Shown here piece by piece: positions 1 through 37,232 of a stretch of 37,232 nucleotides of DNA. The translations under genes and the position numbers were made by a program. Every line of letters begins with the position of its first letter. Within the stretch, counting starts at the first letter, position 1. Source of the DNA: a virus; IMG/VR virus record IMGVR_UViG_3300025637_000004; one strand, 5' to 3'. Under the pieces are notes generated by a model, which was not told where the DNA came from, made no database searches, and saw only the letters and a list, made by a program, of their open reading frames with translations.

Positions 1-127
1 AAATAAAGTCAGCAATTCCATCTATACACTTTGCAAGAGTTAATAAACAGTCGTTTGACGCCGGTTACAAATGGCAGCTAGCGGCTAATCTAAAATTAAC
101 TGGGCGCGAGTGGATAGACTTTATCTC
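1..127. repeat. Terminal direct overlap, copy 1: bases 1-127 are identical to 37106-37232 (circularisation overlap; 37,105 unique bp)
   Basis: Both ends compared base by base and found identical over 127 nt. The overlap lies inside one continuous ORF (exonuclease), so it is an assembly junction, not a physical terminal repeat. Confidence 0.95.
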
Positions 128-311
128 GTATTGTGCTGCATTTCCAGAAGGCAAAAAGCTTTACGTTTATCGCTGCGAAAAAGTTGATTTTAAAACAGAG
201 TTTGAAATGATCGATGAAAGACTCGCTGAATTTTTGAAGCTGGTTGAAGAAACGAAAGAAATAATTTTAACTAAACATTATTCCATAATTAATAAAGAGT
301 CTCTGCAATGA
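1..311 (+). CDS. YqaJ / lambda-Exo-like PD-(D/E)XK recombination exonuclease, C-terminal part. Codon phase starts at base 3; it continues from 36766 across the junction, 216 aa in total.
   Basis: Translating from base 3 gives IKSAIPSIHFARVNKQSFDAGYKWQLAANLKLTGREWIDFISY...KESLQ*. The stop is TGA at 309-311, overlapping the ssb ATG (ATGA). The frame is continuous with 36766..37105. Confidence 0.85.
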   Translation, partial: IKSAIPSIHFARVNKQSFDAGYKWQLAANLKLTGREWIDFISYCAAFPEGKKLYVYRCEKVDFKTEFEMIDERLAEFLKLVEETKEIILTKHYSIINKESLQ

Positions 312-700
312 ATATTTTTACTTTTACCGGAAATCTTGGAAAAGATTCTGAAGTTAAAACAACTCAATCAGGAATGAGCGTCTGTTCTTTTAGTGTCGCT
401 GTAACGTCAGGCTATGGCGATAAGAAAAAAACAACATGGGTAGCTTGCGCGTTATTCGGCAAGAGAGCTGAAGGAGGTTTGCCGCAATATTTAAAGAAAG
501 GGGCTTCTGTTGGTGTTAGTGGCGAAGCTACGCTTGACGAATGGCAAGGTAACGATGGCACTATTCAGAAAATGCTAAAAGTAAATGTTGATAAGCTTGA
601 TTTGCTCGGCAGCCAAAAACAGCAATCGAATCAACCCCAAATTCAGCAACAGCCACCTGCACAGCTTGATCAATCTTTTGAAGATGAGATTCCTTTTTAA
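308..700 (+). CDS. ssb: Single-stranded DNA-binding protein (OB fold, acidic C-terminal tip)
   Basis: N-terminus MNIFTFTGNLGKDSEVK...W, then a Q/P-rich linker and the terminal motif FEDEIPF typical of bacterial and phage SSB. Confidence 0.9.
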   Translation: MNIFTFTGNLGKDSEVKTTQSGMSVCSFSVAVTSGYGDKKKTTWVACALFGKRAEGGLPQYLKKGASVGVSGEATLDEWQGNDGTIQKMLKVNVDKLDLLGSQKQQSNQPQIQQQPPAQLDQSFEDEIPF

Positions 701-726
701 ATAAAAAAGAATTCAACGAGAATTTT

Positions 727-1305
727 ATGATTACTCAAGCACGATTAAAAGAAGTTTTAGCTTACGATTCCGAGTCTGGGTTGTTTACTTGGAAGGTTTC
801 ACGTAATGGTGTTTCCGCTGGAAAGGTAGCTGGAAATGTCCACAAAAACACAGGTTATGTAGCAATAAAGATTGATTATATTGTGCACAGTGCACATCGG
901 CTAGCTTTTCTTTATATGACTGGAGCCTTTCCAGAAAACCAAACCGACCACATCAACGGCGTCACGCATGACAATCGATGGAGAAATTTGCGCCCCGTTA
1001 CTATCTCTGAGAATCTTCGGAATCAGGCTAAGGGCAAAAATAACAGGTCGGGGATAACTGGGGTGTGTTGGGAAAAAAGATGTCGTAAATGGAGATCTAC
1101 CATAAACATTGACGGGAAACAAAAACATATTGCTTATTTCGACCACCTCTTTGAAGCGGTCGCAGCGAGAAAGTCAGCAGAATTAGAGTACGGCTACCAT
1201 CCAAACCACGGCCGCATAGCCTTTGGATCGCGAGAGAACCGCCGACCAATAAGCAACCGAGCTAACTTAACTGCGCGAATTGGAATTAAACGAATTTCCG
1301 TCTGA
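727..1305 (+). CDS. Free-standing HNH homing endonuclease with an AP2-like DNA-binding domain
   Basis: HNH_3-type motif DHINGVTHDNRWRNLRPVTISENLRN, followed by AP2-like SGITGVCWEKRCRKWRSTINIDGKQKHIAYF. Confidence 0.85.
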   Translation: MITQARLKEVLAYDSESGLFTWKVSRNGVSAGKVAGNVHKNTGYVAIKIDYIVHSAHRLAFLYMTGAFPENQTDHINGVTHDNRWRNLRPVTISENLRNQAKGKNNRSGITGVCWEKRCRKWRSTINIDGKQKHIAYFDHLFEAVAARKSAELEYGYHPNHGRIAFGSRENRRPISNRANLTARIGIKRISV

Positions 1306-1318
1306 GAGCGGGAATACT

Positions 1319-1363
1319 GCCCACCACCTTAACTGGAGACAGTCGGCGTGGTGGTGGGCTTTT
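1319..1363 (+). terminator. Hairpin plus T-run after the HNH gene
   Basis: GCCCACCACC (1319-1328) pairs with GGTGGTGGGC (1350-1359), followed by TTTT (1360-1363). The 21-nt loop is long, so confidence is moderate. Confidence 0.5.
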
Positions 1364-1378
1364 AAGGAGAGATAAACG

Positions 1379-1582
1379 ATGTCACAAATAGAGAAGTTGA
1401 TTAACAACAAAGAAATTGCAGAAATGCTTGGGGTATCAATTAATACTTGGCGCGATATGCGAAAAGAAAGCCCAGCACCGATTCAATTTGGTAAAAATTT
1501 ATTCAGGCAATCTGATATTGAAAAGTGGCTTGACGCGAGAAGTCATAGCAGGTCTGCCAAAGCTTCTGCGTCAGCGCGGTAA
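1379..1582 (+). CDS. xis: AlpA/Xis-type excisionase or small HTH DNA-binding protein
   Basis: Strong SD AGGAGA upstream. The motif EIAEMLGVSINTWRDMRKESPAPIQFGKNLFRQSDIEKWL matches the AlpA/excisionase HTH_17 pattern. The gene sits next to int. Confidence 0.7.
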   Translation: MSQIEKLINNKEIAEMLGVSINTWRDMRKESPAPIQFGKNLFRQSDIEKWLDARSHSRSAKASASAR

Positions 1583-2496
1583 TAAGTGAGCAACATTGAT
1601 AGTTCTTTGTGGCCGGTAACTTTAGCTAGCTCTAGAACATCCAGTTTTTTGGATAGTCGTATTGTTGCCTCCCTTCGTGAATCGTGAAAGGTAACGCCGT
1701 CAATGCCTGCATTCTTGCGGGCTCGCATAAACGACGTACTGACTTGCATGGGGGATATTCTAAATCCATCCTCACCGGCAAATTTCCAAAGCTCAAGTGC
1801 TTTAGTTGATAATGGAACGCTACGGGTCTCCCCATTTTTTGAGTCGCTAACAAAAGCCACTCGGCCAGTGACGTCTTCTTTGCGTAAAGCGCAAATTTCA
1901 CCGCAGCGCATAGCAGTCTCGATGGCAAACAAGAACACCAGCGAGGCTTTGCCGGATACAGAATTAGCGCCCATGTTCATTGCCTTGGTCAAAGCGGCAA
2001 TTTCCTCATCGGTAAACCGCCTATCTCTCGGTCTGGAGTCCTTTGGTTTTTTCACATCAGCGACAGGATTGGAGGCGATCCATTGCCACTCCTTTCTCGC
2101 CGTCTCAATGGCTGCTGACAGCAAAGCAAACTCTCGGCGAACCGACGCACCCATAACATCTTTTAATCGAACGTCGCGCCACTGAGCAATATCAGAGCTA
2201 GATAATTCTTCTAGGGGTATATGGCCAATCAGTTTAGACATTGACGAAAGTCTTACCCGCTCCCATCTTCGGCCCTTTTTGTGCTCTGACACATCTTTAG
2301 AGTATCTATCAAACAAATCACCAAGGGTTTTGCCTTTGCCGCTGTGTGCGTGTTTTATAGCTTTCTCGCGAGAGTATGCCCAATCGGACGCCTCGCCTTT
2401 AGTCTCAAAAGATTTAGATTCTCTGACCTCGCCGGAAACGGTCGTTAACTGTATTTGTACTCTCCAGCGTTTGCCACTCTTTTTTATGCTAGCCAT
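1543..2496 (-). CDS. int: Tyrosine recombinase (phage integrase)
   Basis: SAM-like N-terminal core, then the catalytic region with ..MRCGEICALR.., ..TFHDSRREA.., ..GHKELSMLLTYYR (R-H-R-Y signature). It lies adjacent to attP. Confidence 0.92.
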   Translation of the reverse strand: MASIKKSGKRWRVQIQLTTVSGEVRESKSFETKGEASDWAYSREKAIKHAHSGKGKTLGDLFDRYSKDVSEHKKGRRWERVRLSSMSKLIGHIPLEELSSSDIAQWRDVRLKDVMGASVRREFALLSAAIETARKEWQWIASNPVADVKKPKDSRPRDRRFTDEEIAALTKAMNMGANSVSGKASLVFLFAIETAMRCGEICALRKEDVTGRVAFVSDSKNGETRSVPLSTKALELWKFAGEDGFRISPMQVSTSFMRARKNAGIDGVTFHDSRREATIRLSKKLDVLELAKVTGHKELSMLLTYYRADAEALADLL

Positions 2497-2507
2497 TTTT
2501 AGTTACT

Positions 2508-2722
2508 TTTGCGGGATTTGTGGGGGAAAGACTAGATTTTTATCCCGCAATTTGCAACAACTTGATACTATATGATAATGAAGTGCGTGAGTATTTGTAT
2601 AAAAAACAACAACTTAACACTATTTAATATTTTATTATATTTTGTAATGGTGCCGAAGGCGGGACTTGTATATTCGTTATAATTCAATAACTTACGTTAC
2701 TTTGTGCGGGATATTTGGGGGG
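2508..2722. other. attP region: core flanked by direct arm-type repeats
   Basis: TTTGCGGGATTTGTGGGGG (2508-2526) and GTGCGGGATATTTGGGGGG (2704-2722) are direct repeats flanking the core. An inverted copy ATCCCGCAA lies at 2542-2550. The region is non-coding and AT-rich, next to int. Confidence 0.7.
2648..2668 (-). other. attP core, identical to the 3' end of a tRNA (tRNA-Leu type). This is a fragment, not a gene.
   Basis: The minus strand reads CAAGT-CCCGC-CTTCGGC-A-CCA, which is T-loop end, T-stem 3' strand, acceptor 3' strand, discriminator A and CCA. No D or anticodon arms lie upstream. Confidence 0.7.
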
Positions 2723-2804
2723 CACTAAAAAAGGGGGGAGTTAATACTTCCGTAAATACTCGTTAAAACACATGTTACCGGCCAGAATACCCGCCAAGAC
2801 ATTT

Positions 2805-3188
2805 TTAAAAAGGCCAAGTATCTCCTGCCAATTGGTCAGAATCATCGTCAATCGGGAGGCCAGATTTTACAGAACTTGCGTAACTATGCAGCTGCAATGA
2901 CCGCATACCGCGCGCTGTAATGACAGCTTCCAGCATCTCTATTAAATCATCTTTGGTCAAATCTTCTGTCGAATTATCAGCCATTGTCCAAGGTAGCGTA
3001 GTAACGCCTAAGTTATCCCAGATTATTATTGCATTATCCATGCGATCGATAGCTTTTTCATGACAATCTACTGTTATAGCACCCACTGTAATATTTACAT
3101 CAACTGGCAATATTTCTCTTTCATCACGAATCGCATTAACAATGGCTCGCTGCTCAGTCACTTTTTCTGAAGCTAAGTTTAAAATCAT
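2805..3188 (-). CDS. Tail-fibre-associated protein, DUF4376-like (last gene of the late operon)
   Basis: Located downstream of the host-specificity gene. The pattern ...IIIWDNLGVTTLPWTMADNSTEDLTKDDLIEMLEAVITARG... resembles the DUF4376 W..dN..v.lt..el..l signature. The start overlaps the upstream stop (ATGA-type). Confidence 0.4.
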   Translation of the reverse strand: MILNLASEKVTEQRAIVNAIRDEREILPVDVNITVGAITVDCHEKAIDRMDNAIIIWDNLGVTTLPWTMADNSTEDLTKDDLIEMLEAVITARGMRSLQLHSYASSVKSGLPIDDDSDQLAGDTWPF

Positions 3189-3568
3189 GCCGCTGTAACC
3201 TCTAAAGTAGTATCTAAAGCCAGTGGGTGAGTTAGTAGTATCTGGTAAACTCCTGCCAGATCAGTACCGAATACAATGACACCTTCAGTCTCTTGCTCAC
3301 TTTCACTGTTAACAGTGGCAATACACCCATTAGGTAAATCTGTGATAGTAGCAACATCAACTCCATCGGCGGCAATGGCAGTCACATCTACCGCGTAAGA
3401 AATATCTATTTTTTCCTCTAATTCTTCTGAAGCTATATCAAAATAATAGCCTTCCCTTAAATCACCATCAAAAAAAACATAATTATCAGGGTACAACTCA
3501 ACTTCAGGAGAATTGTCGTACATTATCCACGTTCCCGTTTCATTGCTAAAAGCAGTTTTGCCTGTCAT
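3185..3568 (-). CDS. Hypothetical tail-tip-associated protein
   Basis: 4-nt overlaps with both neighbours indicate translational coupling within the tail module. No motif recognised. Confidence 0.5.
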   Translation of the reverse strand: MTGKTAFSNETGTWIMYDNSPEVELYPDNYVFFDGDLREGYYFDIASEELEEKIDISYAVDVTAIAADGVDVATITDLPNGCIATVNSESEQETEGVIVFGTDLAGVYQILLTHPLALDTTLEVTAA

Positions 3569-6500
3569 CTTTTACCTCCCATTAGAACTATTTGACCTGA
3601 ACAATTTGTTCTAAAATAACCAACAGTATATCCAATAGAAAAATTCCAATCTCCTGTTAATTCTGTGCCAACAGCATAGGTTACTGTTCCCGCTCCCGGA
3701 TTATCGGTAAACCAAACATCAAACTCATAGTCGCCGGCAGGAGGGCTTAGATTGCTAATATTTCCTATTTTGACAAAATCACCGCTGCCGATTTTTCGCA
3801 ACAAAATTACTCTCCAATCCCTAATGAATCCTACTTTTTGCAGGTTGCCATTAAAACGCACATTTAACATTACCGATGTTTGTGCCATCGCATTTGCAAA
3901 AGAAAATGTTGTTACTGTATGCGGAAGATTTTGGAAAAAATACGTATCGGGATAATATGCATACAAAGTGTGTATTGCAGCATTAAATGCAACCAGCTTT
4001 GGTATAAAAATAGTCTGATTATTTTCTATCTGTAGAGTGCCAATTGCTGCGGTTTTAATCTGTGCAGTATCAATAGCAGCGCCTGATATATATGTAGAAA
4101 TATTGTCAGCGTTTATCTGTGATAGTGTTGCAAAATCCGTTTGCCCAACGACATTTAAAGCTGTGTTAGAGCCAGTGTTGTCAGCGTTAGTTGGAGGGCC
4201 ACCAGTTACATCAGAATAGTTTTGATTTGAATTCAATAGCGCGTTATTTGATGGTTGACCACCAATGTTACTGCCCCATGTAGCTCCGGCCGTTGCATTA
4301 GATGGTGGCTTAGTTCCACTAATGAAATTACTTGAATAATCTACCGTACTCAAATAACTTAACGGGAATTTTTCTATGGCGTCGATTTTTTGCGGAGTTA
4401 ACCCTTCGTTTAGTACAAAACCTGCTCCTTGGGTCACGCTAATCTGAGCATAACCGACGTAAACTTGCACAAACGCGGCTACTGTATCACTGGAAAAGTT
4501 TTGTTCACCTTGCGGGCCAAAAGCTTTGTCATAGCGTGTCCATGTGGAGGTTATAGGAGTATTTGAAAGAGTTTGTAGGTATTGATATGCTGCCGAAGAT
4601 CCACTAGCAGTAACACACTGCAGCCGAAGATATACTCTACCGTCCCCACTTACGGATCTAAACCAGCCAGACAAATTATAGTTTTTAGTTATATCGATTG
4701 GGATGGTAGCTGCGGTCGTCCACCGTCCTGTCGCACCAGAGAGAGTCGCTGTAATCGCAGTATGAAATATTCGTTGGTCAAGCTTCCCCCACGGAGGAAT
4801 CTCACTTACAGTTGCATTTTTTACATATGACTCTGAAACATTATTTGTATAGTGAGTCCAGCCCTCAACAACTTGACTAGCAGTTGAACTAGCAGGCGTT
4901 TTTGGCCCACCAAGCTCAGCATTGCGAATGAGGTTTGGCCCGACATTAGCTTCTGCATCACTAGGCGGTTTAGTACCAGTAATGAAATTACTCGAATAAG
5001 CTACGCTGTTTAAACTAGCTAATGAGCCTTGGTCTGCAAAACCCGCCGCAATGTTTGCGCTAGTAACATCAGCGTCTATATGGGGTTTATCGCCTTGTAT
5101 ATCACCAAACGTTTGTAAGTTATTAAGTAGAGCACTGGCGTCAGGTCTCTCTGGAATGTTTTCCCAGTTTGTTTTAGTAGTCCCCGGATTCCATTCTGAA
5201 AGCTCTGTCTGGTTAGTAAATGCTCTGGCCAACATTGGGCGAGTAGCATACAAAAAAGAATCTACAGAACCAGATTCAGTACCTTTTTTCTGTATACAGA
5301 GCCTGCCGTAACTCACGTCCGCAATGTTAGGGACAGTGACAAACCCACCCATTCGCTTATACCCGTCTATATCTGTGCCGCCACTTGCTTCATCAGGATA
5401 AATGGTTTCTATGGTTGTGCTACTTAAATAAACTTGAGTAGAACTAAGCCATACAACAAGTAGTACGGCTTCGCATCTAAGCGCACCAACATAAAGAGAG
5501 CCTTCTAGCCTTTCGCCTATAGTGACGGGTGTGTTATCCGTACTCCCAAGCGTGCCAAAATTTATGTTAGTTAATTGATTCGGATCAGGGTTGGTGCTCG
5601 CTTGCTGAACAAAAACTGTGTGGCCGTTTTTTAACGTCGTAGAAGGACTATAATCTAAGCCAACTGTGACAGGGCCGGGCTGCCAAAAAGATATATTTTG
5701 CAAGCCTTCATCAAAAGAGGCATTAGCCACAAGATTTAAGCCAGAACCTACGGCTAAATTAGATGAATCTGCACCTACAGTGGCATCAGGGTTGGCACTC
5801 AATACTTCAACAACAACACCGTCAACTTGAACTTGCCCCGGTGCATCGTTGTAATTAACTATAAAATGAGGTCTGAAGTATTTAGCATCTTCATGCAATG
5901 TTGCTGGACTATCATAAGAATTGGTAGTAACTCCATTTCCTGTAGTATTAGAGCCTGAAAAGAATCCAACATACGTAACCCACTCAGTACCTGGAGTAGC
6001 GCCTGATGCAGCAAAATAATGCTGACTGCTATAACTAGCAGCCCCGTTCTTGTTTACCCAGTTAGTATCAGTTGCGTTTCTCCCACTAACACCAAGATAC
6101 AAAAATCCTGTTCCCGAAAGCCTTTTTACTCTGAAGGCTATTCTATAAATCTTTGAAGGGTTATAAGGAATACTTTTATTAAAAACAAGCCAAGCCTCAT
6201 CATTACCGCTATTGTTGCCAATTTGTAGAACTTTTCCCCCAACTTCTCCACCTGCTGCTATCGTTAATTCTAATTCGCCTGCACCATTTGAAAGTCCAGT
6301 CCAAGGAAGCTCAGAAATAGAGTCATATTGAAAAGTTTCAAGCATACCAGTGCTAGCAGAAAGCTCTGTATCACTCGGTTGACCAGTAACATTATTACCC
6401 CAAGTGGCACCTTCTGTGGCATTAGGATCTACTATCGATGCGGGAGAGCGACCATATCCCCAAGCACTAGCTGAAGCTACGTTATCTCTTGAAGTCGTGA

Positions 6501-9500
6501 TAGCTTCACCAAATACTACAGCGGTGGCGCTCGGTGTGAATGGAACCCAAGTAGTGTTGTCATCGTATGACCATTGCTGACCTTCTTTTTTTGCAAATAC
6601 TTTATCGACGGCCACACTGTTAACTAAATAAGGCCGCGTATATCCTGTTAAGTCTGCCGGATCTGGGTCATATACTAAAAACCCAGTTGTAGTGCCATTG
6701 CCAGTTAAAATTTTACCCTGAATACTGATCTGCTCGCCGTTGTAACTTATGTATCCAGGGATGTCAGCTGCCTGACCTTCAGCGTTAAAACCATGTATGT
6801 AAATTTCACCGTTATTTGCTGACTCAAAAGTAAGATAATTACTTTTAGCACCAATACTTGGCGAATTTACAGCAGCATTCGCTGGAGGCTTAGTACCGCC
6901 GACTCTGCTGTAATCAACGTTCTGACCTGACCCAAATATAACGTTACCATCGTCGTCTTTAATAGTCAGGTTACGAGTATCAACTTTATCCGAAGTAATG
7001 GTGTTAGCTACCAGCTTATCGCCGGTAATAGTGCCGCCGACAATTTTAGCTGCGGTCACGCTGTTAACTGCGAGTTTATCTGCCGTCACGGCAGAAGCTT
7101 TGATGGCCGAGGCCTCTATGGCGTTAACTGAAACCTTATCCGCCGTAATACTGTTTGCTGACAGCTTATCTGCCGACACCGCACCGCTGACAATTTTATC
7201 GGCCGTAATACTGTTTGCTGCCAGCTTATCTGCCGACACCGAGCCGCTTACAATCTTATCCGCCGCCACACTGTTTGCGCTGAGTTTATCGGCCGAAATA
7301 ACACCACTTACAATCTTAGCCGCCGTAATACTGTTTGCTGCAATCAAATCCGCTGTAATAGCGTTTGCTGCGACCTTCTCGGTGGATATGGCGCTGTTTG
7401 TAATGTCCGTGCCAACGATAGGAAACTTGCCCGATAAGCCAGATAGTGTAACTTCTGCGGCTGTAAGATCGCCATCCAAAGTACTAACAGTACCTGCCAA
7501 TACCTCTAAGTCAGTATCTAAAGTAACTAGCGTTGCTTCTGCAGCATCTAAATCTAACTGAACAGCAGCGATATCGTCTTCGATAGCTGTTAAATCGATA
7601 TTTACACCGACTCCTGTAACTGAATATTGAACAGGGTAATTCAATTCATCAAAGCCCCATTTATCAAAGGCTGCGATTTTAAAATACCAAGCTACGCCAT
7701 CTGCTGTTGGATATTGATAAAGCGCAAAGCCAGCATCCATAGTTGCCAGTGTTGTTAAACTTGGCGTAAAGCCGTTAGTTGTGCTTGCCCAAATTGCAAC
7801 GCCTTGTCTATCTCCTTCCTGTGAGGGCGTCCATTCAATTACCGCTTGTTCTATTCCAGCGGATACAACAACACCTGTTAACTCCGCTACCTGCTCATTT
7901 TTAACCGTGATTTCTGCCGGTAAATTGCTGCGAACATTGTTAGCGTTTACGCCGTAAAGCTTTACGCGCATTTCACGCGATAACCCATTGAGCAAAGCAG
8001 TATCTACATCAAGACTAGTAGTTATACCTGTAACATTTTGCGACCACTTTATTACTGTTGGTGAAGATTCATTAGCATATTCAACATAATAACTTTGAGC
8101 CTGTACCGAATCTGTCCATTCGATATTTAAAACCGAGCTATTGAAAACTCCGCCAACGAGTTGTAAGCCGCTTGGAGTTTCGGGCGCATCAAAACTAGAT
8201 CCAGCCTCAATTTGGAATTCATACCACGCCCCGGTTTCTTCGTCTTGCGCTGCTATACGAATATCAACTGTCGCATTTTTCAAAGCCAATGTTATTGTTG
8301 GTTCAACTACAGTTTCCCGGCCTTCCCAAAGCGCGCCCGCATTGTAAGAATATTCGACAAAATACCTTTTTCCGTTTGGGTTCCAGCTAATTTTTACTAG
8401 TGGGTCTTGCGATGTTCCACCGTAAATAACCTGAACACCGCTAATAGATAAATCTTTGTCTCCCGCTGGGGGTTGTGGTGGTGGCGTTAAGATTGTTCCA
8501 GAATTAATTAGGGCATCGTATTGATGTACCCTCGGATCGTCTAATACCGCCCGTATTTTTACTGCAACTTCGCCCGACCTTGATATGTCTTCGACCAGCA
8601 TAGCGCGGGGAGTTTCTACCCCGTCAGCAAACGCAAAAAAGGTTTTAGTTTTTGCATTGCCAGTGTACAGATATGACGGAATTGAATCAGTTACATCAAC
8701 TTTATAAGGCTGGCCAACAACCTCTGTTACAGCATAAGCGGCCGATCTTGCACCATTATCTGCGCGTAAATAAATAAAATTATTAGAAGCGCCAAATTCT
8801 ACAGGCTCCGATAAAGTGAGCCTTTGACCGCTGACGGCTACAACCTCTCCGCCTTTGCCCCAGTTCATATAATGGCTGACAACTTGTAGCCCGTCTAAAT
8901 ACTGCGGCACCATCCCATCAAGTTCAGTGGTTATTTCTGTTACTATCGTTCTGTATGCAAATCGCGCTGCTAAAAACATACCTTCGCGATTGGCTTGCGT
9001 CGCGTCCGTTAAAAAAGGCATCTTTATTAGCTTTGGCTTTGCTCCAGCCGTACCGGGAATGGCGCATAATATCCGCTCTGGCTTCCAACTCGTTGGATCA
9101 GTATATTCAATTTCGATTGAATCATCCGCCCATTGATCCATCGTCTGAAACGTTACGTTAATTGGTTTGGTGGTGTTTCGGCCGTTCATCATGTAGGAAG
9201 CTTGTGGATTACCGTCATCTCTGACGACTGAAAAATAATCACCAAACTGGACAGGGTGTGAACGACAACTAGAGCAGACTTGTTTCAATGCAGCCCAAAG
9301 GGTTCCTTTCCTATCAAATTGGCCATCATAATAATCGCTTCTTGAGTCGCAAGCATCGGCAACGGCCTTTATTTCTGTTAAATTTAAATTTGAATCTGAA
9401 TAATCACCGCCATACTCTGCCCTTAAAATATTGGCATAAGCCCACATAGGATTTCTAGTTGCTGTTTCAGCAGACCAGACCGTGCCATTCCATATAGGAA

Positions 9501-10665
9501 GCTTGCGAGTAAATTCGCCATTAAACTTTCTTTCAGATTGCGCGCTAAGCTGAGATGTTGCTTTTGCTTTTACCACCCATACTGTTTGCTCAAAAGTAGA
9601 GTCAGTTTCTAAAAATGAACGCAAACCGACCCATACTGCTTTATCGTTAGTTCTAAAATCGTCTTGAGTTAAATTTGTTCTTCGCGCCCTTACCTCATAA
9701 CGCCCTGAAGTAACTGTCTTTTTAACAGTATATCTAAGCGTATCAATTGTGGCTTGTGAATAAGTTTTTGTTGCCAACGACAACCAACTACCAACTGCCG
9801 CGCCAGATCCGTCAATTTCCCGGTACTGGAAAGCTAGGTTTACTGTTCTAGTGCTTAGCCCACCATCATCATCTGATCGTGAAATACCGCGCGGAAATTG
9901 TATATCAACGGCTAAAGTATCGGTCGTTGTTCCCGAAGCGTTTGCAATATAAGGCCCGATCCAGCTAGTATATTCTGGTTCATTTGTTGCAAAAAGATCA
10001 ACTCCAGAACCTCCAACCTCTGAGGCGGTGTAAACATCTGGGCGAAAAAGATCGACAACTTGTCCCGGCTCATAAAGCGCATAAGTAACATCATCAAAAT
10101 TAGAAATATCAGTTTGGCCAATTTTTAAATTGGTGTGATCGTAAGAACCCCAGCCGATTGAAAACGCTTGGAACAAATACTCGTCGTTACCGATATATTC
10201 TTTATATGGCTTGGCGGCCCAATCAGGAAAAACACGCCACCGCCCGTATCTGTCCGGGATAGCTTCGCCTAATCTTGGCGAGTTGCCTTGTGCGTTGACG
10301 CTGTATGACGGCGACTGATTTTCTTGAGTGGTTGCGTCGTCGGGTACGTTAATTAATGTAGTTGCCGCTACTGCAACTGCAACTGCAACTATAACAATAT
10401 ACAACCATGTCAAAGGGTCTAAGCCTTGTGGTCGACTAGCAATTATTAACCTTTGATTTTTGTGTATTACAGTATCTTTCCACTTTTCAGCTTCTACATA
10501 TTCGCCGTCTAAAAGGACAACAATGGGTTGCTCTTCTCCGCTAACGAAGTTTGTTGTGTTGTTGGCGACAAAATCATGTACAGATTGACCGGCTGGTATT
10601 TCCTGCCAATCAAAATTAGCGCTAAACGGGTCTTTAAGAATTGCTAAGAATGCTGTCATGTACAT
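3565..10665 (-). CDS. Giant host-specificity / central tail fibre protein: gpI-like N-terminus fused to a gpJ-like body, FN3 domains, coiled coil, decapeptide-repeat fibre, three jelly-roll (CBM-like) modules and a C-terminal receptor-binding domain
   Basis: 2366-aa uninterrupted ORF. Elements, in order:
- A hydrophobic segment LTWLYIVIVAVAVAVAATTLI at about residue 85-105.
- The J-type motif PRLGEAIPDRYGRWRVFPDWAAKPY.
- FN3-like segments (ISWNPNGKRYFVEYS.., NIEWTDSVQAQSYYVEY.., VIEWTPSQEG..).
- Repeats of the type ADKIVSGSVSADKLAANSIT.
- Recurring GTKPP linkers.
- CBM4_9-like starts NLVANASFDEGLQNISFW and NLIRNAELGG. Confidence 0.85.
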   Translation of the reverse strand: MYMTAFLAILKDPFSANFDWQEIPAGQSVHDFVANNTTNFVSGEEQPIVVLLDGEYVEAEKWKDTVIHKNQRLIIASRPQGLDPLTWLYIVIVAVAVAVAATTLINVPDDATTQENQSPSYSVNAQGNSPRLGEAIPDRYGRWRVFPDWAAKPYKEYIGNDEYLFQAFSIGWGSYDHTNLKIGQTDISNFDDVTYALYEPGQVVDLFRPDVYTASEVGGSGVDLFATNEPEYTSWIGPYIANASGTTTDTLAVDIQFPRGISRSDDDGGLSTRTVNLAFQYREIDGSGAAVGSWLSLATKTYSQATIDTLRYTVKKTVTSGRYEVRARRTNLTQDDFRTNDKAVWVGLRSFLETDSTFEQTVWVVKAKATSQLSAQSERKFNGEFTRKLPIWNGTVWSAETATRNPMWAYANILRAEYGGDYSDSNLNLTEIKAVADACDSRSDYYDGQFDRKGTLWAALKQVCSSCRSHPVQFGDYFSVVRDDGNPQASYMMNGRNTTKPINVTFQTMDQWADDSIEIEYTDPTSWKPERILCAIPGTAGAKPKLIKMPFLTDATQANREGMFLAARFAYRTIVTEITTELDGMVPQYLDGLQVVSHYMNWGKGGEVVAVSGQRLTLSEPVEFGASNNFIYLRADNGARSAAYAVTEVVGQPYKVDVTDSIPSYLYTGNAKTKTFFAFADGVETPRAMLVEDISRSGEVAVKIRAVLDDPRVHQYDALINSGTILTPPPQPPAGDKDLSISGVQVIYGGTSQDPLVKISWNPNGKRYFVEYSYNAGALWEGRETVVEPTITLALKNATVDIRIAAQDEETGAWYEFQIEAGSSFDAPETPSGLQLVGGVFNSSVLNIEWTDSVQAQSYYVEYANESSPTVIKWSQNVTGITTSLDVDTALLNGLSREMRVKLYGVNANNVRSNLPAEITVKNEQVAELTGVVVSAGIEQAVIEWTPSQEGDRQGVAIWASTTNGFTPSLTTLATMDAGFALYQYPTADGVAWYFKIAAFDKWGFDELNYPVQYSVTGVGVNIDLTAIEDDIAAVQLDLDAAEATLVTLDTDLEVLAGTVSTLDGDLTAAEVTLSGLSGKFPIVGTDITNSAISTEKVAANAITADLIAANSITAAKIVSGVISADKLSANSVAADKIVSGSVSADKLAANSITADKIVSGAVSADKLSANSITADKVSVNAIEASAIKASAVTADKLAVNSVTAAKIVGGTITGDKLVANTITSDKVDTRNLTIKDDDGNVIFGSGQNVDYSRVGGTKPPANAAVNSPSIGAKSNYLTFESANNGEIYIHGFNAEGQAADIPGYISYNGEQISIQGKILTGNGTTTGFLVYDPDPADLTGYTRPYLVNSVAVDKVFAKKEGQQWSYDDNTTWVPFTPSATAVVFGEAITTSRDNVASASAWGYGRSPASIVDPNATEGATWGNNVTGQPSDTELSASTGMLETFQYDSISELPWTGLSNGAGELELTIAAGGEVGGKVLQIGNNSGNDEAWLVFNKSIPYNPSKIYRIAFRVKRLSGTGFLYLGVSGRNATDTNWVNKNGAASYSSQHYFAASGATPGTEWVTYVGFFSGSNTTGNGVTTNSYDSPATLHEDAKYFRPHFIVNYNDAPGQVQVDGVVVEVLSANPDATVGADSSNLAVGSGLNLVANASFDEGLQNISFWQPGPVTVGLDYSPSTTLKNGHTVFVQQASTNPDPNQLTNINFGTLGSTDNTPVTIGERLEGSLYVGALRCEAVLLVVWLSSTQVYLSSTTIETIYPDEASGGTDIDGYKRMGGFVTVPNIADVSYGRLCIQKKGTESGSVDSFLYATRPMLARAFTNQTELSEWNPGTTKTNWENIPERPDASALLNNLQTFGDIQGDKPHIDADVTSANIAAGFADQGSLASLNSVAYSSNFITGTKPPSDAEANVGPNLIRNAELGGPKTPASSTASQVVEGWTHYTNNVSESYVKNATVSEIPPWGKLDQRIFHTAITATLSGATGRWTTAATIPIDITKNYNLSGWFRSVSGDGRVYLRLQCVTASGSSAAYQYLQTLSNTPITSTWTRYDKAFGPQGEQNFSSDTVAAFVQVYVGYAQISVTQGAGFVLNEGLTPQKIDAIEKFPLSYLSTVDYSSNFISGTKPPSNATAGATWGSNIGGQPSNNALLNSNQNYSDVTGGPPTNADNTGSNTALNVVGQTDFATLSQINADNISTYISGAAIDTAQIKTAAIGTLQIENNQTIFIPKLVAFNAAIHTLYAYYPDTYFFQNLPHTVTTFSFANAMAQTSVMLNVRFNGNLQKVGFIRDWRVILLRKIGSGDFVKIGNISNLSPPAGDYEFDVWFTDNPGAGTVTYAVGTELTGDWNFSIGYTVGYFRTNCSGQIVLMGGKR
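7021..7400 (-). repeat. In-frame tandem repeats of 30/60-bp period, encoding about 14 decapeptide fibre repeats
   Basis: The sequence rows 7141-7200, 7201-7260, 7261-7320 and 7321-7380 align column by column (for example cgccgtaatactgtttgctg.cagcttatctgccgacacc...). They translate to ...SADKLSANSITADKIVSGAV... on the minus strand. Confidence 0.85.
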
Positions 10666-11041
10666 AATACCTAATTTGTTTAAATCCAGACTGTTTTAGT
10701 CTTGAGATTGATTCTAGAGAAACGTTTGCACCGTCACGGGAATGCAAAACCCGCCCATTAGTGTAAATACCAATATGGTGAAAAAATCTAGTTTTTAATG
10801 ACAACATAACGACAGCGCCCTCTATGGGCTCGTCTATCTGAATCCATTGTTTTTTACCCGCTTCTGATTCAAATGCGCGATTAATAGATTTATGATCGTC
10901 AGTAATAACATCTAAAAATCTATCGGCCTCGATGTTAAAATGGGTTTTTAGGCAATGAACAACGAGACCCCAGCAGTCGTAAGCATCCGGGCCAGTCGCA
11001 TAAGCGACCCAAGGAATTCCGATATATTGTTTGGCCCACAT
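10634..11041 (-). CDS. NlpC/P60-family tail protein (lambda gpK position)
   Basis: Catalytic Cys context AYDCWGLVVH and His context FHHIGIY. It sits between the L-like and I/J-like genes. Confidence 0.8.
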   Translation of the reverse strand: MWAKQYIGIPWVAYATGPDAYDCWGLVVHCLKTHFNIEADRFLDVITDDHKSINRAFESEAGKKQWIQIDEPIEGAVVMLSLKTRFFHHIGIYTNGRVLHSRDGANVSLESISRLKQSGFKQIRYYVHDSILSNS

Positions 11042-11560
11042 TTAGGCTAAACCGGGGTGGCTTTGTAGGGTGTAATTTATTGCAGGGTATGATTTATTAA
11101 GAACGTCTGTAAAAACGGCTCTTGCTGTAACTTGCTCTGGCGATACTGAAGGATTTATAACTGTCATTTGGTACGGTATATTTTGCGGCTCTGACAAATC
11201 GCTGGAAACAAAATAACGCAAGATGGCTTTTATAGGCTCCCTTGGCGCTGCAATGACCTGCTCTAGCTGCTCGATTACCTCGCCGCTAACAGCGTCCAGT
11301 GTTATTGTCATTTCCTGGCGCCCTTTAATACCTTTATTGGGCGCTCTAATGGCTAACCCGGACGCTGTGAATACAACGGCTGCGGCAGGATCAAAAGGCG
11401 CGCCAGCCTCAAGCGTCGCGGTTAAATCATCGAAGCCTGAACAAAGCCTTATCACACCCGCAGGGCTTTGATAGTCAAAAGCTGAGTGTAGCAACTCTAA
11501 TGTTGTATAAAGAATCTTATCACTCGGATTTGAAGCGTAAACCTCATCTAATAAACTCAT
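11042..11560 (-). CDS. Minor tail protein, DUF1833 family (gpL position)
   Basis: Pattern LYTTLELLHSAF....IRLCSGFDDL...VVFTASGLAIRAPNKG....ITLDAVSGEV...TARAVFTDVLNKSYP...HPGL typical of DUF1833. Position downstream of the tape measure gene. Confidence 0.65.
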   Translation of the reverse strand: MSLLDEVYASNPSDKILYTTLELLHSAFDYQSPAGVIRLCSGFDDLTATLEAGAPFDPAAAVVFTASGLAIRAPNKGIKGRQEMTITLDAVSGEVIEQLEQVIAAPREPIKAILRYFVSSDLSEPQNIPYQMTVINPSVSPEQVTARAVFTDVLNKSYPAINYTLQSHPGLA

Positions 11561-11910
11561 GCCTCGATAACCGTCAACGTAAAACCTACCATTTCACTCG
11601 AAAGCATTTTTTGTGCTCCAACTTTTAGAATTAAGACCTCTACAGTTCCAAGGCCCGACGGTGTAAGCAACGGTAAATCAACGGTAAGCGTCCCTCCTGC
11701 TAATGTTGCATAGTAAAACGCGTCAAACGTTGCCCATTGCGCTAAAGTCATTGTATAACTAGCGGTAAACTCCCGAGGCGTGTTTGCATAAAGCAACCTA
11801 ACTCTGGGCGCGCCTTGCTGAACTTTTGTTATAACTCGCCCGTCATTTCTTGAAGTGCTGTAAGAATTTAAAAGCGGATATTGTGGTAAGGTTCCCGGCC
11901 AAGCTGCCAT
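11557..11910 (-). CDS. Minor/distal tail protein (gpM position)
   Basis: 117 aa, immediately after the tape measure gene, with 1-4-nt overlaps to both neighbours. Assigned by position only. Confidence 0.45.
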   Translation of the reverse strand: MAAWPGTLPQYPLLNSYSTSRNDGRVITKVQQGAPRVRLLYANTPREFTASYTMTLAQWATFDAFYYATLAGGTLTVDLPLLTPSGLGTVEVLILKVGAQKMLSSEMVGFTLTVIEA

Positions 11911-13976
11911 TATCTTCTCGCTCCATAGGCTGAATTAATACCGTAACGAGACTCCATAGCGTCACCAACCCGGCCGCCGTTCATTTCGTCAATCATTTTG
12001 TCAACTGCTAGATCAATTGTAATTCCGCGCTCATCCTGCGAAACCGAGTGATTACCCGCCGGTGCGTTATTAATAACCACGCTTAATTTTTCGCTACTGC
12101 CTTTATCAACATTGTCTTTGCTTTGAACAAACTCGCCTTTTTGCAAAAAGTAAGTCCCGTCAGTGGGTACTGCACCGCCGTCATGCATAACACCGGCTAA
12201 ACCTGTTGCCAGTGCTGAAGTGTTAGTTATCGCTGCGGCCGCAGGAATAGCGTTGCCGCCAAAAGATGCAAGGCTCGTCATCGCCGCCGCTTGCGACCAT
12301 CCAAGCGCAACCGTTTTACCGGCTACTACTGCTGCTGCGGTTTCGTTGGCTAAAATAGATTTACCCATTGCAGCCATTATCATTTTTTTAACGCCAATTT
12401 CTACAAGCGTCGATAATATTTGCTTGCCCATATCAACAACAATTGATTTTGCAGCGTCACCTAGATTTTTTTGCTCAAAAACCGCATTTGCAACGGCGTT
12501 ACCGATACCAGCTGAAAACCTGTTCGCAGCATCATCCCAAATTGCAACCCATTCCTCTGCTGCCTTTATCGCCTGTTCGTTGTCCTCTTCATATTTTGTT
12601 TGTTTAATTTCTTCAAGATCAGCGTCTCGGGCTTCTTTTAACTGGCGAAGTAAATCAGCCTGCTGCGTGTCAGTTTCTAACGTGTTATCGAGAATTATCT
12701 GACGTCTTCTATTATAACTTTCATTAACCGCATTTTCTTCGCTTAATAACGATTGACGAACGCGCTCAAAAGCTCCACTTGTATCAGCAACAGCAACGCC
12801 AACGTCAATATTACCGCCGCCTGTATTTTCTTTCGATAGTGCAGCAGCCTTTGCGTTAGCGTTTGCAACTAGATTTATTGCGGCAACCGCCTTTCTCGCT
12901 TGGTCAAGCGGCATTTCTAACATCATTAATTTGTTAAGATCTTCAACAGCCGTACCAAGATCTGCAGTCATTTCTGAAGCAAGATTTTGTAATCCTTTGC
13001 TTGTTTCAGCCGTCACCCCGGGTATTTTATTTAAAACATTTGTAGCTACCCTATCAACGCCCGCCCAAGCCTCCAGAGTGGCGGCCGCATAGCCAATAAC
13101 AGCAACTTTTACAGAGGCCCAAATTACCTCCATTCCTCTTATCGTATTCCCTAAAAATCCAACGCCGGTAACTAAGCTTGATACAACTGATTTTGCAACA
13201 CTACCAAATCCCCCGGCCTCCTTCGCGGCATCCACAAAACGATCACTAATAGCTTCAACTAAGGGCGCGAGTTCAGTTGCCAAAGACTTACCAAAAGCAG
13301 AGTTAGTTTTTTGAACTTTTAAAAATGAATCATTCGCGGCTTCTATTTTTGCCAAATCAAACCGAGTTAACGTTATACCAAGCTCGTTCGCCTCTTGCTC
13401 CATTTCTGCTAAACCACCAGACCCGAGAGCTAGCGTATTCACTAACGAAACGCCTTCGGAGTCGAATAATTTCATCGCTAACCGGACACGATCACCAGAG
13501 TCGCCAACGTTATTCATGGCGTCCGCAAGAACAGAAAACTGTTGATCTGGCGACAGTTTTGCGAGGTCTTTGGCGTTTAAATTCAGCTCTGCTAAAGCTT
13601 TTACAGCCTCACCAGTACCTTGGCCAGCCTCTGCTACTCTTCGGGTCATCCGCTGAAGAGCCATGTTTGTGGTTTCAATCGAAACGCCGGTTAACTCGCC
13701 CGCGTAACCAATTGCGGTTAGCTTTTCCGGTAATATCCCTAACTTATCTGCTGTTTTAGCTAGTTTATCTGCTTCCTTTGCTGCCACAACGTAAGATGCT
13801 GCTATTGCTGTAACCCCGGCCGCAGCGACTCCTGCCATCATTTTGCCTACAGCATTTACCTCTGACCGTGTTTTTTTACCCCAGTTTTTTGTATATTTTC
13901 CCGCTTTTGTAAGCTCGGATCTTAGTTTTGCAGACTTAGCGACCAGATCAATTGTTAGCGTTGCAACTGTTGCCAT
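11910..13976 (-). CDS. Tail tape measure protein
   Basis: 688 aa, Ala/Gly-rich and helical. It carries a TP901-type tape-measure N-terminal domain (..TADKLGILPEKLTAIGYAGELTGVSIETTNMALQRMTRRVAEA..) and follows the chaperone pair. Confidence 0.9.
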   Translation of the reverse strand: MATVATLTIDLVAKSAKLRSELTKAGKYTKNWGKKTRSEVNAVGKMMAGVAAAGVTAIAASYVVAAKEADKLAKTADKLGILPEKLTAIGYAGELTGVSIETTNMALQRMTRRVAEAGQGTGEAVKALAELNLNAKDLAKLSPDQQFSVLADAMNNVGDSGDRVRLAMKLFDSEGVSLVNTLALGSGGLAEMEQEANELGITLTRFDLAKIEAANDSFLKVQKTNSAFGKSLATELAPLVEAISDRFVDAAKEAGGFGSVAKSVVSSLVTGVGFLGNTIRGMEVIWASVKVAVIGYAAATLEAWAGVDRVATNVLNKIPGVTAETSKGLQNLASEMTADLGTAVEDLNKLMMLEMPLDQARKAVAAINLVANANAKAAALSKENTGGGNIDVGVAVADTSGAFERVRQSLLSEENAVNESYNRRRQIILDNTLETDTQQADLLRQLKEARDADLEEIKQTKYEEDNEQAIKAAEEWVAIWDDAANRFSAGIGNAVANAVFEQKNLGDAAKSIVVDMGKQILSTLVEIGVKKMIMAAMGKSILANETAAAVVAGKTVALGWSQAAAMTSLASFGGNAIPAAAAITNTSALATGLAGVMHDGGAVPTDGTYFLQKGEFVQSKDNVDKGSSEKLSVVINNAPAGNHSVSQDERGITIDLAVDKMIDEMNGGRVGDAMESRYGINSAYGARR

Positions 13977-13989
13977 GATTTAACCTTTA

Positions 13990-14537
13990 TCAATTGCCCC
14001 AATTATCGGAGCGAGCATTTTGTAAAAAACTATCTGTGCGCTGTTTTCTGATTTTTTCTTGATCAGAAGTAAAGCCCATTTTGATCAACTGATAAACCAG
14101 CCTATATTCAAGCTCTTCTGCGTCGATATGCTCGGAAACTTCGCGGATAGAGCAGCCTAGCGCGTCACAAACTTCGATCAGCGCCATTAATTTAGGCTGG
14201 CTTATTAGTTTTTTTCTGTAGCCTCTACGTCTTCAATAACACTGGAGTCAGAACCAAGCGCAAAAGAAAATATTTGTGATATCGCGGTGGAAGACACATT
14301 TTTACGAAACAATGTAACTTCTCCTATTGAGACATCACCTCCTTTTACAAATTCGAGTGCTTTGGTGCTTATGTATTTCTCCAATTTTTCACCCTTCAAA
14401 TCAACCAAAGCGGCTTGCACATCAAACGCTTCTGCCGCACTAACCGGGCGAATATCGACAACTCCGACCCCGGCTACTTTTGTAGAAACCGGGGTTAGAA
14501 ATTGTTTAGAAATCAAATCATCGAAGCTAATACTCAT
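13990..14537 (-). CDS. Tail assembly chaperone frameshift product (gpGT analogue) made by a -1 shift at 14208-14214
   Basis: After A AAA AAC the -1 frame reads CTA ATA AGC CAG CCT AAA TTA ATG GCG... with no stop. It runs directly into the 65-aa ORF 13990..14187. Confidence 0.65.
14205..14537 (-). CDS. Tail assembly chaperone (gpG analogue)
   Basis: 110 aa and acidic, between the major tail and tape measure genes. It ends ...GAA AAA AAC TAA, which contains a slippery heptamer. Confidence 0.75.
   Translation of the reverse strand: MSISFDDLISKQFLTPVSTKVAGVGVVDIRPVSAAEAFDVQAALVDLKGEKLEKYISTKALEFVKGGDVSIGEVTLFRKNVSSTAISQIFSFALGSDSSVIEDVEATEKN
14208..14214 (-). promoter_or_regulatory. Programmed -1 ribosomal frameshift slippery heptamer A AAA AAC
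   Basis: An X XXY YYZ heptamer in the zero frame, directly before the gpG-like stop codon. The downstream -1 frame is open. Confidence 0.65.
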
Positions 14538-14981
14538 TTAAGCCACCTTGGTTAGTGCAGCAGGGCCATCTTGCTGACCTTTAATTCCAAACATCTGCTT
14601 CGCGTCGCCTTGGGCAGCCTCACCAGCATAATACCCGTTTAAAGCCAGCGTAATTTCGGTAACATCGCCAGATTGATAAGTTATTTTCATCATTACCTTG
14701 ATTCGAGCAATCGCGGCATTAATTAAAGCGTCTTGAACCGTAGAATCACCAACTCGATTAAAGGCAAGTTCCCATTCTGGCGGCGTTTGAACGCCGGGAA
14801 CATAGGTTTTGGTTAATTCGTCGATTGATGTGACTTCAACGAAAGAACCCTCAACGCCAACCTGCGGGATAGTCTCCACACCGGGAACCAGCGCATAAGT
14901 TACGCCGTCATCGGTTGAAAGCTCTAATACAGCGCCTTGCGCTACAACTACATTGCTTTGAACTACTGTTTGTTTAGCCAT
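14538..14981 (-). CDS. Major tail protein
   Basis: 147 aa, directly upstream of the chaperone pair. Good SD (AAGGTAATTAAAAATG context). Size and position match TP901-1/phi13-type major tail proteins. Confidence 0.7.
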   Translation of the reverse strand: MAKQTVVQSNVVVAQGAVLELSTDDGVTYALVPGVETIPQVGVEGSFVEVTSIDELTKTYVPGVQTPPEWELAFNRVGDSTVQDALINAAIARIKVMMKITYQSGDVTEITLALNGYYAGEAAQGDAKQMFGIKGQQDGPAALTKVA

Positions 14982-14995
14982 TTTTAATTACCTTG

Positions 14996-15376
14996 TTAGT
15001 CATAAAATAAAGTGAAGTCTATAGATTTCCTATAGAGTTTTGTTTCTGATTCAAACTCTGACCGCTCTTCTCCGACGCTTATTAATTGAATGTTATAACC
15101 ATAGTCGGCATTATTAATGCCATCTAACGCTTCTATTAAGATTTGCGCCAGCGAAGAGACAGTTGATAAACGATTTCCAAAAATATCGACCTGAAATTCT
15201 GAGCGTTTTTGCGCCGAGCTATTGTCAATATTTTTAGATCGCCTGCTATATATTTCTTGATATGTAATATATAAATCAGCTTGAGAGGGAGCTATCAACG
15301 CGTGTATTTGAGCACCTACAACGTTGGTTATTGCTTCTGTGTTAATTAGTATTTTATAAAATGCTTGATCAATCAT
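14996..15376 (-). CDS. Tail completion / tail terminator protein (DUF3168-like)
   Basis: 126 aa at the conserved position between the gp10-like and major tail genes. The pattern ..IHALIAPSQADLYITYQ......FQVDIFG.. is DUF3168-like. Confidence 0.6.
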   Translation of the reverse strand: MIDQAFYKILINTEAITNVVGAQIHALIAPSQADLYITYQEIYSRRSKNIDNSSAQKRSEFQVDIFGNRLSTVSSLAQILIEALDGINNADYGYNIQLISVGEERSEFESETKLYRKSIDFTLFYD

Positions 15377-15879
15377 CGTTTTTTTACCAATTTACGCCGC
15401 GCTAACTCAATACGCCGAATAAGGCGCGTTTTAAATAAAGAAACAGCCTTTGCGCTTTCTGAAACAGCTGGCCGGACAAATGGTTTAGCGACTCTGCGAG
15501 ATGTGCCATATTCGATAAAATAAGCGTAATAAGCTCGATGGACTCCAACAGAAACAATAGCTACATCATCATCTTTAAAGCCGCGCCTGTTTCTGCCGTT
15601 AGTTTTATTCATTCTTGATCGAATTTTTACTCGATCTTTCAACATGCCAGACCCAACTTGTAAAGATTTGCCTCTTTTTGATAAAGACTTTAGATCTTTA
15701 ACTTTTGTTTGCGAATCGGCCGGGCTTACTGGCGCGTTTTGCTTTATTTTTTGATGTATGGGTTTCGCTGCATCTCGCAACGCTGTTTTTAAAGTCTTAG
15801 CACCAAGTTCAGACCCTAAACCGAGCAAAGCTGTCTCTAATTCTTCCAACCCTAATATTTCTATTTCAGATTCGATCAT
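15373..15879 (-). CDS. HK97 gp10-family head-tail joining protein
   Basis: Motifs LGLEELETAL..LKTALRDAAKPI and YYAYFIEYGTSRRVAKPFVRPA are typical of the HK97 gp10 family. Confidence 0.8.
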   Translation of the reverse strand: MIESEIEILGLEELETALLGLGSELGAKTLKTALRDAAKPIHQKIKQNAPVSPADSQTKVKDLKSLSKRGKSLQVGSGMLKDRVKIRSRMNKTNGRNRRGFKDDDVAIVSVGVHRAYYAYFIEYGTSRRVAKPFVRPAVSESAKAVSLFKTRLIRRIELARRKLVKKR

Positions 15880-16205
15880 TCGACAACTTTACAAATAAAC
15901 TTTATTTCTTTATTTTTCATGCCCACATTCTCAGGAGGCGCTGTAACTTCAAAAATAAGCGACGAATATACAAGCCTGTATTTACTAGTAATCGTCGCGC
16001 TTATGCTGTCATATCGCATCAGTATTTTGTGCGTAGATTCTGCAATTTCTGCACTAGACGAATACTCTTCACCGCCAGCAAATCCAGTGATTTCACATCG
16101 ACGCTCTGCAACTAATTCCCAAGTAGAAACTGTTTGCCCAAAGTCGTCTTTTGCAATACCGGGATATTCAATTCTAACCCTATGACGTAAGTTCCCAGCT
16201 TTCAT
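15876..16205 (-). CDS. Head closure / head-tail adaptor protein (SPP1 gp16-like)
   Basis: MKAGNLRHRVRIE....DDFGQTVSTWELVAERRCEI....GEEY pattern of the Phage_H_T_join family. Confidence 0.8.
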   Translation of the reverse strand: MKAGNLRHRVRIEYPGIAKDDFGQTVSTWELVAERRCEITGFAGGEEYSSSAEIAESTHKILMRYDSISATITSKYRLVYSSLIFEVTAPPENVGMKNKEIKFICKVVE

Positions 16206-16756
16206 CCGAAAACCCTGTATTGATCTAAAAATGAGCTAATGCCAAGTGGAACTAGGTTCACTTTTCTATCGCTCGACCCCTCCCGGTTATTATAAAGATG
16301 GCCGACCATCAACAATACGCCGGTTTTTATTCCGTCGGGTACGTCTTGTGATGTAGCGTAGCCACTTATTACCTCTACTCTAATAGAATTTGGCCGATCA
16401 CTTACTAAAGGCCATCCCGCTGGAAATTCTATGAGTGAAGGGTAGCTGTACTGATCAAAATAATAATCTTCGGCACTTAAAGTTTGCTCGGAGCCGTTTA
16501 TATCGTCATATTTTAATGTAACGCTATTAACTCCTTCGGTATAAAGACGAAGAACAGAATCAAATCCATCAAAATAATAGGTATATGTTTGCGCCATTAT
16601 TGGCCGATTCATATAACGCTGCGCATAAGATTCTGCCTGCTCAATTAGAGATAATAAAAAAGCATCGTCTTCAGACCCCTCGATAATTAACAAAGTCTTC
16701 GCATCACTAACCGACACGCAATTTAGAACGGGTTTTGTTGTGATGCGCCTCTTCAT
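16202..16756 (-). CDS. gp6-like head-tail connector protein
   Basis: ..VSDAKTLLIIEGSEDDAFLLSLIEQAESYAQRYMNRPIM.QTY.. is typical of the gp6-like/QLRG connector family. Confidence 0.75.
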   Translation of the reverse strand: MKRRITTKPVLNCVSVSDAKTLLIIEGSEDDAFLLSLIEQAESYAQRYMNRPIMAQTYTYYFDGFDSVLRLYTEGVNSVTLKYDDINGSEQTLSAEDYYFDQYSYPSLIEFPAGWPLVSDRPNSIRVEVISGYATSQDVPDGIKTGVLLMVGHLYNNREGSSDRKVNLVPLGISSFLDQYRVFG

Positions 16757-16908
16757 TTTACGGCCTTTTTCTTTGGTGCTGGTTTAATAACTGCTTCTGC
16801 TTGACCGCTAGCGATTAATCGAATTTCGTATTCTTTATCAAGCGTTACAACTTCGCCAACTTGATAGGAAAAATCAGATCCCGCGATACTCGTTAATAAT
16901 TTAATCAT
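16753..16908 (-). CDS. Small hypothetical protein (51 aa), absent from the ORF track
   Basis: ATG at 16908 and TGA at 16753-16755, which overlaps the ATG of the next gene (ATGA). Translates to MIKLLTSIAGSDFSYQVGEVVTLDKEYEIRLIASGQAEAVIKPAPKKKAVK. Confidence 0.45.
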   Translation of the reverse strand: MIKLLTSIAGSDFSYQVGEVVTLDKEYEIRLIASGQAEAVIKPAPKKKAVK

Positions 16909-16918
16909 ATTAAATAGA

Positions 16919-16934
16919 GGGCTGTTGCCAGCCC
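16919..16934 (-). terminator. Hairpin after the major capsid gene (leaky terminator candidate)
   Basis: The minus strand reads GGGCTG-GCAA-CAGCCC followed by TCTATTTAAT, 12 nt after the capsid stop. Confidence 0.45.
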
Positions 16935-16945
16935 CCTTCCTATAG

Positions 16946-18124
16946 TTAGGCTTGAGTTAATGCTTTTAGGCCAGCAGAGTTTGTAACTTTACCCTCTGTG
17001 CGCTTGTACATTCTGAAGCCGATTTGCCCATTTGCGGCATAAAGCTCATTAAGGCGCTGAATTACTGAGCCAGTTCGATCAGCAATAGTATAATTACGCA
17101 TATCACCAAAAATTACTGAACGTTGACCAGTAGTTGCAGCTGGCATTGCTTCAGAACAAACGACAGGGCGGCCCAGTATCAAATCTGGCTGGCCTGCTTG
17201 CAGACCTTGTTGCCACAAGTACTGACCGTCGGAGTCCTTGAGCTTTCTAACCATTTTCGCTGTTGAGTCATTAATCAAGAAAACAGCGTTGGCGCGATAA
17301 GGGCGCGTTAAACTGTGATAAAGATCAATAAGCTCGTCAGAGGTAATCGCGGCTGCTCCTGACGCAGTAATTCCGGCCGAAGCACCATAAACAATACCGG
17401 ACGGCTTGCCAGAACCATTACCAGCAACAAAGGCTAATTCTTCAGCAGTACCGAAGGTCTCACCAAAGTTTGCCGCCAGATAACCTTCAACATTAAAAAA
17501 AGCATCCTGAAGTAATTCTTCGGAGACTTTAATAATTCGAGATAGCTTGTGCGCGCCCAAAACCAGTGTTCCAAAAGCAGCGTCGCTTTCAGTGTACGCG
17601 GCTTCTTCTGCTGTCCAAGTTGCAACGCCTTTACTAGCTTCAACCGGAATATTTCGATCCGAAGCTGTAGTAATTACATTGGCATACTGTCGAATTTCGT
17701 TATAGTCCAAAAGCGTTTGGATTAACTGCGTATCGAATTCTTCAGGAACAATATAACCACCTTCGGAATCAGTGCCGACCTGTAAAGCGTTTAAAACTGA
17801 CGCGTCGAGGACAGATTTACCTTTTCGAGCGTAGCTATTAAAGCTGTTAGCATAATCTTCGGTGCTGTAAGGATTAACAAACTTCGATCCTACGCTAGCT
17901 CTAACTGGCTCGCTTGATATATGCGCGGAAGCACTAAAAAGCTCTTCAGTCTTTGCCATGCGGTCAGATCGATTTTTTAGCTCGATCTGGTCTTTATCCA
18001 TCGCGTCAAACTTAGTTTGTTCTTCGCTTGAAAAATCCCGCCCTTCTTTTTCTACAGAATCGTTCAGGTGCTTCATTTGTGCGACAACTTCGCCGCGTTT
18101 TTGCAAAATATCGTTGATATCCAT
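16946..18124 (-). CDS. Major capsid protein, HK97 family (with N-terminal delta/scaffold domain)
   Basis: 392 aa. Coiled-coil N-terminus, then motifs ..SEGGYIVPEEF.., ..VAGNGSGKPSGIV.. and a C-terminus typical of PF05065-type capsids. It follows a ClpP-like protease and a portal gene. Confidence 0.92.
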   Translation of the reverse strand: MDINDILQKRGEVVAQMKHLNDSVEKEGRDFSSEEQTKFDAMDKDQIELKNRSDRMAKTEELFSASAHISSEPVRASVGSKFVNPYSTEDYANSFNSYARKGKSVLDASVLNALQVGTDSEGGYIVPEEFDTQLIQTLLDYNEIRQYANVITTASDRNIPVEASKGVATWTAEEAAYTESDAAFGTLVLGAHKLSRIIKVSEELLQDAFFNVEGYLAANFGETFGTAEELAFVAGNGSGKPSGIVYGASAGITASGAAAITSDELIDLYHSLTRPYRANAVFLINDSTAKMVRKLKDSDGQYLWQQGLQAGQPDLILGRPVVCSEAMPAATTGQRSVIFGDMRNYTIADRTGSVIQRLNELYAANGQIGFRMYKRTEGKVTNSAGLKALTQA

Positions 18125-18148
18125 AATAATTACTCGTTTAATAGACGT

Positions 18149-18169
18149 AAAAAAACCGCCTAAGCGGTT
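18149..18169 (-). terminator. Intrinsic terminator (minus strand) in the protease-capsid gap
   Basis: Minus strand: AACCGC-TTAG-GCGGTT followed by TTTTT (plus-strand A-run 18149-18155). Confidence 0.6.
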
Positions 18170-18191
18170 ATCGATTTACATTTTTTGGTCG

Positions 18192-18214
18192 AAAAAAAAC
18201 CGCAATTAAGCGGT
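18192..18214 (-). terminator. Second intrinsic terminator (minus strand) in the protease-capsid gap
   Basis: Minus strand: ACCGC-TTAATT-GCGGT followed by T8 (plus-strand A-run 18192-18199). Confidence 0.6.
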
Positions 18215-18314
18215 CAGTTTGTGCATCGTCGCGGCTGCTAAAATGCTAAGGCGGCTGCCTTATTCTTTAGGGTAAATTAACACTGCATTTTGAGCATTTA
18301 ACTCACCCTGTTAT

Positions 18315-19004
18315 TCAAATATCACCTTTGAACGATGTTTCGCGTTCAAGAATAGAGATTTTGCGCTTGTTGGCTGCTAGTCTCCATGCCGTTTCTGTCG
18401 CAATAATATCTTCGGTGATTTCTTCTTCTATTTCTGGAATCGTGGCCAAATCGCTAGGCTTTGGCGCGTTTTTTATCCAAGGTTTTGCAGTGTTAGATAT
18501 AGACTTCGTTGCTTCTGCGGTTATCGTTGCAAATCCCTGCCCTATCGCTTCGCTGGAGTTTAGCCATGTTTCTTCTTTCATCATTGACGATATTGTCTCT
18601 GAATCAATGCCCGTTTTATTCTTATAAGTGGTTACGATGGAGTCTTTAATTTTATCGAGCAGAGAAGCAGTAGCCCGCATATCTTCGGCATCACCGAGGG
18701 CCATTGTCCAAGGATCATGTATCATCATCAGCGAGTTTTCAGCCATAACAACCTCATCACCAGCCATCGCGATAACTGAAGCAGCAGATGCCGCTAAACC
18801 GTCAATTATTACTTTTGTTTTCCCCTCATGCTGAGTCAGCAGGTTATAAATTGCGAAACCTTCAAAAACATCGCCACCACCGCTGTTAATTCTAACGGTA
18901 ACATCGCCTTTAAACTCTTCTAGCTGAGATTTTATAACGCTTGCTGTCGCTCCATCACCGGCATAGTTTTCACCGATATCGCTATATATCAATATTTCAT
19001 TCAT
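18315..19004 (-). CDS. ClpP-like (S14) prohead serine protease
   Basis: INSGGGDVFEGFAIYNLL....IDGLAASAASVIAMAGD...MAENSLMMIHDPW matches the ClpP/S14 fold signature. Confidence 0.9.
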   Translation of the reverse strand: MNEILIYSDIGENYAGDGATASVIKSQLEEFKGDVTVRINSGGGDVFEGFAIYNLLTQHEGKTKVIIDGLAASAASVIAMAGDEVVMAENSLMMIHDPWTMALGDAEDMRATASLLDKIKDSIVTTYKNKTGIDSETISSMMKEETWLNSSEAIGQGFATITAEATKSISNTAKPWIKNAPKPSDLATIPEIEEEITEDIIATETAWRLAANKRKISILERETSFKGDI

Positions 19005-20478
19005 AAATTACGCCTTTAATTTGTTGTTTTGCGTTACGCTGTACGTCTTGCATTGCAAACGCTGGGTCAGCCTCAAAATCTGATATTCTTTTATCAATAT
19101 AATTTCTGAATTTATCCGGGCTTGTAGCCATGTTTTCCGACAAATTTTCCTTATGGCGGAGATAGAATGAAGGAAGCCAATTCATAAATTCGGAAGGAGT
19201 CATTCTATCGGCTTCAAGCTGCAGCGCCTTTATTTCCTTGCTAGCCATATTCATAGCCGCGCTATCTGTCAATGATTGCTCCCGCTCTGATTGACTTGCC
19301 ATATTAAGCGGAAGAATAAACTCATCGAGTCCTTCAATACTCGGAAGATTCTCTTTGGCTCTGGCTTCGTTACGATTAATCCAGCCATCAGTGATGCCTT
19401 TGCCGTAAGCCTCATATCGCGTTGCTGTATCGCCGCGTAAAAGCCCCTCTACGGTGTGCGAGGCGTATAGACGCTGCTTCTCTGACTGCGTGAGTAAATC
19501 GCGCCAAATCGTCTGCTCCAGCCTTACTAGCCAAGGCCGGATAGTGTGAACAACAAAATCTATTGATTGATGCTCAATGTTAGAAAAAGTTGCTGCTGAT
19601 AGCTCTGCAAGCATGTGCGGAGGGACTCGATACCAACGAGCAATTTCTGTTATTTGAAATTTTCGAGACTCTATAAATTGCGAATCTCTAGCGGTCATGC
19701 CTACAGCACTATAAGACATTCCAGACTCTAAAATTAAAGGCTTTCCAGAATTCTTTGTACCTTGATAATGCTCTGCAAATTGATTGCGCAGGTTTTCTAT
19801 CTGCTCTGGGGTTAATGTTTTTTCAAATTCTAACGTCCCGCTGGTCTGAGCACCGTTGGCGTACATATAATTTGCAAGAGATTCCGTAGCAAGTGCGGCA
19901 CCAACTCCCTCGCGAGCTAACGATATAGGCGAAAGTCCTGTAACTCCGTTGCTACCCAGGCCGGCAACCCTCCAAATGTCTTTGGTTTTAAAATTGTTAG
20001 CATTGCCCCCTTCTTGATAATCAAATACCAGCTGTCCTTTGCTATCTCGATCAATATTCATATATCGAGAATTTAACGGGTTGATCTGAACAACAACACC
20101 ATTTCGGCGTATTAACTGTGAATATGCGTTACCTCTAAGACCTAAATTAGTCATAATGAACTCACGCAATTCAAACGCAGTTTGTTCACCATTTGAAGAA
20201 TTACCAAGCAACGCATTTAGTGGGTGCGACGCTATCTGTCTATTACCTTTTGCGTCCGACTCATAGATTTTTAAGGGCAAGCTAGCGATAGTTTCAGCTA
20301 AAATTCTGACGCAGCCGTAAACTGCAGAAACACTCATTGCAGAATCAGGGGTAACTGCCACACCAGCAGCCGTATTGTTTTGCGTGAATAGCGTTTGCCG
20401 CCACCACTCAGGTTCTTTTAGTGTAGCGTTTTGAAACCCGCTCGGCCCGCTGACCAAATCTTTTAGTAAATTTATCAC
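18997..20478 (-). CDS. Portal protein, HK97 family
   Basis: 493 aa. Motifs ..AVYGCVRILAETIASLPL.., ..GLRGNAY.., ..FQITEIARWYRVPPHML.. are typical of PF04860 portals. Confidence 0.92.
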   Translation of the reverse strand: MINLLKDLVSGPSGFQNATLKEPEWWRQTLFTQNNTAAGVAVTPDSAMSVSAVYGCVRILAETIASLPLKIYESDAKGNRQIASHPLNALLGNSSNGEQTAFELREFIMTNLGLRGNAYSQLIRRNGVVVQINPLNSRYMNIDRDSKGQLVFDYQEGGNANNFKTKDIWRVAGLGSNGVTGLSPISLAREGVGAALATESLANYMYANGAQTSGTLEFEKTLTPEQIENLRNQFAEHYQGTKNSGKPLILESGMSYSAVGMTARDSQFIESRKFQITEIARWYRVPPHMLAELSAATFSNIEHQSIDFVVHTIRPWLVRLEQTIWRDLLTQSEKQRLYASHTVEGLLRGDTATRYEAYGKGITDGWINRNEARAKENLPSIEGLDEFILPLNMASQSEREQSLTDSAAMNMASKEIKALQLEADRMTPSEFMNWLPSFYLRHKENLSENMATSPDKFRNYIDKRISDFEADPAFAMQDVQRNAKQQIKGVIYE

Positions 20479-22142
20479 AATGTTATAAATCCTCTTTCTA
20501 AATACGCATGGCCATCGTCAGCTTCTACTCTAATTATTCTCGATAGAGCAGTAATTAATGCAACAATGCCATCTATTTTGTTATCGGCTCGCTCTTTGCG
20601 CGGGAATACATTTTCATTTCTATCGGGCTCGCATGTGACATTTGAAGCCATCCAATTCAATACAGGGTTATCGCCATGATGAATTTTACCAGCCATTACC
20701 AAAGCTTCTAACTCCTTCATTGCTTCCGACATATTTTTTACAGTTTGCGGAACTTCTATCATTGGTGCTCCATCGCCTAATAAATGATTGGCCATTTGAA
20801 CACTTCCCCACGGGTCAAAAGCTACTTCTTGAACGTTATACTCACTTAAAAGCTCTCTAATATCTTCCTCGATAGTTTCGTGATCAATAATATTACCCGG
20901 CGTTGTTATTAAAAAACCGCTCTCTGCCCATAATTGGTACATAACTCCGATAGTTTTAGACTTAGCGGAAATATTATCTTCGGGAATATAAAAGCGACTT
21001 TTAACATGATAGTCTTTGCCGTCCTTGAAAACGCATACCACAGCTGCAATATCTAATTTGTTAGCCAAATCAATTCCAATCCAACAAGGCATTATTTGCA
21101 ACGATTCATCACTTGCAATTCGTGGCGCTCGCTCCCAGAACTCCATGTTCAACCAAACGCTAGCGGTTGTTACCCACCGATTTAATCGCTTAGTTAAAAA
21201 ATTATTCTTAGCTGTTGTTTGCTCTTTTGCTTTTAGGGCGAGTCTTCTAATATCGTCCCACTTCACCGATACCCCGATATTAGGGTTAGCTTTAATCCAT
21301 TTAGATTCATCAAGCCAATCGTCTTCGTCGTCTAGCGTGTAAATTACCCCAAAGTAACTTTCATCAGAAGCAAGGCTTCCAAGTATCTTTGTAACGTAAT
21401 CGCGCTGTTCATAGCAAATACCCTGCTGATTGCTTCCTGCTGTAGTAATTGCAACAATCATTGGCTGCCGTCTTGCCCCAGTTGCGGTTTCTAGGACGTC
21501 CCAGACCTCTCTTGTTTTGTGAGCATGTAACTCATCAACAACCGCGCCAGATATATTTAACCCGTCCAAAGAATTTGCGTCAGCAGATAACGGTTCAAAC
21601 TTTGAATAACTAGACTTATTGTGAATATTATTCCTATGAACGCCAAAGGATCTGCGTAATTCAGGAGATTTGTTGATCATCTCTGAAGCGTCATTGAATA
21701 CGATTTTCGCCTGATCTTTTTTAGTCGCTGCGCTGTAAACCTCTGCTCCGGGTTCTGAATCGAAGCCGGTCAAAAATAAAGCTATACCACTCGATAAAGT
21801 AGACTTCGCATTCTTTCGAGCAACTTCTATATAAGCCGTTCTGAATCTGCGTAGGTTATCTTTTACCTGATACCAACCAAAAAGGTTAATTAATATAAAA
21901 GCTTGCCAAGGCTCAATTTCAACAGTCTGACCTGCGAGCTCACCCTTAACGTGTTTTATAAAAATATCGTAAAAATCTAAGATTCTTTGGGCTTCTAGCT
22001 GATCAAAATACAATCCTTTTGCTTCTGCATTTTCTAAGTCATCAATAAAACGTTCACACGCTTGCTTAACTAATCGACCAGCCACAACTTCGCCCGCAAT
22101 TACTTGGTCTGCATAGCGTAGCGCGTCCTGAATTTGTGCCAA
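20475..22142 (-). CDS. terL: Terminase large subunit
   Basis: 555 aa. Walker-A-like ..YIEVARKNAKST.., DELH Walker B (VVDELHAH) and a C-terminal RNaseH-like nuclease region. It follows terS. Confidence 0.92.
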   Translation of the reverse strand: MAQIQDALRYADQVIAGEVVAGRLVKQACERFIDDLENAEAKGLYFDQLEAQRILDFYDIFIKHVKGELAGQTVEIEPWQAFILINLFGWYQVKDNLRRFRTAYIEVARKNAKSTLSSGIALFLTGFDSEPGAEVYSAATKKDQAKIVFNDASEMINKSPELRRSFGVHRNNIHNKSSYSKFEPLSADANSLDGLNISGAVVDELHAHKTREVWDVLETATGARRQPMIVAITTAGSNQQGICYEQRDYVTKILGSLASDESYFGVIYTLDDEDDWLDESKWIKANPNIGVSVKWDDIRRLALKAKEQTTAKNNFLTKRLNRWVTTASVWLNMEFWERAPRIASDESLQIMPCWIGIDLANKLDIAAVVCVFKDGKDYHVKSRFYIPEDNISAKSKTIGVMYQLWAESGFLITTPGNIIDHETIEEDIRELLSEYNVQEVAFDPWGSVQMANHLLGDGAPMIEVPQTVKNMSEAMKELEALVMAGKIHHGDNPVLNWMASNVTCEPDRNENVFPRKERADNKIDGIVALITALSRIIRVEADDGHAYLERGFITL

Positions 22143-22613
22143 TTATTTCTTTTTATTGCCCTTCATAAATGCAGATGCCGCGTCCTCTTCTTCTGGCGCT
22201 ACAGTGCTAACTTTAGTACGACTAGAAGGCGTCATGCCAAACTCAACAAGCAAAGCTTTCATCTGATCAAAAGATTTATTGCTGATTTGAAGGTACGGAG
22301 ATTGAACCGGGAAACCAGACGGAGCTTTTATAACTGGGCCATACTTCGCTAGACTTTGATTTGCAGTCTGCCATCGCGCAAAAACTTCGCAGTACATCGC
22401 TAATGCATGAGTATCAAGATTAGTTAATACCTCAGCCTCTCTAAGCTGTTTTGAAACTATGGCCCAACATTTCTTAGCTCCATCACTTAAATGATCAGGC
22501 ATTTTAATCGCGTCGGCCTTTGGTTTAGCTTCGTTTTTAATCATCCTGCTCGGTTGTGCGGTTCCGGTGAGCAGCTTTAGTGCTGTGGGTTTGGGCTTTC
22601 TTCCTGCGGCCAT
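22143..22613 (-). CDS. terS: Terminase small subunit, P27 family
   Basis: The N-terminus MAAGRKPKPTALKLLTGTAQPSR and overall size match the P27-family small terminase. Confidence 0.85.
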   Translation of the reverse strand: MAAGRKPKPTALKLLTGTAQPSRMIKNEAKPKADAIKMPDHLSDGAKKCWAIVSKQLREAEVLTNLDTHALAMYCEVFARWQTANQSLAKYGPVIKAPSGFPVQSPYLQISNKSFDQMKALLVEFGMTPSSRTKVSTVAPEEEDAASAFMKGNKKK

Positions 22614-23365
22614 TACGCTGCCCCTTCGTTTATTTGGAGCGTGCGGGTCGGCGTCACACCGCCGCTGTGCTGCTGGTCGCAGCCATCGCTTAACTTCACA
22701 CGCTTTAAACCTTTGTACATTCCTGCGCCCATATCTTCAATTTTGGAGAATGGCAAAATAGGAACCGTTAATTTTTCTTGGTATGATTTATCGATGAAAT
22801 AAACATACCTAAGTTGAAACCCTGGAAGCAGCTTGGCCCCGGAATCCATAGCAATGCGGCTTCCAAACTTACCTCCGGAGGAATTGTTAGGATTATCTAG
22901 CGATTTCTTTGCAACTATTTTTCCATTCGGCATCTTGAGCATTTGTGTGTTTTTCTTAATTCCTGTTAAGCAGAAACCACTCGCCCGATATATTGTTCCG
23001 TCTCCACATTGCGCCCCATCGCTAAAACTAATAATCCACTTTATATTATTGTATCTTTTTTTAATCAATCTCATCGCAAACCCAATAGCGCGAGATTCGC
23101 TGTATTTTGGTAGCGCCTCACTGAATGCCATTCGATTCAATTCCATAAAATCATTCCAGAGCGTCCCATCAACCAATTTTGATGTTTTTCGAATATCAAT
23201 ACTAACTCCGAACTGCATAGCCCCCTCTAGTTTCCCATTAAGAAAAACTCCCAGGTGAAGACGGCTATTGTTTACAATCTTCCCGCTATAGTGAATTTTC
23301 TTGATAACCGCGTTCGCTGCGGCTGCGGTGATCGGCTTAATAATAATATCTTTTGCGCTAGGCAT
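22613..23365 (-). CDS. Mom-like GNAT-fold protein (putative DNA base-modification enzyme)
   Basis: Motif series IKKIHYSGK..LGVF..G.LEGAMQFG...ELNRMAF...P.YSESRAIG...IISFSD...GDGTIYRASGF..TG....RYVYF. This matches the phage family that RefSeq labels as Mom family adenine methylcarbamoylation protein (from memory; not searched). Confidence 0.5.
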   Translation of the reverse strand: MPSAKDIIIKPITAAAANAVIKKIHYSGKIVNNSRLHLGVFLNGKLEGAMQFGVSIDIRKTSKLVDGTLWNDFMELNRMAFSEALPKYSESRAIGFAMRLIKKRYNNIKWIISFSDGAQCGDGTIYRASGFCLTGIKKNTQMLKMPNGKIVAKKSLDNPNNSSGGKFGSRIAMDSGAKLLPGFQLRYVYFIDKSYQEKLTVPILPFSKIEDMGAGMYKGLKRVKLSDGCDQQHSGGVTPTRTLQINEGAA

Positions 23366-23981
23366 TTTGCGACTCTAACCACTGATTACAGATAAAAGAT
23401 ATTGCGTTACCGTTGCTGTTATCATTTATCCCAGTGTCTGAAATTGGGTTTGTCCTGGCCAATGTTACAGCTTCCTCAACATTTTGCGCTTGTTCATCGT
23501 GGAGGGTAAACGTTCGTTGCTGGAATGGATCTCGCCCGCCGTCGGGTAATTCAGGAAGACCCGTTTCAATATCAACTAGCTTACTAATAACGTCCTCGTC
23601 AAACCCCAGGAGCTCCAAATCAAAATCAAATTCTTTCAGGCTGTCAACTTCCAGCCTTAGCGCATCCAAATCCCAACCAGCATTGAGCGCCAATTGGTTG
23701 TCAGCGATCACGTACGCTTTTCGCTGTGACTCCGACATATGCGAAAGGTTAATAGTGGGAACTGAACCCAGCCCCAGTTTCTTCGCAGCCAATAAACGCC
23801 CATGCCCTGCAATGATTCCATTATCACCATCAACAAGAATTGGGTTCGTAAATCCAAACTCCTTAATGCTTGAAGCGACCTGCGTTACCTGTTCATCGCT
23901 GTGCGTTCTAGAGTTTCGAACGTAGGGAATCAAATCCGCTGTCGGCACATATTTAATGGTTAGTTCGTTATTATTTTCCAA
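23358..23981 (-). CDS. ParB/Srx-like N-terminal (nuclease) domain protein
   Basis: TTG start with SD GGGGG. The motif LIPYVRNSRTHSDEQVTQVASSIKEFGFTNPILVD..GIIAGHGRLLAAKKLG, followed by the linker GWDLDALRLEV..L.EFDFDLELLGFDEDVI, is the form seen in ParB-methylase fusions. Confidence 0.8.
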   Translation of the reverse strand: MENNNELTIKYVPTADLIPYVRNSRTHSDEQVTQVASSIKEFGFTNPILVDGDNGIIAGHGRLLAAKKLGLGSVPTINLSHMSESQRKAYVIADNQLALNAGWDLDALRLEVDSLKEFDFDLELLGFDEDVISKLVDIETGLPELPDGGRDPFQQRTFTLHDEQAQNVEEAVTLARTNPISDTGINDNSNGNAISFICNQWLESQNA

Positions 23982-24016
23982 AGTACCCCCTTGGTTAATT
24001 TTGCATTCGTGTACAT

Positions 24017-24041
24017 AAAATTTGGCGGACGGTAACGTCCG
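24017..24041 (-). terminator. Hairpin after the HNH gene (weak terminator or packaging-region structure)
   Basis: Minus strand: CGGACG-TTAC-CGTCCG, then CCAAATTTTAT. Confidence 0.35.
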
Positions 24042-24047
24042 TGTTAA

Positions 24048-24434
24048 CTATAGAGATTTGACCCGCCCCCGCCCTCGTCCAGTTTCTAGCTCTGTCTTCT
24101 CGCTGTGGCAAAGCGCGCATAGACTCTGCAAATTCGACTCGTCATCGGTTCCGCCTTCTGCTTTTGGAATGATATGGTCGACTTGATTGGCGGGTACTAT
24201 CTTGTTTAAATTCTTGCTGTGATTAACGCAGATAAAATTATCTCTGATTAATACAATATTTCTAAGCTTTCTCCAGGCGTAACCGTAGCCGCGCTGGTTG
24301 CTGTTGCCATGCTTGACTTGATGCCTGCCCCAACCTGTTTCGTTATCTTTATGCTGATTGCAGTATCTATTACCTGACTCTGCTACATGGTGGCAAACGC
24401 CGAATCCGCATACTTTGCCCGGACGCATCGGCAC
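24048..24434 (-). CDS. HNH endonuclease (terminase-associated type)
   Basis: ..RGYGYAWRKLRNIVLIRDNFICV...VDHIIPKAEGGTDDESNLQSLCALCHSEKT is a classic HNH motif. It lies upstream of a P27-type terS and an HK97-type portal. Confidence 0.88.
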   Translation of the reverse strand: MPMRPGKVCGFGVCHHVAESGNRYCNQHKDNETGWGRHQVKHGNSNQRGYGYAWRKLRNIVLIRDNFICVNHSKNLNKIVPANQVDHIIPKAEGGTDDESNLQSLCALCHSEKTELETGRGRGRVKSL

Positions 24435-24700
24435 TATTTATTAACAACGTTAATAGTTAAGGTGCGTTCATCAGTTCGGCCTGTCGCTGTTGTTATAGTG
24501 TTAACAGTGCTGTATGAATTGCCAATAAATCCACCCGAAAGCCAAACTGAAGTTGAGGTGGTAGTGTTGAAGTTATTTACTATTGTTATACCTGTAGTTG
24601 CTGACCAGTTACTAGCCGTAATCGTGTCGCCGGCTAGCCAATCTTCCCAATTGATAGAGTAATCCAAAATGGCATTTGGGTCTTTTTGAAACTTTTTCAT
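24434..24700 (-). CDS. Small beta-sandwich virion protein, fibre-to-tail adaptor-like
   Basis: Probable start is the ATG at 24700 (the track uses TTG at 24706). The pattern KDPNAILDYSINWEDWLAGDTITASNW....TSVWLSGG..GNSY.V.N.ITTATGRTDERTL.I recurs in phage proteins encoded beside fibre genes. Confidence 0.4.
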   Translation of the reverse strand: MKKFQKDPNAILDYSINWEDWLAGDTITASNWSATTGITIVNNFNTTTSTSVWLSGGFIGNSYSTVNTITTATGRTDERTLTINVVNK

Positions 24701-24801
24701 TACCAATTTTCCTTAGCTTTAGCTGCTCTATGTGCAGTAGCTACAACATCTAATGTATTTTCAATTGAAAGATTTTCAAACATCGCCGTACTTGTTTCAG
24801 T

Positions 24802-25185
24802 CTATACAGTGTATTCGCGTATTTCTTTGTTTACTTTAACTTCCCTGTTTTGAGAATTTATTCTTAAAGTACGCAATTCAAAGCTTGGTTTATAAAGTCG
24901 ATCTTCTGTTTGAACCGAAATTGCCCTTAGCTCAGTTAGTACGTTTAAAACTCGTGGAGATAGCCCAAGTGATACTAAGTTAGGGTTTTGATTGTTTAAA
25001 TGCTCCCAGAAATTTGTTCCGGGCTGGACAGGAAGAGCACTGTAATTAGTAACTAACTCCCACAAATTTCCCGGGGCAATACCTGAGTTTACTCTAGATT
25101 TTTGATTATTTAAGTGATCCCACAGGCTATTTCCAGACTCAACAGGAAGCGTGCTATTACTAGTTACTAGCTGCCACAGTGTCAT
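24802..25185 (-). CDS. Hypothetical protein with an internal 38-aa duplication
   Basis: LWQLVTSNSTLPVESGNSLWDHLNNQ (aa 3-28) against LWELVTNYSALPVQPGTNFWEHLNNQ (aa 41-66). It overlaps the upstream gene by 4 nt. Confidence 0.6.
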   Translation of the reverse strand: MTLWQLVTSNSTLPVESGNSLWDHLNNQKSRVNSGIAPGNLWELVTNYSALPVQPGTNFWEHLNNQNPNLVSLGLSPRVLNVLTELRAISVQTEDRLYKPSFELRTLRINSQNREVKVNKEIREYTV

Positions 25186-25514
25186 GGGTATGCTTCAGCA
25201 CCCAAGATCGCTGCCTTAGTTCCCTCTATGATGTCTGATTTGTCTTGAACAGTGACACCCGCTGAATAGATCTCAAGCGCGCCATCCCAATTGATTGTTC
25301 CTTGGTTTAAAAAAGTTGCGCCGTTAAAAAATCTAACGCTGTACAATCCTGCTGCAGCAGTAGGCATATCACCTATATAAATTGAAAGGGCACCTACCTC
25401 ACTACAACTTATTGACTCTGAAATAAGTACTCCCGCATTGTCATAAACATCAGCTGTAACAGTGAATCCTGTGTCCGTATCAGGATTTCCCAAATATTGT
25501 AATTCCCCTGACAT
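25182..25514 (-). CDS. Hypothetical protein of the fibre module
   Basis: 110 aa, coupled to neighbours inside the collagen-fibre cluster. No motif recognised. Confidence 0.5.
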   Translation of the reverse strand: MSGELQYLGNPDTDTGFTVTADVYDNAGVLISESISCSEVGALSIYIGDMPTAAAGLYSVRFFNGATFLNQGTINWDGALEIYSAGVTVQDKSDIIEGTKAAILGAEAYP

Positions 25515-25531
25515 TTACGCCACCTTTTAAA

Positions 25532-27481
25532 TTAAGTAATTTTTTTAATCGTTAGTGTGCTTTCCCCTGCGGCCATCGTGGCATTTACCGCTCCATTTGA
25601 TGTTTCATTGCCGAGCGGAACGGTTAACACAAGATTACTTCCACTACGCTCGATAAGGTAATTAACGATGTGGGTACTACTTTCGTTGTGATTAGCACTA
25701 AGACGCACATAACCTGTTGCTGGTCTAATTGACTGCACAACACCGCCCAAAGCAAACCTCGCGCTTACACTACTACGCGTACCACTGGTCGATGCGATAA
25801 AAGTATTATGCGAAAGTTCGTAGATTCCATCCTCGCTCAAAGTGATCGTGTATCCATCCGATGAAAGAGTAAACCAAGAGGGCGTACCACCAACTGACGG
25901 TGAACTGTAAGCTACTTTGTGTATACCGTTGTGTGCGGCATTTCCGGGTACTAGAAGGGGCGCTCGATAAAGACATTCAAGCATAACGGGGACAACAGTG
26001 CCGCCAGAGGTTACAGCCGCTACTGCAGTATCTACGTAATCTTTGCGAGTTAAATGGTCAGCCGATGTAGGGGCTACTGAACTTGATACATTACCCGTCA
26101 AGGTACCGCCAGCTAAAGGCAGGTAATCTGCTACCTCGCTGTCTACATAATCTTTACGCGTCAAATGGCCTGCTGCGGTGGGTGCTCCTGTACCTTCCAG
26201 AACACCTGTAACCTTTGCTCCCGTATCAGTTGTCTCGAACTTTGCGACATTGTCATAATATAAAGCTACGCGTCCTTCTCGTTTAGCTAATATAGCCGTA
26301 CGACCGTTTATTCCAGCAGAGTCTTGCAAGTACAGGATAGTGAGGTTAGCACCTACGGCTTGCAGCTTGTAACTAGCAGTAGCACAACGAGCAGATATAG
26401 AAGCACTTGAGTCTGTATTAATTAAGTTGACTGCTGTACCCGCATTAATAGCACCTGAAGCTGCTATGCTTCCTGAAACATTCACTCCACCTGCTCCGGT
26501 TGTTACGCGAGAATTTCCGTCGTAATGAAGTATCGTAGAGCCACCATCTACAAAACTCGCGTGGAATGCTGTGCCGTCAGCGTTGGCTATGTTGTTTGCT
26601 TGATACTTAACGCCCGCAGTTGTTGAGTAAGAATCAGCAGTTAAGTGCCCGCTGATTTCCGCATCAGCACCATCGGCTCCGGCAGCGCCTGTAGCTCCAG
26701 TATTTCCAGTTAAACCTTGAATTCCTTGCGGGCCGGGGTCGCCTTGACTGCCTTGTGGCCCGGCTGAACCAACGCCTTCAATTCCTTGAGGGCCTGCTGC
26801 TCCGGTTTCGCCTTGGATTCCTTGGCTTCCCTGATCGCCTGTTAAGCCGATTGGGCCTTGCAGCCCTTGCATTCCGGGCGCACCACTCACATCGACAATA
26901 AAATTATAAGCCGTACCATTCCACAAATAAAGACGGGAGTTTTCCGCATTTGAAACATCACCCGTATCGATAATTGCAAACTCGCCAGCCAGAATTCCTG
27001 TTGGTGATGTGTCTGCATTTAACGCAGCTACGCTAGAATAAGTTTTTGTAACTTGAAAGCCTTGACCGCTCGGACCTTGCTGGCCTTCAATTCCGGTTTG
27101 ACCAATAATCCCCTGAATTCCTTGCGGGCCTTGAATTCCTTGTGCTCCGGGAGGGCCGGGTACTGTACTATTTTCTCCTGCTGCACCTGTTAAACCCTGA
27201 ATCCCTTGCAAGCCTTGCAAACCTTGGGGGCCGGGAACTGTGCTATCTGCACCCGCTGCGCCGTCAGATCCTGGTGGGCCAGAATTTCCTTGAATTCCAT
27301 GATCGCCCTGCAAACCTTGCGGGCCTGGTACAGTTGATTCAGTACCCACTGGCCCTGTATTTCCCACTTCTCCTTGTATTCCTTGGGGGCCTTGAGGCCC
27401 AACTACCGTACTATCTAAACCTGCTGGGCCTTGTATGCCTTGAGGGCCTTCGGTTCCTTGCGGTAAATTAAAAACTTTCAC
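25532..27481 (-). CDS. Collagen-like triple-helix repeat tail fibre protein
   Basis: GTG start with SD GAGGA 6 nt upstream. The N-terminal third consists of G-X-Y blocks (GPQGIQGPAGL.., GPQGLQGDHGIQGNSGPPGSDGAAG..) punctuated by DSTVPGPQG. A second collagen block follows, then a beta-rich C-terminal domain with two HLTRKDYVD repeats. Confidence 0.85.
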   Translation of the reverse strand: MKVFNLPQGTEGPQGIQGPAGLDSTVVGPQGPQGIQGEVGNTGPVGTESTVPGPQGLQGDHGIQGNSGPPGSDGAAGADSTVPGPQGLQGLQGIQGLTGAAGENSTVPGPPGAQGIQGPQGIQGIIGQTGIEGQQGPSGQGFQVTKTYSSVAALNADTSPTGILAGEFAIIDTGDVSNAENSRLYLWNGTAYNFIVDVSGAPGMQGLQGPIGLTGDQGSQGIQGETGAAGPQGIEGVGSAGPQGSQGDPGPQGIQGLTGNTGATGAAGADGADAEISGHLTADSYSTTAGVKYQANNIANADGTAFHASFVDGGSTILHYDGNSRVTTGAGGVNVSGSIAASGAINAGTAVNLINTDSSASISARCATASYKLQAVGANLTILYLQDSAGINGRTAILAKREGRVALYYDNVAKFETTDTGAKVTGVLEGTGAPTAAGHLTRKDYVDSEVADYLPLAGGTLTGNVSSSVAPTSADHLTRKDYVDTAVAAVTSGGTVVPVMLECLYRAPLLVPGNAAHNGIHKVAYSSPSVGGTPSWFTLSSDGYTITLSEDGIYELSHNTFIASTSGTRSSVSARFALGGVVQSIRPATGYVRLSANHNESSTHIVNYLIERSGSNLVLTVPLGNETSNGAVNATMAAGESTLTIKKIT

Positions 27482-27493
27482 GTCTTGTCCTCG

Positions 27494-27694
27494 TTAGTAG
27501 TTTTTTTGGCAAAGCTCTGACCAGACTGCGTTATTTAGAATAACTTGATCAATCGTTTCTGAAGTGTCGCCTTGGTGCGTGTAAACCGGCAAATAGAAAA
27601 GACAGTATTCATTCTTTACGAGTAAAGTTTTTTCGCAACTCGTCAGCGTAATCAGAATCATTGTTGATACGATCACGAATACGATTAACTTCAC
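27494..27694 (-). CDS. o-spanin (Rz1-like outer-membrane lipoprotein), overlapping the i-spanin gene
   Basis: Within the 92-aa ORF, a GTG at 27694 gives MKLIVFVIVSTMILITLTSC, a signal peptide plus lipobox L-T-S-C. An alternative ATG lies at 27661. The gene starts inside the i-spanin gene and extends 115 nt beyond it in another frame. Confidence 0.5.
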   Translation of the reverse strand: MKLIVFVIVSTMILITLTSCEKTLLVKNEYCLFYLPVYTHQGDTSETIDQVILNNAVWSELCQKNY

Positions 27695-27830
27695 GAAGCT
27701 GGACAAGTAATCTTTGAGCGTTTTCCCGCTCGGCTTGCGCTTCACCAAGGGCAATGTCTGAACTCCTACCAATGAATTTATAAAATACAGCCAAAAAAAA
27801 CGCTAAGGAAGCGGCAATAATTTTACCCAT
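27609..27830 (-). CDS. i-spanin (Rz-like, N-terminal TM plus coiled coil)
   Basis: MGKIIAASLAFFLAVFYKFI is a TM segment, followed by charged helical AQAERENAQRLLVQLREVNRIRDRI. The ATG at 27830 overlaps the stop of the upstream 56-aa ORF (ATGGGTAA). The track start at 27857 is probably too long. Confidence 0.55.
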   Translation of the reverse strand: MGKIIAASLAFFLAVFYKFIGRSSDIALGEAQAERENAQRLLVQLREVNRIRDRINNDSDYADELRKNFTRKE

Positions 27831-27993
27831 TGTTTTGCTGTTTCGCTTTCCCAACATTTAAAGCAATTACATCAAGCAATTTATAAAGCTTTGCTAATAA
27901 ACTATCGTCTTGCGGCGTTGGAGTGATTGCGGCAATTGCTGAAGCAGTTGATATAATTATTGGAATGAGAGCGATTATGCTTTCTATTGACAT
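27823..27993 (-). CDS. Small single-TM membrane protein (56 aa, holin/antiholin candidate), absent from the ORF track
   Basis: SD GGAAGG 5 nt before the ATG at 27993. Translates to MSIESIIALIPIIISTASAIAAITPTPQDDSLLAKLYKLLDVIALNVGKAKQQNNG. It sits between the endolysin and spanin genes. Confidence 0.6.
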   Translation of the reverse strand: MSIESIIALIPIIISTASAIAAITPTPQDDSLLAKLYKLLDVIALNVGKAKQQNNG

Positions 27994-28003
27994 TTTTACC
28001 TTC

Positions 28004-28435
28004 CTATTGCGGTTTAAGTTTTCCCGTTGAATACCAATATTTTACATTGAAATTCGGGCAAGTTTTTTTGTCATCTAGCTGATAATGGCCGACAAGCTGA
28101 GCTTTTGACCATTGCGGAATACTTTTTATAAAGTCTATTTCTTTTCTTAAAGTTATTAGCTGAGACTCATGAAAATTTCGGGAACCCATTAGGCAAATCC
28201 CAATGCTACGAGTGTTATAGCCTCTTACATGAGCGCCGTTCCAAATCTCTCCGGTGTCGGGAAAGATTGGACGACCATGATAAGACTCGCCGTTTTCGTC
28301 TATTAAAAAATGATATCCGATTCCGTCGAATCCTTTCTGCTTGTGCCATAAATTTACAGCTCCCGGGCCATCGAATCTTCTATCGTCTAAACCGTTAGGC
28401 GAATCGCTACAGTGAATAACGATATACTCGATCAT
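28004..28435 (-). CDS. Endolysin: N-acetylmuramoyl-L-alanine amidase (Amidase_2 / T7-lysozyme-like)
   Basis: IVIHCSDSP...GYHFLIDENG...GAHVRGYNTRSIGICLMG....GHYQLD..KTCPNF carries the Zn-ligand pattern of the PGRP/Amidase_2 fold. Confidence 0.85.
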   Translation of the reverse strand: MIEYIVIHCSDSPNGLDDRRFDGPGAVNLWHKQKGFDGIGYHFLIDENGESYHGRPIFPDTGEIWNGAHVRGYNTRSIGICLMGSRNFHESQLITLRKEIDFIKSIPQWSKAQLVGHYQLDDKKTCPNFNVKYWYSTGKLKPQ

Positions 28436-28734
28436 TTAACAGATCGCTCGATTAGCCTATCTAGTTTTGTATCGAGTTTATCGAGCTTTTCACCCTGCTC
28501 GCGTCTTAATTCTTTGATAGAGTTTTCAAGCTTAGTGTCAGTTTTCCCTTGGTGGGTCTCGACGTAAGCAATTCTGCGGGAGTGCTCATTCTGTATTGAT
28601 CTCTGAACTGCTGAATCTTCTTTTATATTTGTTACGAAGACTATGCCGCTGATCATCATGCCCGCGACTGTCAAAAGACTAATACCCTGCACAATGTCAT
28701 GTAAAAACCACGATTTTTTTTCATCAGTAGGCAC
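28432..28734 (-). CDS. Single-TM membrane protein with a C-terminal coiled coil (holin candidate; first gene of the late operon)
   Basis: GTG start, one TM segment (GISLLTVAGMMISGIVFVT) and a 4-nt overlap with the endolysin gene. Confidence 0.4.
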   Translation of the reverse strand: MPTDEKKSWFLHDIVQGISLLTVAGMMISGIVFVTNIKEDSAVQRSIQNEHSRRIAYVETHQGKTDTKLENSIKELRREQGEKLDKLDTKLDRLIERSVK

Positions 28735-28767
28735 TTTTTTTAACGTCCGTAATTTTATTTCAGGTAC

Positions 28768-28793
28768 AAAAAAAGCCGCCCGAAAGCAGCTTT
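28768..28793 (-). terminator. Intrinsic terminator directly upstream of the late operon (tR'-like)
   Basis: The minus strand reads AAAGCTGC-TTTCGG-GCGGCTTT followed by T-run TTTTTTT. On the plus strand the stem has a C-A mismatch, so it is specific to the minus strand. Confidence 0.6.
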
Positions 28794-28828
28794 AAGAATT
28801 TATTGTGAAATTTTCACCAATTTACATA

Positions 28829-28857
28829 AATGTAGCACTATATCGGACGGGTGACAA
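28829..28857 (-). promoter_or_regulatory. Candidate late promoter (PR'-like)
   Basis: Minus strand: TTGTCA (28857-28852), N17, TACATT (28834-28829). The predicted start lies about 30-50 nt upstream of the terminator at 28768-28793. Confidence 0.4.
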
Positions 28858-28925
28858 GTCTTTTTTACAGTAAAAAAGCCAGCAGAATAAAGAGTACCCT
28901 TGCAAGGGGGGGGTTAAATGCGGAC

Positions 28926-29036
28926 AGGCTGGCCAGCCTAAGGTGTAACAGGTAGGAGGCTGGCCAGCCTAAGGTGTAACAGGTAGGAGGCTGGCCAGCC
29001 TAAGGTGTAACAGGTAGGAGGCTGGCCAGCCTAAGT
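28926..29036. repeat. Tandem 31-bp repeat (3.5 units) carrying four copies of the 14-bp palindrome AGGCTGGCCAGCCT
   Basis: The GGCTGGCCAGCC cores lie at 28927-38, 28958-69, 28989-29000 and 29020-31, exactly 31 bp apart. The unit is GGCTGGCCAGCCTAAGGTGTAACAGGTAGGA. Confidence 0.95.
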
Positions 29037-29046
29037 TGTCTAAAAC

Positions 29047-29098
29047 GCTGATTCTAGTCAGAATCAGCACTTGCATTGTTACCGGAAACAACTATAAT
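29047..29098 (+). promoter_or_regulatory. Operator-like inverted repeat plus a near-consensus sigma70 promoter for the + strand island
   Basis: GCTGATTCT-agtc-AGAATCAGC (29047-29068). The -35 is TTGCAT (29071-76), then N16, then the -10 TATAAT (29093-98). Confidence 0.65.
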
Positions 29099-29141
29099 GT
29101 ATCTACCAACTCAGGAAAACACACAACAGGAAGCAAGAAGC

Positions 29142-29363
29142 ATGAATAACTACACTAAAATGAAGACGGACAGCTTGTATACAAAACAGATAGCGCAAGC
29201 GCGGGCGGGAGTAGGCGAGAGCAACGAGTTCTTGAGGGCTTTCTACTTAGATTGGGTCAACAATTTTCTTACGGTAGGTAGTTTCTGCGAGCACTATGGG
29301 ATAGAGGATATAAACGTAGGCAGGGAGGTAATTAATCTAGGTCGAATACTCCACGAAGAATAG
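29142..29363 (+). CDS. Hypothetical 73-aa protein (island gene 1; possible HTH at the C-terminus)
   Basis: ATG at 29142 with SD AGGAAG 8 nt upstream. The track's TTG start at 29076 lies inside or upstream of the promoter. The segment SFCEHYGIEDINVGREVINLGR looks helix-turn-helix-like. Confidence 0.6.
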   Translation: MNNYTKMKTDSLYTKQIAQARAGVGESNEFLRAFYLDWVNNFLTVGSFCEHYGIEDINVGREVINLGRILHEE

Positions 29364-29504
29364 AGAGTGCGGTGCAGGTCAAACGACGCATTAAACTGAT
29401 GGGATGGACTATCGTTCATCTTAGGCTGGCTAGCGAATTCCATTGTACCATCGAGCAAGCCTAGCAACTACTGCCCTTCTGGGGCTAACTAAAAGGAATA
29501 CATT

Positions 29505-29726
29505 ATGTCTATTCAAGCAAATTTTGATCAGCAAGCAATTGACCTGCTACCTCGCATTAAAGCAACGATTGATTCATCGTCTGAGCATGAAGCCAGCCAG
29601 CGTCGAAACGCAGCACTTCGTTTAATCAACGATAGCGTCAAACCGATCAGTGAAATGACTGCCACCGAGATTACAGCTTTTGAAGACTCGGTAAGTGAGT
29701 ATTTTGACTTTATTGAAAAACAATAA
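29505..29726 (+). CDS. Hypothetical 73-aa acidic protein (island gene 2)
   Basis: SD AAAGGA precedes the ATG. 13 D/E against 7 K/R by my count. Confidence 0.65.
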   Translation: MSIQANFDQQAIDLLPRIKATIDSSSEHEASQRRNAALRLINDSVKPISEMTATEITAFEDSVSEYFDFIEKQ

Positions 29727-29778
29727 CCTTTAACAACTGCTGAATAAGCAGCTCAATCTAAACTAAAAGGACTACATT

Positions 29779-30210
29779 ATGAACACTGCAAAACAAATAC
29801 TCGTCGCTAAAGAATTCGTCGAATGCCACAAAATATCAGACATCGATGAATGGCAACCTTTGAATCTTAGCGGTGACGACAAGCTGATCACTATCTACTA
29901 CAACATAGTAGGCGGAGTGTATGGAGAAGTCCGAGACCTAGAAATTGAAATTAGCTCATCGGATAGCAAAAGTGGCAACCCTATTATCTTTGATTGGAGC
30001 GACAAAATGACTTATCAAATTGGCGACACTAATAACGGCCCATTTTCTGATGTTTATCCCTATCTTCCTGCTGCTCTAGAAGAGCTAGACAGACTCAACG
30101 ATGAAAAGGAAGCGTTCGAAGCTGGAATGATCGCCGAAGGACTGGAAGACAGCATCGATGATGAATTCTATTACTTCATAGCGGATGCTGAAACCGGCGA
30201 AGAAATATGA
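29779..30210 (+). CDS. Hypothetical 143-aa strongly acidic protein (island gene 3; DNA-mimic / anti-defence candidate)
   Basis: Same SD context as gene 2. 33 D/E against 9 K/R by my count. No recognised motif. Confidence 0.7.
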   Translation: MNTAKQILVAKEFVECHKISDIDEWQPLNLSGDDKLITIYYNIVGGVYGEVRDLEIEISSSDSKSGNPIIFDWSDKMTYQIGDTNNGPFSDVYPYLPAALEELDRLNDEKEAFEAGMIAEGLEDSIDDEFYYFIADAETGEEI

Positions 30211-30359
30211 CTAGCACCGAGAGAGTTGCCAAACACCGCGAAGCCGCCGCAGCAGATGGAAGAAAGAGAAAAGAGTATCTAGTTACTGATACCGAGCATA
30301 ATGCACTGAAAGCATTGCTTGCTGAACTTCGTAATAAGGCTACGAAGACCAGCGTTTAA
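30207..30359 (+). CDS. Small 50-aa protein (island gene 4; possible DNA-binding regulator), absent from the ORF track
   Basis: The ATG overlaps the stop of gene 3 (ATGA). Translates to MTSTERVAKHREAAAADGRKRKEYLVTDTEHNALKALLAELRNKATKTSV. Its 3' end overlaps the convergent minus-strand gene by 20 nt. Confidence 0.5.
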   Translation: MTSTERVAKHREAAAADGRKRKEYLVTDTEHNALKALLAELRNKATKTSV

Positions 30360-30762
30360 CAATATCTTTAAAAAAGTCACTTCGACTAATCCAAGTTTCT
30401 CTATACGCGGATTTGCTGATACCTAAAATATCGGCCTCCGCTTGCTGACTTAAAAGAACCTCTGAAGTATAAGGTTCTAGCGCAATTAACGCCATTTCTC
30501 TTGATTTATCCTTAATCTTCCAATTCTTTGCTGTGCAATGCCTTTCTACCTCTACGGCCAACATCACTATCAAGTCCTTGTGGGCAGCCTCGCTGCCGTT
30601 AGCCGCCGCTCTTATATCAATGTACTGCTTTGATTTGCTTTGACTAGCTAGGCTTGTATGAGGCTCCTTAGACTTCAAATCTGGTCTAGTCTCAGTGCCT
30701 TGCGCTGTACGCCCAAAATTAAACTGTAAATGACTTTTAACTCTTATCGACCTAAAAGTCAT
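30340..30762 (-). CDS. Putative late-gene regulator at the lambda Q position
   Basis: Last gene of the early minus-strand operon, after NinG and a micro-ORF. The C-terminus SQQAEADILGISKSAYRETWISR is HTH / sigma-region-4-like. The family was not recognised. Confidence 0.3.
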   Translation of the reverse strand: MTFRSIRVKSHLQFNFGRTAQGTETRPDLKSKEPHTSLASQSKSKQYIDIRAAANGSEAAHKDLIVMLAVEVERHCTAKNWKIKDKSREMALIALEPYTSEVLLSQQAEADILGISKSAYRETWISRSDFFKDIVKRWSS

Positions 30763-30890
30763 TCACTACCCCTGCGCAACTCATTGTTAAACCAATCTCG
30801 CCAAAACTCATAAGCGAGCCAACGGTTATTTTGCTTGGCATTGTTAGCACCGTTAAAATAATAATCAATGCAGTGCGCGTTATTGATCAT
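30759..30890 (-). CDS. Micro-ORF (43 aa) coupled on both sides
   Basis: The ATG overlaps the ninG stop (ATGA) and the TGA overlaps the next ATG (ATGA). Translates to MINNAHCIDYYFNGANNAKQNNRWLAYEFWRDWFNNELRRGSE. Confidence 0.45.
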   Translation of the reverse strand: MINNAHCIDYYFNGANNAKQNNRWLAYEFWRDWFNNELRRGSE

Positions 30891-31303
30891 CCTACTACCC
30901 TGTTTTCGTGATAACGAATCTGATCTTTGAATTCCTCGGCCATTTCAGCCAATTCATCCCGCGTGTATTTTTTGCTCTCGTTTTTCAGCGCATTCAATTC
31001 ATGCACAAACTCTTTTCCGTACATATCAATCATAAAAAGCGTGTAAGGAATCGGATTGCCTTTTAGATATCCGTTACACCCCTTGCATTGCGGCCAGATA
31101 TTTTCTTTCATCAGCCGTGTCGCAGTGTATCTGCGCGATACAAAATGCCCGCCGTCTAACTCTTTGTAGTGCTTAGTCGTTCCACACGTAACGCAACTGC
31201 AATATCCGTTATCGTCTGAATTCTCTAGCCTTACCAATTTTTGTAGTAAAACGGCGACATCTTCGGAGAATTTTGCGACTGATTTTAATTTTCGCTTAGG
31301 CAT
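30887..31303 (-). CDS. ninG: NinG/Rap-family recombination endonuclease
   Basis: CSCVTCG....DGGHFVSRR.....EN.WPQCKGCN matches the NinG zinc/HNH-like signature. Position after NinB, as in lambda. Confidence 0.75.
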   Translation of the reverse strand: MPKRKLKSVAKFSEDVAVLLQKLVRLENSDDNGYCSCVTCGTTKHYKELDGGHFVSRRYTATRLMKENIWPQCKGCNGYLKGNPIPYTLFMIDMYGKEFVHELNALKNESKKYTRDELAEMAEEFKDQIRYHENRVVG

Positions 31304-31746
31304 TATTTAGAGTCTTCAATAGTTTGATTTTTAGATGGAAAGATAACGCTTACGCCTAATTTGCCTGCAGTGTGACGGTTAAGCGTTTCATAAACTTTTG
31401 CAACCTCTTCAACTTCTAACCCTGCTGTCGATGATTTATTGAGCATCGCAACCTGAATAGGCCGCCACAGAAACTGCTTTACTGTCATTTGATGCCAAGG
31501 GATATCAGCTTGTTTGCTGAGTGTTTTTTTCATATCCCAGCCCGCATCATTCAACGCTGTAGCCAGCAAATCACAAAACTTGTGTATTGCCCGATTCTGC
31601 AAAGCAGTCCTTTTTGAACGATCACCCTTAACTTCACAAACTAAAGTTTTAGCATCGCCAATTGCTTTAACATCCTCTAAATCCATCGGCGCAAAAGCCT
31701 CAACCCCCCCGACTTTTCCAACACTGACAAGAATTAACCTACTCAT
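31303..31746 (-). CDS. ninB: NinB/Orf-family recombination mediator
   Basis: RSKRTALQNRAIHKFCDLLA and NKSSTAGLEVEEVAKVYETL parallel lambda Orf RSLDQNRKLWACL and GQSTSRMRVGEFAELLELI (from memory). The ATG at 31746 is preferred over the GTG at 31761. Confidence 0.6.
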   Translation of the reverse strand: MSRLILVSVGKVGGVEAFAPMDLEDVKAIGDAKTLVCEVKGDRSKRTALQNRAIHKFCDLLATALNDAGWDMKKTLSKQADIPWHQMTVKQFLWRPIQVAMLNKSSTAGLEVEEVAKVYETLNRHTAGKLGVSVIFPSKNQTIEDSK

Positions 31747-32143
31747 TATTTTTATCCGCACTATTTAACACTGTTTTATAAACCCGTCCTTTATAACAGC
31801 GAAATCTATGCTCTTTTGTCCTTACCTCAAAAGTTGAATGCTTGTTAGAATTTATTAGCTGGTAAATATAAACTCTAACTGTCAAATTATAATTATTTTC
31901 AAACATTATCTGCCCAATAATATCTAAAAAAGTATTTTCGTGATTAATTAAATGAGCAACAACCAGTTTTTTATTTCTGTATTTCTGTTCATAAAAAGAT
32001 TCACCTTGAAACCCCTCAAAATAAGAAAGCCTTGTGTCAATTTTAAATTGATCTGTTTTACAAATAATGCCCGCTATACCATCTTGTAAATTGCCGACAC
32101 TTTGCCCTATTGCGTTTGTTCTAGCTCTAGCCGTTTCTGTCAT
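31739..32143 (-). CDS. Orphan 134-aa protein in a strongly AT-rich segment
   Basis: ORF with coupled start and stop. The rows 31801-31980 contain 19, 14 and 14 G+C per 60 nt, against 32 per 60 in row 32161-32220. Confidence 0.55.
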   Translation of the reverse strand: MTETARARTNAIGQSVGNLQDGIAGIICKTDQFKIDTRLSYFEGFQGESFYEQKYRNKKLVVAHLINHENTFLDIIGQIMFENNYNLTVRVYIYQLINSNKHSTFEVRTKEHRFRCYKGRVYKTVLNSADKNNE

Positions 32144-32223
32144 TTTTCCTCCACCAGCGCGGCGGCTTTCTTCAGAAAACCGGACAGTGTGTCGGCAGAA
32201 TTAACGCGCCAGTATTCACCCAT
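32140..32223 (-). CDS. Micro-ORF (27 aa), coupled on both sides
   Basis: TAATG overlap with the methylase-like gene stop and ATGA overlap with the next gene. Translates to MGEYWRVNSADTLSGFLKKAAALVEEK. Confidence 0.25.
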   Translation of the reverse strand: MGEYWRVNSADTLSGFLKKAAALVEEK

Positions 32224-32818
32224 TACACAGCACCCCATTGAGCCGCCATAGCATCTGCCAGACCTTGATACGTTGTGCTGCGGATCTTCCAGCGATCCTT
32301 GCTAGGCGGCAGATAATGCAATCTTTCTCGTTGATTTTTTGGCAGCTTCATCATCGCTTCTTTGACGTTGTTGGTTGCCTGGATCGGTTCCAACCCTTTC
32401 AACCAAAGGCACGTCGCTTTCTGCTCAGGGTGACCAAACATATAGGGCTGAACAACCTGGCTTTGCTTGACCCTTCCGATCAGGGCTTTTGAGTATTTGT
32501 GCATGACTGGATTTTCTATCGCCACCTTTGCGATTGGCGCAGTGAGTAATTGCCTAAAAAACTCTCCCCTTCAAACAATTTTGGCCAACGGCTAGTGTCT
32601 TTGTGCAAGTGTTGAACACCAGAATTAGCAAGATAGGTGCACGGCGGATGCGCGATCATTAAGTCCCAGCCATCATTGATAATATCGAACACGTCCCCCT
32701 GGTGGTGGTTGCCCTCAATGTCCGTCGGCAATAGATCACAACTCCAGGCCTCATGACCCTGTTTAGCAAACGCTTCTCGAACTCGACCAGAATATTCACA
32801 AGCTACCAACACCTTCAC
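32223..32818 (-). pseudogene. DNA cytosine-methyltransferase-like gene split by a frame break at a homopolymer (sequencing error, phase variation or -1 frameshifting)
   Basis: GTG at 32818 with SD GAGGA 5 nt upstream. Frame A reads MKVLVACEYSGRVREAF...DLMIAHPPCTYL...LFEGESF. Frame B reads FFRQLLTAPIAKVAIENPV....RSTTYQGLADAMAAQWG. The two frames join if the A6 run at 32556-32561 were A7. Confidence 0.55.
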
Positions 32819-32828
32819 ACCGCAATCC

Positions 32829-32993
32829 TCATTTCGTTCTCCTGTAAAATTCATCCGTGGTGATTGATTTACCAAGTCGTAACTCTTCCCGCGATAAACT
32901 ATCAAGATCGTACGCCCGCTCTCGTCGTGAGATTCGCGCTAACATTTCTGCTTCTTTTAAATCCAATGGAAATAATCGATCTGGCTTTAACAT
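32829..32993 (-). CDS. Small 54-aa protein, absent from the ORF track
   Basis: The ATG overlaps the upstream stop (TAATG). Its stop lies just before the methylase SD. Translates to MLKPDRLFPLDLKEAEMLARISRRERAYDLDSLSREELRLGKSITTDEFYRRTK. Confidence 0.45.
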   Translation of the reverse strand: MLKPDRLFPLDLKEAEMLARISRRERAYDLDSLSREELRLGKSITTDEFYRRTK

Positions 32994-33307
32994 TATTTGA
33001 TAACCTGCAAAATCCGACGATTATCAACGCCGGGAGTTTCTTTAATTGTTTTATCGCTCTTTAATTTCTTAACGACCTTTTCAATAACTTGAAACTCTAC
33101 GTTAGTTGCATCTTTTATTTCATTGCGAGTTGCCCCACCGTCACGAATAATATTCAAAACCTTGGCGGAAAAACCGACGTATGATTTTTTTAATTTAGAA
33201 ACATCTACCTCATAACTGATTATTTTTCCGTCACCGCGAAGCAAGCTATCTATTAGCTGGCAACGATTACGACAATCGCGCTCTGCATGTTCTTGAAAAG
33301 TTATCAT
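32993..33307 (-). CDS. Winged-helix-like small protein, paralogue B
   Basis: Shares the pattern RC.LI..L.G......SYVG....N.I......TR.E......i....V..L..D.TI with the upstream gene. Confidence 0.55.
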   Translation of the reverse strand: MITFQEHAERDCRNRCQLIDSLLRGDGKIISYEVDVSKLKKSYVGFSAKVLNIIRDGGATRNEIKDATNVEFQVIEKVVKKLKSDKTIKETPGVDNRRILQVIK

Positions 33308-33630
33308 TTTGAAGCCCTAAAAATATGGTGTGAATTTTTCTTATAGTCTTCAACGATAGTGCCATCAGCAATTAATCTATTGACGCTATCGCGTATATCC
33401 ACCCAGCAAATATCGATTTTTTCAACTAGCTCTTTACGAGTTATCTTTTCACTTTTCTGAATAACATTATTAATTCTGTATAAAACGCCGACATAACTTC
33501 TTTTGCCAAAAAATGGAGTAGTATTTTCTTTTGAGTTATTCCCTGACAGGCAATTGTTAATCAATTTACATCGATCAAGAGCTTCTGAGCTTTCCTGTGT
33601 TTCGCTGTTATGCCTCATAAATAACCCCAA
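33304..33630 (-). CDS. Winged-helix-like small protein, paralogue A
   Basis: DRCKLINNCLSG...RSYVGVLYRINNVIQKSEKITRKELVEKI......VNRLIADGTIVE. It is in tandem with its paralogue. Confidence 0.55.
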   Translation of the reverse strand: MGLFMRHNSETQESSEALDRCKLINNCLSGNNSKENTTPFFGKRSYVGVLYRINNVIQKSEKITRKELVEKIDICWVDIRDSVNRLIADGTIVEDYKKNSHHIFRASK

Positions 33631-34399
33631 TTTTCTTAGGTTGGGTAATCGAGTCGGCCCAACTTCTATCGGTTAGATTTTCAAAGGTTGTTTTTCTCTC
33701 CGCTATTGCGGGCAACCTATGATTAATCGCATCTTCCCAGCGTTCACCGTTTAAATACGTCGTTGGGTGCATTTCTGCAAAACCGAGTTGATTAGAATTT
33801 AGCCTAGCCTTCACATCAATAATTAGGATCTCTGTAAAGCTCGCCGCGTCCGTTTGTTTTTTTAAAAGATTGTTGAATAGGGCCAAGGTTTTCTTTTTGT
33901 TAACCTTACGAATGCCAGACCGCCAAAATTGCTCGAATAATTCAAGGTCAATCGAAGATTGATCAAGTGTTTTAATAATTGGTTCTTGGTTATTGGTTAT
34001 TGGTTCTTGGTTATGAACACGTGTTGAACGAGATTTAACACCTGTTGCTTTTTTCCTTAGTTCTTCTGATTTCTTTCGCCTTGCCTCTGCGCTTGCTATA
34101 CCCGCTCTGGCCTTGGCCCCAATGTTTGCGCGGTATTTGGTAATTTCTTCATCGCAGCGAATATGAAAGTAACCATCGTCTGAAATTTCAAAAAACTCAT
34201 CTAAAATATCAATAAGCGCGTTTTTTTCATCATCGACAAAACAAAGCAGGCGCTTTGAAAGCTTATCGATATTGGTTATTAGTGGTAACTCCGTGTCGTA
34301 ATAGTGTTCTATTGCGTCTCTGTAGACGCTACGTTCAACGCGTGTTAAATGGCGGGTTGCATTGTTAAAATCGCTAATATGGTGAGGATAAAATTTCAT
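33608..34399 (-). CDS. DUF1376 (YdaU-like) replication initiation / primosome-recruiting protein
   Basis: The N-terminus FYPHHISDFNNATRHLTRVERSVYRDAIEHYYDTELPL is the DUF1376 signature. The C-terminus FEQFWRSGIRKVNKKKTLALF....TTYLNGERWED is typical of phage replication proteins. Confidence 0.75.
   Translation of the reverse strand: MKFYPHHISDFNNATRHLTRVERSVYRDAIEHYYDTELPLITNIDKLSKRLLCFVDDEKNALIDILDEFFEISDDGYFHIRCDEEITKYRANIGAKARAGIASAEARRKKSEELRKKATGVKSRSTRVHNQEPITNNQEPIIKTLDQSSIDLELFEQFWRSGIRKVNKKKTLALFNNLLKKQTDAASFTEILIIDVKARLNSNQLGFAEMHPTTYLNGERWEDAINHRLPAIAERKTTFENLTDRSWADSITQPKKIGVIYEA
33979..34013. repeat. Five head-to-tail heptamers TTGGTT(C/A) inside the replication gene (candidate iterons)
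   Basis: The plus strand reads TTGGTTC TTGGTTA TTGGTTA TTGGTTC TTGGTTA. It encodes NQEPITNNQEPI in the interdomain linker. Confidence 0.9.
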
Positions 34400-34542
34400 T
34401 TATCGCCCTCCACCGCAGATTTTGTTAATTTGCGCCTTAACGATTCTCTGCAGCTGTCGCAAAATGCGCGGCCTGCATTCTGTTGATCAGACGTAAGCGT
34501 TAACCCGCAAAATTCGCAATCTGTAAATCTTCTATCCTTCAT
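34396..34542 (-). CDS. Small zinc-ribbon protein (48 aa), absent from the ORF track
   Basis: SD AAGGA precedes the ATG at 34542. Translates to MKDRRFTDCEFCGLTLTSDQQNAGRAFCDSCRESLRRKLTKSAVEGDK, with CxxC...CxxC. The TGA overlaps the replication-gene ATG (ATGA). Confidence 0.55.
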   Translation of the reverse strand: MKDRRFTDCEFCGLTLTSDQQNAGRAFCDSCRESLRRKLTKSAVEGDK

Positions 34543-34566
34543 GTTATTATCCTTCTCTTGTGTGAT

Positions 34567-34602
34567 TGCCCCTGCGTGTTCGCAGCACTGGGGGCATTTT
34601 TT
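34567..34602 (+). terminator. Hairpin plus T6, terminator-like only on the + strand (antisense to the early operon)
   Basis: TGCCCC(TGCG-tgtt-CGCA)gcactgGGGGCA followed by TTTTTT. On the minus strand no U-run follows the hairpin. Confidence 0.35.
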
Positions 34603-34636
34603 CTCTAAAAAACTCTAAATATCCCCTCTTTTATCT

Positions 34637-34852
34637 CTAATCGTTATTGGCGCTGAACCGCGCAAATCCGTAAGCTATTGTGAAAGCGTCAGGTTTTAGC
34701 TCATAAATTAGTTTCAAAGCCTGTTTTTCAGGTATCGGGCCTTCAGGCCACTGAGACACAGCGCCCTTTGTTATTGATAATGCTTTTGCAAGCTTCGACT
34801 GACTGCCGTATAAACTAATTGCTTGGATTTTAGTAATCTGGGTTTTTTTCAT
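34637..34852 (-). CDS. Cro/YdaS-family HTH protein (lytic-side regulator)
   Basis: YGSQSKLAKALSITKGAVSQWPEG.IPEKQALKLIYELKPDAF matches the YdaS/Cro pattern. It is divergent from the cI-like gene. Confidence 0.75.
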   Translation of the reverse strand: MKKTQITKIQAISLYGSQSKLAKALSITKGAVSQWPEGPIPEKQALKLIYELKPDAFTIAYGFARFSANND

Positions 34853-34858
34853 CTGTGC

Positions 34859-34899
34859 AGTTTAGATATGTTGACTGAAAAGGTCAAGATATCTAAACA
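34859..34899. promoter_or_regulatory. OR-like immunity region: 16-bp-arm inverted repeat containing two back-to-back divergent promoters
   Basis: GTTTAGATATgTTGAC (34860-75), tgaaaag, GTCAAgATATCTAAAC (34883-98). The minus-strand promoter is TTGACC-N17-TAAACT, with its predicted +1 at the cro-like ATG. The plus-strand promoter is TTGACT-N17-TAAACA. Confidence 0.6.
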
Positions 34900-34939
34900 A
34901 CAAATTGATTAAAATACAATTTTGAAGAGTGTTACCATA

Positions 34940-35263
34940 ATGACCAAAGGCGAGAGAATTAAAAGCGCGAGAAAAAGTCTAGGATTGAGCCAAGAGTCGC
35001 TGGCTAAAAAGATAAAGGTAACTAAGGGCGCTATCTCTCAATGGGAAAACGACATAACTGTAGCATCAGCTGAAAGTTATTTGTCTATAAGTGAGGCAAC
35101 CGGGTACTCGCACAGGTGGTTAGTTAGAGGGCTTGGGCCAGAGGCAGAAGAAAGCAGATTATCGGCAGAGCATAAAGAATATCTCGAAAACTGCACAGAT
35201 TTGCAGGTTTCCTCACTTTTAGCATCTATAACTTCGCGGCTAACAAAGGATACTCAGCAGTAA
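34940..35263 (+). CDS. XRE/cI-like HTH repressor (no S24 peptidase domain)
   Basis: ERIKSARKSLGLSQESLAKKIKVTKGAISQWENDIT is a classic HTH_3 motif. The ATG at 34940 is preferred over the TTG at 34922. Confidence 0.8.
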   Translation: MTKGERIKSARKSLGLSQESLAKKIKVTKGAISQWENDITVASAESYLSISEATGYSHRWLVRGLGPEAEESRLSAEHKEYLENCTDLQVSSLLASITSRLTKDTQQ

Positions 35264-35494
35264 TCTGTTCATCTAAGCACTCTTTGAAAATGTCCCGCCC
35301 TCTTTTATTCAACGTGTTGTAAAAATCCAATATAATTTTATTTCTATCATGGTAGATTTTAACCTTATCTCGTTCCACACAAATTCCCTCTGCAAGTTTT
35401 TCGACAGATTATACTGGTAATAAAATCAATTAGAATAGGGATTTCCCTATATAACAATATTATCTGCTGATTTTTAAAGAAATTTCTTATAAAT

Positions 35495-35534
35495 GTATAG
35501 ATATGTTGATTTCTTAGGTATAGAGGTCTAAACT
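35495..35534 (+). promoter_or_regulatory. OL/PL-like promoter-operator, a diverged copy of 34860-34899
   Basis: 29 of 40 positions are identical to the OR-like element, including TAGATATGTTGA and TCTAAAC. The promoter TTGATT (35506-11)-N17-TAAACT (35529-34) lies upstream of the first early + gene. Confidence 0.55.
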
Positions 35535-35567
35535 AACTGCATTAAATAAATAACATCAAGAGCGAAT

Positions 35568-35816
35568 ATGGCAACTTTTACCCAACCCTTATATTGCTGC
35601 GTTTATGAAAAAGAAGAGCTAGAGCCTTTTATAGCTGCCGACGCTGGAGCAATTATTAATGCTCTCAACGGAATGAATGGCGGCCATTTATTAGATATAA
35701 AAATTATAAATAGAGTTATCTATATTGATTGGCAAGACAACACCGATTTTTTGTTGAACCTTCGCTGTTACCCGCAAATGGAAATCGAAGGGTTAACGTC
35801 TGGGGCTATTCACTAA
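35568..35816 (+). CDS. Hypothetical early protein (82 aa)
   Basis: First ORF after the PL-like promoter. Its stop overlaps the next ATG (TAATG). Confidence 0.55.
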   Translation: MATFTQPLYCCVYEKEELEPFIAADAGAIINALNGMNGGHLLDIKIINRVIYIDWQDNTDFLLNLRCYPQMEIEGLTSGAIH

Positions 35817-36094
35817 TGAAAGGCTATCAGGGAAAAATACATTTTTACAAAAATATAAATGGGCCTTTAGCTGGCGACGTTTTTGCCGCGCTTGAGCAAA
35901 GTAATGGATTTATACCTATACCAAAGAATGCAGTAGCTGTCGGTTCTAGCGAAAATATTAAAGTGGATTTTAACGAAGAAAAAAACACTGAGATAGAAAT
36001 GCTTTTAGATGAAATAACCGAAGCCAACGACGACCACGGTAAATTCTTGGAATTAATGACGAATAAAATAGAAAAGTTACTAGGAGAAATTTGA
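35816..36094 (+). CDS. Hypothetical early acidic protein (92 aa)
   Basis: The internal ATG at 35816, coupled to the upstream stop, is preferred over the 121-aa track ORF that overlaps the previous gene. Confidence 0.5.
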   Translation: MKGYQGKIHFYKNINGPLAGDVFAALEQSNGFIPIPKNAVAVGSSENIKVDFNEEKNTEIEMLLDEITEANDDHGKFLELMTNKIEKLLGEI

Positions 36095-36096
36095 AA

Positions 36097-36267
36097 ATGG
36101 CTATTAATAAAAAGAAGATGCAGGCATTAATTAATTTAGACGCGGCAGTACGTTTAAAATCAATTAGCCGGGGTTATACGCAGTCGGCATGTGTCGACCC
36201 AAAAAAATTAAACTGGTCGAATGCAGACATTGACGCAATTTTAAATATTGCTCAAAGGAGAATTTAA
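36097..36267 (+). CDS. Small 56-aa protein, absent from the ORF track
   Basis: SD GGAGA 11 nt upstream. Translates to MAINKKKMQALINLDAAVRLKSISRGYTQSACVDPKKLNWSNADIDAILNIAQRRI. Its stop overlaps the next ATG (TAATG). Confidence 0.5.
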   Translation: MAINKKKMQALINLDAAVRLKSISRGYTQSACVDPKKLNWSNADIDAILNIAQRRI

Positions 36268-36776
36268 TGTCAGAAAAAACCCACTACAGAAAAGCCTTTA
36301 ATTCTCCCTATCTGTCCAGCGCAGATATTGTAGGCCCTACGGTTTTAACAATTAGCAAAGTTTCTTTAGTCGATGACCAGACAAAAAAAACTAAAGAACA
36401 ATTTAATACTGCTTTTTTTATAGAGAAAAATTTAAGGCCGGGAGAGAAATTAAAGCCCATGATTTTGAATGCGTTTAACTCTAAAATTTTAAAAGAATTA
36501 TTTAAATCACCTTTTATCGAAGATTGGGTAAATAAATCAGTAACAATTTACGTCGATTCTAACGTGAGATTTGGACGCGATACCGTCGAAGGTTTACGCA
36601 TTAGTCCGCAAGCCCCCCAGCTAGAAAAGCCTCGTTTGAAAAAAGACACTACACAATGGATAAATGCAGTCGCTGCTTTTAAACGTGATGGAAATCTGGA
36701 TAAAGTGCTAGAGCGTGTCACCATCACTGCAGAAGATGCGGAGTTAATAGGAAAGGAAGCGGCTCATGTTTCATGA
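36267..36776 (+). CDS. Conserved-looking phage protein of unknown function at the annealase position
   Basis: 169 aa, SD AGGAGA, and an 11-nt overlap with the exonuclease start. No RecT/Erf/Rad52 motif was recognised. Confidence 0.6.
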   Translation: MSEKTHYRKAFNSPYLSSADIVGPTVLTISKVSLVDDQTKKTKEQFNTAFFIEKNLRPGEKLKPMILNAFNSKILKELFKSPFIEDWVNKSVTIYVDSNVRFGRDTVEGLRISPQAPQLEKPRLKKDTTQWINAVAAFKRDGNLDKVLERVTITAEDAELIGKEAAHVS

Positions 36777-37232
36777 TGTTGAACAAAATACTGAAGAATG
36801 GTATCAACTTCGCGCCGGGAAACCCACTTCCAGTTCAATATCAAAAATTATGGCAAATTTCGGCAAAGCGTTTGGCGAACCTGCAAAAAAATACGCAGCA
36901 GAAATTGCGGTTAGTCAGATAACTGGTCTACGGCCTGAATCAAATTTTACCAATGATCATATGCAGAGAGGCCACGATGAAGAACCTTTAGCCCGAATGG
37001 ATTACGAAAATCAGTATTTTTGTGAAGTTACAAATGGCGGTTTTTTTGATCTTGGCTATATAGGATGCTCGCCCGACGGTTTAGTTGGAACAGATGGGGT
37101 AATAGAAATAAAGTCAGCAATTCCATCTATACACTTTGCAAGAGTTAATAAACAGTCGTTTGACGCCGGTTACAAATGGCAGCTAGCGGCTAATCTAAAA
37201 TTAACTGGGCGCGAGTGGATAGACTTTATCTC
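36766..37232 (+). CDS. YqaJ / lambda-Exo-like recombination exonuclease, N-terminal part (runs off the window; continues at base 1 after removing the 127-bp overlap)
   Basis: MFHDVEQNTEEWYQLRAGKPTSSSISKIM...GHDEEPLAR...GCSPDGLVGTDGVIEIKS is the YqaJ signature with the D...E-x-K catalytic motif. Confidence 0.88.
   Translation, partial: MFHDVEQNTEEWYQLRAGKPTSSSISKIMANFGKAFGEPAKKYAAEIAVSQITGLRPESNFTNDHMQRGHDEEPLARMDYENQYFCEVTNGGFFDLGYIGCSPDGLVGTDGVIEIKSAIPSIHFARVNKQSFDAGYKWQLAANLKLTGREWIDFI
37106..37232. repeat. Terminal direct overlap, copy 2 (identical to 1-127)
   Basis: See copy 1. Confidence 0.95.

Follow-up and report, generated by a model that had tools for sequence, protein, structure and literature searches.

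A candidate three-part DNA-hypermodification cassette of a ParB-fold protein, a Mom-family protein and a tRNA-Gly-like RNA in a marine phage

Two overlapping genes flanked by HNH and terminase genes

The window analysed here is a 37,232-nucleotide stretch of viral DNA (IMG/VR record IMGVR_UViG_3300025637_000004). It comes from a marine, temperate HK97-like siphovirus, complete at ~37.1 kb, with an integrase gene. Two minus-strand ORFs, a ParB-fold gene (23358..23981, 207 aa) and a mom-family gene (22613..23365, 250 aa), are located between an HNH endonuclease gene and the terminase genes. A gap of 66 nt separates the ParB gene from the HNH gene on its upstream side (24048..24434, minus strand; Pfam HNH E=2e-12, phrog_144), while the small and large terminase genes (20475..22613, minus strand) are found directly downstream of mom. 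The small terminase gene TerS (P27 family, 22143..22613) shares one nucleotide of its ATG with the mom stop codon, and is followed by TerL, portal, a ClpP-type protease and the HK97-type capsid gene. The context of the HNH gene is that of an HK97-type HNH and terminase packaging set.

The ParB gene starts with TTG, preceded by the Shine-Dalgarno sequence AAGGGGG, and its end contains the ATG of mom. This 8-nt overlap (ATGCCTAG, 23358..23365, minus strand) suggests translational coupling; an overlap of 1-34 nt is present in 140 of 145 related gene pairs. The ORF list bears out the preliminary description in both protein lengths, the quoted motifs and the overlap.

In the 207-aa protein, a ParB N-domain is followed by a helical linker, and a flexible linker then leads to a small C-terminal domain. 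The protein matches ParB_N (PF02195) with 27.9 bits (cut-off 26.3) as well as phrog_15396 and phrog_620 (E about 1e-55 to 1e-58). For both this protein and the 250-aa one, the family assignment lies far above chance level. In Foldseek, the top PDB matches of its AF2 model are CDP/CTP-bound ParB, Noc and KorB. The nucleotide-binding domain (23694..23957, minus strand; residues 9-96, AF2 pLDDT 85-91) keeps R25, S38, G43 and G59-x-x-R62, and these columns are invariant in alignment A4; residues 59-70 read GHGRLLAAKKLG. The residues were mapped by HMM alignment to 7BNK, 7NFU and 6SDK, which reaches residue ~85. N95, placed by eye from an invariant ADN motif, is probably also kept. Q52 and E93 of M. 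xanthus ParB, involved in CTP hydrolysis, correspond to N23 and H60.

As proposed earlier, the ParB domain is of the kind fused to methylases. The N-domain and linker are 55-74% identical to those of phage ParB-N6/N4 methyltransferase fusions (phrog_498; PADLOC MTase_II). Residues 5-151 are 65% identical to the methylase of Psychrobacter phage pOW20-A, whose gene sits in the equivalent genomic slot to the ParB–mom pair. The helical linker, GWDLDALRLEV...FDFDLELLGFDEDVI (23571..23669, minus strand; residues 105-137), has helices at 105-117, 122-125 and 129-137 in the AF2 model and is common to the fusions.

Profile searches and the AF2 model contain neither an HTH DNA-binding domain nor a fused enzyme. 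The earlier statement that the protein ends without an enzyme domain is therefore correct as to the enzyme, but residues 143-202 (23376..23555, minus strand) form a conserved domain of their own. It has two predicted helices and the motif LPxLPDGxRDPFQQKTFTLHDEQA...NSNGNAIxxICxQWL, and is strongly conserved across 35 homologues. A Pfam search assigns it to no family; in our own reading it is possibly a strand-helix-helix dimerisation domain. Among the closest ParB N-domains in IMG/VR, 16/16 with this Mom-type C-domain are followed by Mom, while the domain occurs in 0/36 ParB-methyltransferase fusions. A second ParB type linked to Mom ends in a CPxCG motif, which may be a zinc knuckle. Vibrio phage X29 has a stand-alone ParB directly ahead of TerS, and no Mom.

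From sequence and modelled structure, the 250-aa protein is a true Mom-family GNAT, as the preliminary description had supposed. It matches the Mom family (PF25680, E=2.1e-52) over the full length and phrog_1384 with E=2e-47, and Mu Mom (8BV8) aligns to it with about 31% identity (phmmer E=8e-25). Mu Mom is also the best structural match in Foldseek (E=4e-18, TM 0.75), ~12 orders of magnitude ahead of any other GNAT (about 1e-6).

The GNAT/Mom core (22742..23347, minus strand; residues 7-208) is modelled with pLDDT above 80. H25, Y26, R78, S91, D116 and Y126 correspond to H58, Y59, R111, S124, D149 and Y159 of Mu Mom, the active-site residues whose roles are given in PMC7261163 and PMC13219725, and all six are kept in 128/128 members of the clade of the window Mom. 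There is also an insertion of similar length at the site of the HTH-like insert of Mu Mom. However, the window Mom lacks the basic 33-residue N-terminal extension of the Mu protein, the W48 dimer contact and W181. An arginine at the position of Mu R151 is found in 0/128 clade members, and the window has A118 there, in an invariant QCGDG loop. As R151 is essential in Mu Mom, the chemistry, donor or target may differ.

A further difference is a clade-specific C-terminal segment (LTVPILPFSKIEDMGAGMYKGLKR, 22700..22771, minus strand; residues 199-222), which is missing in Mu Mom and has invariant or nearly invariant columns in alignments A3 and A5. It is a candidate region for partner contact. The Mom orthologue of phage Y8A terminates straight after the equivalent segment, and the functional Mom protein probably ends near residue 222. 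The motif series reported for the ORF is present, but residues 222-250 contain no peptide motif, as codons ~222-244 cross a tRNA-like gene. The reading frame stops 20 nt past this gene.

A tRNA-Gly-like RNA gene in the 3' tail of mom

The 69-nt tRNA-Gly-like gene (22635..22703, minus strand) lies inside the 3' tail of the mom ORF and reads GCGTGTG-AAGTTAAGCGATG-GCTGC/GACCA/GCAGC-ACAGC-GGCGG/TGTGACG/CCG(A)CC-CGCACGC-U-CCA. It carries all bacterial tRNA-Gly identity elements (G1:C72, C2:G71, U73, C35, C36), the set published in PMC10464925, together with a T arm and an encoded CCA.

The element is a true RNA gene. In the family, 92% of the helix cells are paired, compared with 69% in shuffles, and 212 cells are doubly changed, compared with 56. 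For covariation, the family scores 0.575, whereas shuffles score 0.149 and slid registers no more than 0.136. The 5' strand of the acceptor stem (G1-C2-G3-U4-G5-U6-G7, 22697..22703, minus strand) pairs 7/7 with 22639..22645. Such complete pairing is found in 112/116 variants, with 39 different strands, but in only 0.8% of shuffles, and the 5' strand begins with GCG in 112/112 fully paired variants. The 3' side (22635..22645, minus strand) contains C66..C72, the discriminator U73 and the encoded C74-C75-A76. Here, C70-G71-C72 is kept in 115/116 variants and U73 in 116/116, and CCA is encoded in 102/116; the others are mostly T-rich at this position, as in tRNA genes without an encoded CCA.

The anticodon-like hairpin GCTGC-GACCA-GCAGC (22669..22683, minus strand) presents A34-C35-C36, and each of the six pairs of its stem has 19-42 double compensatory changes (86 sequences). 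C35 and C36 are found in the loop of at least 87/116 variants (ACC 57, UCC 26, GCC 2, CCC 2). The T-arm-like hairpin GGCGG-UGUGACG-CCG(A)CC (22646..22663, minus strand) has a one-base bulge in its 3' strand; 99.8% of its cells are paired, with compensatory changes at three pairs, and the T loop is canonical (TTCAAAT or TTCGATC) in some relatives. ARAGORN calls tRNA-Gly(UCC) at the equivalent spot in three relatives (L086, L111, L175). For the window RNA there is no ARAGORN call and no Rfam family, and the stability of its fold is only modestly above that of shuffles (z=-1.8).

Relative to mom, the RNA is seen in all three frames or past the stop codon, so what is conserved is not the peptide. 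It is placed upstream of mom in 12 loci, and in the cultured Psychrobacter phage vB_PmaS_Y8A, which carries the whole trio, two tandem copies follow the mom stop. Using nhmmer, there is one match in the window (E=2e-11), and the RNA is found in 123/159 ParB-Mom loci and in 8/8 loci with the second ParB type; about 20% of ParB-Mom loci have no match at the thresholds used. It is found in 0/80 Mu-type loci, 0/36 ParB-methyltransferase loci and 0/7 other phages. When IMG/VR is searched by the RNA pattern alone, Mom adjoins in 109/111 informative loci. In 12 of these RNA-Mom loci there is no ParB, so the association of the RNA is with Mom.

Linkage and spread of the module

ParB is located upstream of Mom in 78/78 and 77/77, i.e., 155/155, informative related loci but in 0/80 Mu-type loci. 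The pairing is obligate in the window Mom clade. The distances between ParB proteins are correlated with those between Mom proteins (r=0.69, reached by 0/500 Mantel permutations). Judged by linkage, gene overlap and correlated divergence, ParB and Mom are inherited together as a unit. The cassette adjoins unrelated terminase types in phages whose hosts span many phyla, and in Clostridia it lies between TerS and TerL.

The same slot, from late-regulation or HNH genes to terminase, is used by the ParB-methyltransferase fusions, whose "ParB-terminase (Tls) locus" is attributed to Iyer et al. 2013 in PMC4738411. The predicted role, DNA modification around packaging, is also shared. However, ParB here stands alone and has a C-terminal domain of its own, the enzyme, a Mom, is encoded by the next, overlapping gene, and the tRNA-like element is not found in any of the 36 fusion loci. 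In the literature searched we found no description of the ParB–Mom pair, in agreement with the earlier claim of an undescribed system. The claim of a two-gene module is correct for the linkage but incomplete, as it missed the third component. This tRNA-Gly-like gene in the mom 3' tail is what is new here.

A proposed mechanism and its alternatives

With Gly-tRNA-Gly as donor, Mu Mom attaches glycine to adenine N6 in dsDNA, where the glycyl group then rearranges, and in the view of the authors it probably recognises the acceptor end of the tRNA (PMC13219725). The chemistry can therefore no longer be called unknown, as it was in the preliminary description. Because Mu Mom uses Gly-tRNA-Gly, we read the locus as a three-part hypermodification module. 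We suggest, with a probability of roughly 0.55, that a ParB activator, Mom and a glycyl-carrier RNA form a co-inherited DNA-hypermodification cassette in the packaging operon. From the homology to Mu, a charged tRNA-type carrier would most likely supply Mom with an aminoacyl group, glycine, for transfer to adenine N6 in dsDNA after replication. The bulky adduct on phage DNA would then block restriction enzymes.

Both systems can be read as phage anti-restriction with a link to glycine and tRNA-Gly. Mu mom is a late gene, and the window gene, in a packaging operon, would be late as well. However, the window locus has no Com; instead, a ParB-fold gene is always ahead of mom and the tRNA-Gly-like gene is usually behind it. 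Mu Mom relies on host tRNA-Gly and is partner-free. In E. coli it is active on its own, as are two randomly chosen metagenomic homologues from this or another clade (PMC13219725), which counts against the proposal.

The 69-nt RNA would be the dedicated glycine carrier of Mom. It keeps the features required by bacterial GlyRS, RNase P and the CCA enzyme, i.e., the identity set, an acceptor-T minihelix and CCA. From the reduced D region, A34 in the "anticodon", a position 33 that is not U and the bulged T stem, glycine charging but poor use in translation would be expected, although with a reduced D region efficient glycylation is not assured. The phage would then have a private glycyl donor, usable in any host. 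The "non-proteogenic" tRNA-Gly of S. aureus, which serve FmhB, FemA and FemB and not translation (PMC7826273), are a similar case. They keep GlyRS identity, deviate in the D and T regions, and supply a non-ribosomal aminoacyl transferase while avoiding competition for the Gly-tRNA pool. However, they are full-size, chromosomal and used for cell-wall synthesis, while the RNA here is phage-encoded, often reduced to 67-70 nt, fused to the transferase gene, and DNA is the presumed acceptor. As in phage tRNAs and viral tRNA-like structures, this is a virus-encoded, cloverleaf-derived RNA with CCA, and family members of canonical size are those called as tRNA-Gly(UCC) by ARAGORN. In contrast to phage tRNAs, it is bound to one enzyme gene and not to codon usage, and in most copies the D arm is reduced, the T stem bulged and the "anticodon" ACC.

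The element could instead be an RNA-processing or regulatory signal and not a co-substrate, but this we consider unlikely. In that case, RNase P, RNase Z or tRNA-binding factors might act on the late transcript at the mom–terminase boundary by cutting or folding it, and thereby set Mom dosage (e.g., by shortening the mom message) or uncouple terminase expression. Transcript punctuation by tRNA-like elements occurs in other systems, and the element sits exactly at the mom/terminase junction, often within the mom ORF tail. In the window, RNA excision would remove the mom stop codon, which also counts against a carrier. Moreover, Mu keeps its toxic Mom under tight control; Com carries the annotation of a translational regulator of mom, and C, Dam and OxyR controls of Mu mom are named in the paper on phage Y8A. 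However, processing needs only the acceptor-T minihelix, yet C35, C36 and U73, identity elements for aminoacylation with glycine (PMC10464925), are kept across phyla, and the glycine identity matches the group moved by Mom (PMC13219725). Neither the 12 loci with the RNA upstream of mom nor the tandem copies past the stop in Y8A fit a signal well.

In the proposed cassette, ParB would be an obligatory activator or DNA-engagement factor of Mom, and may make up for the Mu Mom features that are missing here, i.e., the basic N-terminal extension, W48 and R151. The analogy is with ParB proteins such as ParB176 of 5mYOX176, obligate activators that one subclass of the phage thymine dioxygenases needs to act on dsDNA (O'Toole et al., PNAS 2026, PMC13229309). 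ParB176 is an adjacent, cognate ParB with no HTH, in which a flexible linker joins an NTP-binding domain and a short helical segment to a small C-terminal domain. The 5mYOX enzymes also split into ParB-linked and ParB-free clades and are found in phage DNA-hypermodification neighbourhoods, often with terminase genes nearby. [quoted passage not shown] One point against an activator is that the residues for CTP hydrolysis in chromosomal ParB are replaced in the window ParB; in the 5mYOX case, NTP-site mutants were still active and a stable complex was not trapped (PMC13229309).

ParB might also be a regulator of the expression or timing of a toxic mom, like Mu Com or the ParB-like repressor DndB, or a packaging accessory of terminase and HNH, found with Mom only because both use the "ParB-terminase" hotspot. 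Mu Com is a small zinc-finger protein, and the second Mom-linked ParB type, with CPxCG, may have a zinc knuckle. The 12 RNA-Mom loci without ParB and the ParB before TerS in the Mom-free phage X29 are in line with these readings. ParB-fold transcription regulators exist (DndB and KorB, PMC12704722; KorB is also among the Foldseek matches), and the terminase-adjacent locus is a known hotspot for ParB and modification genes (PMC4738411). We nevertheless regard both versions as improbable. DNA methylases carry the same kind of N-domain as a fusion in cis, and there it cannot regulate a separate gene; the C-terminal domain does not occur apart from Mom (16/16 carriers among the closest IMG/VR N-domains); and ParB has no HTH. 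The linkage also persists beside unrelated terminases, and in Clostridia with the pair placed between TerS and TerL, and the experimental precedent is enzyme activation on dsDNA and not expression control (PMC13229309).

That Mom is Mu-like only in outline and uses another acyl or aminoacyl group, or another target (base, RNA or protein), is quite improbable. What is modified could then be the tRNA-like RNA, in the manner of the GNAT toxins TacT and AtaT; GNATs acetylating charged tRNA exist (PMC13219725). The replaced R151, with a conserved Cys in the invariant QCGDG loop instead, and the missing N-terminal extension and W48 are in line with this. On the other hand, the active-site residues are invariant, including R111, to which handling of the DNA base is ascribed, Mu Mom is by far the nearest structure, and the Mu insertion, which is indispensable for activity and modelled in contact with DNA, has its counterpart of similar length at the same site. 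The RNA also retains glycine identity, and the late-operon position by packaging genes suits DNA protection.

Finally, tRNA gene fragments at attP are frequent in temperate phages, the window phage has an integrase (1543..2496) and some relatives have a canonical tRNA-Gly(UCC), but a relic of a host tRNA-Gly or an ordinary translation tRNA is highly implausible: the integrase is about 20 kb away; the element is full-length, with both acceptor strands and not a 3' fragment; across phyla it keeps a fixed place relative to mom, with 109/111 pattern matches adjoining Mom; the shared T-stem bulge and, in most, A34-C35-C36 are not expected from copying diverse host tRNAs; the ACC anticodon and truncated D arm speak against decoding; and in the prophages L108, L115, L142 and L183 the element is internal, with the contig running on for several kilobases or more on both sides of the stretch analysed.

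The ParB–Mom–RNA trio is found in hundreds of uncultured phages and prophages, where it probably protects phage DNA from bacterial restriction enzymes.

The Mom-family enzyme and its late operon

The window carries a 127-bp exact direct repeat at its ends (1..127 and 37106..37232), which indicates a circular assembly and thus a complete phage genome of about 37.1 kb, and near-identical contigs of this phage occur in several metagenome samples. The phage is a temperate HK97-like siphovirus, with an integrase, a Cro/CI-like HTH protein, an SSB and NinG, and it has a long late operon on the minus strand. Here, the lysis genes are followed by a collagen-repeat protein, a Gp77-like adaptor, an HNH gene (24048..24434) and, after a gap of 66 nt, the 207-aa ParB ORF (23358..23981), which overlaps the 250-aa Mom ORF (22613..23365) by 8 nt. 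The latter overlaps TerS, of the P27 family, by 1 nt, and TerL, portal, a ClpP-type protease and an HK97-type capsid gene follow on the same strand. Every sequence motif quoted in the preliminary description is present in the two ORFs. A promoter and terminator scan around the cassette gave nothing above chance level, and a megablast search of the region against 50,697 phage records gave no match; protein-level searches alone were informative.

The fibre-type genes of this phage (24434..27481, minus strand) lie in an unusual place, upstream of the HNH, ParB, Mom and terminase genes. They start with a gene for a 649-aa collagen-triple-helix-repeat protein (25532..27481, minus strand), followed by two small ORFs and the Gp77 fibre-tail-adaptor-like gene (24434..24706), and the main tail module (3565..16756), with a 2366-aa GpJ-like protein among its products, is a long way off. 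Elsewhere, two adjacent minus-strand ORFs with a 10-nt overlap, 32516..32905 (129 aa) and 32223..32525 (100 aa), each match one half of phrog_757 "DNA methyltransferase", the first the N-terminal and the second the C-terminal half (both with E about 1e-26), and no Pfam family; either the gene at 32223..32905 is split or frameshifted, or its protein consists of two parts.

By sequence and by predicted structure, the 250-aa protein is a Mom-family enzyme with a GNAT fold, and its nearest solved structure is Mu Mom. PF25680 scores 178.2 bits (cut-off 27.1), with residues 7-208 aligned to profile positions 2-202 of 202, phrog_1384 matches with E=2e-47 and the crystal structure of Mu Mom, 8BV8, is found from the sequence with E=8e-25. 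A Foldseek search with the AF2 model (pLDDT 82) retrieves 8BV8 at E=3.7e-18 and a TM of 0.75, the remaining GNATs coming at about 1e-6.

The functional residues of Mu Mom have been set by two mutational studies (PMC7261163, PMC13219725). Mu H58, Y59, R111, S124, D149 and Y159 (241-aa numbering) correspond to H25, Y26, R78, S91, D116 and Y126 in the window Mom, and these six active-site equivalents are invariant in 128 of 128 members of the window clade, the group of Moms to which this protein belongs. R151, which is essential in Mu Mom (PMC13219725, PMC7261163), aligns with A118 within an invariant QCGDG loop; the clade has T, C, A or S at this position and never Arg, and the residue is likewise not conserved in the Moms of Riggi, of an Enterococcus phage and of ORF69 from Psychrobacter phage vB_PmaS_Y8A (Y8A). 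Similarly, W48, needed for the Mu Mom dimer (PMC13219725, PMC7261163), is A15 in the window protein; clade members have K, A, Q or S there. The 33-residue N-terminal extension of Mu, in which modelling puts the basic 11-19 segment in contact with tRNA (PMC13219725), is absent from the clade. The HTH-like insertion of Mu Mom (175-209), located between the last core strands and required for activity (PMC13219725), has a counterpart of similar length in the same place (residues ~145-177, with short helices at 153-156 and 168-174); this counterpart shows no sequence conservation with Mu and lacks W181. The clade has gained a conserved C-terminal segment, ...LTVPILPFSKIxxMGAGMYKGxKR, and the last 33 residues of the window ORF are predicted to be disordered. 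On these alignments, the enzyme belongs to the Mom family, in a subclass that departs from Mu at several Mu-specific features. As R151 is missing, the donor, target or chemistry of the clade may differ.

Y8A contains two Moms. The ParB-linked one is ORF17, annotated as "hypothetical", and the second, divergent one is ORF69 (L003 2394-3158), which is 22% identical and lies elsewhere in the genome without a ParB. Two tandem divergent paralogues, in the order ParB-MomA-MomB, are found in many modules (L011, L153, L168, L170, L171, L173, L175, L179, L181-L183 and L273), and may form heterodimeric Moms. In the Clostridial prophages L168, L170, L171, L173, L179 and L181-L183 the gene order is HNH-TerS-ParB-Mom-Mom-tRNA-like gene(s)-long ParB protein-TerL, where the long ParB protein is probably a ParB-methylase.

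The ParB-fold partner and its linkage to Mom

The 207-aa protein matches ParB_N (PF02195) with 27.9 bits, barely over the cut-off of 26.3, and the PHROG ParB families with E about 1e-55. In its AF2 model, the N-domain (residues 9-96) is predicted with confidence, helices span 105-137, residues 139-158 are disordered and the C-terminus forms two helices. The top PDB matches in Foldseek are nucleotide-bound ParB, Noc and KorB (E about 1e-6). The ParB motifs tested, i.e., Box I Ser/Gly, Box II GxxR, the N-terminal Arg and the Box III Asn, are all present. The nucleotide-contact residues R25, S38, G43 and G59-H-G-R62 are retained in an HMM alignment to M. xanthus ParB, and the Box III Asn was assigned by eye as N95 from an invariant ADN motif; all of these are invariant in the alignment of ParB homologues. 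The CTP-hydrolysis residues of M. xanthus ParB, Q52 and E93 (PMC13229309), align with N23 and H60. Neither Pfam nor the AF2 model contains an HTH domain, TIGR00180 scores 28 bits, below its cut-off of 58, and no ParA-type gene is found among the Pfam-annotated neighbours of the cassette. The protein has a ParB-CTPase fold and is not a partition ParB.

The N-domain and linker share 55-74% identity with the N-terminal part of ParB-DNA methylase fusions from phages, and Psychrobacter phage pOW20-A has such a fusion in the same slot, ahead of the terminase. We typed the C-termini of the 80 closest ParB N-domains in IMG/VR: 36 are ParB-methylase fusions, 16 have the window-type C-terminal domain, 8 have a different short C-terminus (…DQGKLDxLxPKxxxCPxCGxEF…) and 20 are of other types. 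Mom is the next gene in all 16 and in all 8. From these types, together with the identity to the fusions, the proposal in the preliminary description that a Mom has taken the place of the methylase is well founded. However, the ParB is not merely truncated: residues 143-202 show strong conservation and are a specific feature of Mom-linked ParBs. This C-terminal domain has no match in Pfam and fits no known family; a ribbon-helix-helix reading of it was rejected, as no tool supports it.

The second Mom-linked ParB type has ~170-183 aa (L286, L287, L310, L314, L318, L319, L322 and L326), and its CPxCGxEF-type end may be a zinc knuckle. Its partners form a different Mom subclade, characterised by SYADxxxxHHGGIYQ and ending in ...LAKPYPKR. 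In Vibrio phage X29 (L101, 140-745), TerS and TerL at the left end of the genome are directly preceded by a stand-alone 201-aa ParB with the same N-domain type, and this locus has neither Mom nor methylase. Some ParBs with the window N-domain type may therefore serve a separate function beside the terminase.

The pairing of ParB and Mom is a feature of this Mom clade. Searching IMG/VR with peptides specific to the clade yielded at least 600 stretches, of which at least 578 encode a relative; among the best 80 loci, ParB is immediately upstream of Mom on the same strand in 78 of 78 informative cases. GTDB, scanned with one genome per species, gave 153 loci, and of the best 80, which were examined, ParB is upstream of Mom in all 77 that are informative, directly so in 63; the rest are long ORF overlaps or ParB-Mom-Mom. 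This gives 155/155 informative loci for ParB-linked Mom versus 0/80 for the Mu-type control loci, in which ParB was sought within flanks of up to 4 kb. No ParB adjoins Mom in Mu, pAEv1818, PAN70, Riggi or an Enterococcus phage, which were inspected singly. For a locus scan across the entire family, an alignment combining all Mom types proved too diverse.

The assigned hosts include Proteobacteria, Clostridia, Bacilli, Spirochaetes, Planctomycetota, Acidobacteria, Actinobacteria and others. The nearest of the GTDB matches is from a Marinomonas MAG (71% identity), and the only carrier of the clade among 50,697 GenBank phage records is Y8A (ParB 71%, Mom 58-59% identical), where the cassette adjoins an unrelated terminase. 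Overlap between the two genes is the rule (140 of 145 pairs), and their pairwise distances correlate (r=0.69; 0/500 Mantel permutations as high). No ParB-Mom fusion protein was found in about 360 sampled loci, nor among the 150 best representatives at 50% identity, where the maximum length is 346 aa. Judged by gene order and co-variation of the two proteins, ParB and Mom are an obligate unit in this clade. Many IMG/VR contigs stop ~0-170 nt upstream of ParB (L032, L039, L057, L075, L076, L078, L085, L097, L099, L100 and others), so the ParB-Mom-terminase block may often lie at the physical genome end (cos/pac neighbourhood), or at an assembly or prophage-prediction boundary.

A tRNA-Gly-like RNA gene in the tail of mom

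The end of the window Mom ORF contains a conserved "GGxTPTxTLQ", despite the predicted disorder. In other loci, the DNA under this motif is found in all three frames or up to ~90 nt past the mom stop, which rules out a peptide docking motif for ParB and reveals a nucleotide element. The element covers 69 nt on the minus strand (22635..22703) in the 3' tail of the ORF. As a GC-rich element resembling lambda-type cohesive ends it was also considered as a cos site, but this was dropped given the covariation of its stems and its tRNA layout.

In the window copy, the acceptor 5' strand GCGUGUG is followed by a 13-nt linker in place of the D arm (AAGUUAAGCGAUG), an anticodon-like hairpin (GCUGC-GACCA-GCAGC), a variable region (ACAGC), a T-arm-like hairpin (GGCGG-UGUGACG-CCG(A)CC), the acceptor 3' strand CGCACGC, a discriminator U and a 3' end CCA. 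A perfect 7-bp acceptor stem is present in 112 of 116 distinct copies, with 39 different strand sequences, versus 0.8% of shuffled controls. All 112 copies with a perfect stem start with G1-C2-G3; C70-G71-C72 is found in 115, U73 in 116 and an encoded CCA in 102 of the 116. RNAalifold, run on a structure-blind MAFFT alignment, recovers both the anticodon-like stem and the T stem, and each of the six anticodon-stem pairs is doubly compensated in 19-42 of 86 sequences. The observed values exceed the shuffled ones for cells paired (92% versus 69%), doubly changed cells (212 versus 56) and covariation score (0.575 versus 0.149), each with 0/500 shuffles reaching the observed value, and registers slid by 1-3 columns score at most 0.136. 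By this covariation and layout, the element is a structured RNA gene of tRNA descent.

The identity of the RNA points to glycine. At least 87 of 116 copies have a 7-nt loop with C35 and C36 (ACC 57, UCC 26, GCC 2, CCC 2), all of which are glycine anticodons. Bacterial tRNA-Gly determinants are G1:C72, C2:G71, C35, C36 and U73 (PMC10464925); this full GlyRS identity set is present in the window copy, and the positions kept across phyla in the RNA family are exactly these determinants. An alpha2beta2 GlyRS also prefers purine-4 with pyrimidine-69, and at least one such enzyme disfavours U4:A69 and a truncated D arm (PMC10464925); the window copy has U4:A69, and the family consensus is GCGTG...CACGC.

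The window copy does not form a canonical cloverleaf: it has 69 nt, with 13 nt replacing the D arm, a G33 and a bulged T stem. The RNA family falls into two size classes, one of 67-70 nt with a reduced D region, which includes the window copy, and one of 73-77 nt. ARAGORN reports tRNA-Gly(UCC) at exactly the same position in three canonical-size members and tRNA-like genes with odd anticodon loops in four Clostridial prophages, and no tRNA in the window. Rfam has no family at the gathering threshold over the whole window, and none in 22300..23000 in a permissive scan.

Using an nhmmer profile of the 3' part of the RNA, we find a single match in the window (E=2e-11). Of 159 ParB-Mom loci, 123 contain the RNA, in each case on the same strand as mom; it also occurs in 8/8 loci with the second ParB type and is absent by nhmmer from the 80 Mu-type loci, 36 ParB-methylase loci and 7 other phages. 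Y8A has two tandem copies between the ParB-linked mom and TerS. They are unannotated, have UCC loops and are located at 7786-7853 (68 nt) and 7858-7926 (69 nt) of OQ059336, equal to L001 7662-7729 and 7734-7802. The ParB gene of Y8A occupies 6521-7132 and its ParB-linked mom 7125-7778 in OQ059336.

The reverse test, in which IMG/VR was searched with the RNA pattern alone, gave at least 120 matches with 111 informative loci, and a Mom gene adjoins the RNA in 109 of these. The RNA follows Mom in 96 of the 109; ParB was detected in 91 of them, and in the other 5 the contig ends within the ParB region. One further locus has ParB ~1.9 kb upstream of Mom, beyond the adjacency limit used. Twelve loci (L374, L388, L395, L400, L401, L404, L406, L408, L416, L425, L444 and L451) show a third architecture, RNA-then-Mom without a detectable ParB. 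With Mom next door in 109 of 111 loci, 12 of them without ParB, the partner of the RNA is Mom. Our literature search found no paper linking Mom with a tRNA-like gene.

Proposed mechanism and its meaning

The locus combines a Mom-family catalytic core, a dedicated ParB-fold partner and a linked tRNA-Gly-like RNA gene, tightly packed upstream of the terminase. Mu Mom moves glycine from Gly-tRNA-Gly to adenine N6 in dsDNA, where the adduct rearranges to N6-carbamoylmethyl-dA; reported in 2026, it is the first enzyme shown to use a charged tRNA for DNA modification, and the authors suspect the acceptor end of the tRNA as its recognition point (PMC13219725). By analogy, the window Mom may carry out a Gly-tRNA-Gly-dependent adenine N6 modification, to which the linked tRNA-Gly-like gene lends indirect support.

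The ParB side resembles two known arrangements. Some phage DNA-modifying enzymes need a ParB partner, as was reported in 2026 (PMC13229309). The pairs of 5mYOX, a phage thymine dioxygenase, with ParB share with our locus a ParB that has a nucleotide-binding and a C-terminal domain and no DNA-binding domain, a ParB gene beside the enzyme, and clade-specific co-occurrence, with ParB-linked and ParB-free enzyme subclasses. The ParB-methylase fusions of the "ParB-terminase locus" (PMC4738411) are likewise similar to the ParB-Mom pairing. As for 5mYOX, the activity of the window Mom on dsDNA would then depend on its cognate ParB. Two random Mom homologues, which may or may not belong to the window clade, are active alone in E. 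coli (PMC13219725).

We suggest, tentatively and with a probability of about 0.4, that a large and mostly uncultured clade of phage Moms acts as a self-contained machine of three parts: the module encodes its own tRNA-Gly mimic, which is unable to function in translation and, once charged by the host GlyRS, is a private, orthogonal glycyl donor, and a dedicated NTP-binding ParB-fold protein loads or activates Mom on dsDNA. In the most likely working of the module, RNase P and 3' processing would release the RNA from the late transcript, the host GlyRS would glycylate it, and Mom would take the glycyl from the RNA and modify adenines of replicated phage DNA before packaging. ParB would act as an activator or DNA-engagement factor for Mom, a role experimentally shown for ParB176, the partner of 5mYOX, with the thymine dioxygenase on dsDNA (PMC13229309). 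The loss of the Mu self-sufficiency features in the clade fits such a division of labour between ParB and Mom. The reduced D region, A34, the lack of U33 and the bulged T stem suggest that the RNA is kept out of translation, in parallel to S. aureus, which reserves non-proteogenic tRNA-Gly species for Fem transferases (PMC7826273). The tRNA-like element could equally tune the dosage of Mom, as excision of the RNA would cut the mom message ahead of its stop codon.

Both ingredients, the ParB protein and the Mom, are of known kinds. In the literature we found no description of an obligate ParB-Mom pairing with a Mom-specific ParB C-domain or, above all, of a tRNA-Gly-like gene fused to mom. The locus unites DNA modification by a charged tRNA with ParB dependence, and the tRNA-Gly-like gene appears in neither of the two 2026 papers. 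As the module is present in one cultured phage (Y8A, OQ059336) and in cultured strains, all predictions are directly testable.

If the private-donor machine is real, it would be the first known DNA-modification system carrying its own tRNA-like co-substrate, and would carry ParB-dependence beyond the dioxygenases, to an enzyme of unrelated fold; the prediction is then that proteins of the ParB fold serve generally as adaptors where DNA is modified after replication. If the RNA is the glycyl donor, it would be an independent comparative-genomic confirmation of the tRNA-dependent mechanism and a compact orthogonal carrier-enzyme pair for DNA labelling. It would also show how a phage can do without depleting host tRNA or relying on it. 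The module is abundant, with hundreds of IMG/VR loci and about 150 GTDB species, and a glycyl donor of its own would show how such an anti-restriction module can be carried over from one bacterial phylum to another.

Follow-up and report, generated by a model that had tools for sequence, protein, structure and literature searches.

The viral sequence that we analysed (IMGVR_UViG_3300025637_000004, 37,232 nucleotides, hereafter the window) carries a tandem array of a 31-bp unit, each copy containing a perfect 14-bp palindrome. The array sits in the only large non-coding stretch, between two divergent promoters that are each conserved in relatives. It is non-random, far beyond what chance would produce, and it is not an assembly artefact. 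Comparison with a diverged relative shows the array to be part of a conserved, apparently portable promoter module of about 250 bp, comprising the array, a stem-loop, a sigma-70 promoter and a 5'UTR, that drives a swappable cargo operon located between the Q-position gene and a Q-type late promoter. Our preferred explanation, which we hold tentatively and with somewhat less than even confidence, is that the array is an upstream binding array for a dimeric protein that tunes or insulates the cargo promoter, and that its copy number shifts by slippage. Nearly as likely is a functionless or near-functionless minisatellite, in which a palindrome-bearing segment was simply duplicated by slippage.

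Sequence and assembly support of the array

Tandem Repeats Finder reported a period of 31, 3.7 copies, 98% matches and zero indels over the array. The palindrome AGGCTGGCCAGCCT occurs exactly at positions 28926, 28957, 28988 and 29019, and is perfect over all 14 bp in each of the four copies. These two results bear out the earlier note, which had described four such palindromes at exact 31-bp steps in a unit repeated head to tail with nothing between the copies. With up to three mismatches allowed, the palindrome has 10 matches in the window against 1.09 expected, and none of 100 shuffles reached 10. When 31-bp units were shuffled with their composition kept, about 0.1% contained a perfect palindrome of at least 14 bp, while the remaining genome contains three 14-bp perfect palindromes. 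The two figures pull the minisatellite explanation in opposite directions: such palindromes do occur about three times elsewhere in the genome, but a random 31-bp unit would contain one only about 0.1% of the time.

Within the unit, the remaining 17 bp form a spacer. The sole difference between copies is a G to T change in the last, partial unit (AAGTTGT rather than AAGGTGT); otherwise the copies are 100% identical, spacers included, as a minisatellite would predict. Since the spacers are identical as well as the palindromes, nothing shows selection on the dyad specifically.

The ends of the window share a direct overlap of 127 nt, which indicates that it is a circular SPAdes contig assembled at k = 127 and that the genome measures 37,105 bp. 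Because the 114-nt array is shorter than this k, its four copies are supported by real spanning k-mers. Four palindromes are also present in three further circular, near-full-length contigs (L004, L008 and L069), each broken exactly at the array. Two of these measure 37,160 and 37,204 nt, that is, 37,105 plus the SPAdes k values 55 and 99, and the third measures 37,228 nt.

A degenerate fifth site had been proposed inside the island of small genes that follows the array. This site is real and longer than first stated: CATCTTAGGCTGGCTAGC, in the intergenic region between the first two island genes, is a diverged, inverted copy of part of the unit and matches GCTGGCCAGCCTAAGGTG at 16 of 18 bases. 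We estimate the chance of such a match within the island at about 0.002. A homologous extra copy in the next intergenic region speaks for a binding array and against a minisatellite; under the latter explanation, hairpin-forming palindromes would promote slippage the array would since have grown, shrunk and homogenised its copies with no sequence-specific role, and the fifth site would be a decayed copy from an earlier rearrangement in this mosaic region.

Divergent promoters and flanking hairpins

The divergent late and island promoters on either side of the array are well supported, both being conserved in relatives, and the architecture of perfect dyads spaced about three helical turns apart between them is real. 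The distances given in the earlier note are also correct: 69 bp separate the start of the array from the -35 hexamer of the late promoter on the minus strand, and about 32-35 bp lie between its end and the TTGCAT of the plus-strand island promoter. The two hexamers of the island promoter occupy 29071-29076 and 29093-29098, and are followed by a 5'UTR, the Shine-Dalgarno sequence AGGAAG and an ATG at 29142. The coordinates of all features are collected in Table 1.

The late promoter and the intrinsic terminator that follows it form a pR'/tR'-like arrangement, the layout typical of Q-type antitermination. A more distant relative (L012) also has an analogous terminator. The AT-rich palindrome just upstream of the promoter, conserved along with it in L013 and L078, is a candidate binding element for the Q-position protein. 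A late control unit composed of AT-rich palindrome, promoter, the palindrome GTGAAAATTTCAC and terminator can be delineated in the window (28772-28878, minus strand), in L012 (1680-1890) and in a close relative, L013 (508-620).

Each side of the array carries a potential hairpin. The palindrome CCCTTGCAAGGG, on the side of the late promoter, is followed on the minus strand by the T-rich run TACTCTTTATTCT. The stem-loop directly 5' of the island -35 has GTTTTAG after it, again on the minus strand, and may thus weakly terminate early transcripts that read through. A diverged relative, L078, retains the stem of this stem-loop and extends it to 10 bp while the loop is altered, which favours a hairpin over a fixed-spacing operator. 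With two flanking hairpins that resemble weak minus-strand terminators, the array would stay transcriptionally quiet. A scan of IMG/VR for the stem-loop gave zero matches.

These hairpins raise the question of whether the array itself is a structural or insulating element of DNA or RNA, its units forming stable hairpins or cruciforms that, with the flanking stem-loops, would block or process antisense early read-through or absorb supercoiling between the promoters. We consider this improbable. Both strands fold far better than shuffled sequences (-83 and -90 kcal/mol, z = -7.8 and -5.6), and the retained stem with its changed loop in L078 is what such an element would show. We found no terminator-like site in 29900-31400, a range that includes the overlap between the convergent Q-position gene and island, so early transcripts would be expected to extend into the array region. 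However, repeated palindromes automatically give strong folding, no T-run follows the units, and the single substitution within the unit in L078 weakens the individual hairpin. The best Rfam match, to the cis-regulatory RNA GP20-a (28893-28949, plus strand), is not significant, at 21.4 bits against a gathering threshold of 47.2 (E = 1.2). It spans the CCCTTGCAAGGG hairpin, an exact UUAAAUGC and the first palindrome, a curious likeness in primary sequence. Other Rfam families gave zero meaningful matches to the array region.

Table 1. Features of the array region and the neighbouring genes (coordinates in the window; a dot marks features given without a strand)
Feature	Position	Strand	Basis or comparison
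Intrinsic terminator, about 30-55 nt past the late promoter start, before the holin-like gene	28772..28793	-	conserved in L013 and L078
Late promoter, TTGTCA-17 nt-TACATT, TG before the second hexamer	28829..28857	-	conserved in L013 and L078; similar layout in L012
AT-rich palindrome CTTTTTTAC-T-GTAAAAAAG, just upstream of the late promoter	28860..28878	-	sequence
Island, 1.43 kb, ending at a 5-bp AAAGC/GCTTT microhomology	28876..30306	+	gone from L013
Palindrome CCCTTGCAAGGG, between array and late promoter	28897..28908	.	identical in L078
Tandem array, 3.7 copies of the 31-bp unit AGGCTGGCCAGCCTAAGGTGTAACAGGTAGG	28926..29039	.	repeat finding, spanning k-mers
Stem-loop GCTGATTCT-AGTC-AGAATCAGC, directly 5' of the island -35	29047..29068	.	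sequence; L078 comparison
Island (cargo) promoter, sigma-70, TTGCAT-16 nt-TATAAT	29071..29098	+	sequence; conserved in L078
g1, 73 aa	29142..29363	+	DNA homology
Diverged inverted copy of part of the unit, CATCTTAGGCTGGCTAGC, between g1 and g2	29417..29434	-	sequence comparison
g2, 73 aa, acidic	29505..29726	+	DNA homology
g3, 143 aa, acidic	29779..30210	+	DNA homology
g4, 50 aa, very basic	30207..30359	+	uncharacterised conserved family
Q-position gene, 140 aa	30340..30762	-	zero known-family matches

The phage genome and its Q-position gene

The window is the complete genome, a circle of 37,105 bp, of an uncultured lambdoid temperate phage from marine metagenomes. Its gene content includes an integrase (1543-2496), SSB, CI, Cro-like proteins, a DUF1376 replication protein, NinB and NinG. 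The lysis genes, a collagen-like fibre gene and the HNH, ParB_N, Mom, terminase and HK97-type head and tail genes lie on the minus strand, as does the Q-position gene, and four small plus-strand genes (g1 to g4) are found between the Q-position gene and the lysis genes. The Q-position protein has zero matches in Pfam, PHROG or the PDB, its structure prediction was uninformative (pLDDT 49), and its homologues form only two clusters among 5.8 billion sequences. Read by eye, its C-terminus resembles a possible helix-turn-helix, and the protein, which matches no known antiterminator family, may be a new type of Q-like regulator. Locus searches of IMG/VR seeded with the Q-position protein and with the amidase returned zero results.

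Several other repeats and palindromes are present in the genome. A heptamer, ATTGGTT, is repeated 5.3 times at 33978-34014 within the DUF1376 replication gene, where it is translated as a repeated NQEPI peptide and might act as an origin-like element, and a 60-bp repeat is present in 3.5 copies at 7135-7341 within the gene for a 2366-aa tail protein. Between the cro-like and cI-like genes (34860-34898) lies a nested palindrome, GTTTAGATAT GTTGAC ... GTCAAG ATATCTAAAC, which probably represents the CI/Cro operators. We considered and rejected the possibility that the array itself consists of such operators; the immunity-region palindromes are unrelated to the unit. On the minus strand at 32223-32905, two adjacent ORFs of 129 and 100 aa, the first of which matches phrog_757, resemble a split DNA methyltransferase; gene calls in this region vary among otherwise identical contigs, and it may contain a frameshift or a pseudogene.

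Relatives with and without the island

In L013, the Q-position protein is 96% identical and the late promoter and terminator are kept, but the whole island is absent together with the array, and the late promoter lies within about 50 bp of the Q-position gene. L013 nevertheless retains the last 16 or so codons of g4, antisense to the Q-position gene. Because the g4 protein of the window is a full-length member of its family, this remnant identifies L013 as a deletion derivative, in which the deletion joined two AAAGC microhomologies. The alternative that the island is an insertion flanked by a 5-bp target duplication is ruled out by the g4 family alignment and the L013 remnant. The deletion shows that the island, including the array, is dispensable, which counts against a binding array and in favour of a minisatellite. 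In L012, whose Q-position protein is 61% identical, two different small genes occupy the same slot.

A TARA Oceans contig, L078, provides a more diverged comparison, with about 97% identity in the late genes and the non-coding region and 88.6% from g2 to the Q-position gene. It keeps the non-coding module and g2 to g4, but a different ORF of 50 aa stands in the place of g1, with the junction just past the conserved 5'UTR, and the inverted copy of the unit is missing. Its island promoter has an additional TG upstream of the -10. That array, stem-loop, promoter and 5'UTR were retained together despite the exchange of the first gene indicates that the module was kept as a regulatory unit.

The L078 array has two copies, with an unchanged 17-bp spacer. 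Both of its palindromes share a C to A change (AGGCTGGCCAGCAT) that breaks pair 2-13 and leaves six of the seven pairs. From this shared change we conclude, by sequence comparison, that the array copies evolve in concert and that the dyad is not kept strictly perfect. The one change within the unit thus falls in the dyad, and does so identically in both copies; at a local divergence of about 3%, one change per unit is expected, too few to compare constraint on the dyad with that on the spacer. A dyad-breaking change in both copies is a point against a binding array, and concerted change with an imperfect dyad is a point for a minisatellite. On the other hand, the persistence of at least two copies in both lineages, attached to a conserved promoter module, argues against a minisatellite.

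Copy number

We found two copies rather than four in L078 and in three further contigs (L002, L003 and L068). The three contigs that share the genomic background of the window come from other samples, are fragmentary, and match the window at 100% identity for up to 12.4 kb except that they lack 62 bp, or two units. We looked for a SNP linked to the two-copy form, which would have marked a separate haplotype, and found none.

The earlier note had proposed that copy number varying freely among otherwise identical genomes would point to a neutral minisatellite. At face value, two against four copies in otherwise 100% identical genomes is such variation; it favours a minisatellite and counts against a binding array. 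However, a two-copy array is 52 nt long, precisely the length of the shortest route that an assembly at k = 33 can take through the repeat loop, and the two-copy form may therefore be an assembly collapse. Among the contigs of identical background, it occurs only in fragmented assemblies, and for two of them the circular four-copy genome was obtained from a sibling sample of the same project or sampling series. Given the turnover seen in L078, true polymorphism is also plausible.

Cargo genes and their origin

The island is a mosaic. Bases 29159-29362 of g1 share 95.6% DNA identity with an early gene from a lytic podovirus-like phage, and the 3' end of g1 is truncated relative to its podovirus-like homologues. 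The phage resembling the donor of g1 encodes an ECF-sigma-like protein, a primase-helicase and PolA. An AlphaFold model of the g1 protein is a confident four-helix bundle, and a comparison of this model with the PDB yielded zero significant matches. The block containing g2 and g3 (29487-30210) is 89% identical in DNA to a block in a plasmid-like element (L070/L075), which encodes an RPA replication initiator, a helicase and a ParB_N protein and also contains 22-bp iterons. The g3 gene is also found in the early accessory region of another phage, beside an ArdC-like gene. These identities indicate that a temperate siphovirus-like phage, a lytic podovirus-like phage and a plasmid-like element have very recently exchanged genes within the same waters. 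The cargo genes may serve in anti-defence or exclusion.

Neither the palindrome nor the 31-bp unit is present in any of the donor-like loci examined. Specifically, the loci of g1 homologues that are 84-93% identical lack TGGCCA sites. In the podovirus-like loci L062-L065, TGGCCA occurs 0 times in about 18 kb, where about four occurrences are expected; these loci share a recurrent intergenic motif, TGATGATAGCTAAtCAG...GAGAACCaTTCTCATCT, that is probably the phage's own promoter. We rejected the idea that the array mimics this motif, as the unit is unlike it and shared k-mers are not above chance. The location of the array within a patchwork of recently exchanged gene fragments is consistent with a minisatellite.

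A near-identical box of 21 nt, AACTAAAAGGA(A/C)TACATTATG, precedes both g2 (29487-29507) and g3 (29761-29781), and a related box precedes an internal ATG at 29160 within g1. It could be a shared translation-initiation or cassette-boundary sequence that aids gene shuffling.

The last island gene, g4, encodes the only basic protein of the island, and its 3' end overlaps that of the Q-position gene by 20 bp. Members of its family are basic proteins of roughly 43-50 aa with the motif STxRVxKHR..GRKRKEYLVTDxEH..IKALLxxLR. Our screens by sequence and structure assigned no known DNA-binding fold or family to g4; below threshold, it showed weak likeness to MazE-like proteins (PF11455) and to basic-region helices. 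Another contig with a g4 homologue, L077 (IMGVR_UViG_3300025276_003812), contains, 3' of that homologue and two acidic small genes, about 2 kb (1000-3181) without convincing ORFs on either strand, which may be a structured RNA or an intron-like element.

Candidate binding proteins and other classes of repeat

We screened candidate binders by sequence and structure, and this screen identified no cognate binding protein, a result in keeping with a minisatellite. The earlier note had put forward the Q-position regulator, an island-encoded regulator and the ParB-domain protein. For an island-encoded regulator, the charge of the proteins leaves g4 as the sole candidate DNA-binder, and such a regulator is possible. 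The Q-position protein is disfavoured, since L013 keeps its gene (96%) along with the late promoter and terminator in a genome from which the array is gone. The array is also unlike a Q-binding element in its placement, 69 bp upstream of the -35.

The ParB-domain protein, proposed as the ligand of a parS-like site, fared no better. It is a 207-aa protein of a stand-alone nuclease type that is found fused to phage DNA methylases (phrog_498, phrog_15396), with a GHGRLLAAKKLG motif and an acidic C-terminus. Pfam recognises in it only an N-terminal ParB_N domain (residues 24-85), and this nuclease- or methylase-type assignment, with no Pfam DNA-binding domain, disfavours it as a binder. Its gene adjoins the Mom gene near the terminase genes; in the region 22613-23981 (minus strand), ParB_N is directly upstream of the Mom-like gene, between the HNH and small-terminase genes. 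The pair may form a DNA-modification module.

A centromere-like site of the parS or sopC type, or a secondary iteron origin as the earlier note had also suggested, is very improbable in our assessment. Phased tandem palindromes do resemble sopC-type centromeres and origin iterons, and the window does encode a ParB_N protein. However, that protein is of the methylase-associated type just described, the window ORFs that we scanned included no ParA gene, and an integrase is encoded; an integrating phage in which ParA was not found is unlikely to carry a centromere. For an origin, the region is deletable, as L013 demonstrates, and 4.6 kb separate the array from the DUF1376 replication gene, which has its own internal repeat. 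The true iterons of L070/L075 differ in kind, being imperfect 22-bp repeats beside the RPA gene. An origin is unlikely on all three counts.

We also rejected three further classes. The array does not fit a sigma-54 enhancer: TTGCA elements are present, yet visual inspection shows no GG at -24. A CRISPR array or repeat-mimic RNA is disfavoured by the absence of CRISPR spacers and by zero matches between the array and CRISPR-DR families at E <= 10. An invertible promoter of the Hin or Fim type was considered because inverted copies of the unit do flank the island promoter and g1. However, no invertase-like gene was found among the ORFs scanned, all independent contigs have the same orientation, and L078 lacks the inverted copy.

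Searches for the motif elsewhere

We searched phage and plasmid records, IMG/VR, GTDB genomes and JGI metagenomes, and did not find the motif elsewhere. Scans for pairs of the palindrome gave zero matches in IMG/VR, a single Flintibacter match in GTDB genomes that we took as chance, and 48 unrelated, mostly GC-rich repeats in JGI metagenomes. A scan of IMG/VR for a single site, using a 17-mer, gave one match, in an ordinary unrelated stretch and likewise taken as chance. BLAST searches of the region and of the neighbouring proteins against phage and plasmid records returned zero matches. The absence of the motif elsewhere in these collections favours a minisatellite over a binding array.

One JGI contig deserves separate mention. 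L029 (Ga0315291_10586157), an AT-rich contig of 1 kb, contains at 440-660 an array of 31-bp period, TGGCTGGCCAGCCAACCAACACATGAATATA, with the same 12-bp core palindrome. Its spacer and context are unrelated and it is embedded in nested repeats of 89 and 109 bp; the likeness is probably a coincidence.

Discussion

If the array is a binding platform, each 14-bp dyad would dock one dimer of a putative DNA-binding protein. The spacing of 31 bp, about three helical turns, would place these dimers on one face of the helix, where they could bind cooperatively. The perfect dyads, their spacing and their position between divergent promoters fit such a platform. Counted from the start of the cargo promoter, the dyads are centred at about -80, -111, -142 and -173; counted from that of the late promoter, they are centred at about -111 to -204. 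Proteins bound there would modulate the cargo promoter and shield it from the divergent late promoter, and might form a loop with the diverged inverted copy, which lies about 320 bp beyond the cargo start. The best candidate binder encoded by the island would be the g4 protein, and the alternative would be a host protein. The array would grow and shrink by slippage or unequal exchange (from two to four copies, if the two-copy form is not a collapse), with its copies homogenised in the process.

In support of a binding array, the island encodes a conserved, highly basic 50-aa protein that belongs to a real family. Against it, the sites overlap neither core promoter, and DNA binding by g4 or g1 has no support from family or fold. 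A more specific version, in which the array is a copy-number-tunable operator or 'rheostat' in a portable cassette, read by g4-family proteins as new DNA-binding regulators and letting temperate marine phages express captured early genes of competing lytic phages and plasmids, is in our view doubtful. Here a change from two to four copies would set the level of cargo expression with the helical phase kept.

The array resembles several known systems. Multi-site operator arrays include the lambda OR and OL operators with long-range looping, the FL and FR flanking sites of 186 CI, and the tandem met boxes of MetJ. Like these, the array presents dyad sites in helical phase beside divergent promoters, and its weaker distant copy could support looping. 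Unlike them, its sites are about 80-200 bp upstream of both starts and leave the core promoters clear, its units are perfect even in their spacers, and the dyad is not strictly conserved in L078. The sopC centromere of the F plasmid consists of 12 tandem 43-bp repeats, each with a SopB-binding inverted repeat, and its copy number is flexible. Near-perfect head-to-tail repeats with one palindrome each are common to both, but here no ParA/ParB pair was found, the phage integrates, and the array lies in a dispensable cargo island. The lambda origin contains four O-binding dyads, and the array likewise has four phased repeats with dyad symmetry; it differs in that it is not beside the replication initiator, its repeats are perfect rather than diverged, and it is deleted in a relative. 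We also identified neither DnaA boxes nor an unwinding element next to the array.

The setting of the array also has parallels. Lambdoid phages carry morons, or cargo slots, in the interval from Q to the late promoter or lysis genes; stx in Stx phages is an example. As in these, accessory genes with their own promoter occupy the Q-to-lysis interval, and their content differs among L012, L013 and L078. In contrast to stx-type cargo, the operon is divergent from the late operon, convergent with Q and upstream of the late promoter, and its promoter module contains a repeat array. Finally, bacterial and phage genomes contain minisatellites (VNTRs), including contingency repeats located in promoters. 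The array shares with VNTRs its perfect copies, its apparent variation between two and four copies in clonal backgrounds and its concerted evolution. It differs in the long 31-bp unit with a perfect 14-bp dyad, and in that a change in copy number preserves helical phase and does not shift promoter spacing. The array is an orphan instance that resembles known phased repeat arrays and is not a new class.

In this uncultured and nearly clonal lineage, the more solid results are the Q-type late promoter and terminator unit with its unclassified Q-position protein, the cargo hot spot at that junction, and the very recent gene exchange, at up to 96% DNA identity, across unrelated mobile elements. 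Should the array prove to be a binding platform, it would belong to a compact, self-contained cassette through which a prophage could express genes acquired from lytic phages that compete with it, and would point to a novel family of very small regulators.

Follow-up and report, generated by a model that had tools for sequence, protein, structure and literature searches.

How does a block of four small plus-strand genes come to stand between the early genes and the lysis cassette of a phage in which both are read from the other strand, and what might its products do? We considered this question for a viral stretch of 37,232 nucleotides (IMG/VR record IMGVR_UViG_3300025637_000004), called the window below. 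The original prediction described a plus-strand island of four open reading frames (73, 73, 143 and 50 aa) between minus-strand flanks, and the ORF coordinates that we obtained (29142-30359, Table 1) agree with it; every long ORF in 2805-28734 and 30340-34852 is read from the minus strand. On the early-gene side the island is flanked by a NinB-like gene, NinG and a 140-aa protein, and on the lysis side by an Rz-like spanin and an amidase. The AT skew reverses with the coding strand across the island and dN/dS indicates purifying selection on gene 2 (0.16-0.50) and gene 3 (0.16-0.32); on these grounds the island genes are real genes.

The phage is temperate, with integrase, CI-like and Cro-like genes, and can be described as a lambdoid-organised marine siphophage in which 29047-30359 is a hypervariable accessory operon. 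Its large terminase has its best relatives in Providencia prophages, at just 54% identity, and no tRNA genes were found; the host is presumably a marine gammaproteobacterium. The G+C content of the island (0.40-0.46) is that of its neighbours and of the backbone. Near-identity DNA searches of the island against GenBank phages gave no match, and Rfam returned sub-threshold chance matches only over 28300-31000.

Table 1. Features of the island and of the region to its left and right, in window coordinates
Feature	Position	Strand	Remarks
Terminator-like hairpin with a run of 7 T, tR'-like	28772-28793	-	just upstream of the lysis cassette; 9 pairs; -10.9 kcal/mol, z = -2.9
Candidate late promoter TTGTCA-N17-TACATT, TG extension	28829-28857	-	putative; divergent from the island promoter
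A+T-rich perfect palindrome CTTTTTTAC-A-GTAAAAAAG	28860-28878		2 nt upstream of the minus-strand -35; UP-element-like; invariant in the variants
Palindrome CCCTTGCAAGGG running into a G8 homopolymer	28897-28913		A+G7 at this place in L022
Tandem array, 31-bp period, 3.7 copies	28926-29039		four perfect AGGCTGGCCAGCCT palindromes
Inverted repeat A, GCTGATTCT-agtc-AGAATCAGC	29047-29068		9-4-9
Candidate sigma-70 promoter TTGCAT-N16-TATAAT	29071-29098	+	-35 at 29071-29076, -10 at 29093-29098
Imperfect palindrome TGTTACC/GGAAACA	29077-29090		6/7 pairs; fills the promoter spacer; second operator candidate
Gene 1, replaceable first cargo gene	29142-29363	+	73 aa
Degenerate inverted copy of the array motif (CATCTTAGGCTGGCTAGC)	29417-29434		gap between genes 1 and 2; 89% complementary
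Gene 2	29505-29726	+	73 aa; acidic, pI 4.5
Small hairpin CTGCT-GAATA-AGCAG	29737-29751	+	accompanies gene 3; weak, z = -1.6; conserved in L007 and L028
Gene 3	29779-30210	+	143 aa; net charge -24
Gene 4, terminal gene, candidate autorepressor	30207-30359	+	50 aa; basic
Convergent 140-aa gene	30340-30762	-	20-nt overlap of its 3' end with gene 4, present in all variants

Comparison with related phages shows that the island is a real cargo slot, the contents of which are swapped among them. On one phage backbone we found four compositions, of 4, 4, 5 and 9 genes, each ending in gene 4. Where the window has genes 1 to 4, locus L022 has a different 50-aa gene followed by genes 2, 3 and 4; L033 has genes for 69 and 83 aa, then gene 2, a gene 3 without its N-terminal domain, and gene 4; and L035 and L036 have nine genes, of which the last three are again gene 2, the shortened gene 3 and gene 4. 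Common to the sister islands, therefore, are a left end with the promoter region and a right end made up of gene 2, the C-terminal module of gene 3 and gene 4. The exception is L028, where the promoter region is kept and gene 4 is not seen within the contig. Gene 4 and its overlap with the 140-aa gene are constant, and this junction is identical in all variants. Variable cargo is thus found beside a conserved candidate regulator, and a cargo that varies while the terminal regulator stays is the pattern of acr-aca operons.

Parts of the cargo also travel beyond this backbone. Versions of genes 2 and 3 with 75-91% identity are found in two other types of phage and in a plasmid-like replicon. The plasmid-like replicon, which has an RPA-type initiator and ParB, carries them next to the initiator gene (75-85% identity for gene 2, 85-91% for gene 3), and its gene 3 is ATGA-coupled to a 55-aa protein that looks Cro-like by eye and has no Pfam match. 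Gene 2 behaves as a mobile cassette, turning up again in the replication region of a phage that encodes a family A DNA polymerase. In yet another phage (L009), the same slot holds a reverse-oriented island with a gene 3 homologue that has no coupled regulator, an ArdC gene (phrog_7245, 'anti-restriction protein', 2.7e-61) and a last gene that is HTH repressor-like. Scans of IMG/VR and JGI metagenomes with genes 2 and 4 and the promoter added one further short locus only, and tblastn searches with genes 2, 3 and 4 and the gene 3 N-domain consensus against phages and/or plasmids (both, in the case of gene 4) gave no match.

None of the four products had been recognised in the original prediction, and this still holds: no function was assigned by Pfam, PHROGs, NCBIfam, PADLOC or PDB sequence searches, and no product matches a known anti-defence, defence, DNA-mimic or lysogenic-conversion protein in these collections or by Foldseek against PDB and BFVD. 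The cargo consists throughout of soluble proteins, most of them acidic; none of the products has a signal peptide or a membrane-spanning segment, the maximal Kyte-Doolittle value over 19 residues being below 1.2. For gene 1, gene callers place the start at the ATG at 29097 (88 aa). We prefer 29142, because the stretch from 29097 is a leader common to three different first genes. The 40 C-terminal residues of gene 1 resemble small phage proteins lacking known function (phrog_26669, 1e-6), with relatives in Vibrio, Serratia, Xylella and Erwinia phages. Its end had been read as HTH-like, but it matched no Pfam HTH family, only PHROG families of unknown function.

In gene 3, residues 1-75 form an N-terminal domain and residues 78-143 an acidic C-terminal module with 19 D/E versus 2 K/R over 66 residues; the earlier count of 33 D/E versus 9 K/R for the whole protein is correct and corresponds to a pI of 4.05. 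The N-domain defines a family of 109 representative clusters, unannotated and so far metagenome-only, with a median pI of 4.6, and gene 3 is absent from GTDB representative genomes. Members of the family mostly stand alone, in the early regions of phages. Some have N-termini that may be RHH- or HTH-like, by weak matches (E 0.02-0.09), and in one context a HicB-domain protein comes next. AlphaFold models were poor with 7 close homologues (pLDDT 61); with an alignment of 49 sequences, pLDDT reached 93-98 at residues 1-70 and confidence stayed low in the C-module. The predicted N-domain is a small alpha/beta unit rather than an elongated mimic. A structural check for DNA mimicry, which had been proposed for this protein, gave nothing at E<0.4 with Foldseek against PDB and BFVD, a weak test for a C-module of low pLDDT, and a PDB profile search found no match. 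The acidic composition would be compatible with a DNA mimic, the surface pattern being limited by the low-confidence C-terminal model.

Which of the genes, then, could regulate the operon? The original prediction put forward both gene 1 and gene 4 for binding tests. Gene 1 is replaceable cargo, other genes taking its place in L022, L028, L033 and L035, and gene 4 is the likelier regulator. Gene 4 is ATGA-coupled to gene 3, as had been noted, but it is not close to neutral (7 K/R versus 7 D/E), as first counted: it has 11 K/R versus 7 D/E, and a pI of 9.9. Residues 4-48 of its 50 align with positions 18-62 of the 68 of NCBIfam profile NF041430 (repressor F of RSF1010), with E=4.5e-6 and 26.6 bits, which is below the curated cut-off of 100, so that kinship would be distant at best. 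In RSF1010, the F-repressor autoregulates the operon that encodes it, at promoter P4 (PMC2200642; for the naming link, see PMC5820359). By analogy of sequence and position, repression of the island by gene 4 may be proposed.

The promoter region offers several possible targets. The promoter had been called near-consensus: the motif is there, with a perfect -10, but the -35 shares only 3/6 bases with TTGACA and the spacer is 16 nt, and our consensus scan did not list 29071-29098. Promoter-like matches are not commoner here than in shuffled sequence, and the motif alone is not beyond chance, since TTGNNN-N16-18-TATAAT is found once in the window where about 2.2 occurrences are expected on both strands. 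Support comes instead from its location in a 407-nt intergenic region and from its conservation in five other island variants. Among the six, the -10 does not change and the -35 reads TTGCAT or TTGTAT, and one single leader serves three different first genes. The spacer palindrome is also invariant in the six variants, while 2 nt beside the -10 vary. We infer that the promoter is active.

Just before the promoter, the perfect inverted repeat with 9-bp arms (repeat A) is present as had been claimed. Its core ATTCTGA-N-TCAGAAT is conserved in the six variants, and with the spacer palindrome it would provide the conserved promoter repeats of acr-aca operons. In L022 and L028 it takes a perfect 11-1-11 form, a 23-bp palindrome abutting the -35. 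The centre measures 4 nt or 5 nt depending on the variant; such a difference of one base pair sits badly with a dimeric operator and would be unremarkable in a hairpin. Repeat A is thus a candidate operator, but it could equally be a minus-strand terminator hairpin. In the strict form of the latter scenario, which we regard as a real possibility while leaning against it, the repeat is no operator at all, and serves as an intrinsic terminator of early-right read-through that shields the late promoter region. On the minus strand, its RNA has a folding energy of -12.9 kcal/mol (z = -2.4; -14.9 kcal/mol in L022), and GUUUUAG comes next; the stem core is kept while the loop varies in length and sequence, and the plus-strand A4 run is found in all variants. 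Yet there are just four U residues, the terminator scan made no call, and the 23-bp palindrome abutting the -35 in L022 and L028 is typical of operators. Moreover, such a terminator would lie 1.3 kb past the last early gene, so that antisense transcription would cross the whole island.

Further left, the array of four palindromes seen originally was found again, with 4 perfect copies of AGGCTGGCCAGCCT versus 0.09 expected by chance; its copy number ranges from 1 to 4 among otherwise near-identical phages. We tried to fit the array to usual phage sites, and rejected a cos or pac site (the terminase genes are 6 kb off, and an HNH gene adjoins them), a replication origin (7-bp iterons exist separately, within the DUF1376 gene) and attP (the integrase is at the opposite end of the window). 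Structured RNA was likewise rejected, the folds being not significant in the gap between genes 1 and 2 (z = -0.85) and in the late-promoter leader (z = -0.56). Beyond the array, 28819-28925, which includes the candidate late promoter, is near-invariant across six variants.

What is the operon for? In our reading, which we hold with a probability of about 0.5, it is an acr-aca-like, autoregulated operon for counter-defence or host interference. Host RNA polymerase would transcribe it from 29071-29098, away from the late promoter and converging on the early-right operon. The 3' end, comprising gene 2, the acidic C-module of gene 3 and gene 4, is fixed, and the 5' end is exchangeable: it holds gene 1 in the window, and between one and six different small genes in the sister phages. 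Gene 4 would most likely bind the palindromes at 29047-29068 and/or 29077-29090 and silence the operon once an initial burst is over, in the manner of Aca proteins on anti-CRISPR operons. The small, soluble, acidic cargo proteins would most likely inhibit host defence or other host proteins, an activity useful to any incoming mobile element. The earlier proposal of an anti-defence or conversion operon is borne out as far as the reverse island with its own candidate promoter, the promoter palindromes, the repressor-like last gene and the cargo turnover are concerned; what it lacks is a match to any known product. Anti-defence activity itself is suggested by association, mainly by one ArdC neighbour.

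Three other scenarios are considered. The island may be a lysogenic-conversion moron, expressed from the prophage in the orientation of the CI-like gene, insulated from the lytic operons, and of benefit to the lysogen, for example through superinfection exclusion. Lambda has such lysogen-benefit genes in bor, lom and rexAB, and bor, like the island, is reverse-oriented and adjoins the lysis genes. A temperate phage, an own promoter and an orientation opposite to the lytic operons all fit. We nevertheless find this scenario unlikely: gene 2 is in the replication region of the family A polymerase phage and genes 2 and 3 are next to a plasmid-like initiator, and exclusion and conversion proteins of this slot are mostly envelope proteins, while the products here have no signal peptide or transmembrane segment. 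Nor is the moron signature of promoter plus terminator and deviant G+C complete, as we found a candidate promoter only, no terminator in a scan 3' of gene 4 or otherwise flanking the island, and an ordinary G+C equal to that of the backbone. The classic Q-to-lysis slot of stx, to which the island had been assigned, is not its place: it lies upstream, not downstream, of the putative late promoter and terminator.

Alternatively, the island could be a timing device that tunes the switch from early to late expression, by transcription antisense into the 140-aa gene and by the action of gene 4 and/or the 140-aa protein on the array, in the way that lambda paQ is an antisense promoter against Q. The convergence of gene 4 on the 140-aa gene, with a 20-nt overlap, no terminator and an identical junction everywhere, invites this idea, as do the array and palindromes, which have the island promoter on one side and the candidate late promoter with its terminator on the other, and the near-absence of change in 28819-28925 when coding regions differ by 3-19%. 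Core regulators are not expected to lie behind cargo that is freely exchanged, also in unrelated replicons, and the array goes from 1 to 4 copies without other change. Moreover, the 140-aa protein, which had been presented as a Q-position regulator, is not recognisably Q: it has no Q-family match, and zero matches in Pfam, PHROG, NCBIfam, PDB or GenBank phages; it is only by its place after NinG and by the downstream promoter-terminator pair that a late regulator is suggested. We therefore consider timing quite improbable. Genes 3 and 4 might also form a pair of the toxin-antitoxin or abortive-infection type, in which a small DNA-binding antitoxin is translationally coupled to its effector. 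The ATGA coupling is there, the gene 3 family is elsewhere followed by the Cro-like-by-eye 55-aa protein (without Pfam match) or the HicB-domain protein, and RHH- or HTH-like N-termini are possible on weak evidence (E 0.02-0.09). Acidity is atypical for toxins (pI 4.05 for gene 3, family median 4.6), L009 has gene 3 without a coupled regulator, the N-domain is deleted in L033 and L035, family members are mostly stand-alone in phage early regions, and matches to PADLOC or toxin families were zero. We tend to dismiss this last scenario almost entirely.

Returning to the counter-defence or host-interference reading, a bolder version of it, which we offer as doubtful speculation, would make the gene 3 N-domain (about 75 residues) a large family of inhibitors of host defence or host functions in phages and plasmid-like elements, gene 4 a new Aca-type class akin to RSF1010 repressor F, and the slot a source of antisense transcription into a putative late regulator. 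If the cargo does act in counter-defence or host interference, gene 2, the gene 3 N-domain family, the C-module and some ten genes of the sister islands become untested candidates, and a new type of regulator would be at hand for guilt-by-association mining in marine phages, which are almost unannotated. The natural variants already form a series of ready comparisons, in which cargo genes are swapped, the N-domain is deleted in frame and the array has 1 to 4 copies. Without such a role for the cargo, this would be just another moron hot spot.

How does the island compare with known systems? Like the lambdoid morons bor and stx, it places accessory genes between the nin/Q-position region and the lysis cassette, with its own (candidate) promoter; it shares the reverse orientation of bor, and its transcription would converge on the Q-position gene as that of paQ does. 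It differs from stx, which lies downstream of the late promoter and terminator when the island lies upstream of the candidate ones, and from lambdoid morons at large in that its G+C is not deviant, a flanking terminator is absent, its products are cytoplasmic rather than envelope proteins or toxins, and its neighbour is no recognisable Q. Ocr and ArdA are acidic DNA-mimic anti-restriction proteins. Gene 3 is like them in its charge of -24 over 143 residues and in being common to phages and a plasmid-like element; it differs in having no sequence or fold similarity to them, the C-module model being of low confidence.

Repressor F of the IncQ plasmid RSF1010, encoded in the E-F-repA-repC operon and acting on P4 (PMC2200642), resembles gene 4 in being very small, basic and part of the operon proposed as its target, but gene 4 belongs to a phage accessory operon, not a replication operon. 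Known anti-defence operons have the same layout as the island, including cases with non-HTH (RHH) regulators and with regulator-inhibitor fusions (PMC13551039, PMC7648647). Compared with acr-aca operons, the island gave no known Acr or Aca homologue in the searches above, gene 4 resembles repressor F and not any described Aca family, and the main inverted repeat is upstream of the -35 instead of over the -10 or the transcription start. Its points of likeness to acr-aca, including the RHH-type Aca14, are a short operon of small, mostly acidic and unannotated genes, a (candidate) promoter of its own in which inverted repeats are conserved, a cargo that varies ahead of a constant small 3' gene, here a DNA-binding candidate, a distribution over phages and plasmid-like elements, relatives that adjoin ArdC, and possible regulator-inhibitor fusions in the gene 3 family.

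The island is very probably a real, variable accessory operon. Its four plus-strand ORFs (genes 1 to 4) and the ATGA at which genes 3 and 4 overlap are present as originally predicted, and the long ORFs in 2805-28734 and 30340-34852 are on the minus strand throughout. The genes themselves are real: AT skew reverses with the coding strand at the island, and homologues at 75-91% identity yield dN/dS values of 0.16-0.50 for gene 2, 0.16-0.32 for gene 3 and, based on eight differences only, 0.48 for gene 4. The G+C content of the island (0.40-0.46) is that of the backbone.

Sister phages have a backbone in common (spanin, amidase, island, the minus-strand 140-aa gene, NinG) and differ in island contents. 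Genes 1-2-3-4 occur in the window and in the related loci L001-L006; an unrelated 50-aa gene precedes genes 2-3-4 in L022 and L023; L033 encodes proteins of 69 and 83 aa, then gene 2, a gene 3 without its N-domain and gene 4; and L035 and L036 hold nine genes, the last three as in L033. The contig L034 ends within the island and carries the last eight of these nine. Loss of the N-domain is an in-frame deletion that fuses MNTAKK to residues 78-143. Since every sister island ends with gene 2, gene 3 (acidic C-module) and gene 4, the right end of the slot is fixed as these three; in every variant it shares 20 nt with the 140-aa gene. The left end, formed by the control region, is fixed as well, and it is the promoter-proximal cargo that varies. 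About 10 alternative cargo proteins, all soluble and most acidic, have no Pfam or PHROG assignment. A near-identical 21-nt leader/RBS, AACTAAAAGGA[A/C]TACATTATG, stands before genes 2 and 3 (29487-29507, 29761-29781), and a small hairpin ahead of each moves with the cassette into other replicons. A second variable spot, between the 140-aa gene and NinG, holds a 255-aa PAPS-reductase-like gene (phrog_424, 1.5e-24) in three loci.

Coordinates of the features (in the window unless a related locus, L, is named)
Feature	Coordinates	Strand	Remark
Genes 1; 2; 3; 4	29142-29363; 29505-29726; 29779-30210; 30207-30359	plus	island
Promoter-like site TTGTCA-N17-TACATT, TG extension	28857-28829	minus	candidate late promoter
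Terminator-like hairpin, then T7	28793-28772	minus	best in intergenic region; ~35 nt downstream of promoter-like site
Perfect A+T palindrome CTTTTTTAC-A-GTAAAAAAG	28860-28878		ends 2 nt from minus-strand -35
Perfect palindrome GCTGATTCT-AGTC-AGAATCAGC (inverted repeat A)	29047-29068		ends 2 nt from island -35
Imperfect spacer palindrome TGTTACC/GGAAACA, 6/7 pairs	29077-29090		invariant in six variants
Palindrome array	28926-29039; L001 5211-5253; L022 4753-4763; L028 109-150		
Integrase	1543-2496		
Cro	34637-34852		
CI-like gene	34922-35263		
PAPS-reductase-like gene	L035 4453-5220; L034 2627-3394; L036 4101-4868		replaces 43-aa ORF of window

Two control regions that point in opposite directions share the intergenic region (28735-29141). 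The minus-strand terminator-like hairpin directly precedes the lysis genes, and the order of promoter, then terminator, ahead of lysis genes (28772-28878) is that of lambda pR'-tR'; this resemblance suggests that the late promoter may be the candidate listed. If so, the island would be located upstream of it, and not in the downstream, stx-type slot between Q and lysis genes that the original prediction had proposed. The pR'-tR'-like layout is present although the window has no recognisable Q; a Q identity of the 140-aa neighbour, which the original prediction placed at the Q position, has no database support.

On the island side, the 9-4-9 inverted repeat, the candidate promoter TTGCAT-N16-TATAAT (29071-29098) and the array (period 31 bp, 3.7 copies) are in place. 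'Near-consensus' was too generous, however: the -35 agrees with consensus at 3/6 bases only, and ~2.2 chance matches to TTGNNN-N16-18-TATAAT are expected in a window-sized sequence. In an alignment of six variants, 28819-28925 differs by two SNPs only, the island -10 is invariant, the -35 is TTGCAT or TTGTAT, and the spacer TGTTACCGGAAACA is invariant while two bases beside the -10 vary. The spacer palindrome is a candidate second operator, absent from the original list. Inverted repeat A has a conserved core, ATTCTGA-N-TCAGAAT; its centre is 4 nt in the window versus 5 nt elsewhere, and L022 and L028 have it as a perfect 11-1-11 palindrome. As minus-strand RNA the repeat has a folding energy of -12.9 to -14.9 kcal/mol, with GUUUUAG after it, so it may be either an operator or a weak terminator that stops early read-through. 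Three different first genes share the leader GTATCTACCAACTCAGGAAAAC, which disfavours the ATG at 29097 as start codon.

The array, and a palindrome CCCTTGCAAGGG followed by G8, both lie between the two promoter-side palindromes. Array copies number four in the window, two in L001, L028 and L033, and one in L022 and L035, with control regions otherwise near-identical; the metagenome contigs L003 and L004 terminate within it, and a degenerate inverted copy of its motif lies between genes 1 and 2. The G8 run (28906-28913; A+G7 in L022) is a possible slippage site between the two divergent promoters. At one contig end (1-254), L028, from a phage that encodes a family A DNA polymerase, is ~98% identical to the control region (28819-29138), with gene 2 only 81% identical; either recent recombination or chimeric assembly may account for this match.

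Gene 4 has a match in NCBIfam to NF041430, 'plasmid repression protein F' (E=4.5e-6, 45/50 residues). It is not net neutral, as previously counted, but basic (11 K/R versus 7 D/E, pI 9.9). In RSF1010, promoter P4 is autoregulated by an F-repressor encoded in the same operon, according to PMC2200642, which refers to Maeser et al. 1990; the link to the name 'F' comes from PMC5820359. The odds are slightly better than even that gene 4 is the island repressor. Residues 1-75 of gene 3, the first of its two modules, fall into a family of 109 representative clusters, mostly stand-alone proteins of ~80 aa (median pI 4.6; pattern HK...W.P...KLL.IY.NL..G.YGE...EIEI....S..GNPI.F.W), located in early/accessory regions of phage-like metagenomic contigs and without a match in Pfam, GenBank phages or PLSDB. 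The AlphaFold model of this domain reaches pLDDT 93-98 (49-sequence alignment), and Foldseek returned no match for it in PDB or BFVD. Family members sometimes precede a small, putative DNA-binding gene (gene 4, a 55-aa Cro-like protein or HicB), and some have possible, weak RHH- or HTH-like N-terminal fusions (E 0.02-0.09). In L014 (1679-2288), a stand-alone 91-aa member is immediately upstream of a HicB-domain gene, the usual hicA position. Residues 78-143, with 19 D/E versus 2 K/R and a low-confidence AlphaFold model, also occur as a stand-alone 73-aa protein (P0007, L033, L035). The 'HTH-like' segment of gene 1 found no database support; its last 40 residues resemble small hypothetical proteins from phages of Vibrio, Serratia, Xylella and Erwinia. 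For gene 2, no relatives were detected outside cassette copies at at least 75% identity.

Sequence comparison indicates that the cassettes move between replicon types. A plasmid-like element has genes 2-3 beside ParB and an RPA-type replication initiator; its gene 3 is ATGA-coupled to the 55-aa protein, Cro-like by eye and without Pfam match. A phage that encodes a family A DNA polymerase carries gene 2, with a 36-codon gene 3 remnant after it, in its replication region. In an unrelated phage, gene 3 is found in the equivalent slot, within a reverse-oriented eleven-gene island flanked by holin-like and terminase genes on one side and replication genes on the other; this island also carries ArdC (phrog_7245 'anti-restriction protein', 2.7e-61), and its last gene is HTH repressor-like.

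The window represents the genome of a temperate siphophage with lambdoid organisation, encoding a DUF1376 replication protein and, by Pfam/PHROG searches, a NinB-like protein, NinG, amidase and Rz-like spanins. Its HK97-type large terminase shares 53% identity with Proteus, Providencia and E. coli phage counterparts. Identical copies exist in marine metagenome assemblies (ENA, JGI, Logan), and none was found in isolate phages, plasmids or GTDB genomes. Elsewhere in the window, a 250-aa Mom-family protein (PF25680, 2e-52), directly downstream of a 207-aa ParB_N-domain protein (22613-23981, minus strand) and adjoining the small terminase, probably forms with it a DNA-modification (anti-restriction) module distinct from the island. 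Tandem ATTGGTT repeats (5.3 copies, 33978-34014) within the DUF1376 gene are probably origin iterons, and 60-bp and 30-bp tandem repeats (7135-7371) lie inside a 2366-aa gene (3565-10665), presumably that of the tape measure.

How is the island best explained? We favour an autoregulated counter-defence or host-interference operon (probability about 0.5); a strictly anti-defence cargo is tentative, at somewhat below even odds. A moron expressed from the prophage is unlikely, since a second type of phage and a plasmid-like element carry the cassettes too, and the island encodes no envelope proteins. Still less plausible is a timing device of the paQ kind that targets the convergent 140-aa gene together with the shared array, and a toxin-antitoxin pair is very improbable.

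As a candidate counter-defence or host-interference operon, the island is a good lead for marine-phage anti-defence discovery, with putative cargo functions. The kind of element is already known; its members are new, namely the F-repressor-like regulator, the gene 3 N-domain family (without structural match) and gene 2. Known anti-defence operons have RHH as well as HTH regulators, regulator-inhibitor fusions included (PMC13551039, PMC7648647). Like acr-aca-type operons, the island is predicted to be self-promoted, with palindromes at its candidate promoter, a conserved terminal mini-repressor (putatively gene 4), rapid cargo turnover and small, acidic, soluble products; the likeness extends to cassettes common to phages and a plasmid-like replicon, and to ArdC beside gene 3 in the island of another phage.
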